Shown: positions 1 to 64,000 of the stretch, one piece after another
How positions within the stretch are numbered: position 1 is the first letter of the stretch
How the letters are laid out: the number at the start of each line of letters is the position of its first letter
Assembly: GCA_965203905.1 (NCBI GenBank)
Contig: CBDBDQ010000005.1
Coordinates: 160,001 to 224,000, forward strand
DNA from: Spirochaetia bacterium
GTDB lineage: Bacteria; Spirochaetota; Spirochaetia; SZUA-6; Bin103
Length of the DNA stretch: 64,000 nt
Direction: 5' to 3'
The notes under the pieces: generated by a model
Databases searched by the model: none
What the model saw: only the letters and a program-made list of their open reading frames with translations
Told to the model about the DNA's origin: nothing
Translations under genes and position numbers: made by a program

Positions 1-476
1 ATCGCCACCCGCTGCTGCTGGCCGCCGGAGAGCTGACCGGGGTACTTGTGCGCCTGCTCGGGTATCTTCACCCGCTCCAGGAACTCCATCGCCACACCAT
101 CGGCTTCCTCTTTGGAGACCTTCCGCACCCAGACCGGCGCCAGCGTGCAGTTCTGCAGCACCGTCAGGTGAGGGAACAGGTTGAACTGCTGGAACACCAT
201 GCCGACCTCGCGGCGAATGGCGTCGATGTTCTTGAGGTCGTTGGTGAGCTCGGTGCCCTCAACCACGATCGATCCCTGCTGGTGCTCCTCCAGCCGGTTG
301 ATACAGCGAATCAGCGTCGACTTGCCGGAACCCGAGGGACCGCAGATGACGATGCGCTCCTGCCGCGTCACCGTGAGGTCGATGTCGCGCAGCACGTGCA
401 GGGCACCGAACCACTTGTTGAGGCCGGCGATGCGGATGATCGGCTCGTGGGCAGATGCGTGGTCGGTGTCTGACAT
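1..476 (-). CDS. aapP: Amino acid ABC transporter ATP-binding protein (AapP/BztD type), 3' end runs off window
   Basis: Manual translation from ATG 476: MSDTDHASAHEPIIRIAGLNKWFG...GPSGSGKSTLIRCINRLE...GMVFQQFNLFPHLTV...YPGQLSGGQQQRVA; last gene of the operon. Confidence 0.93.
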   Translation of the reverse strand, partial: MSDTDHASAHEPIIRIAGLNKWFGALHVLRDIDLTVTRQERIVICGPSGSGKSTLIRCINRLEEHQQGSIVVEGTELTNDLKNIDAIRREVGMVFQQFNLFPHLTVLQNCTLAPVWVRKVSKEEADGVAMEFLERVKIPEQAHKYPGQLSGGQQQRVA

Positions 477-492
477 GCTTCGCTCCTTGTCC

Positions 493-1713
493 TTAGCGAC
501 GGGTGGTGTCGAGACGCCTCTCCAGGTTGATCGAGTAGCGCGACATGGAGAAGCAGATTACGAAGAAGAACAGCGCCGCGAGCAGGAAGGTCTCGTGATC
601 GACCTTGCCGATCCAGTCCGGGTTGGTCTGCAGCAGCCGCGCCTGGCCCAGAATGTCGAACAGGCCGATCGTGATCACCAGGGTGGTGTCCTTGAACAGC
701 CCGATGAAGGTATTGACGATCCCCGGAATCGAGATCTTCAGCGCCTGCGGCAGGACGACCAGGCGCATCATCTTCCAGTAGCTCAAACCGACAGCCTGCG
801 CCGCCTCGTACTGGCCGCTCGGAATCGCCTGCAGACCGCCGCGGATCACCTCCGCCATGTAGGCCGAGGAGAAGGCGGTGATCATCACCATGATGCGGAT
901 GAGCTGATCGAGCGAAACGCCCGCCGGCAGGAACAACTCCAGGATGATGATCGCCACGAACAGCAGCGTGATCAGCGGCACCCCGCGCACCACCTCGATG
1001 AAGCCGACGGAGGCCAGCCGGACCACCGGCAGGCTCGAGCGCCGGCCGAGCGCGAGCAGGATCCCGATCGGCAGCGACAGCACGATGCCGGCAAGTCCCG
1101 CCACCAGGTTGAGCATGAAGCCGCCGAACTGGTCGGTGGAGATGCTGCGAATGCCAAACAGGCTGCCGACGACCTCTCCCTGCTCGTCGTATATCGGCAA
1201 CCCGCCAACCAGCAGAAAGCCGGCGATCAGCACGTAGGCGATCGAGAAACGGCGGCCGTAGCGGGCGTAGGGAAGCTTGTCGAACAGCACGTACGCCACC
1301 GCCGGAATCAGCAGAATCACGGCGACGTTGACCCGCCAGTAGGAATCTGCAGGGTAGAAGCCGTAGAGGAACTGAGTGATGCGTTGGTCGACCCACGCCC
1401 AGCAGGCGCCCTCGCCGGTACACTCCTCCCCGATAACGCCGCTGAAGTCGGCTTGGAACAGGGCCCAACCGAGCAGCGGCGGAATGATGCGCCACAGCAG
1501 CACCAGCGCGACGATGGTCAGCACCGTGTTCAGCCAATTCGAAAACAGGTTGGCGCGCAGCCAGCCGATCACGCCCACGGTGGTGACCGGGGCCGGGCGG
1601 CCGGGCAGCATGTCCGCCCGGCTGCGGTGGAACGCGCCATTGGCGCGGGCCTGCCCCGCGGCTTCGGGATCGCTCACCGTTCCCGACGATTTCATCGATC
1701 TATACGTTCTCAT
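493..1713 (-). CDS. aapM: Amino acid ABC transporter permease (AapM/BztC type)
   Basis: WLRANLFS, GACW, FIEVVRGVPLI, SAYMAEVIRGGLQAIPSGQYEAA (EAA loop), FKDTTLV. Confidence 0.92.
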   Translation of the reverse strand: MRTYRSMKSSGTVSDPEAAGQARANGAFHRSRADMLPGRPAPVTTVGVIGWLRANLFSNWLNTVLTIVALVLLWRIIPPLLGWALFQADFSGVIGEECTGEGACWAWVDQRITQFLYGFYPADSYWRVNVAVILLIPAVAYVLFDKLPYARYGRRFSIAYVLIAGFLLVGGLPIYDEQGEVVGSLFGIRSISTDQFGGFMLNLVAGLAGIVLSLPIGILLALGRRSSLPVVRLASVGFIEVVRGVPLITLLFVAIIILELFLPAGVSLDQLIRIMVMITAFSSAYMAEVIRGGLQAIPSGQYEAAQAVGLSYWKMMRLVVLPQALKISIPGIVNTFIGLFKDTTLVITIGLFDILGQARLLQTNPDWIGKVDHETFLLAALFFFVICFSMSRYSINLERRLDTTRR

Positions 1714-2843
1714 CGTTCTACCAGCGCGATGCGGCGGTTGTACCAGTTCATGAACGCGGAGGTGAGCAGGCTCAGGAACAGGTAGCTGATCATGAAGATG
1801 GAGATCACCTCAAGCGCCTGACCGCTCTGGTTCAGGACGGTGTTTCCGATCGAGACCAGATCCTGGTAGCCGATGGCCACGGCCAGCGAGGAGTTCTTGG
1901 TCAGATTCAGGTACTGGCTGGTCAGGGGCGGGACGATGGCGCGCAGCGCCTGCGGCAGGATGATCTTGCGCAGCGTGAGCCCGGACGGCAGGCCGAGCGC
2001 GCCGGCCGCCTCGGTCTGCCCCCTGTTGACCGACAGAATGCCGGCGCGCACGATCTCGGAGATGAAGGCGCCGGTATAGGTCGCCAGGGCGATCCACAGG
2101 GCGACCAGCTCCGGCGTGACGTTGAAACCGCCCTGCAGGTTGAACCTGCCCATCACCGGCATGTCGAAGGCGACGGGGCGGCCCATGATGAAGTACATGA
2201 GCAGCGGCAGCCCGGCGATCAGCGCCAGCCCGGTCCAGCCCACCGGGAATTTTTCGCCAGTGGCGTCCTGACGGATCCTGGCCCAGCGCGCCAGAATCAC
2301 GGTCGCCGCGATGGCGACGACCAGCCCGATCAGGATCACGATCGAGCCCTCGCCGAACACCGGCGCCGGCATCCGCACGCCGCGGTTGCTGAGGTACACG
2401 GTGTTGGCGATGTTGATGCTGTCGCGCACCCGCGGCAGCGCCAGCAGGATCACCCACCAGAAGATGATCTGCAGCAGCAACGGCACGTTGCGGGTGAACT
2501 CGACGTAGACGGTGACGATCTTGCTGACCAGGAAGTTGCGCGACAGGCGCAACACGCCGGCAAGAAAGCCGATGATGGTGGCCGCGACTATGCCTAGGGC
2601 AGCCACCAGGATGGTGTTGAGGCCGCCGACGATGAACGCACGCCCATAGGTGTGCGTCGAATCGTATTCGATGAGCCGTTGATTGATGTCGAACGCGGAC
2701 GTATCGAACAGGAAGCCGTAACCCGCCGTAAGCCCGTATCGCTGCAGGTTGGCGATCGTGTTCGAGACGATGAACGCGATGAAGAGCGCCGCCCCCAGCA
2801 CCAGCAGGAGCTGCAGGACGAGGCTGCGCGGAGAACCGCTCAT
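1710..2843 (-). CDS. aapQ: Amino acid ABC transporter permease (AapQ/BztB type)
   Basis: YVEFTRNVPLLLQ, EIVRAGILSVNRGQTEAA, YLNLTKNSSLAVAIGY; start moved to ATG 2843 to avoid overlap with aapJ. Confidence 0.9.
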   Translation of the reverse strand: MSGSPRSLVLQLLLVLGAALFIAFIVSNTIANLQRYGLTAGYGFLFDTSAFDINQRLIEYDSTHTYGRAFIVGGLNTILVAALGIVAATIIGFLAGVLRLSRNFLVSKIVTVYVEFTRNVPLLLQIIFWWVILLALPRVRDSINIANTVYLSNRGVRMPAPVFGEGSIVILIGLVVAIAATVILARWARIRQDATGEKFPVGWTGLALIAGLPLLMYFIMGRPVAFDMPVMGRFNLQGGFNVTPELVALWIALATYTGAFISEIVRAGILSVNRGQTEAAGALGLPSGLTLRKIILPQALRAIVPPLTSQYLNLTKNSSLAVAIGYQDLVSIGNTVLNQSGQALEVISIFMISYLFLSLLTSAFMNWYNRRIALVER

Positions 2844-2889
2844 GAGCGGTCCTCCGCGGCGGCCAGACGATGTAGACCTGCTTGGCGGT

Positions 2890-3915
2890 CTACCGGAACG
2901 GCGGTGCGTAGAGGATGCCTCCATCCTTGTACAGCGCGTTCAGCCCACGTTGCAGGCCCAGCGCAGTGTCCGGACCGATGTACCTGTCGAAGATCTCGGC
3001 GTAGTTGCCCTCCGCCGCAATCGCGCGCACGGCCCACTTCGCGTCAAGCCCGAGCATCTCGCCGTAGCTGCCCTCGGAGCCGAGCATGCGGTTGATCTCC
3101 GGATGGTCGGTGCCCATGGCCATGTCCTCCACGTTGCCCTGGTTCACGCCAAGCTCCTCGGCGATAATCAGCGCGTTGAGCACCCAGCGTGCGATGTCCG
3201 CCCACTGGTCGTCACCGTGGCGTACGAGCGGCCCCAGCGGCTCCTTGGAGATGATCTCCGGATACACCATGTGCGCGTCCGGATCGTCGAAGGTCGCCTT
3301 GGTCGCTGCCAGGCCGGATGCATCCGTGGTGTACACGTCACAACGGTCGGCCTCATAGGCGGCACGTGCCTCGGCGTTGGTCTCGATCGGCACCGGCTCG
3401 TAGCTCATGTTGTTGGTGCGGAAGAAGTCCGCCAGGTTGAGCTCGGTGGTGGTGCCGGTCTGGATGCAAATCGACGCGCCGTCCAGCTCCGTGGCGCTCA
3501 TGACGCCCAGCGCCGTGCGCCCGATGAAGCCCTGACCGTCGTAGTAGTTGACACCCACGAAGGTCAGACCCAGGTCGACGTCGCGCGACAGCGTCCAGGT
3601 GGTGTTGCGCGCCAGCACGTCGATCTCACCCGCCTGCAGTGCCGGGAAGCGGTTCGCGCCGGTCAGGTTGACAAACGAGATCTTGTCCGGGTCTCCAAGG
3701 ACGGCGGCGGCCAGCGCGCGGCAATAGGCCACGTCGAACCCGGTCCAGCGCCCCATGTCGTCAGTGAAGCCGAATCCGGCGAGGCCGGTGTTGATGCCGC
3801 ACTTCAATTCGTCAGCGGCCTGTACATCTTCCAGTGTCCCCGCCTGCACGGCGAAGACCCCCACGAGCGCCACCGCGGCGGCGAGCAACACCACCTTCAC
3901 GTGAACTCTCATCAT
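2890..3915 (-). CDS. aapJ: General L-amino acid ABC transporter substrate-binding protein (AapJ/BztA type)
   Basis: Signal peptide, GFDVAYCRALAAAV, RNTTWTLSRD, ISKEPLGP, GGILYAPPFR; AGGAGG RBS upstream. Confidence 0.94.
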   Translation of the reverse strand: MMRVHVKVVLLAAAVALVGVFAVQAGTLEDVQAADELKCGINTGLAGFGFTDDMGRWTGFDVAYCRALAAAVLGDPDKISFVNLTGANRFPALQAGEIDVLARNTTWTLSRDVDLGLTFVGVNYYDGQGFIGRTALGVMSATELDGASICIQTGTTTELNLADFFRTNNMSYEPVPIETNAEARAAYEADRCDVYTTDASGLAATKATFDDPDAHMVYPEIISKEPLGPLVRHGDDQWADIARWVLNALIIAEELGVNQGNVEDMAMGTDHPEINRMLGSEGSYGEMLGLDAKWAVRAIAAEGNYAEIFDRYIGPDTALGLQRGLNALYKDGGILYAPPFR

Positions 3916-4094
3916 CAGCTTACCTCCTGTAGCAAACTGTACGTTAAGTCCTGGAACCTCCCAGGTAGAGCCATAGCGTAAACCGCATGGGGCGTTGTTT
4001 GCAAATCACTCGCTCTGCCGCTCCCACGCCATCATAGACCTGTCTCCACGTTCAGTGTACCGCACAAGTGGCGTACCGCGCGAAGGACGAGGTG

Positions 4095-4979
4095 TCAGGT
4101 ACGCCAGCGGTGTGGACGGGTGCTCAGCTCCGGGAAGCCGAGCCGCGAGCACAGTTCCAGGAACGGCGCTCGCGGCACGCCGTCCCAGGCGAGGTCGGCG
4201 AGCTCCTCGGCAAGCGGCACGTCCTGGCGCAAGGTGGTGAGCAGGCGGTACAGCCTCACGTCCTCTTCCGCGGCTCGCAGATTCTCCGCCAGCGCCTTGC
4301 GGCCGCGCACCGCCACTGCCCAGTTCGCGGCGTCGCGTGGGATATCGTCCACCGTACTGTAGTAGGAGAGCGTAGCGGCCGCCGACTTGGCGCCCCAGCG
4401 CGGGATTCCTGGGATGCCGTCCGCGCTGTCCCCCACCAGGGCGAGGTAGTCGGGAATCGATGCCGGCGACACGCCGAACTTGTCACGCACGCCGTCCTCG
4501 TCCAGATCGCTGTCGCGCATTCGGTTGCGCGTGACGATCCGCGTGCCCTGCACCAGTTGGGTGAGATCCTTGTCGGGCGAGCAGATGATGATCTGCTCCA
4601 CTTCCGAATGATCGCGCCAGCGGGCGACGGCAGTAGCCAGGGCGTCATCGGCCTCGAACTCGATCATCGGCCACACCACGACGCCGAGACTGCGCACCGC
4701 CTCCTCGGCGGTCCCGAACTGTGCAAGCAACTCCTCGGGTACGCCCTCGCCGGACTTGTAGCCGGGAAAGAGGTCGTTGCGGAACGACTCGATCACATGG
4801 TCGAACGCCACCGCGATGTGTTCCACCTGCTCGCGACGCAGCAGGGCCAGCAGCGACTGCACCAGTCCGCGCACCGCACCGTTGGACGCCGGCCGCTGAT
4901 CCGCGCCCCGGTGGTTGCGGAAGTCGGCGTAGTAGGCGCGGAACAGCTCGTAGGTGCCGTCGACGAGGTACAGCCTCAT
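4095..4979 (-). CDS. Stand-alone 5'-3' exonuclease / flap endonuclease
   Basis: LVDGTYELFRAYY, FEADDALA, SPDKDLTQL, helix-3-turn-helix LALVGDSADGIPGIPRWGAKSA; no polymerase domain. Confidence 0.92.
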   Translation of the reverse strand: MRLYLVDGTYELFRAYYADFRNHRGADQRPASNGAVRGLVQSLLALLRREQVEHIAVAFDHVIESFRNDLFPGYKSGEGVPEELLAQFGTAEEAVRSLGVVVWPMIEFEADDALATAVARWRDHSEVEQIIICSPDKDLTQLVQGTRIVTRNRMRDSDLDEDGVRDKFGVSPASIPDYLALVGDSADGIPGIPRWGAKSAAATLSYYSTVDDIPRDAANWAVAVRGRKALAENLRAAEEDVRLYRLLTTLRQDVPLAEELADLAWDGVPRAPFLELCSRLGFPELSTRPHRWRT

Positions 4980-4989
4980 CAGCGGCCGG

Positions 4990-5838
4990 CTACCCGGCGA
5001 GTTGCTGAGGGGGGATGGTGTCCGCCTCCGGGCGCTCCACCGCCCGCCAGTATCCGCTGGGATCGCAGCCGCGGGCGATGATGGCGCTCGGCTCCTCCAC
5101 CTCGCCGGCGTGGCGCACGTCGGGCGGCATGTAGCGAATGGTCAGCCCGCAGCGGCGCCGCCCCGAGAGGTTGGGCAGCGACCCGTGCAACAGCATGTCG
5201 GTGTGCAGCGAGAGCTGGCCGGCACGCAACTCCACCGATACCGGCGTACCGAATCGTTCCGGGTTGTGCACGTGTTCGTTGAGCACCCCGTTCTCCTCGT
5301 CGGTGACGTACTCGAAGGGAATGATTCCGCGCAGGTGGGTGCCGGGCCAGAGCTGCATGGCGCCGTTGGCTTCGTCCACGTCGTCGATGGCGATCCAGGC
5401 GGTGACAACCTTGCTCGGGGTTATCGCCCAGAACTGGGCGTCCTGGTGCCAGTACACCGCCTTGCTGTCGGTGGGGTTCTTCGAGAAGTAGTGGGTCATG
5501 ATGCAGATGATGTTGGGCCCGACGATGTCTTCCACGTAGTCGAGCATGCGGGGGTGGCAAACCAGGTCATACAGACCGCGGCAGTGGTTGTGCCAGCCGT
5601 TCACGGCGTAGTTGTCCAGTCCGGCCGCCGTCGCCATCTCCAGCAGCCGATCGAAATAGGCGCGCTGGGCCGCGGTCTCTTCGGCATCGAGCAACTCCAA
5701 CGGAAAGACATAGCCGTGCTGATTGAAGTGTGCGATCTGCTCGGCCGAGAGGTGGCGCGGAGCTCCGTCGGCCACCGGGAAGAAGCGCAGGTCACGCTCC
5801 AGGCCGGGATGAGCATCGGTGACAGGCATGGGCACCAT
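4990..5838 (-). CDS. Phytanoyl-CoA dioxygenase (PhyH) family Fe(II)/2-oxoglutarate oxygenase
   Basis: WHQD (HxD), TAWIAIDD, NGAM, LLHGS..N.S..RR. Confidence 0.9.
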   Translation of the reverse strand: MVPMPVTDAHPGLERDLRFFPVADGAPRHLSAEQIAHFNQHGYVFPLELLDAEETAAQRAYFDRLLEMATAAGLDNYAVNGWHNHCRGLYDLVCHPRMLDYVEDIVGPNIICIMTHYFSKNPTDSKAVYWHQDAQFWAITPSKVVTAWIAIDDVDEANGAMQLWPGTHLRGIIPFEYVTDEENGVLNEHVHNPERFGTPVSVELRAGQLSLHTDMLLHGSLPNLSGRRRCGLTIRYMPPDVRHAGEVEEPSAIIARGCDPSGYWRAVERPEADTIPPQQLAG

Positions 5839-5913
5839 TTATGCCATGTGCTACCGGAGCATGCAAGTCAAGCTGCGTGAGCTGCGTACTTGCTCAATGG
5901 GCCGCGCCTTCGG

Positions 5914-6564
5914 TCAGCGCCGTCGGGCGACGATGAGCCCGTCGCGAATCGGCACCAGGGTAGTGATCCAGGCGTCGTCGCCAGTGACCATGCGGGTGAA
6001 TTCACGCACGCCATCGAGATCGGCACCGCTCGCCTCCGGATCGAAGACGCGCCCGCGCAGCAGCATGTTGTCGATGATCAGCACACCGCCCGGGCGCAGC
6101 TTGGCAGCGATCACCGGCAGCGCCGCGGGGTAGCCGTCCTTGTCGATGTCGTTGAAGATCAGGTCGAAGCTGGCGTCCTCCTCCGCGGTGAGCGCCTGCA
6201 CTGCCTCACCGACGTGGTAGCGTACCAGGTCGCCGTAGCCCAGTGCCGCCAGGTGGCGGCGGGCACGCTGCGACAGCTCTTCGTCCCACACCACGTGATG
6301 CACTGCACCGCCCCCGTTTTCCTGGACCGCACGACAGAACCAGGCGGTGGAATAGCCGTAGCCGGAGCCGAGCTCGTACACCTGGCGGGCGCCGATCATG
6401 CGCGCCACCAGGTAGCACAGATTGCCCGAGGCGGGACCCACTATCGGGAAGCGATGCTCCCGTGCCCACTGCTCCATGGATACCAGCTCGGGATGCCGTG
6501 CCGGCACCAGGCCATCCAGGTAGCTGCCCAACTGCTGCGAAAGAGGAGGCGTCGTATCTGCCAT
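5914..6564 (-). CDS. SAM-dependent O-methyltransferase (Methyltransf_3 type)
   Basis: C-terminal part of ORF 5914..7335 from ATG 6564; ELGSGYGYS, FDLIFNDIDKDGY, LRPGGVLIIDNML. Confidence 0.88.
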   Translation of the reverse strand: MADTTPPLSQQLGSYLDGLVPARHPELVSMEQWAREHRFPIVGPASGNLCYLVARMIGARQVYELGSGYGYSTAWFCRAVQENGGGAVHHVVWDEELSQRARRHLAALGYGDLVRYHVGEAVQALTAEEDASFDLIFNDIDKDGYPAALPVIAAKLRPGGVLIIDNMLLRGRVFDPEASGADLDGVREFTRMVTGDDAWITTLVPIRDGLIVARRR

Positions 6565-6626
6565 CGTGGGTCCAGCCTGAACCGCGCGGCGCGGTCGTGG
6601 CAAGCACCGGGCGGTGGCGAGACTGG

Positions 6627-8294
6627 TCAGGTGCCCGGCGCCAGCAGGGCGGCGACCTCCGCGTGCCCGCGGCGTTGCGCCCAGGCGTGCGGCTGCGCCC
6701 ACGCCGGCACCGCCGCCGGTTCCGGACGCGGTCCCCGCTGCGCCAGCAGGAAGCGCACGAACTCCGGCTGTCCGCAGCGCGCCGCCCAACCCAGGGGCGT
6801 GGAGCGGAACTCCTCGTCCACCGCGTCGAGGTCGGCGCCGAACTCCAGGAACAGCTCGGCGGACTTGACGTCGCCGCGCGCGGCGATGTGGTGCAGCGGC
6901 CGGATCTGCTGCCAATTGGGCAGATCGGGGTCCATCCCCTGTTCCAACAGCAAACGCGCCAGAGGCAGCGAGAGCCACAGGTAGGTCTGACAGTAGGTGA
7001 CCACCGGCGGCACGCGGAGCCCGCGCGCCAGCAGCAGGCGCAGCAACCCCTCGTGGCCTGCCTGGATGCAGTGAGGAAACGCCTGCTCCACCGCCGTTGC
7101 GTCGAACAACTCCGGTCGCGCCTCCAGCAGGGCCGCGACGGTGTCGACGTCGCCGCGGTAGCAGTGGGCTGCGAGCCCCATCCGGCCGCCGTAACGGTAA
7201 AGCAGCGCCCGCAACTCGGCGCTGGCCGCGGCCGTGGTGGGAGTCCCGGAAGACTCCACCTCGGCGTTCGGGTCGGCGCCTGCCGCCAGCAGCAGCGCGA
7301 CGATTTCCTGATGGCCATGGTGGGCCGCTGCCCACAGCGCGAAGCCGCGCGGGCAGTTCTGCCCCTCCGGCAGATTGGGGTCGGCACCGGCCGCCAGCAG
7401 CCGGCGCACGATTGCCAGGTGGCCGCGTTCCGCGGCGGCGGACAGCGGCCGCTTACCACACGCCTCGGCCAGATTGGCCGTAGCGGCATCGGCGCGGATC
7501 AGCTCCTCCACGCGCGTCTCGTCGCCCAGAGCGGCAGCTATCGTCGGTGAATAGTCCGCGCCGCGGTCAAGCAGGTGCCGAGCCAGCGCCAGGTCGTCGC
7601 GCCGCCCCCAGTACGGGTCGCGCCACAGAGCCAGCACCACGGGGCGGAAGCCGGCCCCTCCGAGCCGGTCGTCGCCGCCGAAGCCAGGTGCGTCGATGTC
7701 CGCGCCGGCGTCCAGCAGCAGGTCGACCAGGTCCCCGCGCCCGGCCGCCACGGCGTAGTGCAGCGGCCTCCGGCCAAGATGGTCGCCGCGGTCGACGAGG
7801 CGGGGATCGTCCGCCAGCAGGCGCGCCAGCCCTGCCGCGTCGCCGCCGACAACTGCCGCGTGCACGGCGTGCCGGACGCCCGCGGAGGAAAGGCGCCGAT
7901 CAAGAGTCTCGCGCAGAAACCGGGCGACCTGCGGGTGGCCGCGATCGTCGGCCATCTGCAACAGGGTGTCGTTACCGTACAGGGTGTTGCGATGGCTGAG
8001 ATCAGCTCCGGCGGACACCAGCAACCGCACCGCCTCCAGGTGTCCCTCGCGCACGGCGAAGTGCAACGGCTGCATGTACCAGTAGCCGGCGGCCACCAGG
8101 CTGGGATCTCGCTCCAGGGCGCCGCGAAGCGAATCCAGGTCGCCGGCGCGGGCCGCGGTCAGCACTTGCCAGACGTCCTCGCCGCGCCAGCCGCCGCTGC
8201 CGTACCGAGTGCCGGCGCCAAGCTCCTGTGGCCGCAGCAGGCGGGGCCCTTCCACGGTACGACGCAGTGTGCAGAAGGGACGCCAACGCGACAA
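6627..8294 (-). CDS. Ankyrin repeat protein (start uncertain)
   Basis: Many ANK motifs: QPLHFAVREGHLEAVRLLVSAGAD, RPLHYAVAAGRGDLVDLLLDAGADID, TPLGWAARCGQPEFVRFLL. Confidence 0.92.
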   Translation of the reverse strand: MSRWRPFCTLRRTVEGPRLLRPQELGAGTRYGSGGWRGEDVWQVLTAARAGDLDSLRGALERDPSLVAAGYWYMQPLHFAVREGHLEAVRLLVSAGADLSHRNTLYGNDTLLQMADDRGHPQVARFLRETLDRRLSSAGVRHAVHAAVVGGDAAGLARLLADDPRLVDRGDHLGRRPLHYAVAAGRGDLVDLLLDAGADIDAPGFGGDDRLGGAGFRPVVLALWRDPYWGRRDDLALARHLLDRGADYSPTIAAALGDETRVEELIRADAATANLAEACGKRPLSAAAERGHLAIVRRLLAAGADPNLPEGQNCPRGFALWAAAHHGHQEIVALLLAAGADPNAEVESSGTPTTAAASAELRALLYRYGGRMGLAAHCYRGDVDTVAALLEARPELFDATAVEQAFPHCIQAGHEGLLRLLLARGLRVPPVVTYCQTYLWLSLPLARLLLEQGMDPDLPNWQQIRPLHHIAARGDVKSAELFLEFGADLDAVDEEFRSTPLGWAARCGQPEFVRFLLAQRGPRPEPAAVPAWAQPHAWAQRRGHAEVAALLAPGT

Positions 8295-8397
8295 GGGAGC
8301 ACCGCAGCAGAATCGCTGCGCGCGCTTGGGTCGATCCTATCCGAACCAGATGCCGAGGTACTTGGTGAACCAGAATACGGCGGCGTAGGTGGCGGCC

Positions 8398-9201
8398 TTA
8401 CGGCAACAACTCCGCGATGACCGGCGCGTGATCGCTGGCGATCATCCCCTCCTTCTTCTTGCGGTAGTCGCGGTCGATCCACACCTCCCGGGTGTACCCC
8501 GTCAGCTCCCCGGTCGCCAGCAGGAAGTCGATGCGCAGGCCCAGATTCTTGTGGAAGTTGCCGGCCCGGTAGTCCCACCAGGAAAAGTGGCTTCCTTCGG
8601 GGTGGCGATGACGGTAGAGGTCGTTCAGACCGAGCGCGGTCAGCGCGCCGAACCGCTCCCGCTCGTCGGGAGTGTGGAAGATCTTGCCCTGCCAGGTGGC
8701 CTCGTCCCAGGTGTCGAGGGGGCCGGGACAGAGGTTGAAGTCGCCGCCCACCACCAGCGCGCCGGATCCGGCCAGTTCCTGGCGCACGAACGGCACCAGC
8801 GCGTCGAGAAACGTCAGCTTGTGGGCGAATTCCTGATGTCCGACGCGGCGCCCGTTGGGCACGTACACGGAGATGCAGGAGAGCGTACCGAGGCCGGTCA
8901 GCTCCACCTCGGCGCCCACCAGCCGCGCGCCCTGCTCCTCCAGCCCGGGCAGGCCGCGAGTCACCGGCCGGAGCGCGCCGATGCTGGCGCTGCGGGCCAG
9001 AATGGCAACCCCGTTCCAGCTCTTCTGGCCGTGCACTACCGCCTGGTAGCCGGCCTCCTCCAGCTCCGCGTGGGGGAACCGGTCGGCGCTCAGCTTCAGC
9101 TCCTGCAGCAGCACCAGGTCCGGCGCACGCGCCTGCAGCCAGTGGCGCACGAACCCCAGGCGCGCCTGCATCCCGTTGATATTCCAGGTGGCGATGATCA
9201 T
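8398..9201 (-). CDS. xth: Exodeoxyribonuclease III
   Basis: IATWNING, LQELK, SWNGVAIL, SVYVPNG, GGDFN, FSWWDYR, GLRIDFLL, SDHAPV. Confidence 0.95.
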   Translation of the reverse strand: MIIATWNINGMQARLGFVRHWLQARAPDLVLLQELKLSADRFPHAELEEAGYQAVVHGQKSWNGVAILARSASIGALRPVTRGLPGLEEQGARLVGAEVELTGLGTLSCISVYVPNGRRVGHQEFAHKLTFLDALVPFVRQELAGSGALVVGGDFNLCPGPLDTWDEATWQGKIFHTPDERERFGALTALGLNDLYRHRHPEGSHFSWWDYRAGNFHKNLGLRIDFLLATGELTGYTREVWIDRDYRKKKEGMIASDHAPVIAELLP

Positions 9202-11027
9202 CGGCCGCCCCTCCCGAGAGCCGACATCTGGCGCCGGTTGAGCGCGGCATAGTGGCCGTCCCGGGCCATGAGGTCGTCGTGCCTGCCGCGCTCCACCACG
9301 CGCCCGTCGTCGATGACGAAGATCACGTCGGCGTTGCGGATGGTAGCCAGCCGATGGGCGATGATGATGGCCGTTCGCCCCGCCAGCAACCGCTGCAGGG
9401 CGCGTTGAATGATCGACTCGGTGATCGAGTCGACACTGGAGGTAGCCTCGTCCATGATCAGGATGCGCGGGTCGGCCAGCACCGCGCGCGCCACCGAGAT
9501 GAGCTGGCGTTGCCCCACCGAGAGATTGCGACCGAACTCGGTCACCACCGTATCGAACCCCAGTGGCATGGCTGCCACGAACCGGTCCAGGCCCACGGCG
9601 GCGCTCGCCGATGCCACCGCGGCCGCGTCGGCATCGGGACGCCCGAAGGCGATATTGTCGCGGATGGTGCCGGCAAACAGGAACGGCTCCTGCGGCACCA
9701 ATGCCAGATGGCGCCGCAGGTTCTCCTGCGCCAGGTCGCGCACATCGTGGCCGTCGAGCAGAACCGCACCGCCAGTGACCTCGTAGAAGCGGGAGATGAG
9801 GCTGACGATGGTGGTCTTGCCGGCTCCCGTGGGACCGACCAGGGCGGCGGTCTGACCCGCCTCGATCACCAGGTCGACGTCATGCAGCACCGGCGCGCCG
9901 GGGTGGTAGGCGAAGTCGACGCCGCGCAACTCCACCCGCCCCGTGAGCCATGGCTGCCAGGGCTCCGGTCCCGCCGCGGCGCCGCGGCGGTCGCGCACCG
10001 CCGGTCTGGTGTCCAGCAGCCGCATCACGTTCTCGGCGCCGGCCATGGCCGACTGCATGGTGGCGTAAAGCTGGCTGAGTTCCTGAATCGGCTGAAAGAA
10101 TCGGCTCACGTAGGCCAGGAACGCCACCACTACGCCCAGCGTCAGGGTGCCGCGAGCCACTGCCAGCCCGCCGACCAGCAGAATCGCGCCGGTGGCAACC
10201 ATCGCCAGCAACTCCACGCTGGGCATGAAGGTGAAGGTCAACGAGGCGGCCGCGATGTGGCTGTCGCGATTGGCCTCGTTCACCTCGCTGAACCGGCGGC
10301 GGGCGATGCGCTGCTGGCCGAACGCCTGAATCACGCCCATCCCGGCGATAGCCTCGGCCAGGTTGCCCACGACGCCGGCTACGCGCTCCCGCGTGATGCG
10401 GAATGCCCGCCGCGCCCGCAACGAGAACACCCACGTCGCCAGCAGCATCAACGGCACTACGGCAAAGGTCACCAGCGCCAGCTCCACGTCGAAGGTCAGC
10501 ATCGCCACCACGATGCCGGCCAGCAGCAGCGTGTCCCCGGCGATCGCTACCAGTCCCTGCGACAGTGCTTCGTTGATCACCGCCACGTCCCCGATCACGT
10601 GGGAAATGGTGACGCCGATGATGTGGCGGTCGTGATAGCTCACCGACAGCCGCTGCAGATGGCGGTGCAACTCCGCACGCAGGGTGGCGAGCACCCGCTG
10701 GCCGACCCAGGAAAGCAGGTAGCGCTGCAACGCGGACAGCCCGTAGATACCGACGAACGCCGCTCCGAGCGCCGCCGTGATTGCCATCAGCCCCAGCACG
10801 TCGCCATTGGCGATGGGACCGTCGATGGCGACCTTTATCAGCAGCGGTGCCAGCAGGCTGAGGCCGGTGGTGCCGATCATGCAGCCGAATGCGGCCGCCA
10901 TGCGCAGCGTGTGCGGCCGCAGATAGCGCACCAGACGCAACAGCGCACCCGCGGAGCCGCCCTCGCGCACCGCTCCGAACGACCGCAGCAGGGAGTTGGG
11001 ACCGCCTCCGCCGAACATCGAGCTCAC
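9198..11027 (-). CDS. ABC exporter, fused permease/ATPase (subunit of a probable heterodimer)
   Basis: N-terminal TM domain, GPTGAGKTT, LSVGQRQ, ILIMDEATSSVD, IAHRL. Confidence 0.93.
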   Translation of the reverse strand: MSSMFGGGGPNSLLRSFGAVREGGSAGALLRLVRYLRPHTLRMAAAFGCMIGTTGLSLLAPLLIKVAIDGPIANGDVLGLMAITAALGAAFVGIYGLSALQRYLLSWVGQRVLATLRAELHRHLQRLSVSYHDRHIIGVTISHVIGDVAVINEALSQGLVAIAGDTLLLAGIVVAMLTFDVELALVTFAVVPLMLLATWVFSLRARRAFRITRERVAGVVGNLAEAIAGMGVIQAFGQQRIARRRFSEVNEANRDSHIAAASLTFTFMPSVELLAMVATGAILLVGGLAVARGTLTLGVVVAFLAYVSRFFQPIQELSQLYATMQSAMAGAENVMRLLDTRPAVRDRRGAAAGPEPWQPWLTGRVELRGVDFAYHPGAPVLHDVDLVIEAGQTAALVGPTGAGKTTIVSLISRFYEVTGGAVLLDGHDVRDLAQENLRRHLALVPQEPFLFAGTIRDNIAFGRPDADAAAVASASAAVGLDRFVAAMPLGFDTVVTEFGRNLSVGQRQLISVARAVLADPRILIMDEATSSVDSITESIIQRALQRLLAGRTAIIIAHRLATIRNADVIFVIDDGRVVERGRHDDLMARDGHYAALNRRQMSALGRGGR

Positions 11028-12877
11028 GCCGTGCCACCCTCCGCGCTACCCGCCGACTCGCGCTGCATCTGCTCCCGGCAGATTGCGCGGTAAGTGGGCG
11101 AGGCCTCCATCAGTTCCGCGTGCCGCCCGCGTGCCGTGATGCGGCCCTCGTCCAGCACCACCACCACGTCCGCCAGCTCCAGGGTGCTCAGCCGCTGTGC
11201 GATCACGTAGGAAGTGCGTCCCGCCAGCAGTCGCCGCAGCGCTTCGTGTATCAGCTCCTCGGTGTGGGCGTCCACGCTGGAGGTGGCGTCGTCCAGGATC
11301 AGGACCCGCGGATCGACCAGCAAGGCGCGGGCGATGGCGATGCGCTGCCGTTGTCCCCCGGACAGGGTCACGCCGCGCTCGCCGACCATCGTGTCGTAGC
11401 CTTCTTCCAGCTTCCTGACGAAGTCGTGGATGCACGCCGCCCGCGCCGCCTCGTGCACCTCCGCGTCGGTGGCTTGCGGGCGCCCGAAGGCGATGTTGTC
11501 GCGGATGCTGGCCGCGAACAGCACCGGATCCTGCATCACCACGCCGACCTGGGAACGCAGCGACGCGAGGGTCACCTCGCGCAGGTCGTGGCCGTCGATG
11601 CTCACGCTGCCCGCGTCCGGATCGTAGAGGCGCAGCACCAGCCCGGCCAGCGTGGTCTTGCCGGAGCCGGTAGCTCCCAGCAGCGCCACCGTGGTGCCGG
11701 CGCGCACCTCCAGGTCCACGTCCCGCAGAGCCCAGCCGCCATCGCCGCCGTCCACGCCGTCTGCGTGAGCAGCGTCACCCATGCCGTTGCCGGCATAACG
11801 GTAGGACACGCCCGCCATCCTTACCGTGCCGCGAATCGGCGGCAGCGCGGGCGCGTCCGGGCGCTCCTCCACCCCGTCGGGGGCATCGAGCACCGCGGCG
11901 ATGCGCTCGCCCGAGGCCGCCGCCATGGCCAGCATGGGGATCACCAGGCCCACCCGGCGAATCGGCGCGAAGAGCTGGGTCAGGTAGGTGGTGAACGCCA
12001 CCAGCTCGCCGATGGTGAGGCTGCCGTTGATGGTGAACACGCCGCCGGCGCCGACCACCAGCACCAGGCCGAAGTTGGCGATCAGGTCGAGCAGCGGCGA
12101 ATTCACCGCGGTCAGACGCGCGTTCTGTGCGGCAATGTCGAACCAGGCATCGTTCTCGGTACGGAAGCGCTCGATCTCGTTCCGCTCCTGGGCGAACGCC
12201 TTGACCAGCCTCACGCCACGCAGGTTCTGCTCCAGCAACGAGGTGAGGACACCGAGCTGGTGCTGCAGGCGCGAGGCCAGGGGCCGCTGGCGGCGGCCGT
12301 ACTGGTAGCCGCGAACGACCAGCAGCGGCATGGTCGCCAGCGCCAGCACGCCGAGCAGCGGGTTCATGGCGATCAGCACCGCCAGGGTGGCCAGGAACAG
12401 CACCGCCGCGTCCACCACCCGCAGCACCGCCCGCCCGGTGAGAAAGCGGATGCGCTCCACGTCCTGCACCGCGCGCTGCAGGAGCTGGCCCGACTCCATG
12501 CGGCTGATCAGCGACACCGACATGGCGGTGAAGCGGGTGAACATCTCCTGGCGCAGGGTGGCGGCCACTCCTTGCGAGACCATCTCGGTCCAGCGGCCCA
12601 TGAGGAATGCCAGCACGGCTCGCAACAGGGCCAGCAACAGGAGGATCCCGACCGCGCGCCAGACCACCTGCAGGTCCTGCCTGGCGATGCCGTGGTCGAC
12701 GATCCAGCGCACCAGTTGCGGAATGGCGGTGAGGGTGGCGGTACCGAGGAGCATCACCGTGTAGATGGCGGTCACCCGACGCCAGCGCGGCGCCAGGTAG
12801 GCCAGAAACCGACGGTTGATACGGAACGCGGAGAGCTGGGTGTGGCCGGTCGCGGGCGGAGCAGCGTTGTTGGGCAC
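11024..12877 (-). CDS. ABC exporter, fused permease/ATPase (subunit of a probable heterodimer)
   Basis: TM domain, GATGSGKTT, LSGGQRQRIAIARA, degenerate Walker B ILDDATSSVD and IAQRL switch, typical of heterodimeric exporters. Confidence 0.93.
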   Translation of the reverse strand: MPNNAAPPATGHTQLSAFRINRRFLAYLAPRWRRVTAIYTVMLLGTATLTAIPQLVRWIVDHGIARQDLQVVWRAVGILLLLALLRAVLAFLMGRWTEMVSQGVAATLRQEMFTRFTAMSVSLISRMESGQLLQRAVQDVERIRFLTGRAVLRVVDAAVLFLATLAVLIAMNPLLGVLALATMPLLVVRGYQYGRRQRPLASRLQHQLGVLTSLLEQNLRGVRLVKAFAQERNEIERFRTENDAWFDIAAQNARLTAVNSPLLDLIANFGLVLVVGAGGVFTINGSLTIGELVAFTTYLTQLFAPIRRVGLVIPMLAMAAASGERIAAVLDAPDGVEERPDAPALPPIRGTVRMAGVSYRYAGNGMGDAAHADGVDGGDGGWALRDVDLEVRAGTTVALLGATGSGKTTLAGLVLRLYDPDAGSVSIDGHDLREVTLASLRSQVGVVMQDPVLFAASIRDNIAFGRPQATDAEVHEAARAACIHDFVRKLEEGYDTMVGERGVTLSGGQRQRIAIARALLVDPRVLILDDATSSVDAHTEELIHEALRRLLAGRTSYVIAQRLSTLELADVVVVLDEGRITARGRHAELMEASPTYRAICREQMQRESAGSAEGGTA

Positions 12878-12915
12878 AGACGTAGGCAGCGGCGGCGGCG
12901 TATGATCCGTCCGTC

Positions 12916-14835
12916 ATGGACAGTGTCTCATCCTTGCGCCAGACCCCGCAAGGGCAAGCCGCCGCGCCGTTGCGGTCGGTGAGCCTGGGCGCCGGCGTGG
13001 AGCAACGCATCGCGGCGTTCGTGGAGGGCAGCGCGCGCCGGCTGGAGCTGCCGGCGGAGGCCGCCGCGTGGCAGGAGCAGGCGGCCGCCCTGCGTGTGCG
13101 CTGCCGCGAGCTGCTGCTGCGCGGCCATCCCACCGGCGTGCTGGAGGAGCGCCCCCAGGTGGTGTGGGGAGAGACCCTGCAGCCGGCGCCCGAGTATCGC
13201 ATCCGCAAGCTGCGCTTCGAGGGCTATCCCGGGGTGTGGGTGCCGGCGCTCTGGTACGAGCCGGCCGCCGCCTCCGGACAGGACCCCGTCCCGGCGGTGC
13301 TGAACTCCAACGGCCACCACGCCGGCGGGGTGGCGATGGACTACAAGCAGGCGCGCTGCATCAACCTGGCCAAGCGCGGCATGCTGGCGCTGAGCTTCGA
13401 GTTCCTGGGAATGGGAGAGACCGCGAGCCTGGGAGCCCACAACCAGCAACTGCTGCTCGACCTGCTCGGCCAGTGCGGCGCGGGCGTGTTCCTGGTGGTG
13501 ATGAAGCGCGCCCTGGACCTGCTGCTGGAGCACCCGGCGACGGACCCGGAACGGACCGCGATGACCGGTCTCTCCGGCGGCGGCTGGCAGACCGTGCTGC
13601 TGGCAGCGCTGGACCAGCGGGTGCGGGTGGTGGTGCCGGTGGCCGGGCACATGCCGGCCTGGGCGCGGCGCGACCTGCCGGACGTGGGGGACGCCGAACA
13701 ACTGCCCGCCGACCTGTGCACCGTGGCGGATTACGACACCCTGTCCGCCCTGCTCGCCCCGCGCCCGACCCTGTTCATCTTCAATCGCTACGACGACTGC
13801 TGCTTCCAGCCGCACAAGTCGGTCGCCGGCACCTACGAGCCGGCACGGGCCGCGTTCACCCTGCTCGGGGCGGCCGACGCCTGCGCCCTGCACGTGTGCG
13901 AGGAGCCCGCCCACAACTACGGCCCCGACAACCGGTCGCAGCTCTACCGGTGGCTGAACCGCCACTTCGGACTGCGCACCCCGGCCGCCGACCTGCCGTG
14001 GGAGCAGGAGGTGCTGAGCGAGGCGGAGTTGGCGGTGGGACTGCCGCCGGCCCGCCCCTCGTTCGCCACCATGGCCGGCGCGCTGCTGGAACAGCTCCGC
14101 CACCGAGAGGCGGCGGCCCCGCGCGCGCCCGACCGCGCCGCGGTGGCGCGGGTGCTGCGCTACCGGGAGAGCGCGGTCTCCGCGGTCACGGTGCTCACGA
14201 GCCGGGTCTACGACGGTGCCGTGCTGGCCGAGGAACTGCTGCTGGAGATGGACCGGCGCTGGCCGCTGCCGGCCGTCCTGGTGCGGCCCGAGGCGCCTGT
14301 CGGAGCCGCGCTGGTGGTGGGCGACGGCGCGCATCCGGCGCCGGCCGAGCTGACCTCGCGGGCCGCCGGGCTCGCCCACACGGTGCTGGCGGTGGACCTG
14401 CTGGGCTGCGGTGCGCTGCGTCCCGAGCCCCGCTCCACGCTGCTGCTGGGCACCGTGGGGCGGCCGCTGCTGGGGATGCAGGTGGCTCAGATTCTGGCGC
14501 TGGCGCGGTGGCTGCGCGAAGTCGCCGGCGACCGACCGCTGCACGTGCAGGCCGGCGGCCGCGCGCCCGGCGTGGCGGCGCTGCTCGCGGCCGCGCATAC
14601 GCCGGCGGCGTTCGCCGCAGTGGAGACGCCCGCCCTGCCGCGTTCGCTCGACACGCTGGTCGAGTTGCCCGTGGCGTTCGAGAGCGCCGACACGGCGCTG
14701 TTCTGCTTCGGGCTGCGCGCCACGCTCGACCTCGACGACCTGCAGCGACTGGCCACCGGGGTGATCGTACTGGCGCACCATCGCGGGCGGCTCTGGAGAC
14801 ACCCTTACCTTCAGCTTCGGCGCCCAGGGGTGTAG
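12916..14835 (+). CDS. Two-domain alpha/beta hydrolase (acetyl xylan esterase / dienelactone hydrolase-like)
   Basis: PAVLNSNGH, nucleophile elbow MTGLSGGGWQT, LAPRPTL, HNY; second degenerate hydrolase-like half. Confidence 0.72.
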   Translation: MDSVSSLRQTPQGQAAAPLRSVSLGAGVEQRIAAFVEGSARRLELPAEAAAWQEQAAALRVRCRELLLRGHPTGVLEERPQVVWGETLQPAPEYRIRKLRFEGYPGVWVPALWYEPAAASGQDPVPAVLNSNGHHAGGVAMDYKQARCINLAKRGMLALSFEFLGMGETASLGAHNQQLLLDLLGQCGAGVFLVVMKRALDLLLEHPATDPERTAMTGLSGGGWQTVLLAALDQRVRVVVPVAGHMPAWARRDLPDVGDAEQLPADLCTVADYDTLSALLAPRPTLFIFNRYDDCCFQPHKSVAGTYEPARAAFTLLGAADACALHVCEEPAHNYGPDNRSQLYRWLNRHFGLRTPAADLPWEQEVLSEAELAVGLPPARPSFATMAGALLEQLRHREAAAPRAPDRAAVARVLRYRESAVSAVTVLTSRVYDGAVLAEELLLEMDRRWPLPAVLVRPEAPVGAALVVGDGAHPAPAELTSRAAGLAHTVLAVDLLGCGALRPEPRSTLLLGTVGRPLLGMQVAQILALARWLREVAGDRPLHVQAGGRAPGVAALLAAAHTPAAFAAVETPALPRSLDTLVELPVAFESADTALFCFGLRATLDLDDLQRLATGVIVLAHHRGRLWRHPYLQLRRPGV

Positions 14836-14838
14836 CGC

Positions 14839-15762
14839 ATGCTCCGCAACCACGGTAGCGTCGCGGCAGCGTTACCCGACCGCATCACGGCCTCCATGGC
14901 CGCGGAGCTGGTGCCGTTGCGCGGGCATGGCATAACGGTACCCGGCCCCGGCGGTCCGCTGATGGTCTACCGCTCCGGCATGGGCGCTCCCGTGCTGCTG
15001 GTGCACGGCCTCACCGCGAGCGCGCTGCAATGGCACCCGGTGGTGCCGGTGCTGGCACGCCGCTACGAGGTGATCGCCGTCGATGCCCGCGGTCACGGTC
15101 GCAGCGCGCTGGCAGGCCCGGCCGCCGACCGGCTCGGCTATGCGGCCCGTCATCACGCGGCCGACCTGGTCGCGGTGCTGGACCGGCTCGGCATTGCGCG
15201 TGCAGCCCTGGTGGGGCAGTCGATGGGCGCCGAGAACGTCGCCTGCTGCGCCGCGCGCTATCCGGAACGGGTTGCCTGCGTAGTGCTCGAAGATCCGCCC
15301 TGGTGGCCCCTGCCGCAGGCCCCGCTCAGCGCGCGCCGCGCCATGCGCCACGAGTGGCACGCGCAGTTGCTGGCGGAGCAGCGGCTGCCCGACGCGGAGC
15401 TGCGGGCGCAGCGCGCCGGCCCCGATCCCGGCCTCCCGCCGGCGCTGGCCGAGGAGGCGCTGGCGGACCGCCGCCGGCTCACGCCGGCGGTGCTGGAGTG
15501 GCTGGTCGAGCGGGAACACTGGAGCCGTTTCGTACCCGAGCTGGTCGCCCCCACGCTGCTGCTGACCGGCGATCTGGACCAGGGCGCGATCGTCAGCCCG
15601 CTGGTGGCGCGGCAGGTGCAGGCGCGCCACGCCATGGCTGGAAGCGGGTGCCAGGTCCGAGTGCGCCACGTGGCGGGGGCCGGGCACGGTATCCACGACG
15701 GGCGGCCGCGGGAGTTTCTCGCCGCCGTGCTGCCCTTTCTGGCCGCCCACGCCGGCTGCTGA
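14839..15762 (+). CDS. Alpha/beta fold hydrolase
   Basis: LLVHGLT, DARGHGRS, GQSMG nucleophile, LLLTGD, GAGHGIH. Confidence 0.88.
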   Translation: MLRNHGSVAAALPDRITASMAAELVPLRGHGITVPGPGGPLMVYRSGMGAPVLLVHGLTASALQWHPVVPVLARRYEVIAVDARGHGRSALAGPAADRLGYAARHHAADLVAVLDRLGIARAALVGQSMGAENVACCAARYPERVACVVLEDPPWWPLPQAPLSARRAMRHEWHAQLLAEQRLPDAELRAQRAGPDPGLPPALAEEALADRRRLTPAVLEWLVEREHWSRFVPELVAPTLLLTGDLDQGAIVSPLVARQVQARHAMAGSGCQVRVRHVAGAGHGIHDGRPREFLAAVLPFLAAHAGC

Positions 15763-15770
15763 GCACGCCC

Positions 15771-17027
15771 GTGGAACAGTGGCGCAGGAACCTCTACCTG
15801 GCCTGGCTGGCGCAGATCCTGACCCTCAGCGGCTTCGGCTTCATCCTGCCGTTCATCCCGCTGTTCATTCGCGAGCTGGGGGTGACCGAGCCGTCATCGC
15901 TCAAGCTGTGGGCGGGCCTCACGGCCGGGGCGCCCGGCCTGGTGATGGCCGTGGCGGCCCCGTTCTGGGGGATGGTGTCCGACCGCTTCGGGCGCAAGGT
16001 GATGATCGTGCGGGCCCTGGCCTCGTCCATGATCATCGCGGTAGCCCTGGGCTTCGCACCGACGGTGCAGGTGGTGTTTGCGCTGCGGGCGCTGCAGGGA
16101 CTGTTCAGCGGCTCGGTGACCGCCGCGGCGACGCTGGTGGCGGTCGGCACGCCGCGCGTGCATCTGACCCGGGCCCTGGGGCTGATGGGCTCTTCGACCT
16201 TCATCGGCTCCAGTCTGGGGCCGCTGGTGGGCGGGGTTTCCGCCGACCTGTTCGGATTCCGGTTCTCGTTCTTCGTGGGAGCCGGGCTGATAGCCGTGGG
16301 ACTGGTGCTGGTGGTGCTGTTCCTGCAGGAGCCGGGCGGAGAGCCCTCCGCACGGCGCCGCCTGGCCGCGCGGCCCCCACGCGCCGGCCGGCCGCCGGTC
16401 CGCGAGCTGCTCAGCCTGCCCTTCCTGCTGCTGTTCGCGGTGATATTCCTGCTGCGCTTCGCCCGCGCCCAGCCGACGGCGTTCATTCCCCTCTACGTCG
16501 CCGAGCTGCGCGCCGGGAGTCTCGGCGCTGCGGTGGCGGGCGACGCCGCCATCACGGGCCTGATCATGGCCGGCTCCGCCGCCGTGGCCGCCGCCGCCGG
16601 CATCACCCTGGCGCGGCTGGGGGACCGCTTCAACAAGCTGTGGCTGATCGCCGTCAGCTCCGGGCTAGGGGCACTGGTGGCGCTGCCTACCTTCTTCGCC
16701 CCCAACCTGGCGCTGTTCGCGCTGTTCTTCATCGCGAGCGGGTTCGTCCTGGGCAGCGTGCAGCCGTTCGTGCAGTCGTACCTGTCGGTGCACAGCGCGC
16801 GGGCGCGGCACGGGATGCTGTTCGGACTGCAGAACATGGTCGGCGGACTCGGTTTCGGCCTCGGACCGCTGGCGGCAAGCTGGACTTCGATTCTCACCAG
16901 TACCCGGCATGTGTTCCTGTCGTATACCCTGTCATTTGCAGGCATCACGCTGTTGATGCTGGCAGCGCGGCTGCTCGGCCGGCGCTTCACTCGCGCACTG
17001 CCGCGGCCGCCACAAGGAGAAACCTGA
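15771..17027 (+). CDS. MFS transporter (MdtG/DHA1-like)
   Basis: GTG 15771; WRRNLYLAWLAQ, APFWGMVSDRFGRKVM, LRALQGLFSG; about 12 hydrophobic segments. Confidence 0.9.
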   Translation: MEQWRRNLYLAWLAQILTLSGFGFILPFIPLFIRELGVTEPSSLKLWAGLTAGAPGLVMAVAAPFWGMVSDRFGRKVMIVRALASSMIIAVALGFAPTVQVVFALRALQGLFSGSVTAAATLVAVGTPRVHLTRALGLMGSSTFIGSSLGPLVGGVSADLFGFRFSFFVGAGLIAVGLVLVVLFLQEPGGEPSARRRLAARPPRAGRPPVRELLSLPFLLLFAVIFLLRFARAQPTAFIPLYVAELRAGSLGAAVAGDAAITGLIMAGSAAVAAAAGITLARLGDRFNKLWLIAVSSGLGALVALPTFFAPNLALFALFFIASGFVLGSVQPFVQSYLSVHSARARHGMLFGLQNMVGGLGFGLGPLAASWTSILTSTRHVFLSYTLSFAGITLLMLAARLLGRRFTRALPRPPQGET

Positions 17028-18166
17028 TGCAGATCACCGCCGTCGAGACGCTGTTGGTGGATCGCTACCTGTTCGTGCAGGTCCATACCGACGCCGGCAT
17101 CACCGGCCTCGGCGAGTCAGGCGCGTGGGGCTTCCTGGAGGCGTCGGCCGCGGCCGTAGAGACCTTCGCCCGGTACCTGGTCGGCCAGGACCCGCTCCGC
17201 ATCGAGCACCACTGGCAGTACCTGTACCGCTGGTCGCACTTCCGCGGAGCCGCCATCATGGGCGCGCTCAGCGCCGTCGACATCGCCCTGTGGGATATTG
17301 CCGGCAAGCACTTCGGGGTACCGGTGTACCAACTCCTCGGCGGCAAGTGCCGCGACCGGGCACGGGTCTACTACCACGTGAACGGGGGCACCAAGGAGGA
17401 GTTGATCCAGGGCTGCATCGACGCCCACGCGCGCGGCTTCACCGCCGTCGGCCACCTGACGCCGTTTCTGGACGAGCCGCCCGATCGCCCCTACTTCAAG
17501 ACCCACGCCGACAAGATGGCGGATGCCATCGACACGGTGCGCCGCTATCGAGAGGCGGTGGGCAACGACGTGGACCTGTGCATCGAGATCCACCGCCGCC
17601 TGACCCCGGCCGAGGCGGTGGTGCTGGGCCGTGGCATCGAGCCCTACCATCCCTTCTTCTACGAGGATCCGATTCTGCCCGACAACCTCGACGAGATGGC
17701 CCTGGTAGCGGAACGGATTCACGTACCCATCGCCACCGGTGAGCGGCTGCACAGCATCTGGGAATACCAGGCGCTGTTGCAGCGCGGTGCCGTGCAGTAC
17801 GTGCGGCCCGACGTGTGCATGGTCGGGGGCATCTCACACGCCAGGAAGATCGCGGCCCTGGCAGAGGCGTTTCACGTGCAGGTGGTGCCGCACAATCCGT
17901 TGAGCCCGGTGAGCACCGCGGCCTGCATCCAGCTCGCCGCCGCCATTCCCAACTTCGCCCTGCAGGAGCTTCCGGTCGGCGAGGAGGTCCCCCCGAAGCG
18001 CACCATCGTCGACCGGCCGCTGGCGGTGGACGCGGGATTTCTGCTCTTGCCGGATCGTCCGGGCATCGGCATCGAGCTGGCGCCGGACGCGTGCGAGCGG
18101 CATCCCTACCGGCCGCGTGCGGTGGAGACGCGCCTGCAGAGCGACGGCTCGGTGATGGATCAGTAA
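17027..18166 (+). CDS. Mandelate racemase/enolase superfamily sugar-acid dehydratase (galactonate dehydratase-like)
   Basis: ATG 17027 after AGGAG; GITGLGE, SAVDIALWDIAGK, YEDP, PIATGERL, VRPDV, VPHNP; starts within the MFS stop codon. Confidence 0.85.
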   Translation: MQITAVETLLVDRYLFVQVHTDAGITGLGESGAWGFLEASAAAVETFARYLVGQDPLRIEHHWQYLYRWSHFRGAAIMGALSAVDIALWDIAGKHFGVPVYQLLGGKCRDRARVYYHVNGGTKEELIQGCIDAHARGFTAVGHLTPFLDEPPDRPYFKTHADKMADAIDTVRRYREAVGNDVDLCIEIHRRLTPAEAVVLGRGIEPYHPFFYEDPILPDNLDEMALVAERIHVPIATGERLHSIWEYQALLQRGAVQYVRPDVCMVGGISHARKIAALAEAFHVQVVPHNPLSPVSTAACIQLAAAIPNFALQELPVGEEVPPKRTIVDRPLAVDAGFLLLPDRPGIGIELAPDACERHPYRPRAVETRLQSDGSVMDQ

Positions 18167-18185
18167 CTCAGCGGGGTCAAGCAGC

Positions 18186-18746
18186 TTAGGCCGGCTTGGC
18201 CGGTTTGCCCTCGCCCGGCCGGAATGCCTTGACCACCTCCGGGTTCACCTCCAGGCGCGGACCGCCGATCAGGTCGACACAATAGGGGATGGCGGGGAAC
18301 ACCGCATCGAGACATTGGCGGATGGCACGCGGGCGGCCGGGCAGGTTGACGATCAGCGTGCTGCCGCGCACGCCCGCGGTCTGCCGCGACAGGATCGCGG
18401 TGGGTACGTACTGCAGGCTGACCTGGCGCATCAGCTCGCCGAATCCGGGCAGCATCTTCTGGCACGCGTCTGCGGTGGCCTCGGGCGTGACGTCGCGCAC
18501 CGCCGGGCCGGTGCCGCCGGTGGTGACGATCAGGCAGCAGCCCTTGTCCTCGGCCATCTCGATCATGGCCGCGGTGAGCTGATCGCGCTCATCGGGGATG
18601 ATCCGGTACTCGCTGCTCCACGGCGAGACCAGGTATTCGCCGAGAGCGGCTACCACCGCCTTGCCCGGCACATCCTCGTATACGCCGGCAGCGGCGCGGT
18701 CGGAAACGTTGATGATGCCGATCCGCGCCTCGGTCGCAACGCCCAT
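18186..18746 (-). CDS. mog: Molybdopterin adenylyltransferase
   Basis: VSDRAAAGVYED, TTGGTGPAVRDVTPEAT, PGFGELMRQVSL, AILSRQTAG, NLPG. Confidence 0.95.
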   Translation of the reverse strand: MGVATEARIGIINVSDRAAAGVYEDVPGKAVVAALGEYLVSPWSSEYRIIPDERDQLTAAMIEMAEDKGCCLIVTTGGTGPAVRDVTPEATADACQKMLPGFGELMRQVSLQYVPTAILSRQTAGVRGSTLIVNLPGRPRAIRQCLDAVFPAIPYCVDLIGGPRLEVNPEVVKAFRPGEGKPAKPA

Positions 18747-18985
18747 CAGGTCACGTCGCGGAGCTCCAGCCCCTCGTCGTGCAGGTACTGCATCAGCCCC
18801 TTCCTGTCCACGGTGCGCAGCGCGCGCGCGGACAGGCGCAGGGTGACGGTGCGGCCTTCCTCGGGCAGGTAGAGGCGCTTGCGCTGCAGGTTGGGCCGCT
18901 GCACGCGCCGCGTCCTGTTCTGGGCCTTGGATACATTGTTGCCGGCCATCGGCTTCTTGCCGGTGATCTTGCAGATTCGTGACAT
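18746..18985 (-). CDS. rpmB: 50S ribosomal protein L28
   Basis: From ATG 18985: MSRICKITGKKPMAGNNVSKAQNRTRRVQRPNLQ...LRLSARALRTVDRKG, 79 aa. Confidence 0.96.
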   Translation of the reverse strand: MSRICKITGKKPMAGNNVSKAQNRTRRVQRPNLQRKRLYLPEEGRTVTLRLSARALRTVDRKGLMQYLHDEGLELRDVT

Positions 18986-19219
18986 GACAGTGCTCTGTTG
19001 CGGCAATATGCTACATTCGTATGGGTCCCGCCAAGCGTTCGCTTGGGCCATGCGCGCCCCCACCACGGTGGCAGCAGCGCCAACGAGGAGCGTGTGGCGC
19101 GCTCGGCGCACGCCGCGACCCCATGCTTCGTCAGTCTGGTACACGGCACGCGGCGGCGTCGGATCTGCGCGCCATGGGGAAGGACGAGACGTCGAACCCA
19201 TATTGCTGGAGGTGCGGAG

Positions 19220-20338
19220 ATGAATTCTGGTTCCGCTGCCGCGGACATCCTGGAGGGTGAAGAAGCCGTCGACGATATCGATGAGTCCCGCGAGATAATC
19301 CCATACGTATACTCGATCACGGCGTATGGGGCCGACTACCCGGTCGACTCTCTCGTGAAGCGAATAGATTCCGGTGACATTGTAGTTCCTCGCTTCAGTT
19401 GGCAAGACGCGGCCTCCCAGATCACCGGATTCCAACGTGAATATGTGTGGCCGCGCCCGAAATCCGATCGGTTCATCGAATCTCTTCTTCTTGGACTACC
19501 AGTCCCGGGGATCTTCCTGGTCAAGGAGCCGTCCGGTCGCTTCCTGGTGCTTGATGGACACCAGCGTCTGCACACCCTGCAGTCATTCTACAGCGGTGAG
19601 ATTCATGGCAAGGTGTACCGGCTGGATGGCGTAGAGACTCGCTTCCAGAAAAAGCGCTACGAGGATCTCGACGTCGAGGACCGCCGCCGGCTGGATGACA
19701 GCATCATCCACGCGACCGTGATTCGGCAGGATGAGCCAACCGAGGATCAGAGTAGCGTCTACATGATCTTCGAGAGACTCAATACCGGCGGTGTGAATCT
19801 TCAGCCGCAAGAAATCAGGGTCGCACTCTACCACGGAGAACTGGTGCGCGTGCTCCGGCAGCTCAATGAGTTACCCGCCTGGAGGAATCTATACGGCAAA
19901 CGGTCTCGCCGCCTCAAGGACATGGAACTGATTCTGAGGTTCTTCGCCTTCTATTACCGTGCAGGCAACTATAAGAGCCCGATGAAGGAATTCCTGAACA
20001 CCTACATGGCAAGCAACAAGGACCTGGCTTGCCAGGGCAAGGATGAGCTGGTGCAGATCTTTACCGATACCGTCACGCTTCTTGATGGCGCCGTTGGCCA
20101 TAACGCCTTGCGCCCGCTCAGGGCGGTGAACGCGGCGGTCGCGGACTCGGTCATGACGGGACTGGCTCGCCGGATTAAGAGGGCACCGATACATGATGCA
20201 TCGCAGGTGGCACAGAGGTACGAAGCATTGTTGAAGGATCATGACTACCAACGGGCAATCGCTGACCGCACAGCACACGAATCCAATGTCGACACCCGCA
20301 TCAACGCAGCAACAGCAGCTTTCGCAAACGTGGAATGA
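19220..20338 (+). CDS. DUF262 (ParB-like/GmrS-type) domain protein
   Basis: FQREYVW, RFIESLLLGLPVPGIF, VLDGHQRL, IFERLNTGGVNLQPQEIR; GGAGG upstream of ATG 19220. Confidence 0.88.
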   Translation: MNSGSAAADILEGEEAVDDIDESREIIPYVYSITAYGADYPVDSLVKRIDSGDIVVPRFSWQDAASQITGFQREYVWPRPKSDRFIESLLLGLPVPGIFLVKEPSGRFLVLDGHQRLHTLQSFYSGEIHGKVYRLDGVETRFQKKRYEDLDVEDRRRLDDSIIHATVIRQDEPTEDQSSVYMIFERLNTGGVNLQPQEIRVALYHGELVRVLRQLNELPAWRNLYGKRSRRLKDMELILRFFAFYYRAGNYKSPMKEFLNTYMASNKDLACQGKDELVQIFTDTVTLLDGAVGHNALRPLRAVNAAVADSVMTGLARRIKRAPIHDASQVAQRYEALLKDHDYQRAIADRTAHESNVDTRINAATAAFANVE

Positions 20339-20475
20339 CCGGACGCGCGGAGGTTGCCAGACAACGCCGGCAACTCGATACGACCTTCTCGCGTGCCGGC
20401 AATCTCCACGCTGACGTCGAGCTTCTGTCTGATTTCGCCCGATACCTCTGTGTCCTGGTTTCCGGCTATGTGGAA
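20335..20475 (+). pseudogene. Truncated HEPN-like (MAE_28990/RiboL-PSP-like) partner of DUF262
   Basis: ATGA overlap with DUF262; ELLSDFARYLCVLVSGYVE matches the N-terminal helices of HEPN partners of DUF262; similarity stops at about codon 47 and no RxxxxH motif follows. Confidence 0.65.
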
Positions 20476-21065
20476 TGCACCAATCTGGCCGGTGCGCCGC
20501 AGGTGGCAGCCGATGAGCGAATCGTGCAGTTGCGCGGTCGGCAGGATCGGCACAAAGTGTCGATATTGACAGAGCACGCAAGTTCGCGCATCGTGCCACC
20601 TGAGAGTGGAGTTCAATTGGGATGAGAAGAAGAACGCGACACTGAAGGCGAAGCGTGGGATTACGTTTGAGGAGATCGTGTCAGATATTAGCGCAGGGAA
20701 ACTGGTGACCGTGCTGCAGCACCCCAACCGGACGCGGCATCCAAACCAGGAACTCTACCTCGTCAACCACAACAACTATATCTATGTGGTTCCCGTGGAT
20801 ATGGAGTCGTTTTCGGAGACCGCGCTAATGAGGACGATTTCCCCAGTCGAAAGTACACCAGGGAGTATTTGCCATAGGGGGCACGGGTATGAGGGTAGAC
20901 ACCGGGCGGCGATTCGAGTATCTCGATGACGAAGAGCGTGAGCTCGCCGAATCCGTCGAAAACGGAGAGTGGGAGCCGGTTGAGAATATTGAAAGGGCAA
21001 GGGAGCGGGCGGTTCGATACGCAGCAGCTACGTTGCAGCGTCTCAATGCAACGAGTGCACCAATC
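20476..21065. repeat. 10-bp direct repeat TGCACCAATC (20476-20485 and 21056-21065) bracketing the TA module
   Basis: Exact copies read from the sequence; GA(A/G)TGCACCAATC extends the match to 12 of 13 bases. Confidence 0.75.
20606..20877 (+). pseudogene. BrnT/DUF497-like type II toxin with a 1-nt frameshift near the 3' end
   Basis: MEFNWDEKKNATLKAKRGITFEEIV...HPN...HPNQ...YIYVVP; adding one base at TTT/CCCC 20838-20844 gives the family-typical end TIFPSRKYTREYLP*. Confidence 0.75.
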
Positions 21066-21176
21066 GCTTTTCCAGATGGAAACTTCGACTGGAAAGCATT
21101 CTCCGAGTCCTTCCAGCGACTGTTCCCTGAACACTCCCAGTTGCCCCGGGACTACTTGATTTCCAAGTCAGCATGA
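20889..21176 (+). CDS. Antitoxin-like protein with an atypical C-terminus
   Basis: YLDDEERELAESVENGEWEPV...RYAAATL resembles the N-half of antitoxins paired with this toxin family; the usual ribbon-helix-helix end is absent. Confidence 0.6.
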   Translation: MRVDTGRRFEYLDDEERELAESVENGEWEPVENIERARERAVRYAAATLQRLNATSAPIAFPDGNFDWKAFSESFQRLFPEHSQLPRDYLISKSA

Positions 21177-21495
21177 TCCGTTCACGAGTTCCCCATCGGG
21201 ATTCGTGCGGACGCGGGTAATTGCAGGCTCGCTCTCCCCGGCGGCGTTCTTGGCAGCAACCGAGAACTCGTACTCAGTATCTGGCTTCAAGCCAACGACA
21301 CCGGCATGCGTTAGCGGCGTCTCAAAACCGAGTGACCACTTGTTGGAGCCAATCTCCCTGACGCGCACCACATACGTACATACCCGGTTTCCATTGAGCC
21401 TCTATAACACGTCCCTCTCTCTGAGGGAGCACGACGAAAACGGTGTTGCCGTCCCACGCAACGGACGGCCCTTTTGGTCCTTCGCTTTTCGCCAT
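21168..21495 (-). pseudogene. Small fibronectin type III domain protein with a +1 frameshift near 21378
   Basis: ATG 21495 MAKSEGPKGPSVAWDGNTVFV...AQWKPGM joins, after removing one base, TYVVRVREIG...GLKPDTEYEFSVAAKNAAGESEP (FN3 consensus L.P.T.Y...V.A.N..G.S). Confidence 0.7.
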
Positions 21496-21593
21496 TAGCA
21501 GTTCAAGCGCAGCACAATTGATGCCTCTATGTCAACTAAGGGATGTGACATGACTCTGCGCTGCATCGAGCATGTACGCACAGCGGTCTCCCG

Positions 21594-24278
21594 TCAGCCG
21601 GCCGCTGAACTCTCGAGACGGGCACGTACCGAGGCAAGCACGGCGTCGAGGTCGGCCACGTGCCTTGCGCCGGCGGTGGCGAGCGTGGGTCGGCCACCGC
21701 CGCCGCCACCTGCCTTGGCCGCCGCCTCCTTGGCCAGGACGGCCGCGGAGATGCCGGGTTTCGCCGCGGCCAGATCGTCGCTCACCGCGCAGGCGATCGC
21801 CAGCCGACCGCCGAGCGTCGACACCAGGAATGCCACCGTGCCAGGCGCCCCGGTGCGCAGCCGTTCGGCGAGGGTCTTGAGCGCGGCCGGCTGCTGGTCG
21901 TCGAAGGAACGCAGGATCAGCCGCACGCCGCCGATCTCCTGGGCTTCGGCGGCCAACAGCCTGGCCTGCTGAGCGCTCCGCTCCGCCTCCAGCGTCTTGA
22001 CGCGCTTCTCCAGTTGCCGGGCGTGCTGCACCAGCTCCTCGGCGCGCTGGTCCAGCTCGGCGACCGAGCCGCCGACCAGCGCGCTGACCCGCTGCAGGGT
22101 GGCGCGCTGCGTCTGCATAAGCCCGACTGCGGCGGCGCCGGTAAGCGCCTCGATACGGCGCACACCGCTGGCAATGCTGCCCTCCGAGGTGACCACGAAG
22201 GGGCCGACCTGTCCGGTACGGCCGACGTGACAGCCACCGCACAGCTCCAGGCTCACCGGCTCCGACTCGGTGCCGACGCGCACCACCCGTACCGTGTCGC
22301 CGTACTTCTCTCCGAACAACGCCGTGGCGCCGAGCCGCAGCGCCTCGTCGAAGGCGGTGGTGAAGTACGCCACCGCGTGGTCGTCCTGCACCACCTCGTT
22401 GACGATCCGCTCGATTTCGCCGAGCTGTGCGGGCTCCACCCGCTGCCAGTGGGTAAAGTCGAAGCGCAGGTGGTCGGGGGCCACCAGCGAGCCCGACTGG
22501 TGCACGTGGTCGCCCAGGATGCGGCGCAGCGCCATGTGCAGCAGGTGGGTCGCGGTGTGGTTCGAGGTGGTCGGCCCGCGGCGGGCGGCTTCGACCCGGG
22601 CCGTGACCGGCGCGCTCCAGTCCGCACTCGCGAGGCCGTTTGCGGCGGCGCCGTCCGGCAGCCGGCAGCGGCAAATGCTCAGATCGCCGTCGCGCTGCGT
22701 ATCCTCCACGGTCAAGGTCAGCGCACCCGACTCGATGGCGCCGCGGTCGCCCACCTGGCCGCCCGCCTCCGCGTAGAATGGCGTTTCGGCCAGCACCACG
22801 TGCAGGCGGCCATCCGTCACGGCCCACTTGTGCACACTCGTCGTCACCTCGAGCTGCTCGTAGCCGACGAAGCGCTGCTGCTCCAGGGGCGTCACCGCTA
22901 CCCACTCGGAGGCCTCCACCCCGGCGGCGGTGAACTTGCCGGCGCGCCGCGCCCGCTCGCGCTGGTCCGCCATGGCGGCGTCGAAACCGGCCTGATCCAC
23001 CGTCAGACCGCGCTCGGCGGCCATCACCCGGGTCAGGTCCAGCGGAAAACCGTAGGTGTCGTAGAGGCGGAACGCCTCGGCGCCGGGCACCTCGCCCTGC
23101 TTGCGCTCAGCCACCTGTTGCACGATGCCGGAGAAGATGTCCAGGCCGCGGCCGAGGGTGCGGTTGAAGCTGGTCTCCTCCGCCTTGATCACCTCGCCGA
23201 TGTAGTCGACCCGCGCCGCCACCTCGGGGAACTCGGTGGTGTGCATCTCCGCCACCGTGGCCACCAGCCGGTGGATGAACGGCTCATGCTTCTCCAGCAG
23301 CCGGCCGTAGCGCGAGGCGCGCCGCAGCAGGCGCCGCAACACGTAGCCGCGGCCCTCGTTGGAGGGCAGCGCGCCATCGGCAATGGAGAAGCTCAGCATG
23401 CGCACGTGATCGGCCAGCACGCGAAACGCCACCTGCTGCTCCCCGGCGGCGTCCGCATAGCGCTGCCCCACCAGGTCGCCGATCCGCTCCATCAGCGGGC
23501 TGAACACGTCGGTGCTGTAGTTGTCGGTACCCTGCAGCACCGCCACCAGCCGCTCGAAGCCCATGCCGGTGTCGACGTGCTTCGCCGGCAACGGCTCCAG
23601 GATCCCGGCAGCGGTGCGGTTGAACTGGATGAACACCAGGTTCCAGATCTCGATGACGCGCGGATCGTCGGCGTTCACCAGGCTGCCGCCGGAGCCGTCC
23701 TCGGTCAGATCGACGTGAATCTCGGAGTTGGGGCCGCACGGGCCGGTGTCCGCCATCTCCCAGAAGTTGTCCTTCTTGCCGAACCGAAGCACATGTGCGG
23801 GGTCGATGTCGGTAACCGAGCGCCACAACCCCTCCGCCTCTTCGTCGGCCGGCAGGCCGTCCTGCTCGTCGCCGGCGAACACCGTGGCATACATCCGTTC
23901 CTTGGGTATGCCCCAGTGGTTCGTCAGCAAGTCCCACGCCCAGGCGATCGCCTCGCTCTTGAAATAGTCGCCGAACGACCAGTTTCCGAGCATCTCGAAG
24001 TAGGTGTGGTGGTAGGTGTCGTGCCCCACCTCTTCCAGGTCATTGTGCTTGCCGCTGACGCGAATGCACTTCTGGGTATCCACCGCGCGCACGTAGCTGC
24101 GGGTGCCGGTCCCGAGGAACACGTCCTTGAACTGGTTCATGCCGGCATTGGTGAACAGCAGCGTCGGGTCGTCGGCCGGGACCACCGGGGCACTGGGGAC
24201 CAGCGTGTGCTGGCGCTCCACGAAGTAGTCGAAGAACTCCTGGCGGATCTGGCGGGCGGTCTTGTCGGTCTTGAGCAT
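21594..24278 (-). CDS. alaS: Alanine--tRNA ligase
   Basis: DPTLLFTNAGMNQFK, HHTYFEMLGNWSFGDYFK, DTGMGFERL, editing motifs NHTATHLLH and ELCGGCHV, C-terminal GGGGGRP. Confidence 0.98.
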   Translation of the reverse strand: MLKTDKTARQIRQEFFDYFVERQHTLVPSAPVVPADDPTLLFTNAGMNQFKDVFLGTGTRSYVRAVDTQKCIRVSGKHNDLEEVGHDTYHHTYFEMLGNWSFGDYFKSEAIAWAWDLLTNHWGIPKERMYATVFAGDEQDGLPADEEAEGLWRSVTDIDPAHVLRFGKKDNFWEMADTGPCGPNSEIHVDLTEDGSGGSLVNADDPRVIEIWNLVFIQFNRTAAGILEPLPAKHVDTGMGFERLVAVLQGTDNYSTDVFSPLMERIGDLVGQRYADAAGEQQVAFRVLADHVRMLSFSIADGALPSNEGRGYVLRRLLRRASRYGRLLEKHEPFIHRLVATVAEMHTTEFPEVAARVDYIGEVIKAEETSFNRTLGRGLDIFSGIVQQVAERKQGEVPGAEAFRLYDTYGFPLDLTRVMAAERGLTVDQAGFDAAMADQRERARRAGKFTAAGVEASEWVAVTPLEQQRFVGYEQLEVTTSVHKWAVTDGRLHVVLAETPFYAEAGGQVGDRGAIESGALTLTVEDTQRDGDLSICRCRLPDGAAANGLASADWSAPVTARVEAARRGPTTSNHTATHLLHMALRRILGDHVHQSGSLVAPDHLRFDFTHWQRVEPAQLGEIERIVNEVVQDDHAVAYFTTAFDEALRLGATALFGEKYGDTVRVVRVGTESEPVSLELCGGCHVGRTGQVGPFVVTSEGSIASGVRRIEALTGAAAVGLMQTQRATLQRVSALVGGSVAELDQRAEELVQHARQLEKRVKTLEAERSAQQARLLAAEAQEIGGVRLILRSFDDQQPAALKTLAERLRTGAPGTVAFLVSTLGGRLAIACAVSDDLAAAKPGISAAVLAKEAAAKAGGGGGGRPTLATAGARHVADLDAVLASVRARLESSAAG

Positions 24279-24392
24279 CGCTTTTCGGGATGCACCCTAC
24301 CAGAAGCGGGCATTCTGTTCAGGTACCGGGTGGAGGCGGGGTGCCGGTGGGCGGCCTTTTCCAGGGCACGCGCTCCGGTGCAGGATGCGGCG

Positions 24393-24812
24393 ATGCTGCG
24401 CCTCCTGCTGGTGGTGATCGTGGCGGTGATCGCCGGCGTGTTCGCCTACCGCATCCCGGACCTGGACGTCGCGCTCCTCGGGGAAGAAGGGCGCGGCTTC
24501 TTCCTGTTCTACTCGGCGGCCGTGCCGGTGGTGCTGCTGTTCCTCAATTCGTGGCTGGAGGAGAGCGGCCTGATGAGCCGCCTGTTCGCGACCGGCGCCG
24601 CCATCGGCGTGGGCCTGGCGCTGGCGATCCGCCTCGCCACCGAGGTGTTCGCCCCCGAACCCTACCTGACGTTCCCGTTCTTCGGCGTGCTGCTGGAGGA
24701 CACCATCGCCGACGAGCGCGCCTGGCTGGTGGGCAACGCCGTGATCTCGGGGCTGGTGGCGATCGCCGCTTTCAGCAGCGCCGGCGAGAACACGCCCGTC
24801 GACGACGACTGA
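24393..24812 (+). CDS. Hypothetical membrane protein (about 4 TM segments)
   Basis: C-terminal part of ORF 21660..24812 from ATG 24393; hydrophobic segments and GC3-rich codon usage. Confidence 0.7.
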   Translation: MLRLLLVVIVAVIAGVFAYRIPDLDVALLGEEGRGFFLFYSAAVPVVLLFLNSWLEESGLMSRLFATGAAIGVGLALAIRLATEVFAPEPYLTFPFFGVLLEDTIADERAWLVGNAVISGLVAIAAFSSAGENTPVDDD

Positions 24813-24825
24813 CTGGCGGGCTGCG

Positions 24826-26070
24826 TCAGCCCGGGTATCCCCCGCCGCCGGTCTCGGCCACGCCGCGCTCCGCGGCGACGCGCTCGGCGCGGTCGTCGGA
24901 GCGGTAGGCGGCCAGCGGATCGGGCGGCAGATCCTGCTCCAGGCGGACCTGCGCCAGCAGCGGACGGACGTCGGTCTCGAAGGCGTCCACGTACACCCGG
25001 TGCGCGCCGAGCACGTCTCCTTCCGCCTGCCGTGCGCGCAGGGTCTCGTAGTCGACGACAAGCGCCTTGGCGTAGGCGGTCTGGCAGTTGAGCACGCTCA
25101 CCAGCATCGCCTCCAGCTTGGGTTCGAGGTTGTGGCTCTGGTCGATCATGTACGCCACGTCCGCCGCGGCCGCGCCCGCACTCACCAGCTCGCAGAAGAT
25201 CTCGAACAGCTCGAACGGGTTGGTGGAGCCGACGATCAGGTCGTCGTCAGCGTAACGGCGCGAGTTGAAGTGAAATCCTCCGAGCCGTCCCTCGGCGAGC
25301 AGGTAACTCACGATGTGGGCGATGTTGGTGGACAGCGCGTGGTGCCCGGTATCCACCAGCACCTCCGCCTGCGCTCCCAGCTTGAGCGCGGTGGCGTAGG
25401 CGATGCCCCAGTCGGCCAGATCGGTGTGATAGAACCCCGGCTCGAAGAACTTGTACTCCAGCAGCATGCGGCCGGCCGACGGCAGGTGGGCGTACACCTC
25501 GGCCAGCGCGCCCTCCAGGCGCGCCTTGCGGCTCGCCATGCTGTCCTGGCCGGCGTAGTTGGTGCCGTCCGCCAGCCACACGCTGAGCAGGTCGCTGCCG
25601 GTGGCGGCCATGATCCGGCAACAGTCGATCATGTGCTCCACGGCGCGCTCCCGCACCTCCGCGGAGGGGTGGCAGATGCTGCCCAGCTTGTAGATCTCGT
25701 CCTGAAACACGTTGGGGTTGATCGCCCCGATGCCTACCCCGCGCTCGGCGGCGTACTGCCCGAGCGCCGGCCAGTCGTCCACCCGGTCCCACGGGATGTG
25801 CAGCGCCACGGTCGGCGCCGCGCCGGTGAGGCGGTGAATATAGGCCGCGTCATCCAGCTTCTCATGCACGTTGCGGGCCGCGCCCGGCCAGGGAAACACC
25901 TTGAAGCGGGTGCCGCTGTTGCCATAGCCCCAGGAGGGCGTCTCGATGGCCTGCGCCTTGAGCTTCTCCTTGACGGCGGCGACGTCGACCCCGCTCCGGG
26001 TCAGGGTCGCGGCGAGGCTGTCGTAGGCGGCGTCGATTGCCGCTGCGGTGGCATCCATGACGCTCAGCAT
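24826..26070 (-). CDS. rhaI: L-rhamnose isomerase (RhaI type)
   Basis: [67 protein letters not shown]. Confidence 0.92.
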
Positions 26071-26153
26071 GCCCGACCGCAGGTTTGGCGTCTACGCCAC
26101 GGCCACCCTCCGGTCCCTTGACGCCAGCGCCCGCGCCGGGTACCCAGCTAGCC

Positions 26154-26492
26154 ATGAGCGAAACACGGCGCTTCGGCATGGTCATCGGAGTCCGGCCCGA
26201 GCGGCTGCAGGAGTACCGCGCGCTGCACGCCGATTCCCATCCCGGCGTGCGCGACCTGCTGGACACGGTCCACATGCGCAACTTCTCGATCTACCTGCAG
26301 CAGCTGCCGGACGGCAACCACTACCTGTTCGGCTACTACGAGTACGACGGGACCGACTACGAGGCCGACATGGCCAGGCTGGCCGCCGAGCCCCGCAACC
26401 GGGAGTGGCTGGCAATGTGCGACCCGATGCAGATCCCGCTGCCGGGGGAACCCACCTGGAAGCAGATGGAGCGCGTCTACTACCAAGCCTGA
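26154..26492 (+). CDS. rhaM: L-rhamnose mutarotase family protein
   Basis: RFGMVIGVRPE...EYRALH, MRNFSIYL, LFGYYEY, WKQMERVYY; divergent from the rhamnose isomerase. Confidence 0.85.
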   Translation: MSETRRFGMVIGVRPERLQEYRALHADSHPGVRDLLDTVHMRNFSIYLQQLPDGNHYLFGYYEYDGTDYEADMARLAAEPRNREWLAMCDPMQIPLPGEPTWKQMERVYYQA

Positions 26493-26574
26493 GTTGGGAG
26501 GCACCGACCCAGCCGCCTCTCACGCCTTGTGGTCCGCCGCTTTCGACCGCTTGACACGATGGTGCACATTGTGT

Positions 26575-26890
26575 AATTGTCGTAGCCATAGGTTTCGCGC
26601 GGATTTCAAAGTTCTGGTGTCTTGTGCACCGTTGAGTGGAGAATCCCATGCGGAGTTCCGGCTGTCGATGCGTTGTGTCGGCCCGGAACGCGGTCAAGAG
26701 GCCAGAGCGAAGACTTGGGCGGTACCGCCCTCTCTTCGTTAGCTAGCTTGACTTAAAGGCGTGGAGATGGAGTTGGACGATACTATTCTTAAGTTATTTT
26801 GATAACTTCCGTACCAATTCGTCGCTAACCTTCAAGCAACGAACCAAATGGAAATAGCCGCCTCACAGTCTGTAGCGCGGCTATTTTTAT
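26575..26890 (+). ncRNA. Candidate structured non-coding RNA (unassigned family)
   Basis: Upstream TTGACA(26551)-N15-TGTAAT; hairpins 26655-26689, 26692-26753 and 26766-26823, the last two with G-U pairs that form only on the + strand; ends in a terminator; no convincing ORF. Confidence 0.4.
26852..26890. terminator. Intrinsic terminator hairpin, probably bidirectional
   Basis: AAATAGCCGC...GCGGCTATTT stem with a T run on the + strand and a short A run on the 5' side; abuts the stop of the 26887..27774 gene. Confidence 0.75.
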
Positions 26891-27774
26891 CTGATGTTGT
26901 CGTTAGGCGCAACATTGATGTGGCGTCGCTTCCGTGCAACGGTTTGTTCTTCGTGGCAGCCGGGGAAGTTCCTGTTCTTCGTTTTGCTCACCTCGCAGTC
27001 GTAGTGGAATCGTGGATCGAAGGAGACACCGAATCTAAGTCGACCGCGGATCACACAAGATGCGTTGTGCGATCCTTCCTCCCAAAACGGCGCAAGGGCA
27101 TGTCTCGCAGCTGCCTTTGCAGGGCACTTGAAAACCAATCCTCTGTTCCCCACGAAGTACTTACCCTCTTTGACAGGGAGAGAGTTGGCCAGTCTTTTTA
27201 GGCGTATCCTAAAGTCATCGGGTTCTTCACCACTTCGAACCGCGGCATGGACGAGCTCACAAACCTTCAAGAAACCATGTCCGAATGATTTTGGTGGAAG
27301 CAGGAGACACGTCCTATTGTCCCGATTGGTGACTTCCTCAGAGATTACTGAAAAGAACGCTTGCACCTTCTTCAGTGCCCGTTTGATCTCTTTGAACAGC
27401 ACGTTGGCCGCAAAGCCCCTTTCATTTTTGGTACGCATGCGGACAACCCCGGTTGCACGGAGTGGTGCAATGAGTGCCTCCACGCCAAACTTTTCGAAGA
27501 TCGCATGTTCGCATGAGTCAATCCGGTCAGCATATAGTAAGATCAGCCTAGCGTTGCGAAGAAGCGTGTCACGGTCGTCCGGAAGGCGCTCCTTGAGTTC
27601 ATGGGCGACACGTTCGTAAAGTCTTGCGACGTACTCCTTCGTATAGCCATGCGGACAACGAAGACGTCTCAGTGGAATTAACTCCTCATTTCGGGTTCGT
27701 TCAAACCACCCTGCTAACTGCCACAGTGTCTGAGGTTGAAGTCCGGCCACGACAACAAACATCCTCTTTTTCAC
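26887..27774 (-). CDS. Hypothetical basic protein, C-terminal His/Asp/Cys motifs (possible nuclease/toxin)
   Basis: 295-aa ORF in a lower-GC patch, GTGA-coupled to the upstream gene; motifs LLLPPKSF, RLRFG, FHYDC, FPGCH, HINVAPNDNIR. Confidence 0.75.
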   Translation of the reverse strand: MKKRMFVVVAGLQPQTLWQLAGWFERTRNEELIPLRRLRCPHGYTKEYVARLYERVAHELKERLPDDRDTLLRNARLILLYADRIDSCEHAIFEKFGVEALIAPLRATGVVRMRTKNERGFAANVLFKEIKRALKKVQAFFSVISEEVTNRDNRTCLLLPPKSFGHGFLKVCELVHAAVRSGEEPDDFRIRLKRLANSLPVKEGKYFVGNRGLVFKCPAKAAARHALAPFWEEGSHNASCVIRGRLRFGVSFDPRFHYDCEVSKTKNRNFPGCHEEQTVARKRRHINVAPNDNIR

Positions 27775-28469
27775 GGCGACTGGCGCCTCAATTTGAGAAC
27801 CACGTCCAAGGGAATGACAACTCGTTTGAGCTCGCTGGGTTCAAGAGATTCCAACACACGGTCAAGCAAATCCTGAGATCCTGATGTCCGCGATGTTTGT
27901 GATGGTGAAAGACGATAGGCTTCGGAGTCAACTTGGTTCTCTTCCAACCACTGACGTATCTTACTTCGAATCTCAGACGAGTCCACATCACGTCCAAGTA
28001 CGTACTCGCGGCTGACTTCTCTACCGAATGGTGTTTCATCAGCGGACAGATCTCGGAACTCAATTGGTTCATGATCAGTCAGGTAACGCCGCTTAGACTC
28101 TTCCAGGGGCACGCGAAAAGCTGCCCAAAATGCGGGATAGAATCGTGGTATATTTTCTGCCTCAGTCCGTTGAGTCCGCTCCAAGAGCGGCTCCGATCCG
28201 CCCTCTGAATCGACGTCGACCGATAAAGGAAGCGCTCCAACTAATTGTGTCTTAGTTGAGTGTTGGATTACCTGTACCTGATCCGAAAGTCGGGTGGTCA
28301 GGTACTGCTTTAGGGTCATTCCGAGTCTCTTTATCTCTGTGGACAGCTCCGCGCCATCTTGGTTTCCCAGACGGCTTAGCAGCAGCGGGAGCCTTTCATG
28401 CTCCCAGCACTGGCGAACCGAATCTACGATCCGCATGTTGAGATCATCTCTACTACAATTGCCCGACAT
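27771..28469 (-). CDS. Hypothetical protein with possible N-terminal LOTUS/OST-HTH-like domain
   Basis: 232-aa ORF; PLLLSRLG...TLKQYL...VQVI resembles the LOTUS pattern; RFYPAFWAAF core; helical C-terminus LLDRVLESL...IPLDVVLKL. Confidence 0.72.
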   Translation of the reverse strand: MSGNCSRDDLNMRIVDSVRQCWEHERLPLLLSRLGNQDGAELSTEIKRLGMTLKQYLTTRLSDQVQVIQHSTKTQLVGALPLSVDVDSEGGSEPLLERTQRTEAENIPRFYPAFWAAFRVPLEESKRRYLTDHEPIEFRDLSADETPFGREVSREYVLGRDVDSSEIRSKIRQWLEENQVDSEAYRLSPSQTSRTSGSQDLLDRVLESLEPSELKRVVIPLDVVLKLRRQSP

Positions 28470-28476
28470 AGTCCGT

Positions 28477-28485
28477 AGGATACCA
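28477..28485 (-). promoter_or_regulatory. Extended -10 element for a probable leaderless transcript of the two-gene cassette
   Basis: TGG-TATCCT 7 nt upstream of ATG 28469; no Shine-Dalgarno sequence. Confidence 0.5.
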
Positions 28486-28734
28486 CAGTCGGACGAATGC
28501 GGTAGGTCCTTCGGGTGGATCTCTCACACAGGGCGGGCGGGCACCCGATACACCTCAACAGCGAAGAGATACGAGAGAATCCAGGATGGCGGCTACAGGC
28601 GCACGACGGTGGGGCCCGCGGTCCGGTCTGTCGCAGCTCCGCTTTGCGTGGCGTCAAACAATCTCCCGCCCATCACCGTGGCCGTGGTTCCCCACTCGAC
28701 ATTTTCGGCGCTGCACTTCAATCTGCCCCCCGTC

Positions 28735-29763
28735 GTGCAACGCAAGCAGATTCAGGACGCGTTCTTCGTCGTGCTGCTGATGGGGCTCAGCGCGGCCTTC
28801 ATACGGCTGCTGGCACCCTACCTGGTGGCGGTCGCCGTGGCGGTGATCCTGGCGCTGCTGTTGCGCCACCCATTGAACTGGCTGCTGAGGCGGGGTGTGG
28901 CACGCGGCCTGGCGACGGCGCTGGTGGTGGTAGCCCTGATCGTGCTCGGCGCCGTGTTCCTGGGCCTGTTCGGGATCCTGGTCACCTCGGAGCTGGAAGA
29001 GGGAGTGCGCATCGTCCGCTCGGAGTGGCCGAAGCTGCTGGCATGGGCACAGGAGCGGTTGCCGGGGGTGCAGGCGCTGGTGGAGCAGTTCGAGCTGGAG
29101 CAACGCATCTCCGATCTGCTCGGCAACGCCGCAAGCCAGATCCTGAGCCTGTCGCAGACGGCGCTGAGCAGCCTCGCCGGTGGCATCGTACGCGCGGTTG
29201 TGGTGGCCTTCCTGGTGATCTATCTGCTGCTGGAAGGCGAGAAGCTGGTGGAACGGCTCTACCGGCTGCTGCCGCTGGACCGCGCCCGCACCGACGAACT
29301 GATGCAGCACGCCGCCCGCACCCTGGACGCGACCGTGCTCGGCACCCTGTTCATCGGCGTGCTGGAGGGCACCTTCGGGGGGTTGCTGTTTGCGCTGTTC
29401 GGACTCCCCTCCGCCACCCTGTGGGGCCTGATCATGGTGCTGGTGTCGGTGCTGCCGCTGCTGGGCATCAACGCGGTGGTCGTGCCGGCGGGGGTGGTGC
29501 TGATCATCATGGGCGACGTGGGCCGTGGCGTCGGGCTGATCGTGGTGGGCGTGGCCGGAGCAATGGTCAGCCAGAACCTCCTGCGCCCGAAGCTGGTCGG
29601 CGATCGCTCGGGGCTGCATCCGGCGCTGGTGCTGCTGGCGACCCTTGGCGGGCTCGCCTGGCTGGGACTGGTCGGCTTCGTGATCGGCCCCATGCTGGCG
29701 ACGCTGGCCACGATCGCCTGGGAGCAGTTCGCCAGCCGCCACGGGGAGGACGCGGCGTCGTAG
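28735..29763 (+). CDS. AI-2E family transporter
   Basis: GTG 28735; multiple TM segments, QNLLRPKLVG, LHPALVLLATLGG, GFVIGP. Confidence 0.88.
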   Translation: MQRKQIQDAFFVVLLMGLSAAFIRLLAPYLVAVAVAVILALLLRHPLNWLLRRGVARGLATALVVVALIVLGAVFLGLFGILVTSELEEGVRIVRSEWPKLLAWAQERLPGVQALVEQFELEQRISDLLGNAASQILSLSQTALSSLAGGIVRAVVVAFLVIYLLLEGEKLVERLYRLLPLDRARTDELMQHAARTLDATVLGTLFIGVLEGTFGGLLFALFGLPSATLWGLIMVLVSVLPLLGINAVVVPAGVVLIIMGDVGRGVGLIVVGVAGAMVSQNLLRPKLVGDRSGLHPALVLLATLGGLAWLGLVGFVIGPMLATLATIAWEQFASRHGEDAAS

Positions 29764-29773
29764 GCGACCACTC

Positions 29774-30877
29774 TTACGGGTTCAACGCGTGCAGCTCCTC
29801 CGGCACGAACAGCCCATCCTTGCGGATCAGTCGGTCGTCGAAGTAGATCTCGCCGCCGCCGTACTCGGGACGCTGAATCACCACCAGGTCCCAGTGCACC
29901 TCGGAGCGGTTGCCGTTGTCCGCCTCCTCGTAGGCCTGGCCGGGAGTGAAGTGGAACGAGCCGGCGATCTTCTCGTCGAACAGAGTGTCGAGCATCGGCT
30001 GCATGATGCGGGGGTTGAACCCGAGCGAGAACTCGCCGATGTAGCGGGCGCCAGGATCGGTGTCCAGGATCTGCTCCAGCCGGGCGCGATGGTTGGCGTC
30101 GGCGCCGACGATCTTGCCGGCCGCGAACTCGAAGCGGAGGTCATCGAACACGATGCCGCGGTTGAGGCTGGGGGTGTTGACGCTCAGGGTGCCCTCCACC
30201 GAGTCGCGCACCGGGCTGGTGAACATCTCGCCGTCGGGGATGTTGCGATGGCCGGAACAGCCGATCACCGGGATGTCGCGGATCGAGAAGCGCAGGTCGG
30301 TGCCGGGCCCCACGATCCGCACCCGGTCGGACTGCTCCATGAGCTCCCGTAACGGCACCATGGAGCGGGCCATGGCGGGATAGTCAACGGTGCAGACCTC
30401 GAAGTAGAAGTCCTCGAAGGCGTCGGTGCTCATCTGTGCCTGCTGCGCCATGGACGGCGTGGGCCAGCGCAACACCACCCAGCGGGTCCGCTTGATGCGC
30501 ATCTCGGTGTGCACGGCGTTCCACACGTAACGCGAGTAGTGGGCGTAACGCTCGTGCGGCACGTCGCCCAGCTCGGTGCTGTTCAGCGTGCCGCGCAGGC
30601 CGACGTAGCACTGCACCTGCTCCATCTGACGGGCCTCGACGCTGCCCCACACCTGCATCTGCTCGGGGGTGGCGTTGCGGTACAGGGCGCGCAGCACGCG
30701 GTTGCTCTTGGTGACGCAGAGGGGATGGCCGCCGGCGGCGGCTATCGTGTCGATCAGCACCACCAGAAACTGCTCCGGCATGTCGAACGCTTCGATCAGC
30801 ACCTTGTCGCCGTCGCCCACGGCACAGGCGTGATGGACGATGATGTCGGCCAGGCGCTGGTAACGGGGATCGGCCAT
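29774..30877 (-). CDS. Aminopeptidase (M29, AmpS/AmpT family)
   Basis: MADPRYQRLA, WPTPSMAQQA, NIPDGEMFTSP, IGEFSLG, LFDEKIAGSFHFTPG, NRSEVHWDLV. Confidence 0.93.
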   Translation of the reverse strand: MADPRYQRLADIIVHHACAVGDGDKVLIEAFDMPEQFLVVLIDTIAAAGGHPLCVTKSNRVLRALYRNATPEQMQVWGSVEARQMEQVQCYVGLRGTLNSTELGDVPHERYAHYSRYVWNAVHTEMRIKRTRWVVLRWPTPSMAQQAQMSTDAFEDFYFEVCTVDYPAMARSMVPLRELMEQSDRVRIVGPGTDLRFSIRDIPVIGCSGHRNIPDGEMFTSPVRDSVEGTLSVNTPSLNRGIVFDDLRFEFAAGKIVGADANHRARLEQILDTDPGARYIGEFSLGFNPRIMQPMLDTLFDEKIAGSFHFTPGQAYEEADNGNRSEVHWDLVVIQRPEYGGGEIYFDDRLIRKDGLFVPEELHALNP

Positions 30878-30898
30878 ACCCGGATCGTAGCATCAAAC

Positions 30899-31816
30899 TC
30901 AGTTCACGCGCATCGCGGCGCTGCGTACGCGCACCGGAATGGTGCGTGCGCGAGCCGGTGCCGGCGGGCGGTCGCCGGCAAGCGCCAGCAGGCGACCCAC
31001 GCGCTCGCGGACCGGCGGATGGCTGTCGGTCAGCCGTGCCTGCGCGGGGGCGGCACGGTAGCCGAACATCAACTCCCACCAGGTGCGGGCACGCCGCTCC
31101 AGGGACACCAGCGCGGAGGCCAGCCCGCGCGGATCGCCGCTCAGCGCAGCGGCGATCCGGTCGGCGTTGAACTCCCGTGAGCGCGCCAGGGCCATCCGCA
31201 ACAGGCCGCTCAGCGTCGGCGCCGCCAGCATCAGCAGCACCACGGACAGCGGAATGCCGATGACGCCCAGGGCGAGCGCGGGCAACGTGAACAACAGTCC
31301 CAATCCGCCGACCAGGGCCAACCCGCCGGTCAGGCGGCGCATGGAACCGGCGAGACTCGCCAGCCACACGTCGTTGGCCTGGATGTGCGCGATCTCGTGG
31401 GCCAGCACGCCGCGCACCTCGCGCCGGTCGAGGGACGCCAGCAACGCATCGGTCACCAGCAGCGCGGCGGCGTCGCGCGTGCCCATGGTCATGGCGTTGG
31501 GCTGTGGAGCTCGCAGCAGGAACAGTGCGGGAGGCCGGACGCCGGCGCGACCGGCCAGCTCGGCCACCTGCCGGTGCAGCCACGGCGCCCGGTACGCGTC
31601 GAGCGGAACCGCCCCCAGGTGCAGCATGTTGGCAACTGCCGATCCTCGAGGCATGCCGGCAGCCAGCAGCACCACGCCGACGCCGAGTGCCAGCGCCAGG
31701 CCGGCGGTTCCGAGCAGGTACGAGCCGATGACGACCAGCAGTCCCGCCATGGCCAGCAGATACGCGGCGGCGGTGAACACGGCGGCGATCGGGGTGGAGT
31801 GTTTCGTCATGGCCAT
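30899..31816 (-). CDS. htpX: M48 zinc metalloprotease, HtpX-like
   Basis: PNA, GVLAHEIAHI (HExxH), SREFNAD, SHPPVRERV; N-terminal TM segments. Confidence 0.85.
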   Translation of the reverse strand: MAMTKHSTPIAAVFTAAAYLLAMAGLLVVIGSYLLGTAGLALALGVGVVLLAAGMPRGSAVANMLHLGAVPLDAYRAPWLHRQVAELAGRAGVRPPALFLLRAPQPNAMTMGTRDAAALLVTDALLASLDRREVRGVLAHEIAHIQANDVWLASLAGSMRRLTGGLALVGGLGLLFTLPALALGVIGIPLSVVLLMLAAPTLSGLLRMALARSREFNADRIAAALSGDPRGLASALVSLERRARTWWELMFGYRAAPAQARLTDSHPPVRERVGRLLALAGDRPPAPARARTIPVRVRSAAMRVN

Positions 31817-31833
31817 CTCCCTGTCAGCATTGA

Positions 31834-31849
31834 TGCAAGCTCCGTGCCA
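31834..31849 (-). promoter_or_regulatory. Sigma54 (-24/-12) promoter of htpX
   Basis: TGGCAC-GGAGC-TTGCA, an exact TGGCAC-N5-TTGC match 17 nt upstream of the start; AT-rich tract upstream. Confidence 0.8.
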
Positions 31850-32342
31850 TCGCCAGACCACCAGCGGCCGGTTCTCCCGAAAACAGGATAAATACTTTCA
31901 GAAAAGTCACTTGACGCAAGGTCACCGACCCCTGCGCGAGGCCGTAACAGCGCCAAGCACGGGAGCCCGGATGCTCGGTGTCCGTGGAATGGGAAAAAAT
32001 GACCCACCTAATCGCCGGCCCGGCGTCGGAGTGGTACCCGATCCGTCACGGGACGGGCGCTTGATACAGGAATGCCGAGCGAAGTGGAACTCTCGCCAGA
32101 CCACGGAATGCCACGCGCATACGCCGTGAACTGCGACCATCTCAGACCGTCCAGCGCGGCAAGCTCGGCCGTCTGGTCACGAGCGTCCAGGGACCGTGAT
32201 GGCCCAGGTAGCGCGGGCCATTCAGTTGCACTTGCACTGCGGTGACCGTCCGGCAATCCGCGCGTGGCCGGCGGGGGCGGCGGTTCAGCTTGACCGCGAG
32301 AAAGCGGGCGTGCTACACCTCGTGCCGAGGTGGCGTACACAA

Positions 32343-32987
32343 GTGTCAGCCCTAGAATCGAGCGTCCTCGTCCTCAACAGCGGCTACACGGCAGTCCGTA
32401 TCACCAACGCCCGGCGCGCCTTCATTCTGCTGATCCGGGAGGCGGCCGAGGTGGTGACCACGGATGCAGGCCAATTCCAGACCTACGATCTGGCAGCCTG
32501 GATTCTGTGGTCGGAGCTGGTCCGCACCGGTTACAGCGTCGACGCGCAGGCGGAGGAACATGATCCGCCCGACTGGGTCCATACGCCACGCCTGGTAATC
32601 GCGGTACCGCGGGTCATTCGGCTGCTTCGCTACAGCGGACGGCCGCAGCGGGAGGTGCGCCTTACCCGCCGTAACATCCACGCCCGCGACCTCGGTCGCT
32701 GCCACTACTGCGGCCAGCGGTTCCCGAGCCGCGAGCTCACCGTCGACCACGTGATCCCGCGCTCCCTTGGCGGGCGCGACACCTGGGAGAACCTGGTGAC
32801 CGCGTGCGTACCGTGCAACTCGCGCAAGGGCAGCCGCACCCCCCAGGCCGCCAACATGCGCCTGCATCGCACGCCGACCAAGCCGCGCACCAACCCGACC
32901 ATCGTGCAGCGCCTGAAGAGCCCCAAGTACCGCGTATGGCGGCTGTTCGTGGACGAGTCCTCCACCCACCTCGGCGTCGGCGCCTAG
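32343..32987 (+). CDS. HNH endonuclease (McrA-like, VLVLN type)
   Basis: SVLVLNSGY, PRVIRL, LTRRNIHARD, CHYCG, TVDHVIPRSLGG...WENLVTACVPCNSRKG. Confidence 0.92.
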   Translation: MSALESSVLVLNSGYTAVRITNARRAFILLIREAAEVVTTDAGQFQTYDLAAWILWSELVRTGYSVDAQAEEHDPPDWVHTPRLVIAVPRVIRLLRYSGRPQREVRLTRRNIHARDLGRCHYCGQRFPSRELTVDHVIPRSLGGRDTWENLVTACVPCNSRKGSRTPQAANMRLHRTPTKPRTNPTIVQRLKSPKYRVWRLFVDESSTHLGVGA

Positions 32988-33063
32988 CTTAGCCGCCGGG
33001 CCAGCTTGGCCGCGTGCCGAGCGCGGCGGTCGCGCGATGGCTGGTGAGATCAGCCCCGATCAG

Positions 33064-34053
33064 TCACCGGTCGGTGCTGGAGGCACCGCTGTCACGCTGG
33101 CTCAGTTCGTGCCTGATGGTCCGTTCCAGAGCCTCGCGCAAACCTATCGGGGGCCGGAATCCGGTTCCGTGCATGCGGTCAGTCGAGAATGTCGTGGTAC
33201 TGCAGAACTTACGGATGCGGACCGCGCTGATCGGCAACCGTCTCCCGGTGACAGCGGCCAGCACATCGCATGCAACACCGCCCAGGTACCCTATGGGATA
33301 CGGAATTCGGGCTCTGATGGCTGGGGGCCGGCCTAGCGTCGTCAAGACGATCTGGACCAGTTCTCCCATCGAGAGGTCGGGACCATCGGCATAGTTGAAC
33401 AGATGGGTGCCCGCCCCCAGGCTGAGCACGTGCACCAGGAACGCGCTTACATTTCCGACGTAGGCCATCGACTTCCGGTTACGGCCGCTGCCTACCATCA
33501 CGAATCGCCGGGACATGATCTGGCGCAGGAGCTGGTAGACGTTGCCCCGATTGCCCTCCCCGAATATCACCGTGGGACGGACGATCACTAGCGACCGCCG
33601 CTCGGGTGCCTCAGCCTGCCATGCACGATAGATCTGCTCGGCTTCCAGCTTCGAACGCCCGTACGCATTCAACGGCTCGGGGGACGTCCCCTCGGAACTA
33701 TTGGGCTCTGCCAAGCCATAGACTGCCGCCGAGCTTGTGAAGATCAACCGATCGATACCCAGCTCTCGACACGCGCGGCAGACGTTAGCGGCCCCCGCCA
33801 CATTTACTTGATGGTAGAGCGAGACCGGCTTGACATCATCGCGGTGCACTGCCGCCAGGTTATAGACGATCTCAGTCCCATCTAGGGCTGCTGTCAGGCC
33901 CTGGCAGTCACGTACGTCCCCCAGGCGTTGCATCCCATCGCCCCTAGCAGCCACGACGTCCACCGTCCTCACATCGTGCCCGCCGTCCCTCACCAATCCG
34001 GCGAGTCGCCTCCCTATGAACCCCCGGCCCCCAAGGATCCCTATGGTCGCCAT
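33064..34053 (-). CDS. NAD-dependent epimerase/dehydratase (nucleotide-sugar)
   Basis: GGRGFIG, NLAAVHRDD, FTSS, YGRSK, RPTVIFGEGNRGNV. Confidence 0.9.
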   Translation of the reverse strand: MATIGILGGRGFIGRRLAGLVRDGGHDVRTVDVVAARGDGMQRLGDVRDCQGLTAALDGTEIVYNLAAVHRDDVKPVSLYHQVNVAGAANVCRACRELGIDRLIFTSSAAVYGLAEPNSSEGTSPEPLNAYGRSKLEAEQIYRAWQAEAPERRSLVIVRPTVIFGEGNRGNVYQLLRQIMSRRFVMVGSGRNRKSMAYVGNVSAFLVHVLSLGAGTHLFNYADGPDLSMGELVQIVLTTLGRPPAIRARIPYPIGYLGGVACDVLAAVTGRRLPISAVRIRKFCSTTTFSTDRMHGTGFRPPIGLREALERTIRHELSQRDSGASSTDR

Positions 34054-34110
34054 ACGACCCTCCGCCGCTGCTTCATCCTACCCCGGATCCATGGTATATT
34101 TCCCAGCCGA

Positions 34111-34878
34111 ATGCCGACGCCGCTCCTCACGGTGATCATGCCCACCTACAACGCGCAGCGCTTCATTGCCGAATCCATAGAATCGGTCATCGCACAGACT
34201 ATCGATGATTGGGAGTTGCTGGTCGTCGACGACGCCTCCACTGATGCCACCAAACAGATCATTGCAGAGTACCAGGAGCAGGACGGGCGAATTCGACTAC
34301 TGCGCCGACCTAGTAACCAAGGACCAGCGTACGCTCGCAACTTCGCACTCGATCAGGCCCGCGGCCAGTGGATTGCATTCATCGACAGCGATGATATCTG
34401 GCACCCACAAAAAACCGAGAAGCAACTTTCGGCGATGCATCGCCATGGAGCCGACATCTCATACACTGGATATAGACGACGCCGCGATGGGGACCGGGAA
34501 GGGGTCGTGGTCCAGGTTCCCAAACATGTCGAATACCGTACCATGTTGCGGCGTAATCTCATCGCATGTTCCACCGCAATCGTGAGGAGAAGGACCTGCG
34601 GCAGCCTCAGGATGCCGCTCATAAGACGACGCCAGGATCACGGCTATTGGCTCGCATTACTGAGAGACGGAACACGAACCGCTGTCGGTGTCACAGAACC
34701 GCTGGTCTGGTACCGGCTGCATGCCGATTCCCTTTCGGCAAACAAATTGACCGCCGCTAGGTACTCCTGGAAGTTGCTACGGGAAGTCGAAAGGTTCAGT
34801 ACCGGAAAATCCCTTTGGCTATTCAGCGGTTATGCTCTCGAAGCCTTGAAGCTGCGCACACTCTCGAAGCGACCATGA
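34111..34878 (+). CDS. Glycosyltransferase family 2 (TuaG-like)
   Basis: VIMPTYN, VDDASTD, ARNFALDQARG, AFIDSDD, RRQDHGYWL, SLSANK. Confidence 0.9.
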   Translation: MPTPLLTVIMPTYNAQRFIAESIESVIAQTIDDWELLVVDDASTDATKQIIAEYQEQDGRIRLLRRPSNQGPAYARNFALDQARGQWIAFIDSDDIWHPQKTEKQLSAMHRHGADISYTGYRRRRDGDREGVVVQVPKHVEYRTMLRRNLIACSTAIVRRRTCGSLRMPLIRRRQDHGYWLALLRDGTRTAVGVTEPLVWYRLHADSLSANKLTAARYSWKLLREVERFSTGKSLWLFSGYALEALKLRTLSKRP

Positions 34879-34906
34879 TCCGCACTAGACGTTTTCCCGG
34901 GCCGTC

Positions 34907-36007
34907 TCATGGTCCCACTATTCTTGTTAAATCAGCCGCCATTCGGTCATACCAATAGTGGCTTCGGAAGAACTCCCCGCGAGCTCTAGCGCCCCCACAG
35001 AGCCTGTTGTAGAGCTCCGGATTGTGCATTAGACGTACTATCGCGTCTCTCAAAGACGCAGACGATCGAGGCTCGACCAGGAGCCCGCTTTTCTCATCCT
35101 CGACCACCTCAGGGATCCCAGCCCAGCGCGTCGCGATGACCGGTCGACCACACTGCATTGCTTCCAATATGACACCCGGGTAGCCTTCTGACTCCCAATA
35201 GGTCGGCAGCAGCAACACGTCGTGCTGCCGGATTATCTCCGGTACCTCGCTGGGACTCACCGCACCACAGTAGGTGGCTATCGGGTGGTCCACCAGCAAA
35301 CTCATGTCAACGCCGGGAAGCACCGGCCCATAGAAGCTGAGCACACAGGAACCAGGAAGTTTGCGACAGGCCTCAAGGGTCTCCCGGAAGCCCTTCTCCG
35401 GACGGATCTGGGACATGAACAGCAACCGGAAAATCGTGGTCCGGATCCTGACGGGGCCCGCCGCTACATTCCTGGTGTTCGCATGCCATCGGAAGTTAGG
35501 ACGGGTACGAAAGTAAAACAGTTGACGTCTAGTCTGTACATAGATGACATCCGAACGCATGTACGTATGATCCGCCCACCAACGAAGAATAGAGCGACAC
35601 CGTTGGTAGCGTATAGCTAGGTCACCACCAAACACGCGTAACGCCAAAGGACGTCCGGCAAGTGTGCAGAGCAGCCACATGAACGCGCCCAGAGTCCAGG
35701 TGGTGCCGGCCGAGACGTTCAAAAATACAACTTGAACATGCTTTACCTGCGAAGCAGTTTGGCGGAAGATGCGAAACATCGTCATGATGTTGTTGCGTAA
35801 GGCCAGCCACCGTGTAAGATTGATTCGTGGACGACTTGTGTCGACCAGAGATATCTCGAAATCTCGGTCCCGCAAGCTTCGCACCATCTCCGAGAAGTTG
35901 ACGGCAGCACCGCCCACCGGGTTCGATCGAGTGGGCTCGGTAGGAGGCAGCGGCCCAACCAGAAGCACCCTTATGTCTTTGCTCAATCGCATTGCTATCC
36001 AGCGCAC
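34907..36007 (-). CDS. Glycosyltransferase family 4
   Basis: EKG, LPTYWESEGYPGVILEAMQCGRPVIAT (ExxxxxxxE), GIPEVV; start may be ATG 35992. Confidence 0.88.
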   Translation of the reverse strand: MRWIAMRLSKDIRVLLVGPLPPTEPTRSNPVGGAAVNFSEMVRSLRDRDFEISLVDTSRPRINLTRWLALRNNIMTMFRIFRQTASQVKHVQVVFLNVSAGTTWTLGAFMWLLCTLAGRPLALRVFGGDLAIRYQRCRSILRWWADHTYMRSDVIYVQTRRQLFYFRTRPNFRWHANTRNVAAGPVRIRTTIFRLLFMSQIRPEKGFRETLEACRKLPGSCVLSFYGPVLPGVDMSLLVDHPIATYCGAVSPSEVPEIIRQHDVLLLPTYWESEGYPGVILEAMQCGRPVIATRWAGIPEVVEDEKSGLLVEPRSSASLRDAIVRLMHNPELYNRLCGGARARGEFFRSHYWYDRMAADLTRIVGP

Positions 36008-36826
36008 CTACCAAACGCGAGTCAAACGCTTAATCCAGTAGTTCCAAGTTGCCGGGTAGCAGAGCGATATTGCGGCACATCCAAGGTACGACATCCCACC
36101 GTGTCTTCGCTCCCGCAACGAGTACAACCGACGCTGAGGCGCACTCAATTTGCCTTCATGACGATCAAGAATGGCACGAACTCGGGTCACGACTTCCACC
36201 GTTGTACCGATGCGGTCACCGCCGTGACCGAGGTCCATGGTGTACAAGCACTGGGCAACCCGCAAGGCTGTACCCCACCGCCCTATCATCCGAATCCATA
36301 GATCGAAATCCTGTCCTGCCGCCAAGGTTTCATCGAAAGCACCGACCTCGCGAACCTTGTCGGTCTCAGTAAGAATCTGGTTGCCGACGCAGTTGCCCCA
36401 TAGAATATCGGGCAGATGAACGAGTATCTGGCCACGGAAACGTGGTGATGTGGATCCGTTTCTCAACTGCATCATATTGGATGCGACAAAGGAATACGTT
36501 GGTTGATAGGCGCTCAAGAGGGTCACGACGCGGTCTCGGTGAAAGTAATCATCGTCGTCCAGACCGGTATAGAAGGTGCCCCGGGCCAGGTCGATCCCGG
36601 TGTTGCGGCTGCCACAGGCTCCCTTGGTGCGACGGTTCGAATACCAACGCACACGTTCGTCTTGGATGGTTTCGCAGACCTCAAGACCCTCACCGCGGCT
36701 GCTGTCGTCGATCACGATGACTTCAATGTGTTGGTACGACTGGGAGAGCGCCGATGCTATCGCTCGACGCAGTAGGAGAGGACGTGCGCAGGTCGGAATT
36801 ACTATCGAAATCAGAGGATCAGACAT
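36008..36826 (-). CDS. Glycosyltransferase family 2
   Basis: ISIVIPT, IDD, GACGSRNTGI, TGLDDDD, FDETL...QDFDLWIR. Confidence 0.9.
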   Translation of the reverse strand: MSDPLISIVIPTCARPLLLRRAIASALSQSYQHIEVIVIDDSSRGEGLEVCETIQDERVRWYSNRRTKGACGSRNTGIDLARGTFYTGLDDDDYFHRDRVVTLLSAYQPTYSFVASNMMQLRNGSTSPRFRGQILVHLPDILWGNCVGNQILTETDKVREVGAFDETLAAGQDFDLWIRMIGRWGTALRVAQCLYTMDLGHGGDRIGTTVEVVTRVRAILDRHEGKLSAPQRRLYSLRERRHGGMSYLGCAAISLCYPATWNYWIKRLTRVW

Positions 36827-36864
36827 CTCACTCTGTCGGTGGTTCTGATCGGGATACCGGTCTA

Positions 36865-38142
36865 CTAAGGAGTGCTATGGACATTCGTGTAGGGCCGTGA
36901 GGTCAGGCGAACTCGACTACGAGACGTTGACGCGCCGATGGGTGTAGACTGAGTTGCCAGCGCTATCAAGAGCAGGACAAAGACACCGCGTGCGTCGAAC
37001 AGGTCCCCGGATATACTGCTCGAGATTAGGAGCAAGATCAGTGCTGCGGCAATTGCCGGGTCGCCGAGACCACGGCCATTGCGCCAACGTCTGATGAACA
37101 CCAATAACGGAAGACAGAAAAGCAATAGTCCTATGATACCACCTTCGGCAAACGCTTCGACGAATACATTGTGAGGGTAAAGGCCAAACGTATCAAGTTG
37201 TGCGAAACCGGCCAAGCCGATTCCGCCGACAGGGCTCCCTAGTCCTGCTACGATTCCATCAATTAACAGGATGCCACGATTGGAAGTGTAACCCTCAATT
37301 AGCAGAAGGCGGATAAATCGAGTGGCAAACACCGCTATGGCGCGGCTTCCCAGGTCGGTGAGTACGAGCGCCCCTCCGGCGATCACCGAGAGCAATAACG
37401 TGACCCGTAGGCGACGGTCTAATCCGCGAATTGCGGCATACGCGAGAGCACCAAGAACCAGTGCTATCAGCGCTCCTCGAGAACCGGAGAGGAGCACGAG
37501 GAAGGAACCAACCGGTACCACTATCAAGCCGACGAATCTAGCCCAACGATGGTTGGACTGGAACGCAATACGAAGGGCTGCCAGGGTCAAGAGCCCCATG
37601 TTGCGCCCGAACACATTAGGACCACCGCCCAATACACTCAACCTTCCCAGTGACGGGTTGGTAAACACGGATGCCACTCCCGCAACTGCGAGAACCAAGC
37701 CGAGCCCAAAGATAGCATACCAGAAACCACTGACTGTACTTCCGATTCCGCATAGCCGTAGCGCACCAACGGTAAGCACACAGGACCACGCAACAAACAT
37801 CAGGTCGTAGGCCTTGGCTCCAGCCAGAGACAGATCAGGTGCCCACAACGTCGTGGCCACCATGTATACGACGAACACAACGATCACGGCCGACCACGTG
37901 CGCACGCCGCCGGCGAACGACCGTACCGCCCCCGGACCTCGTCCCGCGGCGACGCCCAACAGCCACACCGACAGCGCCGCAAGCACGAGCAACCTGAGCT
38001 GTAAGTACCAGACAACCTCCTCGGATCCGATGAACTGACCCAGGTATGAACGCCCAACCAATTGAAACGTCCCAATCAGAAAGCCTGCCGCGACAGCTCC
38101 CAGTCGCCGGTCATGGTGGTGATTCCTAAGGTAGTTACTCAT
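36865..38142 (-). CDS. O-antigen ligase / Wzy polymerase family membrane protein
   Basis: About 11 TM segments, GGPNVFGR, LSGSRGAL, YPHNVFVEAFAEGGIIG. Confidence 0.82.
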   Translation of the reverse strand: MSNYLRNHHHDRRLGAVAAGFLIGTFQLVGRSYLGQFIGSEEVVWYLQLRLLVLAALSVWLLGVAAGRGPGAVRSFAGGVRTWSAVIVVFVVYMVATTLWAPDLSLAGAKAYDLMFVAWSCVLTVGALRLCGIGSTVSGFWYAIFGLGLVLAVAGVASVFTNPSLGRLSVLGGGPNVFGRNMGLLTLAALRIAFQSNHRWARFVGLIVVPVGSFLVLLSGSRGALIALVLGALAYAAIRGLDRRLRVTLLLSVIAGGALVLTDLGSRAIAVFATRFIRLLLIEGYTSNRGILLIDGIVAGLGSPVGGIGLAGFAQLDTFGLYPHNVFVEAFAEGGIIGLLLFCLPLLVFIRRWRNGRGLGDPAIAAALILLLISSSISGDLFDARGVFVLLLIALATQSTPIGASTSRSRVRLTSRPYTNVHSTP

Positions 38143-38162
38143 GGACCCGTTGGCGCCGTCGC

Positions 38163-39119
38163 TTAGATTCCTCGGTCGAGCTCACCGGCCAGCATTTCAC
38201 CTATCCTTAGCTCTGCCGAGCGTGGTCGCATTCGACGTCTGGCGCCGTCCGGGCAGCTGGTCAACTCACCTACCTTGACCGTGCTGTCGTCCGTGTACAT
38301 GTCGACTCTAATGTAGGACAGTGAGTGTGACAGCGAGCGTGCCAGCTTGAGCATCACGTCAAGACGCTTCGGCCTCGCGTCAGCAATGCGCCCTTGTGGA
38401 TACGCCCACTCGAGATCCAGCCTCTTCCAAGACGCGTCGTACCAATTCCTTGTATGGCACGTATAGCGTCCAGAGTCAACCTGAATGAGCCTCGGTACAC
38501 CGCCAAAACAGTGGACCTTGAAGTCCCGCGGCACAGGCCTACCGCCGTCGTCAAAAAAATCTTCCACCAGGATCTTCGGCTCAAGATAGCGATAATTAGA
38601 CTCCCGTGACACCCGATAGTAATTCATCCTCAGCCAGCGCTTGAGCACGGCGCGGTCGAACCCCTGACTCTTCTCTCTGACCAGAATAACCTGTCCACTC
38701 ATATGGGAAGGCTTGATTACACATGGAAACGCACCTAACCTAAGACGGTCGATTTCTTCTTCTGTACGTATAATTGCCAGCGTCTTCATCGTGTACTGCC
38801 AACCGACCATGCCTCCAATGTACGACTTTACGAACTCTTTGTCGGTAACAAACTGACGCAACGGTGAAAGCAGGGTTCCATCATTTCTGAGCCGAAAAAG
38901 ACAGTCATTGAACAACCTCGGGTTTCGATACCTGGGAACACGTCGCTGCCCAGAAATATAGCGCAGCGTGGAGTACAGTTTGTCTATTGGTGTTCCAGCT
39001 GGAAGGTGTGCCCGCAACGTCCTCGCAATCGCCAACAGCCCGGTGTGAATTGGCCCATGAGCACGCACCGATCTCTCCTTCAAGGGCAAAGTCCACTGCT
39101 CGATCCACCAGTCTCCCAA
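38163..39119 (-). CDS. TupA-like ATP-grasp amidoligase
   Basis: FVTDKEFVKSYI, VIKPSHMSG, ESNYRYLEPKILVE, DFKVHCFGG, YIRVDMY, VGELT. Confidence 0.85.
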   Translation of the reverse strand: MGDWWIEQWTLPLKERSVRAHGPIHTGLLAIARTLRAHLPAGTPIDKLYSTLRYISGQRRVPRYRNPRLFNDCLFRLRNDGTLLSPLRQFVTDKEFVKSYIGGMVGWQYTMKTLAIIRTEEEIDRLRLGAFPCVIKPSHMSGQVILVREKSQGFDRAVLKRWLRMNYYRVSRESNYRYLEPKILVEDFFDDGGRPVPRDFKVHCFGGVPRLIQVDSGRYTCHTRNWYDASWKRLDLEWAYPQGRIADARPKRLDVMLKLARSLSHSLSYIRVDMYTDDSTVKVGELTSCPDGARRRMRPRSAELRIGEMLAGELDRGI

Positions 39120-39120
39120 T

Positions 39121-40632
39121 TCAATGTTGATGTCTCCTCTCGCGGACCGTCGCGATTGCTATGGCGCGCTTTAGATCCTCCATGAAGCGCCGTCCTCCTG
39201 GCAACATTGCGTGACTACCAATAAACACTCCGACATACAGCACGATGTTCAGCGCGATCCACCAGATTCCACTTCCTGAGGGGACCGCCAGTACCACTCC
39301 CGCGGCAATCAGCGCCGCTACGAAGGGTCGCCAAATTGATCCGAGGACGGCACCTCCACGCATCGACAAAGACGGCCCTACGTACCATATCTCGCCGACG
39401 AGGCTCACTGCGGTCGCTATTCCGTAACCGGCAGCGACGCCCACTGGGCCCCAAGTCCAGCCAACCGCCACGCCGCCAACGCTTGCTACACAGCGCATCA
39501 GTCGGACCACCATCAGTCTCCTGGAGTGCCCCCGTGGCACCAACAGCCATCCGACAAGCTTACCGACGATCCACGTCGCCCCCGAGAGTGTCAGCCAGCG
39601 CACCAGCGGTATCGCTGCGTCCCACTGCTTGCCCAATAGCACACTGACCACCAGCGGAGCTTCCACCGCCAATAAGGCGAGCGCCCCACAGCCTGCAAAT
39701 GCGGTTACCGTTAGCGTCTGAGCAAATAGTCTGTCGAACGCGGCAACGTCCCGTTGGAGACGACTAAGAGATGCTGGGACCACACGCTCCAATGGCTCCA
39801 CAAGATATGACAGTGGAGTCATCACGCTCACCGATGCGCGATTGTACAATCCGAGTTCCGACGCCCCGGCGACGACCCCCAACAGGGTTGGTGCCGCGTT
39901 CCTTGAAAAGTAGAACAGGATCGTCGAAGGTACAAGATTGTTTCCGAATCGTAGAACAGAAGATACATTCGTGGCTTTTTTTGGACGACAAGGTGTCCAT
40001 CCAGATAGTATCCAGTTCCACACGGTACGTGCCGTCTGCATCACCACATGCATTGCGACTAGAGCCCAGAATCCGCCACCTGATAGAGCCACAGTGACAC
40101 CCACGGAAATGCCGATCACATTGGATCCTATGCGTACCAACTGCAACGTCCGATACCGCAGCTGTCGCCTCATCAAGGCTTCATGCTGAGCTCCCACACC
40201 AATCGTAACAACCGTGACCGACATTGCTATCGTCGCGCCGATTACCCGGGTTTCGTCAAACAGCAGAGCCAGGAGCGGGGAGCATAGCGCGGTGACTCCA
40301 GCCAGCGCAAGGCCCAGCAAGCTGTTTATCCAGAACAACTTCGACAGTTGATCATCGCTCAAGTTCAAGCGCTGGGTGGATGCAGCGGTCAACCCCCAAT
40401 CACCGATTAGGGAAACTAGATTCAGCAAGATACTGCACATCGCGACGATTCCGAAGTCTTCGGGAGTTAGGAGCCGGGCAAGCACGGCGACTGCTCCAAA
40501 ACGGAGACACGCCTGAGACAACATCGCGACGATGCCAGCTCCCGTTCCTCGTATGCTGGCATCTCTTACTTGGTAGTATCGAGACTGCTCGTCGGAGTAA
40601 CTGTTGATATCTTGCTGATTCTGGCCAGACAT
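39121..40632 (-). CDS. wzx: Polysaccharide flippase (Wzx/WzxC-like)
   Basis: VLARLLTPEDFGIVAM, FWIN, GGFWALV, LGLYNRA, LLGKQW; about 12 TM segments. Confidence 0.87.
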   Translation of the reverse strand: MSGQNQQDINSYSDEQSRYYQVRDASIRGTGAGIVAMLSQACLRFGAVAVLARLLTPEDFGIVAMCSILLNLVSLIGDWGLTAASTQRLNLSDDQLSKLFWINSLLGLALAGVTALCSPLLALLFDETRVIGATIAMSVTVVTIGVGAQHEALMRRQLRYRTLQLVRIGSNVIGISVGVTVALSGGGFWALVAMHVVMQTARTVWNWILSGWTPCRPKKATNVSSVLRFGNNLVPSTILFYFSRNAAPTLLGVVAGASELGLYNRASVSVMTPLSYLVEPLERVVPASLSRLQRDVAAFDRLFAQTLTVTAFAGCGALALLAVEAPLVVSVLLGKQWDAAIPLVRWLTLSGATWIVGKLVGWLLVPRGHSRRLMVVRLMRCVASVGGVAVGWTWGPVGVAAGYGIATAVSLVGEIWYVGPSLSMRGGAVLGSIWRPFVAALIAAGVVLAVPSGSGIWWIALNIVLYVGVFIGSHAMLPGGRRFMEDLKRAIAIATVRERRHQH

Positions 40633-40885
40633 CGACAGCGGGCAGTATCTCCCACGTCGCTATCACGGCGCAAGCGAGTACACATTCAAGTGTACGGGGC
40701 TGAACCCGTAGCCATCCGATACACCGGCTGGCGCCGCTCAGGGGGCCTCGGGCTTGCGTTGACAACATATGATGCGGTGCAGAGATCGGTTGGAGTCTTG
40801 CCTGTGGCCGTCAGCCAGGGCGCCTCAACGTGGAGTGGATCAGGTATTGCGAGCGTAGATCTCGCTACTCGAAAGGGCAGCGAAG

Positions 40886-42154
40886 GTGGTCTTGACGAGC
40901 ACGCTCCCTATCGGATCAAATCACGTTGTGATCGATGCCCAGGACGCTGGTGGCAGCTGGAGTACGCTGGATGCTGGAGCCCTGAACCACGATAGACCGT
41001 CGCCGCGAGACCACCTCACCACTGTCATTCGCAGTACCACGCATGCACGCGCCGGGCTGGTCGGCAACCCGTCCGACCTGTTTGGCGGCAAGGTGATCTC
41101 GCTGCTGTTCGATGCGTTCGCGGCCCACGTCTCGCTGTACGAGTCGGAGCGGCTGACGGTGCTGCCCAATACGCGGGACGCTACCAGCTTCGACGACATG
41201 GCGGAGCTGGTCCGCTATCGGCGCCAGCACGGCTACTACGGGGGGCTGCGCCTGATCGAGGCGATCCTGGTGCGGTTCGACCACTGCTGCCGCGAACGCG
41301 GCATCGCCCTGCCGCGGCGCAACTGCACCATCGAGTACCACTCGGATATTCCGTTCGGTGTGGGGCTGGGTGGCTCGTCGGCGATCATAGCCGCGGTGTT
41401 CAACGCGCTGATGCAGTTCTACGAGCTCACCGAGGCGGACATTCCCAAGGCCGAGCAGCCCAATGTCATTCTGGAGGCGGAGACGGTGGAGCTGGGAATC
41501 AGCGCCGGGCCGCAGGACCGCGTGGTAGCGGTCTACGGGGGCGTAGTGGCGATGGACTTCTCCCCCGGCGCCTATGCCCGCAATGGCGGTCGCCATGGCG
41601 ATTACCGGCGGCTGGCTCCGGATCTCCTCCCGCCGCTGTTCGTGGCCTACCACGAGGGGTTGTCCAAGTCCTCGGGCTCCATCCACAACGTCGTGCGCTA
41701 CCGTGCCGAGGTCGAGCATGACCGGGCGATCACGGAGGCCATGGCCGCCAAGGCCGCCCTGGTCGACGAAGCGCTCGCGGCACTGCATCAGGGGCATGGC
41801 GAGCGCATCGGCGCGATCATGGATCGTGACTTCGACCTGCGCCAGTCGGTGTACGGCCTGCCCCCCGATCAGATACGCATGATCGCCATTGCGCGCGAAC
41901 AGGGAGCACACGCCAAGTTCACCGGATCCGGTGGGGCCGCCGTCGGCACCTATGTGGACGCTGCGCATCTGCGGCTGCTCAAGGGGGCCTACGAGGACGA
42001 AGGGTTCACGGTGGTGCCGGTCCGGGTGGCCGCGGCGCACAGGCCGTGCCGGTCCGCGGCCGGCGCCCGAGCCGTCCTTGATGAAGCCGTAGTGGGCAAA
42101 CCCGGAGCACCGGCTTCTCCCACGGTGCGCGTCGGATCTGCGGCGCGGCCTTGA
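40886..42154 (+). CDS. GHMP kinase resembling plant glucuronokinase (start uncertain; conserved part begins near 41025)
   Basis: HARAGLVGNPSD, GYYGGLRL, IPFGVGLGGSSAI, ELGISAGPQDRV, YGGVVAMDF, LLPPL, AKFTGSGGA. Confidence 0.82.
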   Translation: MVLTSTLPIGSNHVVIDAQDAGGSWSTLDAGALNHDRPSPRDHLTTVIRSTTHARAGLVGNPSDLFGGKVISLLFDAFAAHVSLYESERLTVLPNTRDATSFDDMAELVRYRRQHGYYGGLRLIEAILVRFDHCCRERGIALPRRNCTIEYHSDIPFGVGLGGSSAIIAAVFNALMQFYELTEADIPKAEQPNVILEAETVELGISAGPQDRVVAVYGGVVAMDFSPGAYARNGGRHGDYRRLAPDLLPPLFVAYHEGLSKSSGSIHNVVRYRAEVEHDRAITEAMAAKAALVDEALAALHQGHGERIGAIMDRDFDLRQSVYGLPPDQIRMIAIAREQGAHAKFTGSGGAAVGTYVDAAHLRLLKGAYEDEGFTVVPVRVAAAHRPCRSAAGARAVLDEAVVGKPGAPASPTVRVGSAARP

Positions 42155-42903
42155 ATGCCGTCCTCCTCGCCGCGGGCTACGGTACGCGCCTCCGGGCGCT
42201 GTTCCCCGATACGCCGAAGGCGTTGATCGAGATCGCCGGGCGTCCCGTCCTCGCTCACCTGCTCGACAATCTCGCCCGGTCCGGCCTCGTCGATGGTGTC
42301 ACCATCGTTACCAACGACCGCTACCACCCCGCCTTGCAAGGCTACCTCGACTCGCATCCGCCGCGCCTCTCCACCTGCCTGCTCACCGATGGGACCGGTA
42401 CCGAACAGGATCGGCTCGGCGCGCTCGGCGATCTGCAGTTTGCTCTCGACCACCTCGATCGTCGCGAGGATCTCCTCGTCACGGCGACCGACAAACTGCT
42501 CACCTTCGAGCTTGCGGCCCTCCTGCGCTGGGCGCGGCAGCGTGCCGCGCCGGTCAATGTGTGCGTGCGGCTGTCGAGTCGCGCCCATCTTGCAGGCAGG
42601 CACGGCTGCGTGCTGCTCGACTCCGACGCGCGTATCGTCGACTTCGAAGAGAAACCCCGGAACCCGAAGTCGCGGCTCGCCAGCCTGGCGATCTACGTGC
42701 TGCCGGTGGCGGTGCAGCCTCTGGTGCGCGAGTACCTGCTGCAGGGCGGCGACGCGGACGCTCCCGGCTACTTCCTGGGCTGGTTGGCGCAGCGTGCCGC
42801 CGTCTACGGCTACGTCGCCCCGGGCCCCAGCTACGATGTAGGTACTCCCGCTACCTACGCGGCTGCGCAGCGCGCCTTCCGCGCACCCGATATCGAGGCC
42901 TGA
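42151..42903 (+). CDS. Sugar-1-phosphate nucleotidyltransferase family protein
   Basis: LLAAGYGTRL...PKAL, RLGALGDL, FEEKP, DAPG, YDVG; TTGA overlap with the kinase gene. Confidence 0.87.
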   Translation: MNAVLLAAGYGTRLRALFPDTPKALIEIAGRPVLAHLLDNLARSGLVDGVTIVTNDRYHPALQGYLDSHPPRLSTCLLTDGTGTEQDRLGALGDLQFALDHLDRREDLLVTATDKLLTFELAALLRWARQRAAPVNVCVRLSSRAHLAGRHGCVLLDSDARIVDFEEKPRNPKSRLASLAIYVLPVAVQPLVREYLLQGGDADAPGYFLGWLAQRAAVYGYVAPGPSYDVGTPATYAAAQRAFRAPDIEA

Positions 42904-42949
42904 TCGCCGTCGGTTCCAAGACCACCGCGGTCCGGGCTATGCTGCCGCC

Positions 42950-43234
42950 ATGGCTACTGCAACCTGGAATGGGGCCGTTCTCGCCGCGTCGGATACGTTC
43001 GAGACCGTCGAGGGGAACATCTACTTCCCGCCCGATACCATCAACCGTGAGCACTTCGTCGAAAGTTCGCACCGTACGGTGTGCGGCTGGAAGGGCGAAG
43101 CCAGCTACTACGATCTGCAGGTGAACGGTGAGACCAATGCCAACGCGGCATTCTACTACCCCGATCCGCTCCCGGCCGCGATGAAGGTCAAGGGCTACGT
43201 GGCGTTCTGGAACGGCGTCGAGGTCAGCGAGTAA
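42950..43234 (+). CDS. DUF427 domain protein
   Basis: ATWNGAVLA, VEGNIYFPP, CGWKGEASYY, YVAFW; TATGCT 6 nt upstream of the ATG. Confidence 0.9.
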   Translation: MATATWNGAVLAASDTFETVEGNIYFPPDTINREHFVESSHRTVCGWKGEASYYDLQVNGETNANAAFYYPDPLPAAMKVKGYVAFWNGVEVSE

Positions 43235-43252
43235 ACTGCCGCCGCCGCCAGG

Positions 43253-43660
43253 TCACGGCGCGGACGGATGATCGGTCCCGGTGCCGGGCTTGGGGAAGAA
43301 CTGGTCGATGAGAATCGCGTTCCCGTCCGGGTCGCGGCATGCGATGTGAGCCGGACCCGTGCCGTCGGGATCGGTGTCGGTCTGCAACTCGATTCCCCCC
43401 GCAATGAGGGAGTCCCTGATCTCCCGGATGTCCGTGAACTCGTCGAGCTGTGAGCCATCGCGGCGCAGACCGGGGTTGAAGGTGAGGATGTTGCCTTCGA
43501 ACATGCCCTGAAAGAGGCCGATCGTCGCGCTCCCGTTGACCATGATCAGGTAGCCGGTACCATCGCCGCCGGCGCGGGAGAAGCCGAGCTTCTCGTAAAA
43601 TGCCTTGGCGACCTGCAGATCCTTGACTGACAGACTCACCGAGAACGCACCGAGATCCAT
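43253..43660 (-). CDS. VOC/glyoxalase family protein
   Basis: MDLGAFSVSLSVKDL...FYEKLGF, IGLFQGMFEGNILTFNPG, DPDGNAILIDQ. Confidence 0.88.
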   Translation of the reverse strand: MDLGAFSVSLSVKDLQVAKAFYEKLGFSRAGGDGTGYLIMVNGSATIGLFQGMFEGNILTFNPGLRRDGSQLDEFTDIREIRDSLIAGGIELQTDTDPDGTGPAHIACRDPDGNAILIDQFFPKPGTGTDHPSAP

Positions 43661-43839
43661 CTCACCATGAGCCTACCACACTCGGAACCCTCTGCCAGCG
43701 GCGCCGGCAATCAGCCCGGGGCCCCCGGAAACCGCACGTAGCCGACATTCGTGCTGCGTACTATGATCCACTTCTATATTGATGCACGAAGCACGCACGA
43801 TCTGGTGGCGCAGCGTTGGCCCGATCGCTGGCGGCCGAT

Positions 43840-43855
43840 TGGCGTGATTCTTGCT
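43840..43855 (+). promoter_or_regulatory. Sigma54 (-24/-12) promoter of the purine uptake/catabolism operon
   Basis: TGGCGT-GATTC-TTGCT with correct GG-N10-GC spacing, 22 nt upstream of ATG 43878 and its AGGAGG RBS. Confidence 0.7.
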
Positions 43856-43877
43856 TGGATAGGACAGGAGGTTCTCC

Positions 43878-44906
43878 ATGAAAACGTTCCATCGCGCGGC
43901 GCTGGTGCTGGCCGCCGCCGTCTGCGCATCGTTGGCTGCCGTCGCCGTGAGCGCCGATCAGCTCGCCGTCAAGTTCTCGCTCGACTGGAAGTTCGAGGGT
44001 CCGGCCGCGGCTTACCTGCTGGCCCTCGACAAGGGCTACTTCGCCGATGAGGGCCTGGACGTCACCATCGACACCGGCCAGGGTTCGCTGGAGGCGATCC
44101 CGCGCGTGGCCAGCGGCGTCTACCAGTTCGGCTTCGCCGACATCAATTCCCTTATCAAGTTCCACGACAAGAATCCGGATGTGGGCATCAAGGGCATTCT
44201 CATGGTGTACGACGCCCCGCCGTTCGCGATCGTGACGCTGGCCAAGACCGGCATCGAGACCCCGCGCGACCTGGAGGGGCGCATTCTCGGCGCGCCGGCT
44301 CCCGACGGCGCCTACGCGCAGTGGAAGGCGTTCGTCAAGGAGAACGGCATCGACGCCAGCAAGGTGACCATCGAGAACGTCGGCTTCCCGGTGCGCGAAC
44401 CGATGCTGGTCGCGGGCCAGGTCGACGCCATCACCGGCTACTCCTTCTCCTCGTTCCTCAACCTCAAGTCCAAGGGTGTGGCGCCGGACGACATCCGGGT
44501 GTTCCTGATGTCGGACTACGGCCTCGAACTGTACGGCAACACGGTCATCGTCAACCCCGAGTTCGCCGCCGAGAACCCAGCGGCGGTTGCCGGCTTCGTG
44601 CGCGCCATCATCAGGGGCTGGCAGGACACGGTGGCCGATCCGGCGGCCGCGGTGAAGCACGTGCTGGAGCGCAACCTGGTGGCGCGCGAGCCGGTCGAGC
44701 TGGAGCGCCTGGAGATGTGCATTGCCGACAACGTGAACACTTCGTATGTGATGGAGCACGGGTTCGGCAGCGTCGACCTGGCGCGGCTGGCATCGTCGAT
44801 CGAGCAGATCGGCGTGACCTACGAGTTCAGCGCGGCACCGCCGACACCCGAGGCCGTGTTCACCAACGAGTACCTGCCGGCGGCCGCGGAGCGCATGCTC
44901 CAGTAG
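43878..44906 (+). CDS. ABC substrate-binding protein, NMT1/THI5-like
   Basis: Signal peptide, FSLDWKFEGP, KGYFADEGLDV, GFADIN, REPML, LYGN. Confidence 0.88.
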   Translation: MKTFHRAALVLAAAVCASLAAVAVSADQLAVKFSLDWKFEGPAAAYLLALDKGYFADEGLDVTIDTGQGSLEAIPRVASGVYQFGFADINSLIKFHDKNPDVGIKGILMVYDAPPFAIVTLAKTGIETPRDLEGRILGAPAPDGAYAQWKAFVKENGIDASKVTIENVGFPVREPMLVAGQVDAITGYSFSSFLNLKSKGVAPDDIRVFLMSDYGLELYGNTVIVNPEFAAENPAAVAGFVRAIIRGWQDTVADPAAAVKHVLERNLVAREPVELERLEMCIADNVNTSYVMEHGFGSVDLARLASSIEQIGVTYEFSAAPPTPEAVFTNEYLPAAAERMLQ

Positions 44907-44913
44907 GACCGCA

Positions 44914-45732
44914 GTGGGCGCGGGTGGGAACGGAACCACGCAGGCGGACGCGTTCGTCCAGTTGCGCGACGTCAGCCTGACCTACGGCGGCGGTGCCACC
45001 GGTACGCTGGTCCTGCAGGGTCTCGACCTGCAGGTGGAGCGCGGTGAGTTCGCCGCCGTGGTGGGCCCGAGCGGGTGCGGCAAGTCGACGCTGATGAAGC
45101 TGATGTCGGGCCTGCTCCCGGCCCGCACCGGGGAGACGATCGTGGCCGGGCAGCCGGTCACCGGGCCTTTGAAGATCGTCGGGATGGCGTTCCAGAACCC
45201 TACCCTGCTGCTGTGGCGCTCCACGTTGGACAACGTGCTGCTGCCGTTGGAGATCGTGGAGCCGCACCGGCGCCGGCTGCGGGCGCAGCGCGCCGCGTAC
45301 GTGGCGGCCGCGGAGGAGTTGCTGGCGCTGGTGGGCCTGTCCGGCTACGGCGACCACTATCCGTGGCAGCTCTCCGGCGGCATGCAGCAACGGGCGTCGC
45401 TGTGTCGGGCGCTGATTCACGAACCCGACCTGCTGATGCTGGACGAGCCGTTCGCCGCCCTGGACGCATTCACCCGTGAGGAGCTGTGGTGCGTGCTGCG
45501 CGACCTGTGGCAGCGCAAGCAGTTCACCGTGATCCTGGTCACCCACGACCTGCGCGAGGCGGTGTTCCTGGCCGACACCGTGCACGTGATGAGCGCCCGT
45601 CCGGGACGGATCGAAGTGACCCGCGAGATCGACCTGCCGCGCCCGCGCGAGCCCGATATCTGCTACACGCCGGAGTTCGTCGCCGTGGTACAGGAGCTGC
45701 GCGACCATATCGCGCAGTTCCGGGTGATATGA
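44914..45732 (+). CDS. ABC ATP-binding protein (NitT/TauB-like)
   Basis: GPSGCGKST, LSGGMQQR, MLDEPFAALD, VTHD. Confidence 0.92.
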   Translation: MGAGGNGTTQADAFVQLRDVSLTYGGGATGTLVLQGLDLQVERGEFAAVVGPSGCGKSTLMKLMSGLLPARTGETIVAGQPVTGPLKIVGMAFQNPTLLLWRSTLDNVLLPLEIVEPHRRRLRAQRAAYVAAAEELLALVGLSGYGDHYPWQLSGGMQQRASLCRALIHEPDLLMLDEPFAALDAFTREELWCVLRDLWQRKQFTVILVTHDLREAVFLADTVHVMSARPGRIEVTREIDLPRPREPDICYTPEFVAVVQELRDHIAQFRVI

Positions 45733-46553
45733 GCGACTCGATGGATGCCCGGTCCGGCGCCGCAGCTGCACCGGTGCAGGCAGGGTGGATCCGCTGGCGC
45801 GAGAAGCTGTCGCCCTGGGTGATGACCCTGGGCGGCTTCCTGATCTGGGAGGCGGTGTGCCGGGTGTTCCGGATTCCCTCCTACGTGCTGCCGACTCCCA
45901 GCGTGATCCTCGCCACGTTCGCCGAGTTTCGCCGCGCACTCGTCGTCAACTCGATCCAGACGTTGTGGACGACGCTGGCCGGATTCGGCATCGCGGTAGG
46001 GTTCGGGCTGCTGCTGGGGCTGATCATCGGCTGGTCGAAGACCATCTACAACGGCCTCTATCCGATGATGATCGGCTTCAACTGCGTGCCAAAGGTGGCC
46101 GTGGTGCCGATTCTCGTGCTCTGGTTCGGCATCGGCTCTCCACCGGCCATCCTGACCGCGTTCCTGATCTCGTTCTTCCCGATCGTGGTCAACGTGGCCA
46201 CCGGGCTGGCGACCCTGGAGCCGGAGCTGGAGGACGTACTGCGGGCGTTGGGAGCACACAAGCGCGACATCATGTTCAAGGTAGGCATTCCACGCTCCCT
46301 GCCCTACTTCTTCGGTTCCCTCAAGGTCGCGATCACGCTGGCGTTCGTGGGCTCGGTGGTGGCCGAAACGGTGGCCGCCAACGTCGGCATCGGACACATG
46401 ATGCTGATCGCACAGGCCAACTTCGAGGTGCCGCTGGTGTTCGCGGGCCTGTTTGCTCTGGCCGCGGAGGGGATCGGCATGTATGCTGCCTTCGCCTGGC
46501 TGGAGCGGCGCCTCACCGGGTGGGCCTTCCGCCGCGACGCCGCCAACGCCTGA
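45729..46553 (+). CDS. ABC permease (NitT/TauC-like)
   Basis: From ATG 45729; VLPTPS, VPKVAVVPILVLWFG, FFPIVVNVATGL, LPYFFGSLK. Confidence 0.9.
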   Translation: MSDSMDARSGAAAAPVQAGWIRWREKLSPWVMTLGGFLIWEAVCRVFRIPSYVLPTPSVILATFAEFRRALVVNSIQTLWTTLAGFGIAVGFGLLLGLIIGWSKTIYNGLYPMMIGFNCVPKVAVVPILVLWFGIGSPPAILTAFLISFFPIVVNVATGLATLEPELEDVLRALGAHKRDIMFKVGIPRSLPYFFGSLKVAITLAFVGSVVAETVAANVGIGHMMLIAQANFEVPLVFAGLFALAAEGIGMYAAFAWLERRLTGWAFRRDAANA

Positions 46554-46566
46554 TTCCGGAGGATGG

Positions 46567-48144
46567 ATGAGCGAGCGACGCGACGCCGCCGGCGGGCACC
46601 TGCTGGAGGCGCGCGACATCGTGAAGCGGTTCGGCGACTTCACCGCCAACGATCGAGTGACCCTGCGCCTGCGCTCGGGCCAGATCCACGCCCTGCTGGG
46701 CGAGAACGGTGCCGGCAAGTCGACCCTGGTCAAGATCATGTACGGCGCGCTGCAACCCACGGCGGGCAGTCTGCACTGGCGTGGGCAACCCGTTTCCATC
46801 CCCAATCCGGCGGCCGCCCGGCGGCTCGGCATCGCCATGGTGTTCCAGCACTTCTCGCTGTTCGAGGCACTCACCGTGGTCGAGAACATCGCCCTTGCCA
46901 TGCGCGGCGCGTTCGACCCGGCGGCCCTGGGCCGGCGCATCGCACGGGTCTCGCGTGAGTACGGGCTGCCGCTGAAGCCCAGTGCGCTGGTAGCCGACCT
47001 CTCGGTCGGCGAGCGGCAGCGGATCGAGATCGTGCGCTGCCTGTTGCAGGAGCCGGAGCTCCTGATCATGGACGAGCCGACCGCGGTGCTCACGCCGCAG
47101 GAGGCGGACCAGCTCTTCGTCACCCTGCGCCGCCTGGCGCGCGACGGCTGCGCGGTGCTGTACATCTCGCACCGGCTGGAGGAAGTGAAGCGGCTGTGCC
47201 ACGAGGCCACGATCCTGCGCCTCGGCAAGGTGGTGGCCGAGGTCGACCCCGAGGTGGAGACCGCCGCCTCGCTGGCGCGCCTCATGGTGGGGGCGGACGT
47301 GCACGAGGTGGAGGCCGCGGGTCACACCACGGACGGCACGCCGATGCTGAGCGTCAGCAACCTGTCGCTGCCGGCCGGCGGACCGTTCGGGGTGGCGCTG
47401 CGCAATGTCGCCCTGGAGGTGCGTGCGGGTGAGGTGGTGGCAATCGCCGGGGTGGCCGGCAACGGCCAGTCCGAGCTGTTCGAGGCGCTGTCCGGGGAGC
47501 GCATCGCTCCGGCGGCCGAGTCCATCACGATCGGCGGCCACCACTGCGGCACGCGCGACGTGACCGCGCGCCGCCAGCTCGGCGCCGCCTTCGTACCCGA
47601 GGAACGACTCGGCCACAGCGCCGTGCCCGGGTTCATGCTGGCCGACAACGTGCTCCTGACCCGCCACGCCTCCGACCCCGGCATGGTGCGCGCCGGTTTC
47701 ATCGACCGTGCCAGGACGCGCAGCGCGGCGGCGCGCGTCACCGAGCGGTTCGACGTGCGGGTCAGCCAGGAGAATGCGCGGGCCGGGTCGCTGTCCGGCG
47801 GCAACCTGCAGAAGTTCGTGGTGGGACGGGAGCTGGACCGCAACCCGCAGGTGCTGGTGATCAACCAGCCGACCTGGGGAGTTGACGCCGGCGCCGCGGC
47901 CCTGATCCGCCAGGTGCTGTCCGACATGGCTCAGGCCGGTGCCGCGGTCCTGGTGATCAGCCAGGACCTCGACGAGATCTTCGAGATCGCCGACCGCATC
48001 GCGGTGATCTCGCGCGGCGAGCTGTCGGAGTCCTATCCCGCGGGTACGATCGACCGCGAACGGATCGGCCTGCTGATGGCCGGCGCCCACGAGAGCGCAG
48101 CCGGCGCGCAGGAGAGCGCCACCGGCGCTCAGGTCACGGCGTGA
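46567..48144 (+). CDS. Nucleoside/purine ABC transporter ATP-binding protein (two NBDs)
   Basis: LLGENGAGKST, LSVGERQRIEI, DEPTAVLTPQE, GVAGNGQ, LSGGNLQK, QPTWGVD. Confidence 0.92.
   Translation: MSERRDAAGGHLLEARDIVKRFGDFTANDRVTLRLRSGQIHALLGENGAGKSTLVKIMYGALQPTAGSLHWRGQPVSIPNPAAARRLGIAMVFQHFSLFEALTVVENIALAMRGAFDPAALGRRIARVSREYGLPLKPSALVADLSVGERQRIEIVRCLLQEPELLIMDEPTAVLTPQEADQLFVTLRRLARDGCAVLYISHRLEEVKRLCHEATILRLGKVVAEVDPEVETAASLARLMVGADVHEVEAAGHTTDGTPMLSVSNLSLPAGGPFGVALRNVALEVRAGEVVAIAGVAGNGQSELFEALSGERIAPAAESITIGGHHCGTRDVTARRQLGAAFVPEERLGHSAVPGFMLADNVLLTRHASDPGMVRAGFIDRARTRSAAARVTERFDVRVSQENARAGSLSGGNLQKFVVGRELDRNPQVLVINQPTWGVDAGAAALIRQVLSDMAQAGAAVLVISQDLDEIFEIADRIAVISRGELSESYPAGTIDRERIGLLMAGAHESAAGAQESATGAQVTA
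48079..48132 (+). repeat. Imperfect 21-bp tandem repeat (about 2.5 copies) in the ATPase C-terminal tail
   Basis: gccggcgcccacgagagcgca / gccggcgcgcaggagagcgcc / accggcgctcag, encoding AGAHESA-AGAQESA-TGAQ. Confidence 0.65.
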
Positions 48145-49199
48145 AGCTGCTGTTCGAGCAGCGCCCGCAGCCGAGCCGGGTGATGACGGTGGTCTCTCCC
48201 GTCCTGGCCATCGTGCTCATGGTGATCGTCGGCGCCATCCTGTTTGCGGCGCGCGGCGTCGACCCCTGGCGCGGGCTCTACGTCTACTTCATCGAGCCGG
48301 TGGCCTCCCTGTGGTCGATCGAGGAGCTGGTGGTCAAGGCCACGCCGCTGGTGCTGATCGGCGTCGGCCTGGCGGTGTGCTTCCGCGCCAACGTGTGGAA
48401 CATCGGCGCCGAGGGCCAGCTCACCCTGGGCGCCGTCGCCGGCGCCGCCATCCCGATCCTGGCCAACCAGTGGCAGTCGCCACTGGTGCTGCCGCTGATG
48501 ATGCTGCTCGGCATGGCGGGCGGGATCGCCTGGGCGGCGATCCCGGCGCTGCTGCGCAACCGCTTCGGCGCCAACGAGATTCTCACCAGCCTGATGCTGG
48601 TGTACGTGGCCCAGCTCCTGCTCGACTGGCTGGTGCGCGGGCCGTGGCGCGACCCGGAAGGCTACAACTTCCCCGAGTCGGTAGCGATGGAGGGGTTTCA
48701 GCTGCTGCCGACGCTCGGCTACAGCCGGGTGCACCTGGGCGGCGCCTTCGCGGTGCTCGCGGTGCTGGTGCTGTTCCTGTTCATGGCGCGGACGCTGAAG
48801 GGCTTCGAGATCGAGGTGAGCGGCGCGGCCCCACGCGCCAGCGGCTTCGGCGGTTTCTCGCGACCGCGCACCGTGTGGTTCTGCCTGGCGCTCTCGGGCG
48901 CCCTGGCCGGGCTCGCGGGCATCGGCGAGATTGCCGGCCCGGTGGGGCAGCTGCAGCCGGTGATCTCGCCCGGCTACGGCTTCACCGCCATCATCGTGGC
49001 GTTCCTGGGCCGACTCAACCCGCTGGGCGTGCTGTTCGCCGGGATCATCCTGGCGATCAGCTACCTCGGCGGCGAAGGGGCGCAGATCGAGCTGGGCCTG
49101 TCCGACAAGACCGCACAGGTGTTCCAGGGCACCCTGCTGTTCTTCATCCTGGCCAGCGACACCCTGATCCGCTACCGGGTGCGGGTGGTACAGAAATGA
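48141..49199 (+). CDS. Nucleoside/purine ABC transporter permease 1
   Basis: KATPLVLIG, WNIGAEGQ, NEILTSLML, GYGFTAIIVAFLGRLNP. Confidence 0.92.
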   Translation: MKLLFEQRPQPSRVMTVVSPVLAIVLMVIVGAILFAARGVDPWRGLYVYFIEPVASLWSIEELVVKATPLVLIGVGLAVCFRANVWNIGAEGQLTLGAVAGAAIPILANQWQSPLVLPLMMLLGMAGGIAWAAIPALLRNRFGANEILTSLMLVYVAQLLLDWLVRGPWRDPEGYNFPESVAMEGFQLLPTLGYSRVHLGGAFAVLAVLVLFLFMARTLKGFEIEVSGAAPRASGFGGFSRPRTVWFCLALSGALAGLAGIGEIAGPVGQLQPVISPGYGFTAIIVAFLGRLNPLGVLFAGIILAISYLGGEGAQIELGLSDKTAQVFQGTLLFFILASDTLIRYRVRVVQK

Positions 49200-49263
49200 T
49201 ACCTTACAGCCTCGTACACGGGCCCACAGTCGCCCGGGCCTTGCGTTCAAGGAGATCCGATCA

Positions 49264-50307
49264 ATGCTGAGGAGCTTGAGAATCTCGAACTATCGCGCCT
49301 TTCGTGAACTCAGATTGGACGAATTGAGCCGCATCAATCTTATCAGCGGCCGCAACAACTCCGGCAAGACGACAGTGCTCGAAGCTCTGCTGCTGCTGTC
49401 CGCGGGACATCCGGAAATCACCTTGCATACTTCCATCATCCGCGGGATGACGTCGGAGCGTCTACCGCCTTCCGCGATTCCGCTGATCTATTGGAGACAG
49501 ATGTTTACCTCGCTTGATTTCGGGACACCCATAGAGATCAGCGGCGAACACCAATCGTGCGGATCCTTAGGCATGACGGTCGAGATGGAGCATGAGGACA
49601 TCGTGAAGACGTCACTCACTAACTCCAACGAAGTGTTGTTAGGAGAGGACCTGCAAGATCCTAAGCTCCTGGCCACCATCCGACGCGGTGATGATCGCTG
49701 GCAACGACGCATCCAGGTAACGGACAAGGAGATTCGCATGGAGCGCCGAAAACAGCCCGTCCTGTTCTCGGCTTACATCGTTCCTGCAGGAATCGGAGAC
49801 CTGAAATCGGACGCCGAGTGTCTTGGCGCCTTGAAGAAACAGAAGCAGGGTCATCGAGTTGTAAGAGCGCTGCAGCTCGTCGATCCCTCCCTGTCCAGTC
49901 TCGAAGTCATTTCGCAAACAGGTTCGCCCATGATCTGGGCAGACACCGGCTTGTCCGAGCTGGTTCCACTGCCAACCGTGGGCGAGGGCATGGTACGCGT
50001 AGCAAGGTTGGCGATGTGCATGGTGCTCGCCCGAGGCGGAGTACTGCTCGTGGACGAGATAGAAAACGGTATCCATCACTCCATCGCCGGCGACATGTGG
50101 CGCTTCATCCTGAGCGGCGCGCGGGAGCTGGATGTTCAGGTGTTTGCGACAACGCACAGCTACGAATGCGTAGCAGCGGCACAGTCGCTCAACAGCGATG
50201 AACTGATGTTGCATCGGATCGAAGCTACGGAGAGCAGCCATCGCTGCGTCACCTACCGTCCGCAACACATAGAAGCGGCTTTACGCCACAACATGGAGGT
50301 ACGTTGA
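49264..50307 (+). CDS. ABC-superfamily ATPase (AAA_21/AAA_15 type)
   Basis: ISNYRAF, Walker A GRNNSGKT, signature GEGM, Walker B LLVDEIENGIH, ATTHS; lower GC than flanks. Confidence 0.88.
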   Translation: MLRSLRISNYRAFRELRLDELSRINLISGRNNSGKTTVLEALLLLSAGHPEITLHTSIIRGMTSERLPPSAIPLIYWRQMFTSLDFGTPIEISGEHQSCGSLGMTVEMEHEDIVKTSLTNSNEVLLGEDLQDPKLLATIRRGDDRWQRRIQVTDKEIRMERRKQPVLFSAYIVPAGIGDLKSDAECLGALKKQKQGHRVVRALQLVDPSLSSLEVISQTGSPMIWADTGLSELVPLPTVGEGMVRVARLAMCMVLARGGVLLVDEIENGIHHSIAGDMWRFILSGARELDVQVFATTHSYECVAAAQSLNSDELMLHRIEATESSHRCVTYRPQHIEAALRHNMEVR

Positions 50308-50311
50308 GGCG

Positions 50312-50986
50312 ATGAAATCGCCTGCGTCCGCTGCTCAGCTTCTCGTCGAGGGAACGGATCCCTACCACGTGTTTCGCGAGTTCTGCAAATCATGGAGTTT
50401 GTCTGACATCGAAGTATGCAACTTCGGTGGAATCACGCAACTACGACCATACCTCGATGGAATGGTAAGAGCACCGGGATTTCCAAATGTCGAGAGGATT
50501 GGGATCATTCGCGACGCTGAAGAGTCCGCAAGGTCGGCATTCCAGAGCGTCCATGATCCGTTACAGAACGCCGGTCTTGACGCTCCCGACAGTACCGATG
50601 AGGTAAGCTCCGGTTATCCGGCCGTTTCGGTGTTGATACTTCCGGATGAAAACAGCCCGGGTAATCTGGAGTCCTTAATCTGGAGGAGTATCAATTCGAG
50701 TCCGGAAGTGCCGTGCATCCAGGAGTTCCTTGGATGTCTGGAAGAGATCGAAGGAGTCACTATCACTCGGCCCGACAAAGCACGTGTCCACGCGTACTTG
50801 GCTGCGAAGCCGCGTCCGAACGCGTCTGTTGGCGTTGCTGCCCGGAAGGGATACTGGAATCCGCAGCATCCCGTATTCTCCAGACTTCGGCGCTTTCTCA
50901 CTATCCTGAATGGCTCGGCAAGTAGATCGAGTGCACCGGGCGCCAAGCCCCGCAACGACACGGACACCTCCGGAGTGGCTCGATGA
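50312..50986 (+). CDS. DUF3226-like TOPRIM-fold protein
   Basis: LLVEG, FGG, IGIIRDAE, ILPDENSPGNLESL, DKARVHAYLA, KGYWN; 4 nt after the ATPase stop. Confidence 0.75.
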   Translation: MKSPASAAQLLVEGTDPYHVFREFCKSWSLSDIEVCNFGGITQLRPYLDGMVRAPGFPNVERIGIIRDAEESARSAFQSVHDPLQNAGLDAPDSTDEVSSGYPAVSVLILPDENSPGNLESLIWRSINSSPEVPCIQEFLGCLEEIEGVTITRPDKARVHAYLAAKPRPNASVGVAARKGYWNPQHPVFSRLRRFLTILNGSASRSSAPGAKPRNDTDTSGVAR

Positions 50987-51903
50987 CCGCCCTGGAAGCG
51001 GTGGTGCTGACCATCATCACCGCCTCGACGCCGTTGCTGCTGGCGGCCATCGGCGAGCTGGTGGTGGAGCGCTCGGGGGTGCTCAACCTGGGCGTTGAGG
51101 GGATGATGATCATCGGCGCGGTGAGTGGTTTCGCCGCCGCCTACTCTTCCGGGTCGGCGGTGGTGGGCGTGGCGGCAGCGATCGCCATGGGGGCGGGGGT
51201 AGCGCTGCTGTTCGCCTACTTCACTCAAACGCTGGTGACCAACCAGGTCGCCACCGGGCTCGCACTGACCCTGTTCGGGCTGGGACTCTCTGGACTGATC
51301 GGCGAGAGTTTCACCGGCCTGCCCGGCGTAAAGCTGCAGCGCATTCACATTCTCGGGCTGACCGATATCCCCCTGCTCGGTCCGGTGCTGTTCGGCCAGG
51401 ACGCGCTGGTCTACGCCTCGGTGGCGATCACGGTGCTGGTGGCCTGGGTCCTGGCGCGCACCCGGGTCGGACTGGTGATCCGTGCCACCGGCGGCAACCA
51501 CCATTCCGCGCACGCCCTCGGCTACCGCGTGATCGCGGTGCGCTATGCCTGCATCGCCTTCGGCGGCGCCTGCGCCGGGCTGGCCGGGGGTTACCTCTCC
51601 CTGGTCTACACGCCGCAGTGGATCGAGAACATGACCGCCGGGCGCGGCTGGATCGCGCTGGCGCTGGTAGTGTTCTCCACCTGGGCGCCGCGCCGGGTCG
51701 CGATCGGCGCCTATCTGTTCGGCACGGTGTGGATCATGGGCCTGTACGCGCAGGGGGTGGGCATCGGGATCCCGCCGCAACTGCTCTCGTCGTTGCCCTA
51801 CCTGGCCACGATTGCGGCGCTGGTGCTGATCTCCGGCAATCGTCTGCTGACGCGCAAGAACACCCCGGCCTGCCTTGGCCTGCCCTTCGTACCGGACCGT
51901 TAG
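50983..51903 (+). CDS. Nucleoside/purine ABC transporter permease 2
   Basis: TPLLLAAIGELVVERSGVLNLGVEGMM, NQVATGLAL, AGRGWIALALVVF, LPYLAT. Confidence 0.93.
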   Translation: MTALEAVVLTIITASTPLLLAAIGELVVERSGVLNLGVEGMMIIGAVSGFAAAYSSGSAVVGVAAAIAMGAGVALLFAYFTQTLVTNQVATGLALTLFGLGLSGLIGESFTGLPGVKLQRIHILGLTDIPLLGPVLFGQDALVYASVAITVLVAWVLARTRVGLVIRATGGNHHSAHALGYRVIAVRYACIAFGGACAGLAGGYLSLVYTPQWIENMTAGRGWIALALVVFSTWAPRRVAIGAYLFGTVWIMGLYAQGVGIGIPPQLLSSLPYLATIAALVLISGNRLLTRKNTPACLGLPFVPDR

Positions 51904-52071
51904 GCGCGGGCACTGCCGGCGCAGCGCCTTGACGAAGGCGGGCGCGCGTGGTTGCATTTGGGCGGCCGTTGGACAGGCCCGCCGAGGTGCTCAGAGTTCG
52001 GCGTTATTCATTACCTCACCACATCGGGAAGCAACAACCCCGTCATGGGGGCTACCCAAAGGAGCACTCCT

Positions 52072-53136
52072 ATGAGAAGAGCATTCGCAATGATCGTCAG
52101 CCTTGCGCTGTTGTCGCTGGCTACCCTTGCCTTTGGCGACGAGTTGAAGGTCGGCTTCGTGTACGTCGGCCCGATCGGCGACCACGGCTGGACCTACCAG
52201 CACCACCAGGGGCTGCTGGCGGTGGAGGAGGAGTTCGGCGACCAGGTCGAGACGATCTACGTCGAGAACGTCGCCGAGGGACCCGACGCCGAGCGCGCCA
52301 TCACCCGCCTCGCGCGCCAGGGCGCCGGCCTGATCTTCACCACCTCGTTCGGCTTCATGGATCCGACCGTCAAGGTGGCCGCGCGCTTTCCGGACGTGAA
52401 ATTCGAGCACGCGACCGGCTACAAGCGCGCCGACAACGTTTCGACCTACTCGGCCCGTTTCTACGAGGGCCGCTACATCATCGGCCAGATCGCGGCGCAG
52501 ATGTCGGAAAGCGGCGTGGCCGGCTACATCGCGTCGTTCCCGATTCCCGAGGTGGTGCGCGGCATCAACTCGTTCCTGCTCGGCGCACAGACCATCGACC
52601 CCGACTTCAAGCTCAAGGTGATCTGGGTCAACACCTGGTTCGATCCGGGCAAGGAGGCGGACGCAGCCAAGGTGCTGATCGGCCAGGGCGCCGACATCAT
52701 CAGCCAGCACACCGACTCCACCGCGCCGCTGCAGATCGCGGAGGAAAAGGGAGTGGTCGGCTTCGGCCAGGCCTCCGACATGCACGAGTTCGCCCCCAAC
52801 GCGCAGCTCACCGCCATCATCGACGAGTGGGCCCCCTACTACGTCGCCCGCACGCGTGCGGTGCTGGATGGCACCTGGGAGTCCATCGATACGTGGGACG
52901 GCATCGCGCCGGGCATGGTCCGCATGTCTGAGTACCAGAACATGCCGGAAGAGGTGGCCGCCCTGGCGCGCGAGACCGAAGCGGCGATCGCCTCGGGCGA
53001 GTTGCACCCATTCAAGGGGCCGATCTACAACCAGGAAGGCGAAATGGTGATCGGCGCGGGCGAGGTGCTCGACGACGGCACGCTGCTGGGCATGAACTGG
53101 TACGTGCAGGGCGTCGACGACAAGCTGCCCGAATAA
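52072..53136 (+). CDS. BMP family purine/nucleoside ABC substrate-binding protein
   Basis: KVGFVYVGPIGDHGWTYQH, TTSFGFM, FEHATGY, PIPEVVRGIN, QHTDS, GMNWYVQGV; AAGGAG RBS. Confidence 0.93.
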   Translation: MRRAFAMIVSLALLSLATLAFGDELKVGFVYVGPIGDHGWTYQHHQGLLAVEEEFGDQVETIYVENVAEGPDAERAITRLARQGAGLIFTTSFGFMDPTVKVAARFPDVKFEHATGYKRADNVSTYSARFYEGRYIIGQIAAQMSESGVAGYIASFPIPEVVRGINSFLLGAQTIDPDFKLKVIWVNTWFDPGKEADAAKVLIGQGADIISQHTDSTAPLQIAEEKGVVGFGQASDMHEFAPNAQLTAIIDEWAPYYVARTRAVLDGTWESIDTWDGIAPGMVRMSEYQNMPEEVAALARETEAAIASGELHPFKGPIYNQEGEMVIGAGEVLDDGTLLGMNWYVQGVDDKLPE

Positions 53137-53225
53137 CGCGCGCATACCTGCTACCTGCGTTTCGACCGGGCGGCGATCGTGATACGGTCGTCCATCCGGC
53201 CCTGCCTGCCGAATCCGTAACCAGC

Positions 53226-53256
53226 GACCCGCGGGGTGAGCCGCACCCCGCGGGTC
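53226..53256. terminator. Perfect 13-bp GC-rich hairpin downstream of the BMP gene (stabiliser or terminator-like; no U tract)
   Basis: GACCCGCGGGGTG-agccg-CACCCCGCGGGTC. Confidence 0.55.
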
Positions 53257-53339
53257 CAGCCGCTGCATGCCTGAGCTCGCGTCCGCGTCATCCGAAGTAA
53301 GTTTGTGGGCATTCTGATAGTCAAACGGGAAACCAGAGA

Positions 53340-53876
53340 ATGCAGGCCACCCCCTTGTCCATGAATGCCGTGAATGCCCTGGACGCCGCGGCGTTCACCG
53401 CGCGGTTCGGCGATGTCGCGGAACACTCGCCCTGGGTTGCCGAGGCTGCTGCCCGAGCGCGGCCGTTCGCCCATCGCGAAGCGCTGATCGGCGCCTTCGT
53501 CGGCGCGGTACGGGCCGCACCTCCCGAGACACAGCTCGCGTTGCTGCGCGCACACCCCGACCTGGCGGATCGGGCAGCGGTGGCGGCCGACGCCGCGGGG
53601 AGCGGAGTCGCGGCGGAGTCGCGGCGCGAGCAGGCCGGTGCCGGGCTCGACCGCCTCACTGCCGCGGAGTTCGCCCGCTTCGGCGAACTGAACGCCCGTT
53701 ACCGCCGGCGGTTCGGCTTCCCGTTCATCTTCGCGGTGAAGGGCGCCACCAAGGACGCGATCCTGGCGGCGTTCGCGGAGCGGATCGATCACTCGGCCGC
53801 CACCGAGCGGGCCCTGGCCCTGGCCAACGTCGAGCGCATCCTGCGCTTTCGGCTCGAAGATCGGGTCGCGCCGTGA
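53340..53876 (+). CDS. uraD: OHCU decarboxylase
   Basis: FGDVAEHSPWVAE, LLRAHPDLA, SRREQAGAGL, LNARYRRRFGFPFIFAV. Confidence 0.93.
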   Translation: MQATPLSMNAVNALDAAAFTARFGDVAEHSPWVAEAAARARPFAHREALIGAFVGAVRAAPPETQLALLRAHPDLADRAAVAADAAGSGVAAESRREQAGAGLDRLTAAEFARFGELNARYRRRFGFPFIFAVKGATKDAILAAFAERIDHSAATERALALANVERILRFRLEDRVAP

Positions 53877-55201
53877 ACCCGGCGACCGCCGGACGGGTGG
53901 TGCGCGGCGCGGTGCTGACCTACCGCGACGACCCCGCCCGCGCTGCCCTGCGCCAGGCCGTGCAGTTCCACCGCCGCGGCGCCGTAGCGATTGACTGCAC
54001 CGGCCGCATCGCCTGGCGCGGCCCCGCTTCGCGCCTGCCGCAGCGGTTCCGCTCGCTGCCGGTGGACGACCACGGTTCGGCGCTGGTGCTGCCGGGGCTG
54101 ATCGACGCGCACATCCACTTTCCGCAGTACCGCATGCTCGGGACTCCCGGCCGTGACCTGCTCGACTGGCTGCGGCGGTTCACCTTCCCGGAGGAGAGCC
54201 GTTACGCGGCACGCGCGCACGCCAGCGCCGCGGCGGAGGTGTTCCTCGACCGCCTGGCCCGGCACGGAACCACCGCCGCCGTGGTCTTCTCCACGGTCCA
54301 TCGCGGCGCCACCGAGGCGCTGCTGGCGGCGGCCGAGCGGCGCGGCCTGGCCCTGGTCACCGGCAAGACGATGATGGATCGCAATGCGCCCCCGGCATTG
54401 CGCGACGACCCGGCCGCGGGCGTGGCCGACAGCGAAGCGCTGATCGAACGCTGGCACCGCCGCGGGCGCCTGCGCTACGCCATCAGCGTGCGCTTCGCGG
54501 TCACCTCCAGCGAGGAACAGCTTCGCGCCGCAGGAGAGTTCGCCGCACGGCATCGCGACTGCCACGTGCACAGCCATCTGTCCGAGAGCCGGGCGGAGAT
54601 CGACGTCGTGCGGCGCGACTTTCCCTGGGCGCTCGACTACACCGACGTCTACGACCGCTACGGCCTGCTCGGTCCGAGCAGCCTGTTCGCGCACGCCATT
54701 TACCTCTCGGAGCGGGAGTGTGGACGCCTGGCGGAAGCGGGCGCCACCGTCGTGCACTGCCCGACCTCCAACACCTTCCTCGGCTCCGGCCTGTTCGACG
54801 CCGCCCGCCTCCGCAACCCGGAGCGCCCGGTGGGAATCGGCCTCGGCACCGACGTGGGCGGCGGCACCAGCTACTCGATGCTGCACACCATGGGGGAGGC
54901 CTACAAGGTGGCGATGCTGCGCGGGCAGACGTTGAGCGCGCACGACCTGTTCCACCTCGCCACCCGCGGCAATGCCGTGCGGCTCGGGCTCGACGCGGAG
55001 ATCGGCACCCTCGAACCGGGGCGCTGGGCGGATCTGGTAGTGCTCGATCCAACCGCGACTCCGGTGCTGAAGGACCGCGACGCGCTATCGAACCAGCTCG
55101 AGGACACCCTGTTCGCCCTGGCGATCCTGGGCGACGACCGGGCCGTGCGCGCCACCTACGTCGCAGGACGGCAGGCATGGAGCGACGGGATGGGCCAATA
55201 G
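53873..55201 (+). CDS. guaD: Guanine deaminase
   Basis: PGLIDAHIHFPQ, LLDWLRRFTFPEE, HSHLSE, HCPTSNTFLGSG, GTDVGGGTS, LGDDRAV. Confidence 0.95.
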   Translation: MNPATAGRVVRGAVLTYRDDPARAALRQAVQFHRRGAVAIDCTGRIAWRGPASRLPQRFRSLPVDDHGSALVLPGLIDAHIHFPQYRMLGTPGRDLLDWLRRFTFPEESRYAARAHASAAAEVFLDRLARHGTTAAVVFSTVHRGATEALLAAAERRGLALVTGKTMMDRNAPPALRDDPAAGVADSEALIERWHRRGRLRYAISVRFAVTSSEEQLRAAGEFAARHRDCHVHSHLSESRAEIDVVRRDFPWALDYTDVYDRYGLLGPSSLFAHAIYLSERECGRLAEAGATVVHCPTSNTFLGSGLFDAARLRNPERPVGIGLGTDVGGGTSYSMLHTMGEAYKVAMLRGQTLSAHDLFHLATRGNAVRLGLDAEIGTLEPGRWADLVVLDPTATPVLKDRDALSNQLEDTLFALAILGDDRAVRATYVAGRQAWSDGMGQ

Positions 55202-55301
55202 CGACGCCGAAGGACGAACCTGAGCAGTCTGCGGAGTTGGTTCGCGCATCCTTGCTACCCGCCCGGCCCGCATGTAAAGGTCAGAACCCAGGAGAGAGCG
55301 C

Positions 55302-55619
55302 ATGTACGTGATCGTGGCCCCGATTCAGATCAAGGAAGGACACCGGGAGGCGTTCCTCGAAGCGATGCTGGGCGACGCCAAGGGCTCGGTGCGGGATGAA
55401 CCGGGCTGTCTCCGGTTCGACGTGATTCAGGATGGCGCCGACCCGAATCGGATCTGGCTCTACGAAGTGTACGTGGACGAGGCGGCGTTTCAGGCGCACA
55501 CGCGGACGCCTCACTTCATCAAGTGGCGCGATATGGTCAAGGACTGGTTCGCGGACGGCCCCAAGGGCGCCGGAGCGGGGAGTTCCAACATCTGGCCGCC
55601 TGACGACGCCTGGAAGTAG
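55302..55619 (+). CDS. Antibiotic biosynthesis monooxygenase / LsrG-like protein
   Basis: SVRDEPGCLRFDVIQD...LYEVYVDEAAFQAHTRTPHF. Confidence 0.85.
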   Translation: MYVIVAPIQIKEGHREAFLEAMLGDAKGSVRDEPGCLRFDVIQDGADPNRIWLYEVYVDEAAFQAHTRTPHFIKWRDMVKDWFADGPKGAGAGSSNIWPPDDAWK

Positions 55620-55651
55620 GCCGGCTCGCTCCCGGAACGGACCGCCAAGCC

Positions 55652-57454
55652 TTGGTGCAGCACAGACCGTGGCACGAGGCAGCTACCCGGCTGGTTGACG
55701 TGGCCGCCGGGCGCGCGCCGGCGCAACTCGTGATCCGCGGCGGCCGCTGGGTGAACGTACTCACGCGGGAGGTGGTGGAGGGGATCGACATCGCCGTCTG
55801 CTGCGGCCGCATCGCCTGCATCGTGGAGGACGCCGGGTACTGCACCGGGCCCGACACCCGCGTGATCGAGGCCGAGGGCCGCTTCCTGGTGCCGGGCCTC
55901 AGCGACGGCCACATGCACGTCGAGAGCAGCATGTGCACCATCACCGAGTACGTACGTGCCGTGCTGCCGCACGGCACCACGGCGATCTTCGCCGATCCGC
56001 ACGAGATCGCCAACGTGTTCGGCCTGGAGGGGGTGCGCATGATGGCCGCCGAGGCCGCCGCCATGCCGATCCACGTGTTCGTGCAGATGCCCTCCTGCGT
56101 GCCCTCGGCACCCGGCCTGGAGACTCCCGGCGCCCGCATCACGCCGCGGGAAGTGGAACAGGCGATGACCTGGCCCGGCGTCATCGGCCTGGGCGAGATG
56201 ATGAACTTCCCCGGCCTGGCCGGCAACGACCCGCGGATGCACGCCGAGGTAGCCGCCACGATGCGCGCCGGCAAGACGGTGGGCGGTCACTACGCGAGCC
56301 CCGACCTGGGCCCCGACTTTCACGCCTATCTGGCCGCCGGGCCGGCCGACGACCATGAGAACACGCGCGAGGTCGATGCCGTGGAGCGTGCGCGCCGCGG
56401 CCTGCGCCCGATGCTGCGGTTCGGTTCCGCCTGGTTCGACGTGGCCGCGCAGATCAGCGCCGTGACCGAGCGCGGCCTGGACCCGCGCCAGTTCATCCTC
56501 TGCACCGACGATGCGCATGCGGCGACCCTGGTGCAGGAGGGGCACATGGACCGCGTGCTGCGCCACGCGGTGGATCTCGGCTGCGACCCGCTGGTGGCGC
56601 TGCAGATGATGACCATCAACACCGCGCAGCACTTCGGCGTGGAGCGCGACCTGGGGTGCCTGGCGCCGGGGCGCTGCGCCGACCTGGTGTTGGCCGACGA
56701 CCTGGAGGAGTTCGCCGCCGCCACGGTGATCGTCGGCGGCGCGGTGGCCGCGGAGGCGGGCCGCCTGCTGCTCGACCTGCCCGCCTGGACCCACGAGCAG
56801 CGCTTCCGGCAGTCGGTGCGGATTCCGCGCCGTCTGGCCGCGGCAGACTTCACCGTGGCGGCCGGTCGGGCGCGGGGCACCGTGACCGCCAACGTGATAG
56901 GCGTGCTGGAGAACCAGGCGCCGACCCGCCACCTTACCGTCGAGCTGGAAGTGACCGCCGGCATCGTGCAGCCCGATCGCGTTGGCGACGTACTGCCGCT
57001 GGCCCTGGTGGAGCGCCACCATGGCAGCGGCAAGGTGGTGAACGGCTTCGTCCACGGCTTCGGATTTCAGGGTTCGTGCGCCGTCGCCTCGACGGTGGCC
57101 CACGACAGCCATCACCTGCTGGTCGCCGGCACCAGCACGGTCGACATGGCACTTGCCGCGAACACCCTGGCGGATACGGGCGGCGGGGTGGCGGTGGTAC
57201 GGGCGGGAGAGGTGATCGCGCTGATCGAGTTGCCGGTCGGCGGCCTGATGTCTGCCGAACGCGCCGAGGTGGTGGCCGCGAAGTCGGCCCGGGTGATGCA
57301 GGCGATGCGCGACTGCGGCTGCTCCCTCAACAACGGCTACATGCAGCTCAGCCTGCTCGCCCTGGTGGTGATCCCGGAACTGCGCATCTCCGATCTCGGC
57401 CTGGTCGACGTCTCCCGCTTCGCCCACATCCCCGTAGTCCAGTCGCACCCGTGA
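55652..57454 (+). CDS. ade: Adenine deaminase
   Basis: PGLSDGHMHVESSM, DPHEIANV, GLGEMMNFPG, DDHE, CTDD, ASTVAHDSH, LALVVIPELRISDLGL. Confidence 0.95.
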   Translation: MVQHRPWHEAATRLVDVAAGRAPAQLVIRGGRWVNVLTREVVEGIDIAVCCGRIACIVEDAGYCTGPDTRVIEAEGRFLVPGLSDGHMHVESSMCTITEYVRAVLPHGTTAIFADPHEIANVFGLEGVRMMAAEAAAMPIHVFVQMPSCVPSAPGLETPGARITPREVEQAMTWPGVIGLGEMMNFPGLAGNDPRMHAEVAATMRAGKTVGGHYASPDLGPDFHAYLAAGPADDHENTREVDAVERARRGLRPMLRFGSAWFDVAAQISAVTERGLDPRQFILCTDDAHAATLVQEGHMDRVLRHAVDLGCDPLVALQMMTINTAQHFGVERDLGCLAPGRCADLVLADDLEEFAAATVIVGGAVAAEAGRLLLDLPAWTHEQRFRQSVRIPRRLAAADFTVAAGRARGTVTANVIGVLENQAPTRHLTVELEVTAGIVQPDRVGDVLPLALVERHHGSGKVVNGFVHGFGFQGSCAVASTVAHDSHHLLVAGTSTVDMALAANTLADTGGGVAVVRAGEVIALIELPVGGLMSAERAEVVAAKSARVMQAMRDCGCSLNNGYMQLSLLALVVIPELRISDLGLVDVSRFAHIPVVQSHP

Positions 57455-58041
57455 CCGCCGCCGCGATCCTGACCATTGGGCACTCCAATCAAACGCTGGA
57501 ACGCTTCCTGGCGCTGTTGGCCCAGCACGATGTCACCGCCGTGGCGGACGTGCGCTCCGCGCCGTACAGCAGATTCTGTCCCCACTTCAACCGCCGTGCG
57601 CTCAGCTCCGCCCTTGAGGACCGCGGCATGCAGTACCTGTTCCTCGGGCGCGAGCTCGGCGGGCGCCCCGACGATTCCGCCTGCTACGACGACCGGGGCC
57701 GCGTCTGCTACGACCGCGTGCGCCGGACGGAGCGGTTCCGCGGCGGCTTACGGCGACTCCTCGCGACCGCAGCGTCGCGACGCATCGCCCTCATGTGCGC
57801 GGAGAAGGAGCCCCTGGACTGCCACCGGACGCTGCTGATCGCGCAGGCGCTCGACCGGCAGGACGTCGCCGTAGCCCACATTCTGGCCGGCGGCGAAGTC
57901 GAATCACACCCGCGGACCATGAACCGGCTGCTGGAGAAGTTCGATCTGGACCCCGACGCCGAACTGATCGCAACGCGCGAGGAGTTGATCGGCCACGCGG
58001 TTGCGCTGCAGGCGCGTCGGGTCGCCTTCAGTCGCACCTGA
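57451..58041 (+). CDS. DUF488 domain protein
   Basis: GTG 57451; ILTIGHSN, VADVRSAPYSR, ELGGRP, LMCAEKEPLDCHR. Confidence 0.88.
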   Translation: MTAAAILTIGHSNQTLERFLALLAQHDVTAVADVRSAPYSRFCPHFNRRALSSALEDRGMQYLFLGRELGGRPDDSACYDDRGRVCYDRVRRTERFRGGLRRLLATAASRRIALMCAEKEPLDCHRTLLIAQALDRQDVAVAHILAGGEVESHPRTMNRLLEKFDLDPDAELIATREELIGHAVALQARRVAFSRT

Positions 58042-58104
58042 AACGCCCCCGCCGGGCTGGACGCGGCACGGGGAGTACCACCAATATGGCGCCGGATCAG
58101 CGAG

Positions 58105-58957
58105 ATGGCATTTGTTCGACAGCGATACGGGAAGGCGAACGTGCGCGTGCTGCGGGTGCAGCGTGACGCGGGGCGCCACGACGTGCGCGAGGTGCGCATC
58201 AGGGTAACCCTCGACGGCGACTTCGCCCGCGCCTACACCGCGGCTGACAACGGCTCGGTGGTACCTACCGATACCATGAAGAACCTGGTCAACGTACTGG
58301 CGCTGGAGCACCTGGAGGCGGCCAACGAGCCGTTCGCGATGGCGATCGCGGAGTGCTTTCTTGACCGCTACGAGCAGGTGTCGGAAGTGCAGGTGGAGAT
58401 CGACGAGACCGTGTGGAACAGGATGTCGATCGCGGGCCGGCCGCACGAGCATAACTTCGTGCGGTCGGAGAGCGGCACGCCGTTCGCGTGCGTCACGGCC
58501 ACCCGGTCGGCGCGCGAGATCGTCGCTGGAATCCGCGACCTGGAGATCATGAAGACCACCGCGTCCGGCTTCGTCGACTACCTGCAGGACGAGTACACCA
58601 CGTTACCGCCGACCTCCGACCGCGTCCTCGCGACCCGGCTGTGCGCGACGTGGCGGTTCGCCGGCGCCGATCTCAGCGCGCCCAGCGCCTTCGGCGACGC
58701 CGCCAACGCCATCCGCTGCGCCTTGCTGCGGGTCTTTGCCACCAGCTACAGCCACTCGGTGCAGGACAGCCTGTACCGCATGGGCGAGGCCGCTTTGGCC
58801 GCCGCTCCCGCGATCGAAGAAATCACCCTGGCCATGCCCAACGTCCACTACCTGGCGATCGACCTCTCCCGCTTCGGGCGCGATGCGAAGGGGACGGTTG
58901 TTCCTGCCCACCGACGAGCCCAACGGCCAGATCGAAGCCACCCTGAGGAGGCAGTGA
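58105..58957 (+). CDS. pucL: Factor-independent urate oxidase (uricase) with a +1 frameshift near 58898
   Basis: [43 protein letters not shown]; the conserved end [15 protein letters not shown] lies in another frame ending at TGA 58957. Confidence 0.88.
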
Positions 58958-59304
58958 TGGGCCAGCTCACGACCCACGTCCTCGATACCGCGCAGGGCAA
59001 GCCGGGCGCCGGCATCCGGGTGGAGCTGTACTCCGCGGCGCCGGAACGCCGCCTGGTCGCGAGCGCGCGTACCAACGCCGACGGGCGCTGCGACGCACCG
59101 CTGTTGCAGGGCGACAGGTTCCGTACCGGGCGCTGGGAGCTGGTGTTCCACGTTGGGGAGTACTTCGCGGACTCCGGCCTGGCGCTACCGGAGCCGCCGT
59201 TCCTCGATCAGGTCACGGTGGCGTTCGGGATCGCCGCGGACGCCCACTACCACGTGCCCCTGCTGGTCTCGCCCTGGAGCTACACCACCTACCGCGGCAG
59301 TTGA
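58957..59304 (+). CDS. uraH: 5-hydroxyisourate hydrolase
   Basis: [37 protein letters not shown]; own RBS GAGGAGG at 58945-58951. Confidence 0.94.
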
Positions 59305-59470
59305 CGCGCACCGAAGCCGCTGCGCGGACACGGCAGCCAAGGAGCCCTGCGTCCGCGCGTATTCTCGTTGGTGAATCCCTGGGACTTCGTCATGACCGAG
59401 CCGGTTCCCGCCCCGGAGGCGTGACTCGGGGCCGCTGACGGCGACTGTACCACCGGCGCGTTCTCGTACC

Positions 59471-61798
59471 TCACACCACGCGCTGACCCCAAGCACGATC
59501 TGGAAGGATAGGTACCGCACGCACCTGATGCAGGGGATGCAGGGCGAGGAGGAGGCGTTCGGGGGTCATGGGGGCGTCGAGGGTGAGGTCGGCGTCCGGG
59601 CGGAAGGCCTTCATGGCGTTGCGCAGGGCGAAGAAGACGCCGATGCCGTACATCAGCGGGGGCTCGCCGACCGCCTTGGCGCCGAGCGGGCCGTAGGGGT
59701 TGTCCTCCGGCTCCAGGAACTTCACCGCCATGTCGTCTGGCATGAAGTAGACGTCCGGGGCCTTGTAGGTGGACAGGGCATGGGAGAGGCAGCGGCCCTC
59801 CGCGTCCCACTGCAGATCCTCCATCGTCATCCAGCCCATGCCCTGGGCCAAGCCGCCCTCCACCTGGCCGCGGTCCACGGTCGGATTGATGGTACGGCCG
59901 AGGTCGTGGACGATCTTCACCTGGTCGACGGCGTAGGTGCCGCGCAGGCAGTCGACGGTGACCTCGAACACGGCCGTGCCGTAGACGTGGTAGGCGAACG
60001 GGTGGCCGTGCTCGCGCTCATCGTCGTAGTGGATGCCCGGGGTGGCGTAGTAGCCATGTGCGGACAGCCGTTTGCGCGCGCGGTAGGTGAGCCCCACGAG
60101 GTCGATCCAGCTCATGCCGGCGGGCTTGCCCGCGACGCACACCTGTTCATCGGCAACGGTTACCGTGCGCGGATCCGCCGCCGCCAGCTCCGCGGCCGCC
60201 ACTTCGCGCATGCCTTGGAGGATGGTGTCGACGGCGATGAGCGCCGCGTTGCCGTTCAGGTCGGTGGTGGCACTGGCGGCGCTCGGCGACATGTTGGCGA
60301 CCCGCGTGGTGTTGGTGCTTTCGACGCGCACCCGGCGTTGGTCGATGCCGAAGGTGCGCGCCACCACGGCCGCGACGTTGCTGCTGATGCCCTGGCCCAT
60401 CTCGATGCCGCCGGTGGTCACGCTCACGCTGCCGTCGGTGTAGACGTGGACCAGGGCGTTGCCCTGGTTGAGGTGGCTCTTGGTGAACGAGATCCCGAAG
60501 CAGACCGGCATCAGGGCGCACCCCTTCTTGAGCGCGAAGTTGCGCTGATTGAATCCCGCCACCCGCTGCCGGATCCGGTCCACCCCGAAGGTCGTCTGCA
60601 GCTCGTCCCAGGTCCGCTCGGCGCGGGACCGCTCCACCACCTGCCCGTAGTGGAACACGTTGCCGTCGCGCAGCAGGTTGGCGCGCTGGATCGCTGCGGC
60701 CTCGATCCGCATGGCGTCGGCGGCCTTGTTGATGGCGGCCTCGATCACGTACATGCCCTGGGGGCCGCCGAAGCCGCGAAAGGCGGTGTGGGGTTGCAGG
60801 TTGGTGCGGCACGGCGCCGCCGTCACCCGCACGTTGGGGACGAAGTAGGCGTTGGTGGCGTGAAACAGCGTGCGCGCCAGCACCGGCGGTGAGAGGTCCG
60901 CGAAGGCGCCGGAGTTCTGGTAGAAGGTGGCCTCGTAGGCGTGGATCTTGCAGTCCGCGGTCAGCCCGATCCTGAAGTCGGCGGAGTAGGGGTGGCGCTT
61001 GCCGGTCATCCCGATGTCGTCGAGCCGGTTCAGCACCAGCTCCACCGGCACCTGCAGGTGGGCGGCGGCCAGCGCGGCCAGGGCCGCCCAGTGGGTGGCC
61101 TGGTCTTCCTTGCCGCCGAAGCCGCCGCCGAGCCGCTTCACGTCGACCTCGACCTTGTGCATCGGCTTGCCGAGCACCGCCGCCACCACGTGCTGCACCG
61201 CGGCCGGCCCCTGGGTGGAAGAGAACACCTGCATGGCACCGTCCTCGCGGGGCACCGCACGCGCGCGCTGGGTCTCCAGGTAGACGTGCTCCTGGCCGCC
61301 GATCTCGCAGCGCCCCTCCACCACCACGTCGCAGTCGCTCCAGGCGCCGGCCACGTCACCGGCCGCCATGGTGCGCGGCGGATGGATCAGGTCGCCGGCG
61401 GCGAACGCTTCGCGCGGGTCGACCACCACCGGCAGCTCGTCGATCTCGACGTCGATCAGCTCGCGCGCCTGGCGCGCCTGGTGGGCGGTGTGCGCCACCA
61501 CCAGCGCGATCGGGTGGCCGACGAAGCTCACTTCGCGCTCCACCAGCAGCAGCTCGTCCTCGAAGATCGGGCCGAAGCGGTTGACGCCGGGGATGTCGGC
61601 GGCGGTGAGCACGGCCACGACCCCGGCAGCGGTACCGGCCGCATCGGTGGCCAGCCGGGTGATGATGCCGTGCGCCTTGGGCGAGCCGAACACCGCGGCA
61701 TGCAGCATCTCTGCCGGCGGCGGCACGTCGTCCACGTACTGCGACTCGCCGCGCACATGCAGGTGGGAGTCGATGTGCTTCGCGTCGTCCCGCTTCAC
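59471..61798 (-). CDS. xdhB: Xanthine dehydrogenase molybdopterin-binding subunit
   Basis: GTG 61798; GGQEHVYLETQ, RLGGGFGGKE, AFRGFGGPQG, GQVEGG, KAVGEPP. Confidence 0.94.
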   Translation of the reverse strand: MKRDDAKHIDSHLHVRGESQYVDDVPPPAEMLHAAVFGSPKAHGIITRLATDAAGTAAGVVAVLTAADIPGVNRFGPIFEDELLLVEREVSFVGHPIALVVAHTAHQARQARELIDVEIDELPVVVDPREAFAAGDLIHPPRTMAAGDVAGAWSDCDVVVEGRCEIGGQEHVYLETQRARAVPREDGAMQVFSSTQGPAAVQHVVAAVLGKPMHKVEVDVKRLGGGFGGKEDQATHWAALAALAAAHLQVPVELVLNRLDDIGMTGKRHPYSADFRIGLTADCKIHAYEATFYQNSGAFADLSPPVLARTLFHATNAYFVPNVRVTAAPCRTNLQPHTAFRGFGGPQGMYVIEAAINKAADAMRIEAAAIQRANLLRDGNVFHYGQVVERSRAERTWDELQTTFGVDRIRQRVAGFNQRNFALKKGCALMPVCFGISFTKSHLNQGNALVHVYTDGSVSVTTGGIEMGQGISSNVAAVVARTFGIDQRRVRVESTNTTRVANMSPSAASATTDLNGNAALIAVDTILQGMREVAAAELAAADPRTVTVADEQVCVAGKPAGMSWIDLVGLTYRARKRLSAHGYYATPGIHYDDEREHGHPFAYHVYGTAVFEVTVDCLRGTYAVDQVKIVHDLGRTINPTVDRGQVEGGLAQGMGWMTMEDLQWDAEGRCLSHALSTYKAPDVYFMPDDMAVKFLEPEDNPYGPLGAKAVGEPPLMYGIGVFFALRNAMKAFRPDADLTLDAPMTPERLLLALHPLHQVRAVPILPDRAWGQRVV

Positions 61799-63273
61799 GG
61801 GCGCTCTCCCGCGTAGAACGCTTCGGCGGTGAAGCGGTCGGGGAACAGCGTCACAAAGTGGGCAATCAGCAACTGCCGCGCCAGCAGGCGCTTGTACTCC
61901 GCCGACCCGCGCACGTCCGAGATCGGCGCGATCTCCCGCTGCGAGATGCGCACCGCCTCCCACGCCGTGTCCAGGTCGAGCACGCGGCCGCGCACCGCCT
62001 GAGAGGTCTCATGCAGGTAGAGCGGGATGGGGGCCACGCCGCCGAGGCTGAAGTGGGCTTCATCGATCGTATCTCCGGTACAGCGGATCGAGCAGGCGCT
62101 GTTGACCGAGGCGATGTCGAGGCAGGTGCGCTTGGAGACCTTCTCGAAGTTGACCCGCGCGCCGGTCGGATCGGCGAACGCCACCGCGGTGAGCAACTCG
62201 CCCGGCCGCAGGTCGATCTGCTTGTAGCCGCGGTAGAACTCTTTCAGAGAAACGGACCGCTGCGTGGCGCCCTGTTCCAGCACGACGCGGGCATCGAGCG
62301 CCAGCAGGAGAGCGGTGAAGTCGCCGATCGGTGAGGCGTTGACGATATTGCCGGCGAGCGTGGCGCGGTTCCGAATCTGCCAGGAGGCGATCAGGTGATT
62401 GAACGCCGCGATGCCGGGAATCGCCGCGATCACCGCCGGGTGGGTGCCGAGCTCCTCGAAGGTGGTGAGGGCACCCACCCGGAACTCGCCTGCGGTGCGG
62501 CGGACACCCTTCAGATCCGGGCGCCGTCCCAGCACGGCGACGTGGCGCTCCGGAATCGTCTCACCCTGTTGCACATACAGATCGGTGCCGCCTGCAATGA
62601 GCAGCTCCGGCGCTGGCGGTCGAGAGCCGTCGCCATCCCCCGACCCGGCAGCCGTCTCCGCCGCGGCGCTCGCGGCGCACAGGCCCCGCAACCGTTGGGG
62701 AATGCCGGTGAAGTACTCCGGCAGTGCCCCGGCGGCGGCCAGCGCCGGTACGCGGCTGCCGCTCCCGTTGGTCTGCAGCCGACTGCCGAGGTCGCGCTCC
62801 AGGGTGGCCGCGCAGTCCTTGAGCGAGCGGTACCCGGTGCAGCGGCACAGGTGCCCGCTCAGGGCGTACTTTACGTCGTCGAGGGAGAGTCCCTTGGCGT
62901 TGTCCAGCAGCAGGCCGTGCAGCGACACCACGATGCCGGGGGTGCAGAACCCGCACTGGGTGCCGCCGAACTCCACGATCGCCTCCTGCACCGGATTGAG
63001 GCCGGCCTGGTTGCAGCCCTCGATGGTGACCACGTGCTTGCCGTGCACCTCGGCCAACGGCACCAGGCAGGAGGTGACCGGTTGGTAGCGGACGGAATCC
63101 CCTTCCAGCTCGCCGATCAGGATCGCGCAGGCGCCGCAGTCCCCCTCCTTGCAGCCCTCCTTGGTGCCGGTCAGCCGCTCGCTGTTGCGCAGAAAGTCGA
63201 GCACCAGCAGGCCCGCGGGAGCGTCGGTCTTCACCTCCCCGTCGTTGAGGATGAAGCGGATGCTCGGCGGCAT
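61795..63273 (-). CDS. xdhA: Xanthine dehydrogenase 2Fe-2S/FAD subunit
   Basis: GTKEGCKEGDCGAC, QCGFCTPG, GHLCRCTGY, IAGGTD, ATLAGNIVNASPIGD. Confidence 0.94.
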   Translation of the reverse strand: MPPSIRFILNDGEVKTDAPAGLLVLDFLRNSERLTGTKEGCKEGDCGACAILIGELEGDSVRYQPVTSCLVPLAEVHGKHVVTIEGCNQAGLNPVQEAIVEFGGTQCGFCTPGIVVSLHGLLLDNAKGLSLDDVKYALSGHLCRCTGYRSLKDCAATLERDLGSRLQTNGSGSRVPALAAAGALPEYFTGIPQRLRGLCAASAAAETAAGSGDGDGSRPPAPELLIAGGTDLYVQQGETIPERHVAVLGRRPDLKGVRRTAGEFRVGALTTFEELGTHPAVIAAIPGIAAFNHLIASWQIRNRATLAGNIVNASPIGDFTALLLALDARVVLEQGATQRSVSLKEFYRGYKQIDLRPGELLTAVAFADPTGARVNFEKVSKRTCLDIASVNSACSIRCTGDTIDEAHFSLGGVAPIPLYLHETSQAVRGRVLDLDTAWEAVRISQREIAPISDVRGSAEYKRLLARQLLIAHFVTLFPDRFTAEAFYAGERP

Positions 63274-63277
63274 CGGG

Positions 63278-64000
63278 TTAGGCGCCGCGGTTACGTTGGC
63301 GCAGGATCTGCGCGGCGACGCTGACGGCGATCTCCTCGGGAGTGTCGCTGCCGATGTCGAGGCCCACCGGTGCGTGCACTCGATCCAGCGTCTCCTGCGC
63401 CATCCCCTCCTCCCGCAACTGGGTGAAGATCCGGCCGATCTTGCGCCTGCCGCCCATCAGGCCGACAAACGGGACCGGCTGGTCCGCCACCCCGAGCAAC
63501 GCCCGCACGTCGGTCTGAAAGTCCGCGGTCATCACCACCACGGCGGTCAGTTCGGGATAGCCGATCAGCGGACCCGCCGCCGCGTAGTCCGCCACCTGGG
63601 ATACGGTTCCGACCGCCGCGGCGCGGTCGTGGGTGACCACTTCCGTGCGGGTGTCGAAGATCTGCGTCCGGTACCCGAGCCGGGCCATAACCTCGGCCAG
63701 GGCCACCGCGCAATGACCGCCGCCGATCACCGCCAGCCGGCGCCGGTTGAGCAGGTCTTCCTCATAGCGCCAGCCCTCCCCTTCCCCGGAAAGTGCGAAG
63801 GGTGGGCGGGAGAAGTCCGGCTTCCGATCCAAGAGCCGCAGGCCGTTCGCGTCGATCGTCATCCAGGCGGGCCGATCCTCCCGCAACGCGGCGCCAATCG
63901 CACTCACGCTGGCCCGGTCACGGTCGCCGGCCAGCATGCAGAAGACGTTGGTCTGACTGCCCTCGCAGACCATGCCGGACCGCTCTCCCTCGGCCGTGTC
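63278..64000 (-). CDS. xdhC: XdhC family accessory protein (5' end beyond window)
   Basis: SGMVCEG, IGGGH, VGLMGGRRK, APVGLDIGSDTPEEIAVSVAAQIL. Confidence 0.9.
   Translation of the reverse strand, partial: DTAEGERSGMVCEGSQTNVFCMLAGDRDRASVSAIGAALREDRPAWMTIDANGLRLLDRKPDFSRPPFALSGEGEGWRYEEDLLNRRRLAVIGGGHCAVALAEVMARLGYRTQIFDTRTEVVTHDRAAAVGTVSQVADYAAAGPLIGYPELTAVVVMTADFQTDVRALLGVADQPVPFVGLMGGRRKIGRIFTQLREEGMAQETLDRVHAPVGLDIGSDTPEEIAVSVAAQILRQRNRGA

Follow-up and report, generated by a model that had tools for sequence, protein, structure and literature searches.

A mobile low-GC cassette that couples a structured RNA to two unnamed protein families in a Spirochaetia bacterium: a possible toxin-antitoxin-like or defence module

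What is a short, low-GC insert with two overlapping genes doing between rhaM and an AI-2E transporter gene in a spirochaete? The question is raised by a 64,000-nucleotide stretch of DNA from a Spirochaetia bacterium (contig CBDBDQ010000005.1, positions 160,001 to 224,000), here called the window. An earlier note, made by eye from the sequence, had proposed that this insert carries its own promoter, two coupled open reading frames and a terminator, and that it might be a new toxin-antitoxin or anti-phage module, possibly with a neighbouring structured RNA as a third component. The insert itself is confirmed: GC content is 0.50-0.54 over positions 26600-28600, compared with 0.64-0.74 in the flanks, and the 2.2 kb low-GC region is bounded by genes which Pfam identifies as rhaM (PF05336, E 5.5e-21) and the AI-2E transporter (PF01594, E 1.5e-53). 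In three genomes of the same genus (G004, G006 and G007) the site is empty, with only about 40 bp between the rhaM stop and a CTCGACATTTTCGG motif that lies upstream of the transporter gene, and the insert is thus not just a local dip in base composition; its edges are approximate, since the flanks of these empty-site genomes share only 74-83% identity. Across the genus the gap is empty, decayed or filled by a different cassette, HEC-02, which occupies it in the closest relative (G003; E 3.7e-160 and 3e-63). A preprint reports that HEC-02 lowers phage plaquing and that both of its genes are required (10.1101/2024.01.29.577857). The rhaM/AI-2E gap is a natural example of a single hotspot which may be empty, or hold either this cassette or a known defence system.

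Table 1. Features of the cassette, in positions of the window.
Feature	Positions	Strand	Remarks
Whole insert	26493..28694	n/a	From same-genus empty-site comparison and GC drop
Conserved cassette proper	about 26550-28490		Within the insert
RNA promoter	26551..26579	+	-35 TTGACA at 26551-26556, spacer of ~17 nt, weak -10-like box
Structured RNA core	26590..26772	+	Closing stem P1 and arms P2-P3, P4 and P5-P7, forming a four-way junction
Small RNA 3' hairpin	26819..26843	+	Carries nearly invariant CGUCGCUAAC
Hairpin between convergent units	26845..26893	n/a	Inverted repeat; overlaps gene 2 stop codon
Gene 2	26887..27774	-	ORF, 295 aa
Gene 1	27771..28469	-	ORF, 232 aa
Promoter-like TGTGGTATCCT	28477..28487	-	7 nt before gene 1 ATG; weak candidate read from sequence

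Both open reading frames stand to the nucleotide as the earlier note had drawn them (Table 1). Their GTGA stop/start overlap (27771-27774) is real, and the same NTGA overlap recurs in 20 of the 22 related loci examined; for gene 1, a start at M1 is favoured over the database start at M12 because D9 and L10, which lie upstream of the latter, are conserved. Homologues of the two genes also keep together, as expected of the proposed unit: of the 31 loci reached via gene 2, 24 have gene 1 immediately before it, the other seven have a gene 2 that is 5'-truncated or at a contig end, and every locus with a full-length gene 2 has gene 1 beside it. The terminator that had been placed after gene 2 is likewise upheld, since the arms of the hairpin at the gene 2 stop show compensatory changes among loci (AGCCGCG/CGCGGCT and AGCCACC/GGTGGCT, for example); a TTTTTAT T-run follows the stem on the plus strand, and the hairpin probably terminates both convergent units. 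Less survives of the leaderless-type promoter that had been suggested for gene 1. The TGTGGTATCCT box does sit immediately ahead of the ATG, but a strict consensus scan found no promoter sites, and at other loci it is 40-50 nt ahead of the start that boxes resembling a promoter are seen; upstream conservation ends beyond about 50-70 nt. Complex prediction for the two proteins gave a score of 0.00, a value that is uninformative either way.

Gene 1 has 37 homologues at E <= 0.001, of which 33 were aligned. Its AlphaFold2 model (pLDDT 80.5) suggests three parts: residues 4-83 form a LOTUS-like winged helix, an alpha/beta domain follows, and the C-terminus is a helical tail that is conserved in the family as LL..L..LEP.ELKR...PLDVV.KLRR. 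The LOTUS assignment, first made from an N-terminal sequence pattern, finds some support in the predicted fold but none in profiles. When the modelled residues 4-83 were compared with 48,161 PDB chains using VIA-align, the top three were LOTUS chains, those of TDRD7 (Z 7.8), TDRD5 (7.6) and Tejas (7.5), each aligned over 70-74 residues, although these scores lie below the caution line of Z 8 and the winged helix of ScpA follows close behind at 7.1. The superposition on the TDRD7 LOTUS domain has an rmsd of 2.3 A over 71 of 76 residues, Oskar gave a Z of 6.2, and TDRD7 was also the best Foldseek match in the PDB (E 0.41, TMt 0.60); nothing in the PDB reached E <= 0.001 in Foldseek for the model of either protein. 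On the profile side, none of the 33 family members matched Pfam OST-HTH (PF12872) at E <= 1, and the OST-HTH cluster of the ESM Atlas scored only 0.77 against gene 1. Residues 90-232 gave no match.

Gene 2 belongs to a larger family, with 528 representatives at E <= 0.001. Its AlphaFold2 model (pLDDT 88.3, pTM 0.88) suggests that an alpha/beta domain of Rossmann/flavodoxin-like type at the N-terminus is followed by a helical region and then by a small C-terminal domain rich in beta structure. The Cys/His cluster that had caught the eye near the C-terminus proves to be the conserved core of the family: H225, C240, R247, G249, H257, D259, C273 and N287 are invariant in 65 sequences reaching down to 20% identity, and in the same set conservation is 90% or more at H236, Y258, C260, H274, P290, N291, D292 and R295. 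The protein is a putative metal-dependent effector enzyme. All that VIA-align returned was generic similarity of residues 2-145 to Rossmann, flavodoxin or Toprim-like folds (Z <= 7.9), and these N-terminal residues dominate the fold searches, in which the C-terminal domain is barely represented. The same coverage applies to HNH/His-Me finger and other metal nucleases, of which Pfam detected none in gene 2. The PDB fold searches found no recombinase-like or RuvC-like fold, Foldseek against viral structures found nothing, and sequence-profile searches of the PDB with both proteins gave nothing meaningful.

That both proteins lie outside known families had been surmised, and neither could be placed in any curated family tested. 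Neither matches Pfam, PADLOC or NCBIfam at E <= 1, the anti-phage profiles of PADLOC-DB 2.0 included; the best PHROGs matches are only E 0.2-0.5, and 79 divergent relatives of gene 2 gave five sub-threshold Pfam matches, to five unrelated families. These searches yielded no known homologue that would support toxicity, nuclease activity or defence. Gene 1 and gene 2 each belong to a conserved unnamed family.

The structured RNA is real and co-inherited with the genes, but it is encoded on the strand opposite to them. RNAalifold gave -56.4 kcal/mol and 53 pairs on the plus strand, whereas the gene strand yielded -20.9 kcal/mol with 27 pairs; 95.5% of alignment cells at paired positions can pair compared with 39-52% when the structure is slid, none of 500 shuffles scored as high, and double changes are found in 36 of the 53 pairs (30 sequences). 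The core measures some 185 nt within a full unit of about 300 nt, convergent to the genes, and transcription is predicted to start near GGUUUCGCG, at about 26590 on the plus strand, and to stop at the T-run that follows 26886. The promoter of this RNA marks the outer edge of the cassette, nothing being conserved upstream of its -35 box, and the arrangement of TTGACA, 17 nt, NANNNT, 6-8 nt and then GGTTTCGCG is common to most of the 29 loci examined; L023 and L024 differ in the -35 box. Downstream of the core, a 17-sequence alignment shows TAG.G to be invariant and the remainder of the GTTAGCGAC block nearly so. Rfam 15 gave no covariance-model match at E <= 1 in positions 24000-31000, and at E <= 10 in 26520-26900 only a terminator-like partial match to OrzO-P, which scored 16.7 bits where the gathering score is 60. 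This is a previously undescribed class of structured RNA, well supported by its covarying pairs and by a promoter and terminator of its own.

A covariance model built from the alignment matches the window at 26550-26775 on the plus strand with 180 bits, and finds the RNA in 30 of 36 sources, including 14 loci that were absent from model building, always just downstream of gene 2 and on the opposite strand. The RNA is the best conserved part of the cassette, with a nucleotide identity of 72% compared with 60% for gene 2 DNA (higher for the RNA in 62 of 66 pairs); amino-acid identities of the two proteins are 48% and 42%. Pair and RNA occur together at 23 distinct loci, position and orientation of the RNA being constant for all near-clade intact pairs, and the pair is seen without a detectable RNA only in the most divergent clades, where the covariance model loses reach; the divergent locus L030 gives 21 bits at the expected place. 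Decay of the cassette is asymmetric. At ten loci (L001, L017, L022, L025, L028, L043, L044, L049, L052 and L054) the RNA is kept whilst the proteins are truncated or deleted, and loci with the RNA alone retain the promoter, core, small hairpin and terminator, in some cases with the last 12-25 nt of gene 2, which marks them as deletion derivatives. No locus-specific antisense pairing of the RNA with the start regions of the genes was found: duplex energies with the gene 1 start are -45.6 kcal/mol at the RNA's own locus and -45.3 at other loci, and with the gene 2 start -49.8 and -50.3 kcal/mol, in keeping with an RNA that binds protein and does not act by antisense pairing.

The cassette is horizontally mobile. 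It forms a sharp low-GC island at nearly all loci, with unrelated neighbours from one locus to the next; within the order it is present in 9 of 92 genomes, all of one family, whilst its hosts are scattered over the Spirochaetia, Alphaproteobacteria and Gammaproteobacteria. Protein searches and the RNA model agree on a single copy in the window's genome, and other genomes have two or three loci at most. The expectation that homologues would sit near defence genes was for the most part disappointed: genes of mobile or defence type adjoin the cassette at about 5 of 18 loci and most copies lie among housekeeping or metabolic genes, so that, the single hotspot excepted, guilt by association is weak.

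In the explanation that we favour, with a probability of roughly 0.4, the RNA holds the gene 2 enzyme in check and the three components together make up a mobile module, either toxin-antitoxin-like or for defence. The unit runs from a candidate promoter through gene 1 and the coupled gene 2 to a shared hairpin terminator, beyond which lies the convergent RNA of ~300 nt with a sigma70-type promoter of its own at the outer edge. The effector would be the product of gene 2, a metal-dependent enzyme with its active site in the C-terminal domain of invariant Cys, His, Asp and Asn residues, and gene 1 would be its RNA-binding partner by way of the LOTUS-like winged helix. An abundant RNA would bind one or both proteins and hold the effector inactive, and the effector would be freed once the RNA disappears or is pushed aside, as might happen on phage infection or when a cell loses the cassette; the whole would then be a toxin-antitoxin-like or abortive-infection-type module. 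The case for a toxin-antitoxin or anti-phage function is circumstantial, and draws on the presence of HEC-02 in the same gap, the mobile low-GC island and an RNA that outlasts the proteins. Against a toxin-antitoxin reading, the convergent, downstream and repeat-free layout is that of neither type I nor type III systems. Antitoxin RNAs co-evolve with their toxins, and it is unusual for the RNA to be far better conserved than the proteins; this conservation could instead reflect interaction with a conserved host component, and the RNA could have been kept for some useful function of its own and not as a neutraliser.

The last point leads to a different reading, in which the proteins process, modify, chaperone or scaffold on an RNA that regulates host physiology, and the cassette spreads through its usefulness in a particular habitat. 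The RNA is the most conserved part and stands intact without proteins in G018 and G034 (187-189 bits), most copies lie among metabolic genes, and the modelled LOTUS-like fold would suit RNA binding. The RNA may also be abundant, a hint that counts for the favoured explanation too: in a metatranscriptome, a relative's contig over the RNA has a depth of 414 and a core piece 816, compared with 6-8 for contigs over gene 1 and the 5' part of gene 2, although this is a single RNA library, contig depth cannot rank parts of a gene, and DNA is possibly present. However, the patchy occurrence in one family of the order and across three classes, the foreign GC content across hosts, the frequent decay and the use of the same site by a defence system are what one typically sees in conflict systems or selfish cargo and not in a stable accessory function, and we regard this explanation as unlikely.

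Somewhat less likely still is a defence or conflict module in which the RNA acts as a sensor, guide or activator and not as an inhibitor; a ribonucleoprotein would recognise invader nucleic acid or protein through the conserved single-stranded segments of the RNA, and gene 2 would then act. This reading shares the evidence of linkage, mobility and the hotspot with the best explanation, and the very strong conservation of the unpaired segments across hosts would suit recognition of something conserved. It offers no obvious reason for the RNA to outlast the proteins, and yet it is kept at ten loci; furthermore, the RNA showed no variable segment of spacer type that matched anything. A precedent may exist in SzsA, which a preprint reports to be a LOTUS-domain protein that protects Pseudomonas aeruginosa against RNA phages, with recruitment of effectors to phage RNA proposed (10.64898/2026.04.06.716636); it is likened to gene 1 on that description.

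Of similarly low probability, in our view, is the idea that the proteins and the RNA are the cassette's own RNA-guided or RNA-templated movement machinery, with the RNA end as the cis-acting end and the solo-RNA or 5'-truncated copies as non-autonomous or abortive insertions. The cassette is indeed a sharp insert of 1.6-2.2 kb in unrelated intergenic sites with no integrase or transposase inside, by family or by fold; conservation stops precisely where the RNA promoter begins, at its -35 box; and what decayed copies have lost is gene 1 together with the beginning of gene 2, on the 5' side, while the RNA end is retained. Eight of the 33 gene 1 homologues match DDE_Tnp_1_assoc weakly (best E 0.017), and the nearest named ESM Atlas clusters to gene 2 are hAT-type 'RNase-like' (best 0.82, a level reached by chance). 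Against this stand the low copy number, edges at which neither terminal inverted repeats nor target-site duplications were seen, the failure to find a recombinase-like fold, and the solo loci holding the last codons of gene 2, which indicate deletions and not separate insertions. Nor does the RNA resemble a guide or bridge RNA for its own site: in a crude exact-match test over 21 loci, its longest match to its own flanks was no better than to the flanks of other loci (8.62 compared with 8.63 nt). Finally, the RNA gene and the protein pair might have nothing to do with each other and just happen to travel together, a view for which one might cite the RNA's own promoter and its ability to stand alone; this is close to refuted by the constant placement in 23 of 23 distinct near-clade intact pairs, by hosts in three bacterial classes with unrelated neighbouring genes, and by the one terminator hairpin common to both units.

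Among known systems, the proposed RNA-restrained module resembles in outline the type III toxin-antitoxin systems (ToxIN, CptIN and TenpIN), in which an effector is kept in check by an adjacent, structured and abundant non-coding RNA, in a small mobile cassette that acts by abortive infection. There, the RNA comprises tandem repeats upstream on the toxin's strand with a terminator between, and the toxin is an endoribonuclease which binds and processes it. In the cassette, as in type III systems, the RNA outlives the protein gene in decayed loci, but it is a single four-way-junction RNA of ~185 nt accompanied by two proteins, it is more conserved than they are, and neither protein matches a PADLOC or Pfam toxin family, gene 2 having no match to ToxN, AbiQ or others. 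With the RNA downstream and convergent, and no tandem repeat families in 26300-28900, the cassette was not assigned to type III. Type I systems comprise a small hydrophobic toxin whose mRNA is paired by an antisense RNA; proteins of 232 and 295 aa, with no own-locus pairing of the RNA to their start regions, do not belong there either. Membership of the insertion sequences or transposons was rejected on the lack of edge repeats, of a transposase family or fold, and of more than one copy in the window's genome. IS110 bridge RNAs and the omega RNAs of IS200/IS605 TnpB are structured RNAs of ~150-200 nt at the end of an element, beside protein genes, and the cassette RNA is also at the very end of a small mobile unit; it differs in having no recombinase or RuvC-like fold found beside it, no complementarity to its flanks, a single copy in the window's genome and an opposite-strand position with its own promoter.

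LOTUS domains bind RNA and are often paired with nucleic-acid enzymes such as RNases. Proteins with this domain include TDRD5, TDRD7, Oskar, Tejas and the bacterial NYN-LOTUS proteins; the predicted winged helix of gene 1 is likewise paired with a putative nucleic-acid enzyme, but that partner is not NYN, PIN or a helicase. HEC-02, an ABC-type ATPase with a NERD nuclease according to PADLOC, is likewise a two-gene low-GC cassette (~1.7 kb) in the same gap, but is unrelated in sequence to gene 1 and gene 2, and we know of no RNA component in it. In the literature surveyed on bacterial LOTUS/OST-HTH defence and toxin-antitoxin RNAs, neither the cassette nor its RNA is described. A bolder proposal, which we hold to be improbable as a whole, is that this is an RNA-centred mobile module of undescribed mechanism, with the four-way-junction RNA as its core, a LOTUS-like binder and a new Cys/His metalloenzyme effector, working either as an RNA-neutralised toxin or as an RNA-dependent immune or mobility machine.

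The new RNA class goes with two unnamed protein families whose hundreds of members are known almost entirely from uncultured bacteria. Should the RNA indeed restrain the enzyme, the architecture would be one of toxin-antitoxin or defence distinct from types I and III, and the LOTUS fold, familiar above all from proteins of the animal germline, would gain a defined bacterial RNA partner; at ~2 kb, with conserved residues as obvious targets for mutation, the cassette is directly testable in E. coli. In searches of mobile replicons and metagenomes, tblastn gave no match in phage records, IMG/VR viral contigs held neither a gene 2 relative nor the RNA pattern, a pattern validated on known loci found nothing in JGI metagenome contigs, and blastn gave no match to the RNA in plasmids. 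One distant protein match (29% identity) was found on a plasmid, in an unannotated stretch of that of Synechocystis sp. B12.

The low-GC stretch between rhaM and the AI-2E transporter gene carries a three-part, co-inherited and mobile cassette, in which two coupled genes are accompanied by a structured and independently promoted RNA. The earlier note had described a clearly lower-GC insert with two ORFs coupled by a GTGA overlap, and both descriptions held: GC over 26600-28600 is 0.50-0.54 as against 0.64-0.74 on either flank, and the ORFs and their overlap were recovered. Beyond the flanking genes come a gene resembling rhamnose isomerase and one for an M29 peptidase. Of 31 related genomes searched, three of the same genus (G004, G006, G007) have the site empty, with rhaM and AI-2E flanks ~40 bp apart, which sets the limits of the insert; in another genome of the genus (G001) the cassette is present there in decayed form. 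In the closest relative, G003, whose flanks are 89-92% identical, the same gap is filled by a different low-GC gene pair (L041, G003:C158 2669-4254) matching PADLOC HEC-02B (E 3.7e-160) and HEC-02A (E 3e-63), a system of an ABC ATPase and a NERD-like protein; a preprint (10.1101/2024.01.29.577857) reports that HEC-02 lowered plaquing and that both genes were required. Neither an integrase nor a tRNA is visible at the gap, which resembles a small hotspot of integration.

Positions of the cassette parts and their surroundings in the window
Feature	Coordinates	Strand	Description
Gene 1	27771..28469	minus	ORF, 232 aa
Gene 2	26887..27774	minus	ORF, 295 aa
Structured RNA core	26590..26772	plus	
Insert	~26493-28694		
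Gene 1 to resumption of similarity with empty sites	28470-28694		~225 bp, intermediate GC (~0.6), not conserved in other loci
Flanking gene rhaM			L-rhamnose mutarotase, PF05336
Flanking gene			AI-2E family transporter, PF01594

A scan using one genome per species gave 31 gene 2 loci, from assemblies of Spirochaetia and of Gamma- and Alphaproteobacteria; in 24, gene 1 immediately precedes gene 2 in the same orientation. In the remaining seven, gene 2 lacks its 5' part (L001, L017, L022, L025, L028) or the locus is at the end of its contig (L023, L029), so that co-occurrence of the pair, raised in the earlier note, was borne out. The NTGA stop/start overlap is retained in 20 of 22 loci, and the start of gene 2 is therefore taken as GTG and not the downstream ATG of the database record.

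Nearly everywhere the pair forms a sharp island (GC 0.46-0.57, flanks 0.6-0.75). The neighbourhood scan, covering 81 neighbour ORFs (the nearest of 129 candidates) at 18 loci, found mostly metabolic genes, different at every locus; the suggested siting near defence genes applies to about 5 of the 18, where mobile or defence-type neighbours occur, namely a 1904-aa DEAD helicase (L007), Y2_Tnp (L008), two Uma2 (L010), DDE_Tnp_1 (L011) and DUF6119 (L018). No cassette copy was found in phage records or viral contigs, and the one plasmid copy is distant. The record of this plasmid, deposited under the name Synechocystis sp. B12, has no annotation where the pair (L046; CP101710.1, 4142-5813) lies, between genes annotated as a 3'-5' exoribonuclease, a WYL-domain protein and a multiubiquitin-domain protein; the surrounding GC of 0.5-0.7 seems high for that genus.

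Loci with protein identities of 40-50% show 70-90% identity over the 100-300 nt 3' of gene 2. Across 16 sequences, the strand opposite the genes folds at -56.4 kcal/mol with 53 pairs, 21 of them with compensatory changes, against -20.9 kcal/mol, 27 pairs and 11 such changes for the gene strand. In this alignment 95.5% of cells pair, compared with 39-52% when partners are slid, and none of 500 shuffles reached the observed values; in 30 sequences aligned to the RNA model, a fit which itself leans towards structure, the paired fraction is 94.1% and both partners have changed in 36 of 53 pairs. The neighbouring structured RNA proposed earlier as a third component is thus present and supported by covariation, and is encoded on the strand opposite to the genes. 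It comprises a closing stem with three arms, followed by a variable linker, a small hairpin in which CGUCGCUAAC is almost invariant, and a hairpin shared with gene 2. Most of 29 loci have a promoter of the form TTGACA, 17 nt, NANNNT, 6-8 nt and then GGTTTCGCG, the -35 box deviating in L023 and L024; as nothing upstream is conserved, the promoter marks the cassette edge. The RNA has no match in Rfam 15, and its core is more conserved than gene 2 DNA (72% versus 60% identity; higher in 62 of 66 pairs). Metatranscriptome contigs of a relative have depth 414 at the RNA (816 for a core piece) and 6-8 at gene 1 and the 5' portion of gene 2; as the source is another organism and contig depth does not serve to rank a gene's parts, this is a hint only.

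The covariance model matches 30 of 36 sources, including 14 loci outside its seed, always just 3' of gene 2 and on the opposite strand. Among 92 genomes of the order, sampled independently, nine carry the RNA and five carry gene 2, all of them in one family. Pair and RNA occur together at 23 distinct loci, and at 10 the RNA stands with truncated or missing proteins. Pairs lacking a model match are confined to the most divergent clades (L026, L027, L030 and the plasmid locus), with scores at the expected place of 21 bits for L030 and 7 bits for L046. Nothing of the proteins is left at four solo loci (G018, G034 at 6.02 Mb, G010, G009), where a low-GC islet of only 200-400 bp retains the RNA promoter and core, the small hairpin and the terminator. 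Of gene 2, the final 12-25 nt persist at the solo RNAs of G018 and G001, and in part at that of G034, which indicates that these arose by deletion. The intact orphan RNA of G018 (L043/L048, C1 ~1930345-1930560, 189 bits), where the protein pair is absent, adjoins short transposase-fragment-like ORFs and an amidohydrolase-like gene. At L028/L056 (G031:C1 ~6423802-6424068), a 50-bit RNA match overlaps an opposite-strand gene 2 fragment (profile positions 238-282), and the locus looks like a rearranged remnant. G034, with a complete cassette and a solo RNA at other places, has a second, divergent gene 2 copy (C1:604645-605544, 146 bits), near which a genome-wide search gave no RNA model match.

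Neither protein matched anything at E <= 1 in Pfam, NCBIfam or PADLOC, PHROGs gave E 0.2-0.5 at best, and relatives in public records are unnamed, one being annotated 'hypothetical protein'. The LOTUS call on gene 1 (37 relatives) is supported for fold type and not for family membership: in the predicted model (pLDDT 80.5), the best three of 48,161 PDB chains aligned by VIA-align to the N-terminal winged helix are LOTUS domains, those of TDRD7 (Z 7.8, rmsd 2.3 A, 71 residues), TDRD5 (7.6) and Tejas (7.5), followed by the ScpA winged helix (7.1) and Oskar (6.2), and none of 33 family members matched Pfam OST-HTH at E <= 1, so that the likeness is one of structure only. Eight of the 33 members in the family alignment (A2) weakly match DDE_Tnp_1_assoc, a domain accompanying some transposases (best E 0.017, below any threshold).

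For gene 2, a word-indexed search gave 320 relatives at E <= 0.001, and an exhaustive profile search 528 representatives at 50% clustering, almost all of the 150 listed being 280-310 aa long; 79 divergent relatives gave only five sub-threshold Pfam matches, to five unrelated families. In the confidently predicted model (pLDDT 88.3, pTM 0.88), an alpha/beta domain at the N-terminus is followed by a helical middle part and then by a small C-terminal domain rich in beta structure. Foldseek found nothing at E <= 0.001 among PDB or viral models, and VIA-align matched residues 2-145 only, to generic Rossmann/flavodoxin/Toprim-like folds at Z <= 7.9, values common without kinship and barely probing the C-terminal domain. 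Across 65 sequences of identity down to 20%, L159, P160, H225, C240, R247, G249, H257, D259, C273 and N287 are invariant, and G11, Y44, T155, L158, F164, F215, P218, H236, F256, Y258, C260, H274, P290, N291, D292 and R295 are at least 90% conserved, suggesting a putative Cys/His metal site and polar catalytic centre.

Our tentative reading (probability about 0.4) is that the RNA has the LOTUS-like gene 1 protein, gene 2 or both as binding partners and would hold the putative gene 2 enzyme silent, loss or displacement of the RNA releasing the enzyme. This would explain why the RNA accompanies every pair among the cassette's closer relatives, why it outlives the proteins and not the reverse, and the selfish or defence-cargo behaviour and hotspot shared with a defence system. 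The same parts could instead form an accessory ribonucleoprotein with no role in conflict, which is unlikely, and a use of the RNA as sensor or guide in defence is a little less likely again. Equally doubtful is a self-mobile RNA-dependent element, given the single copy in the window's genome, the absence of end repeats, the lack of a match between RNA and flanks and the derivation of solo RNAs by deletion. That RNA and pair are chance neighbours is highly improbable.

In its proposed working the cassette comes closest to type III toxin-antitoxin systems, but their defining layout is absent, the arrangement here being convergent and without repeats. Type I systems do not apply because antisense pairing is absent and the proteins are large. 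No published description of the cassette or RNA was found in the literature searched, mostly at less than full-text depth; we rate it a putative RNA-containing conflict cassette with all parts undescribed, and there is a fair chance that its mechanism is new.

For window positions 26688-26767 and 26882-26916, the DNA runs X2-X4, in which the cassette is present, contain additional short contigs that match the RNA core alone, and one contig with 98 letters, not 114, between core and terminator. These samples seem to harbour several variant cassettes or solo RNAs side by side.

Follow-up and report, generated by a model that had tools for sequence, protein, structure and literature searches.

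The window analysed here, a 64,000-nucleotide stretch of DNA from a Spirochaetia bacterium, carries two overlapping genes on its forward strand. The first (40886..42154, +) encodes a GHMP sugar-1-kinase of the glucuronokinase family (PF00288, E 1.3e-12), whose conserved core begins at 41024. The second (42151..42903, +) encodes a sugar-1-phosphate nucleotidyltransferase of 250 residues (PF00483, E 1.1e-20) that appears to be of the type found as the N-terminal domain of GKUP, a fused animal enzyme, and not of the GalU type. The TTG start codon of this partner (42151-42153) overlaps the TGA stop codon of the kinase (42152-42154), and the overlap of the two genes recorded in the initial annotation thus amounts to 4 nt. 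The same 4-nt overlap recurs in nine related loci (L010, L011, L013, L015, L018, L019, L021, L024 and L025). A DUF427 gene lies just beyond the pair (42950-43234), and a divergent intergenic region, in which no regulatory site was seen, separates the kinase frame from a wzx gene (40633..40885). Neither a sigma-70-like promoter nor a terminator-like site was found in 40400-43400.

The true start of the kinase is uncertain. Its frame opens with a GTG at 40886 and contains two further in-frame starts, TTG at 40892 and GTG at 40928, any of which may be used. The initial annotation had the gene begin at 41024, but the codon at that position is GTC and therefore not the kinase start. In the close relatives L010 and L011, an ATG lies 17 codons before the core; the window has CTG at this place. 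The motifs ARAGLVGNPSD, GYYGGLRL, ELGISAGPQDRV..YGG..MDF, LLPPL, SGSIH and KFTGSGGA, which had been listed as glucuronokinase-like, all occur in the order given here in the protein encoded by 40886-42154, which also contains IPFGVGLGGSSA, the GHMP phosphate-binding motif. The AF2 model of the protein (pLDDT 89.5) has the GHMP fold, and its best fold matches in the PDB are all GHMP kinases; disorder is predicted for the tail past core residue 346 or so. No glucuronokinase was among the solved structures matched, either by sequence or by fold, and by sequence the nearest solved structures are those of HddA-like kinases (3k85, E 1e-12).

Both plants and fish possess homologs of this kinase. Over its full length, the protein is 39% identical to “glucuronokinase 1” of Ziziphus jujuba (P0213; BLASTP, 342 columns, E 9e-71), with which it has in common GNPSD near the N-terminus, QDRV, and GSGGA near the C-terminus. 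A carp protein named “glucuronokinase with putative uridyl pyrophosphorylase” is 43% identical to it in its kinase half (BLASTP, 330 columns, E 5e-82). These plant and fish references are orthologs, named by NCBI/UniRef, of the proteins that were assayed from Arabidopsis and zebrafish; by the BLASTP E values, the likeness of the kinase to them is far beyond chance. At the aligned places, P0213 reads YARVGLLGNPSD, GYNGGVRL, ELGIVAGLQDRV and KFTGSGGA. The plant ortholog therefore matches the motifs that the initial annotation gives for the Arabidopsis enzyme. Further, the Lilium peptide VGFLGNPSDVYFGR, given in PMC2823444, aligns with AGLVGNPSDLFGGK of the kinase at 7 of 14 positions, as counted by eye. 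For the enzymes of these kinase groups from Arabidopsis and zebrafish, specificity for glucuronate is reported (PMC2823444, PMC3938481).

The family placement was examined with a tree, because a grouping with the heptose kinase HddA or another GHMP clade had been named as an outcome that would refute it. No such grouping was seen: the 72 glucuronokinase-family rows are split from the five HddA-like rows by a branch of length 2.18 with an SH-aLRT support of 100. Within the same tree, the bacterial kinase rows form clades apart from the eukaryote rows. Sixty-two residues are conserved at a level of at least 90% in the 19 eukaryote-type rows; the window kinase keeps 53 of them, whereas the HddA-like rows keep 19-29. 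Of the 27 such residues that are absent from every HddA-like row, 20 are retained by the window kinase. At the other nine of the 62 positions, the clade of the window kinase departs from the eukaryote consensus, and two of these clade changes fall within the motif AGLQDRVxQVY, which reads AGPQDRVVAVY in the window. The GHMP fold is common to this kinase, HddA/WcbL and the Bacteroides enzyme Fkp (fucokinase/GDP-fucose pyrophosphorylase), but the identity to those proteins is about 20%, and the NCBIfam models score far below their cut-offs (HddA, 41.1 bits against 600; Fkp, 18.7 bits against 721). HddA and Fkp identities are thus not supported. By its sequence, the kinase is a member of the glucuronokinase family (EC 2.7.1.43), not an HddA.

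The nucleotidyltransferase has a more distant, but apparently specific, counterpart in animals. Its N-terminus, MNAVLLAAGYGTRL, retains the LAAGYGTRL motif (G-x-G-T-R type), and the protein is 28% identical to the N-terminal domain of carp GKUP (253 columns, E 9e-21). When the fish domain was used as a tblastn query against the 8-Mb genome, the partner gene was the sole match (E 1.4e-15); an HMM built from 15 fused N-domains likewise picked out the partner among the genome's ORFs (E 4e-13, with the runner-up at 0.14). In the reverse direction, an HMM of the bacterial partners gave the fish protein 125 bits, against 87.5 bits for the best of 56 decoy nucleotidyltransferases. Nine of 35 fused-length proteins (the fish protein and eight others) scored above all decoys, at 92-141 bits, and the other 26 scored at or under the best decoy. 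Against the fish N-domain the partner reaches 78 bits, compared with about 40 bits against the GalU-like enzymes that accompany the kinase in other lineages; those enzymes, in turn, reach 157-176 bits against the GalU-like paralog of this genome and 23-27 bits against the fish domain. At the level of sequence, then, the partner appears to have its specific relative in the pyrophosphorylase domain that is fused to the kinase in fish, and would be the bacterial counterpart of that domain. Public annotation names it “glucose-1-phosphate thymidylyltransferase” or gives it a generic name, and the solved structures closest to it are those of GDP-mannose pyrophosphorylases (E 1e-14).

The association between the two genes extends well beyond the window. 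A PF00483 gene is directly downstream of the kinase in 20 of the 26 related loci with downstream DNA, in a set of 29 loci that was gathered with tight alignment and is biased to close relatives. Among 81 genomes of the same order, the kinase is present in 24, the GKUP-type partner in 18, and both in 17; in all 17, the two genes are direct neighbors on the same strand. In just one genome of the 81 is the partner present without the kinase, as fragments. Conversely, seven of the 24 kinase-positive genomes are without this partner type, and decayed copies are present in G070 and G079. In other lineages, a GalU-like nucleotidyltransferase occupies the same position or is fused to the kinase (L029, L030, L031, P0198), which points to a shared need for nucleotidyl transfer. 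An exhaustive search with the kinase recovered many fused proteins of 560-960 residues. A word-based search with the partner returned 58 longer relatives, none with a GHMP domain, and is weak evidence on fusions because it needs shared words. One candidate bacterial fusion, P0035 (580 residues), was discarded, as the frame of its N-terminal portion seems to have been miscalled.

Capsules, glycosaminoglycan-like polymers and many further acidic glycans are built with UDP-glucuronate as the donor, and in bacteria this nucleotide sugar is taken to arise from UDP-glucose through Ugd. The genome under study is without a Ugd-type dehydrogenase: no PF00984 protein was found in it, with a control that was positive in 11 of 14 genomes; matches to TIGR03026 were weak and confined to the N-terminal part; and the Ugd-family dehydrogenases of relatives had no tblastn match. 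This absence does not reflect a wider rule. Ugd-family genes occur in 17 of 24 kinase-positive and 39 of 57 kinase-negative genomes of the order and are thus equally common with or without the kinase, so the pair is no general replacement for Ugd. Complementarity between Ugd and the kinase fits only this genome and six others, and was rejected as a general pattern. The genome does encode UxaC (649 bits), and so handles free hexuronates; the alpha-glucuronidases GH115 and GH67 were not found in it. No UDP-glucuronate-using enzyme was identified in the genome.

We propose that the two genes probably constitute a translationally coupled salvage module that would convert free glucuronate to glucuronate-1-phosphate and then to UDP-glucuronate. 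In this scheme, the kinase would use ATP to phosphorylate free D-glucuronate at C1; the partner would then couple this glucuronate-1-phosphate with an NTP, most probably UTP; and the resulting UDP-glucuronate would serve glycosyltransferases. The pair would thus be the unfused bacterial form of animal GKUP. The sugar and the nucleotide, as well as any consumption of the product in the neighboring glycan island, are what we infer. The kinase tree, the likeness of the partner to the GKUP domain, and the conserved coupling of the genes all support the two-gene reading offered in the initial annotation. That annotation overrated the novelty of a bacterial glucuronokinase, however: homologs from bacteria were already in print in 2009 (PMC2823444), and JGI annotation names such proteins glucuronokinases. 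The literature searched contained no activity for any bacterial member of the family.

The proposed logic, a kinase followed by a pyrophosphorylase, is that of the plant route. Arabidopsis glucuronokinase (At3g01640, EC 2.7.1.43) acts with UDP-sugar pyrophosphorylase in a myo-inositol oxygenation/salvage route (PMC2823444). The plant pyrophosphorylase is a large enzyme of broad specificity that is encoded elsewhere, whereas the spirochetal partner is a small RmlA-fold enzyme translationally coupled to the kinase. MIOX was not found in the genome, a weak result because the control for it was silent (positive in 0 of 14 genomes); so far as it goes, glucuronate would be scavenged by this organism, not made from inositol. 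Both halves of zebrafish GKUP (DrGKUP) have homologs in the pair, but here the order is kinase, then transferase, in two genes, and the fusion has the transferase at its N-terminus. PMC3938481 states that bacterial relatives of the GKUP pyrophosphorylase domain consist of that domain alone; a word search of its text found no mention of an operon, adjacency, neighbors, a gene cluster or horizontal transfer. Fkp likewise couples a kinase to a nucleotidyltransferase for sugar salvage.

On the other side of the intergenic region lies a glycan island on the reverse strand. Its edge is formed by a Wzx-type polysaccharide flippase that is divergent from the kinase (39121..40632, −; PF13440, E 1.9e-65), followed by a TupA-like ATP-grasp protein (38163..39119, −; PF14305, E 2.7e-35), which may be an amidoligase with a sugar carboxylate as its substrate. 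Pfam matches further identify a Wzy/O-antigen-ligase-like protein (36865-38142, −), glycosyltransferases of families GT2 (36008-36826, −) and GT4 (34907-36007, −), and an SDR epimerase/dehydratase (33064-34053, −). The PDB matches of this SDR are weak (best E 3.8e-19), and neither it nor nine other SDR genes of the genome received an equivalog-level NCBIfam name. The pair had been described as sitting beside a uronate-type glycan locus. A Wzx/Wzy island does adjoin it, yet the link between the two is weak, for the flanks are not syntenic and codon usage differs. The GC3 of wzx is 0.61 against 0.82 for the kinase; four other island genes (36865-38142 left out) have values of 0.61-0.74, and most other genes 0.83-0.92. 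DNA similarity to relatives starts only at 40942 and ends at the edges of the kinase-partner pair. A Wzx homolog upstream of the kinase was found in one related locus only (L012), a DUF427 gene near the kinase in none of 29, and, the nucleotidyltransferase aside, no neighbor of the kinase recurs in more than three of 26 loci. The label “uronate-type” derives solely from the TupA-like gene, which is the only hint of a uronic acid in the neighboring glycan. In C. jejuni Cj1438, the TupA-like domain is reported to amidate glucuronic acid at its C6 carboxylate (PMC11800379); the protein in the window had no PDB relative by sequence.

The same architecture could instead act on another substrate, such as galacturonate, a different hexuronate or a neutral sugar, or employ a nucleotide other than UTP. 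We judge this rather unlikely. It draws on the separation of the bacterial kinase clades from the eukaryote rows, on an identity of just 39-43% to the eukaryote proteins, and on the two clade-specific changes around the QDR motif; for the partner, the thymidylyltransferase or generic names in public annotation and the GDP-mannose pyrophosphorylases among its solved relatives are also compatible with it. Against these points stand the retention by the kinase of most eukaryote-conserved residues, including most of those that the HddA-like rows lack, and the specific likeness of the partner to the GKUP domain. In addition, PMC2823444 describes almost no identity between the plant galacturonate kinase and glucuronokinase, so the known galacturonate kinase is of a different lineage.

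It is also conceivable that the kinase makes glucuronate-1-phosphate while the partner is inactive or otherwise employed, in which case the pair would supply no UDP-glucuronate. The fused domain of DrGKUP is described as having “extremely low” pyrophosphorylase activity under all conditions tried (PMC3938481), and the reaction of the partner family itself is therefore not firmly established. The kinase-positive genomes without this partner type and the two decayed copies would fit this explanation as well. We nevertheless regard it as very unlikely, given the intact LAAGYGTRL motif, the adjacency of the genes in every genome that has both, and the GalU-like enzymes that are placed or fused likewise elsewhere. 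A place for the kinase in a heptose or fucose pathway, as a heptose-phosphate kinase of the HddA type or an enzyme of the fucokinase type, might be suggested by its closest solved relatives and some automatic ESM Atlas cluster names (“D,D-heptose 7-phosphate kinase family”), but is extremely improbable in view of the model scores, the fully supported split in the tree and the few conserved residues kept by the HddA-like rows.

A bolder version of the salvage reading holds that the pair is the sole route to UDP-glucuronate in this organism, that the horizontally acquired TupA-like island builds an amidated-uronate surface glycan from scavenged glucuronate, and that the partner is a single-domain relative of the part joined to the kinase in animals and other eukaryotes. 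We consider this combination doubtful. Were it true, the cell surface would depend on the environmental supply of glucuronate, and a tractable bacterial enzyme would be at hand for the UDP-glucuronate pyrophosphorylase reaction that is barely demonstrable in zebrafish. The salvage module itself would have broader consequences. If active, the partner would be a compact catalyst for UDP-glucuronate synthesis and would resolve the doubt over whether the domain fused in fish is active. A kinase/pyrophosphorylase bypass of this kind would let bacteria make acidic glycans directly from scavenged glucuronate, and would explain how such glycans could be made in a genome that has no Ugd.

The forward-strand kinase of the glucuronokinase family and the sugar-1-phosphate nucleotidyltransferase that follows it (42151-42903) constitute a candidate UDP-glucuronate salvage pair, a reading that draws support from homology, from conservation of the gene coupling, and from the fusion of the two in eukaryotes. 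We infer the sugar substrate and the nucleotide of the pair. The observation of the pair made in the initial annotation is confirmed, with a corrected start for the kinase. The six kinase motifs named there all lie, in the order stated, inside the ORF at 40886-42154. The gene cannot begin at 41024, as had been assumed, because the codon there is GTC; the frame opens with GTG at 40886, and other in-frame starts are TTG at 40892 and GTG at 40928. The alignment of more distant kinase homologs starts at 41024. At 17 codons before this position, two close relatives (loci L010 and L011) carry ATG, and the window reads CTG at that place. The reported gene overlap is present: the TTG start of the partner overlaps the kinase stop codon (TGA, 42152-42154) by 4 nt, an arrangement also found in nine related loci. 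The partner product begins with MNAVLLAAGYGTRL, as sugar-1-phosphate nucleotidyltransferases usually do. A pattern scan of 40400-43400 returned no promoter-like or terminator-like sites.

Pfam matches only the GHMP N-terminal domain in the kinase, and no NCBIfam equivalog level is reached. Identities as a fucokinase (18.7 bits versus a cut-off of 721) and as the heptose-phosphate kinase HddA (41 bits versus 600) are not supported. Among solved structures, those closest in sequence are HddA-like kinases (E 1e-12). An exhaustive HMMER search over 1.84 billion representatives, at a threshold of E 1e-30 or better, yielded 356 proteins, many of them 560-960 amino acids long with the kinase as the C-terminal half. 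Ten matches were looked up, and names were obtained for some: P0193 (619 aa) is a [quoted passage not shown], P0213 (366 aa) is a “glucuronokinase 1 [Ziziphus jujuba]”, and others came from protist collections (Chromosphaera, Mallomonas, an MMETSP transcript). In BLASTP comparisons, the window kinase is 39% identical to the plant protein (342 columns, E 9e-71) and 43% identical to the kinase half of the fish protein (330 columns, E 5e-82); as orthologs, these sequences stand in for the Arabidopsis and zebrafish enzymes that were assayed.

A maximum-likelihood tree was built from 77 rows: the window kinase, 22 kinases from named genome loci, 16 kinase parts of fused proteins, 33 other representatives, and five HddA-like kinases from genomes of the same phylum. 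It sets the 72 family rows opposite the five HddA-like rows across a branch of 2.18 (SH-aLRT 100). Grouping with HddA, the outcome that the initial annotation named as telling against its reading, is thus not what the tree recovers. The window belongs to an 18-row clade (support 100) of mostly Spirochaetota sequences. Further, conservation among 19 eukaryote-type rows (five with a source name, the others assigned by fused architecture or tree place) reaches at least 90% at 62 residues; 53 of these residues are present in the window kinase, and 19-29 in the HddA-like rows. Two of the nine changed positions are inside the AGLQDRVxQVY motif. The AlphaFold2 model of the kinase (pLDDT 89.5, with a disordered tail at 347-375) matches only GHMP kinases, at identities of at most 21%, and thus there is no glucuronokinase structure with which to compare substrate-binding residues.

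The coupling of the two genes extends well beyond the window. We gathered 29 kinase loci from named genomes, 26 of which include DNA downstream of the kinase. Their sources are mostly Spirochaetia and Spirochaetales MAGs, joined by Planctomycetia, Thermotogae, Lentisphaerales, Kiritimatiellales, Verrucomicrobia, a delta proteobacterium, Myxococcota, Acidobacteriota, Acidimicrobiales and Tectimicrobiota; the set is skewed to close relatives because the search patterns were derived from a tight alignment. A homolog of the window's kind of partner (type A) is directly downstream on the same strand in 17 of the 26 loci, and a PF00483 gene of ~290 aa occupies the slot in three more, for a total of 20. 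No other neighbor of the kinase recurs in more than three loci. Both genes were sought in 81 genomes sampled evenly from the order of the window: the kinase is found in 24, type A in 18, and both in 17, and the matches abut on one strand in all 17. Seven kinase genomes are without type A, and one genome (G079) has type A without the kinase, as two fragments. DNA similarity between the window and four related loci (L010, L011, L012 and L013) is confined to about 40942 to 42878; therefore, the two genes are conserved as a unit amid changing surroundings. Two same-family genomes hold fragments only, of the partner in G079 (G079:C1:4510521-4512277) and of both kinase and partner in G070 (G070:C1:3687957-3688865); both cases have the look of a pair that has decayed.

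Pieslinger et al. place glucuronokinase genes in “a few bacteria” and list Solibacter, Dyadobacter and Verrucomicrobium (PMC2823444). For the fused zebrafish enzyme, Gangl et al. report clear kinase activity and extremely low pyrophosphorylase activity, and they describe the bacterial relatives of its pyrophosphorylase domain as consisting of that domain only (PMC3938481); a word search of that text gave no mention of operon, adjacency/neighborhood, gene cluster or horizontal. A title-level literature search, in which subscription journals were thinly covered, found no study of the bacterial enzyme or operon. Many bacterial kinase homologs carry the JGI name “glucuronokinase”, and partner homologs are named “glucose-1-phosphate thymidylyltransferase”.

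The partner is a PF00483 protein whose best solved relatives are GDP-mannose pyrophosphorylases (E 1e-14). It is 28% identical to residues 1-244 of the fish fused protein (E 9e-21), and its gene is the single match to the fish N-terminal domain in the 7.99-Mb genome at E 1e-3 or better. The genome's other PF00483 genes comprise one weak match and two clear ones (G000:C5:6548085-6549215, reverse strand; G000:C5:6273794-6274465, forward strand), of which one is GalU-like and one ManC-like, as judged from their N-terminal sequences. An HMM of 15 fused N-domains finds the partner at E 4e-13; the next ORF, the GalU-like one, is at 0.14. With an HMM of bacterial partners, nine of 35 fused-length proteins score above the best of 56 decoys (the best longer relatives of the partner), the fish protein reaching 125 bits versus 87.5 for that decoy; the other 26 are at or below the decoy range, three of them without any match. 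The kinship is thus evident for the fish protein and for some further forms, and blurred for many divergent ones.

A bit-score matrix separates bacterial partners into two kinds. Type A enzymes (those of the window, L018 and L035) reach 173-190 bits against one another, 78-96 against the fish domain, and 39-61 against GalU-like proteins. Type B enzymes are GalU-like, scoring 113-176 bits to the own-genome GalU-like paralog and 23-27 bits to the fish domain; they occur in L029, L030 and the N-terminal half of P0198, a 626-aa fused metagenome protein whose C-terminal half is of the glucuronokinase family. P0198 is placed among the bacterial rows of the tree and is therefore a fusion of bacterial type, separate from that of eukaryotes. 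The window partner, then, is probably of the type fused in animals, not the GalU-like type.

The initial annotation also placed the pair beside a uronate-type glycan locus. A Wzx/Wzy-type island does adjoin it, upstream and divergent, encoding Wzx (39121-40632), a TupA-like ATP-grasp protein (38163-39119), a Wzy/O-antigen-ligase-like protein (36865-38142), a GT2 (36008-36826), a GT4 (34907-36007) and an SDR epimerase/dehydratase (33064-34053). The TupA-like protein is the sole hint of uronic acid in the island's glycan; the TupA-like domain of C. jejuni Cj1438 is described as amidating the C6 carboxylate of glucuronate (PMC11800379). The tie between this TupA-like amidoligase island and the pair is weak, and the flanking DNA is unlike that of relatives. 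The divergent Wzx is shared with L012 only. Third-position GC is 0.61-0.74 in five island genes (the Wzy-like gene not among them), 0.82-0.83 in kinase and partner, and 0.83-0.92 in most other window genes; by this measure, the island seems to have been acquired and the pair to be native.

Elsewhere, the pair adjoins acidic or sulfated glycan genes. In L019 and L050, a bifunctional ATP sulfurylase/APS kinase (PAPS synthase) gene overlaps the partner gene end (L019:3744-5324, forward; L050:2985-4565, reverse), a three-gene unit that would supply UDP-glucuronate and the sulfate donor. A sulfotransferase gene is upstream of the kinase in L020, a pyruvyl transferase gene is near the pair in L025, and a gene of the Ugd (UDP-glucose dehydrogenase) family is 1-3 kb away in genomes G048 and G041. 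Directly upstream of the kinase, same-genus relatives have a leucine-carboxyl-methyltransferase-family gene (PF04072; L013:4989-5879, L014:5023-5913, L051:4078-5514). A remnant of this gene is at L012:1861-2343; it is absent upstream of the window kinase, and two copies are elsewhere in the genome. On the other side, 47 nt past the partner gene, the forward strand encodes a 94-aa DUF427 protein (PF04248, Pfam short name NTP_transf_9; 42950-43234), for which a search of the 29 related loci gave no counterpart near the kinase. A forward-strand ORF run follows (43878-48144), some members having ABC-transporter ATPase signatures (LSGGMQQR in 44914-45732, LSGGNLQK in 46453-48144). Farther away, three long ORFs without a Pfam match (26887-28469, reverse; 28515-29846, forward) are in a low-GC stretch (0.56 at 26-28 kb), near an HNH endonuclease gene (32196-32987) and a GmrSD-like gene (18998-20338).

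The genome assembly, 98.7% complete, gives no match to PF00984 (the same search was positive in 11 of 14 control genomes), only weak N-terminal Rossmann matches to PF03721 and TIGR03026, and no tblastn match at E 0.01 to the dehydrogenases of four relatives; thus, no Ugd-type enzyme was found. The hexuronate enzyme UxaC is present (649 bits), so the cell handles free hexuronates in its cytoplasm. MIOX, of the inositol route to glucuronate, was not found in a search that was positive in no control genome, nor were GH67 and GH115 found in this genome. Complementarity between kinase and Ugd across the order was considered and rejected: PF00984 is present in 17 of the 24 kinase genomes versus 39 of the 57 without the kinase. 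The pair is therefore a candidate salvage route that usually accompanies Ugd. It would be the sole route to UDP-glucuronate in the window's own genome, and likewise in six further genomes of the sample, two of these six being less than 90% complete.
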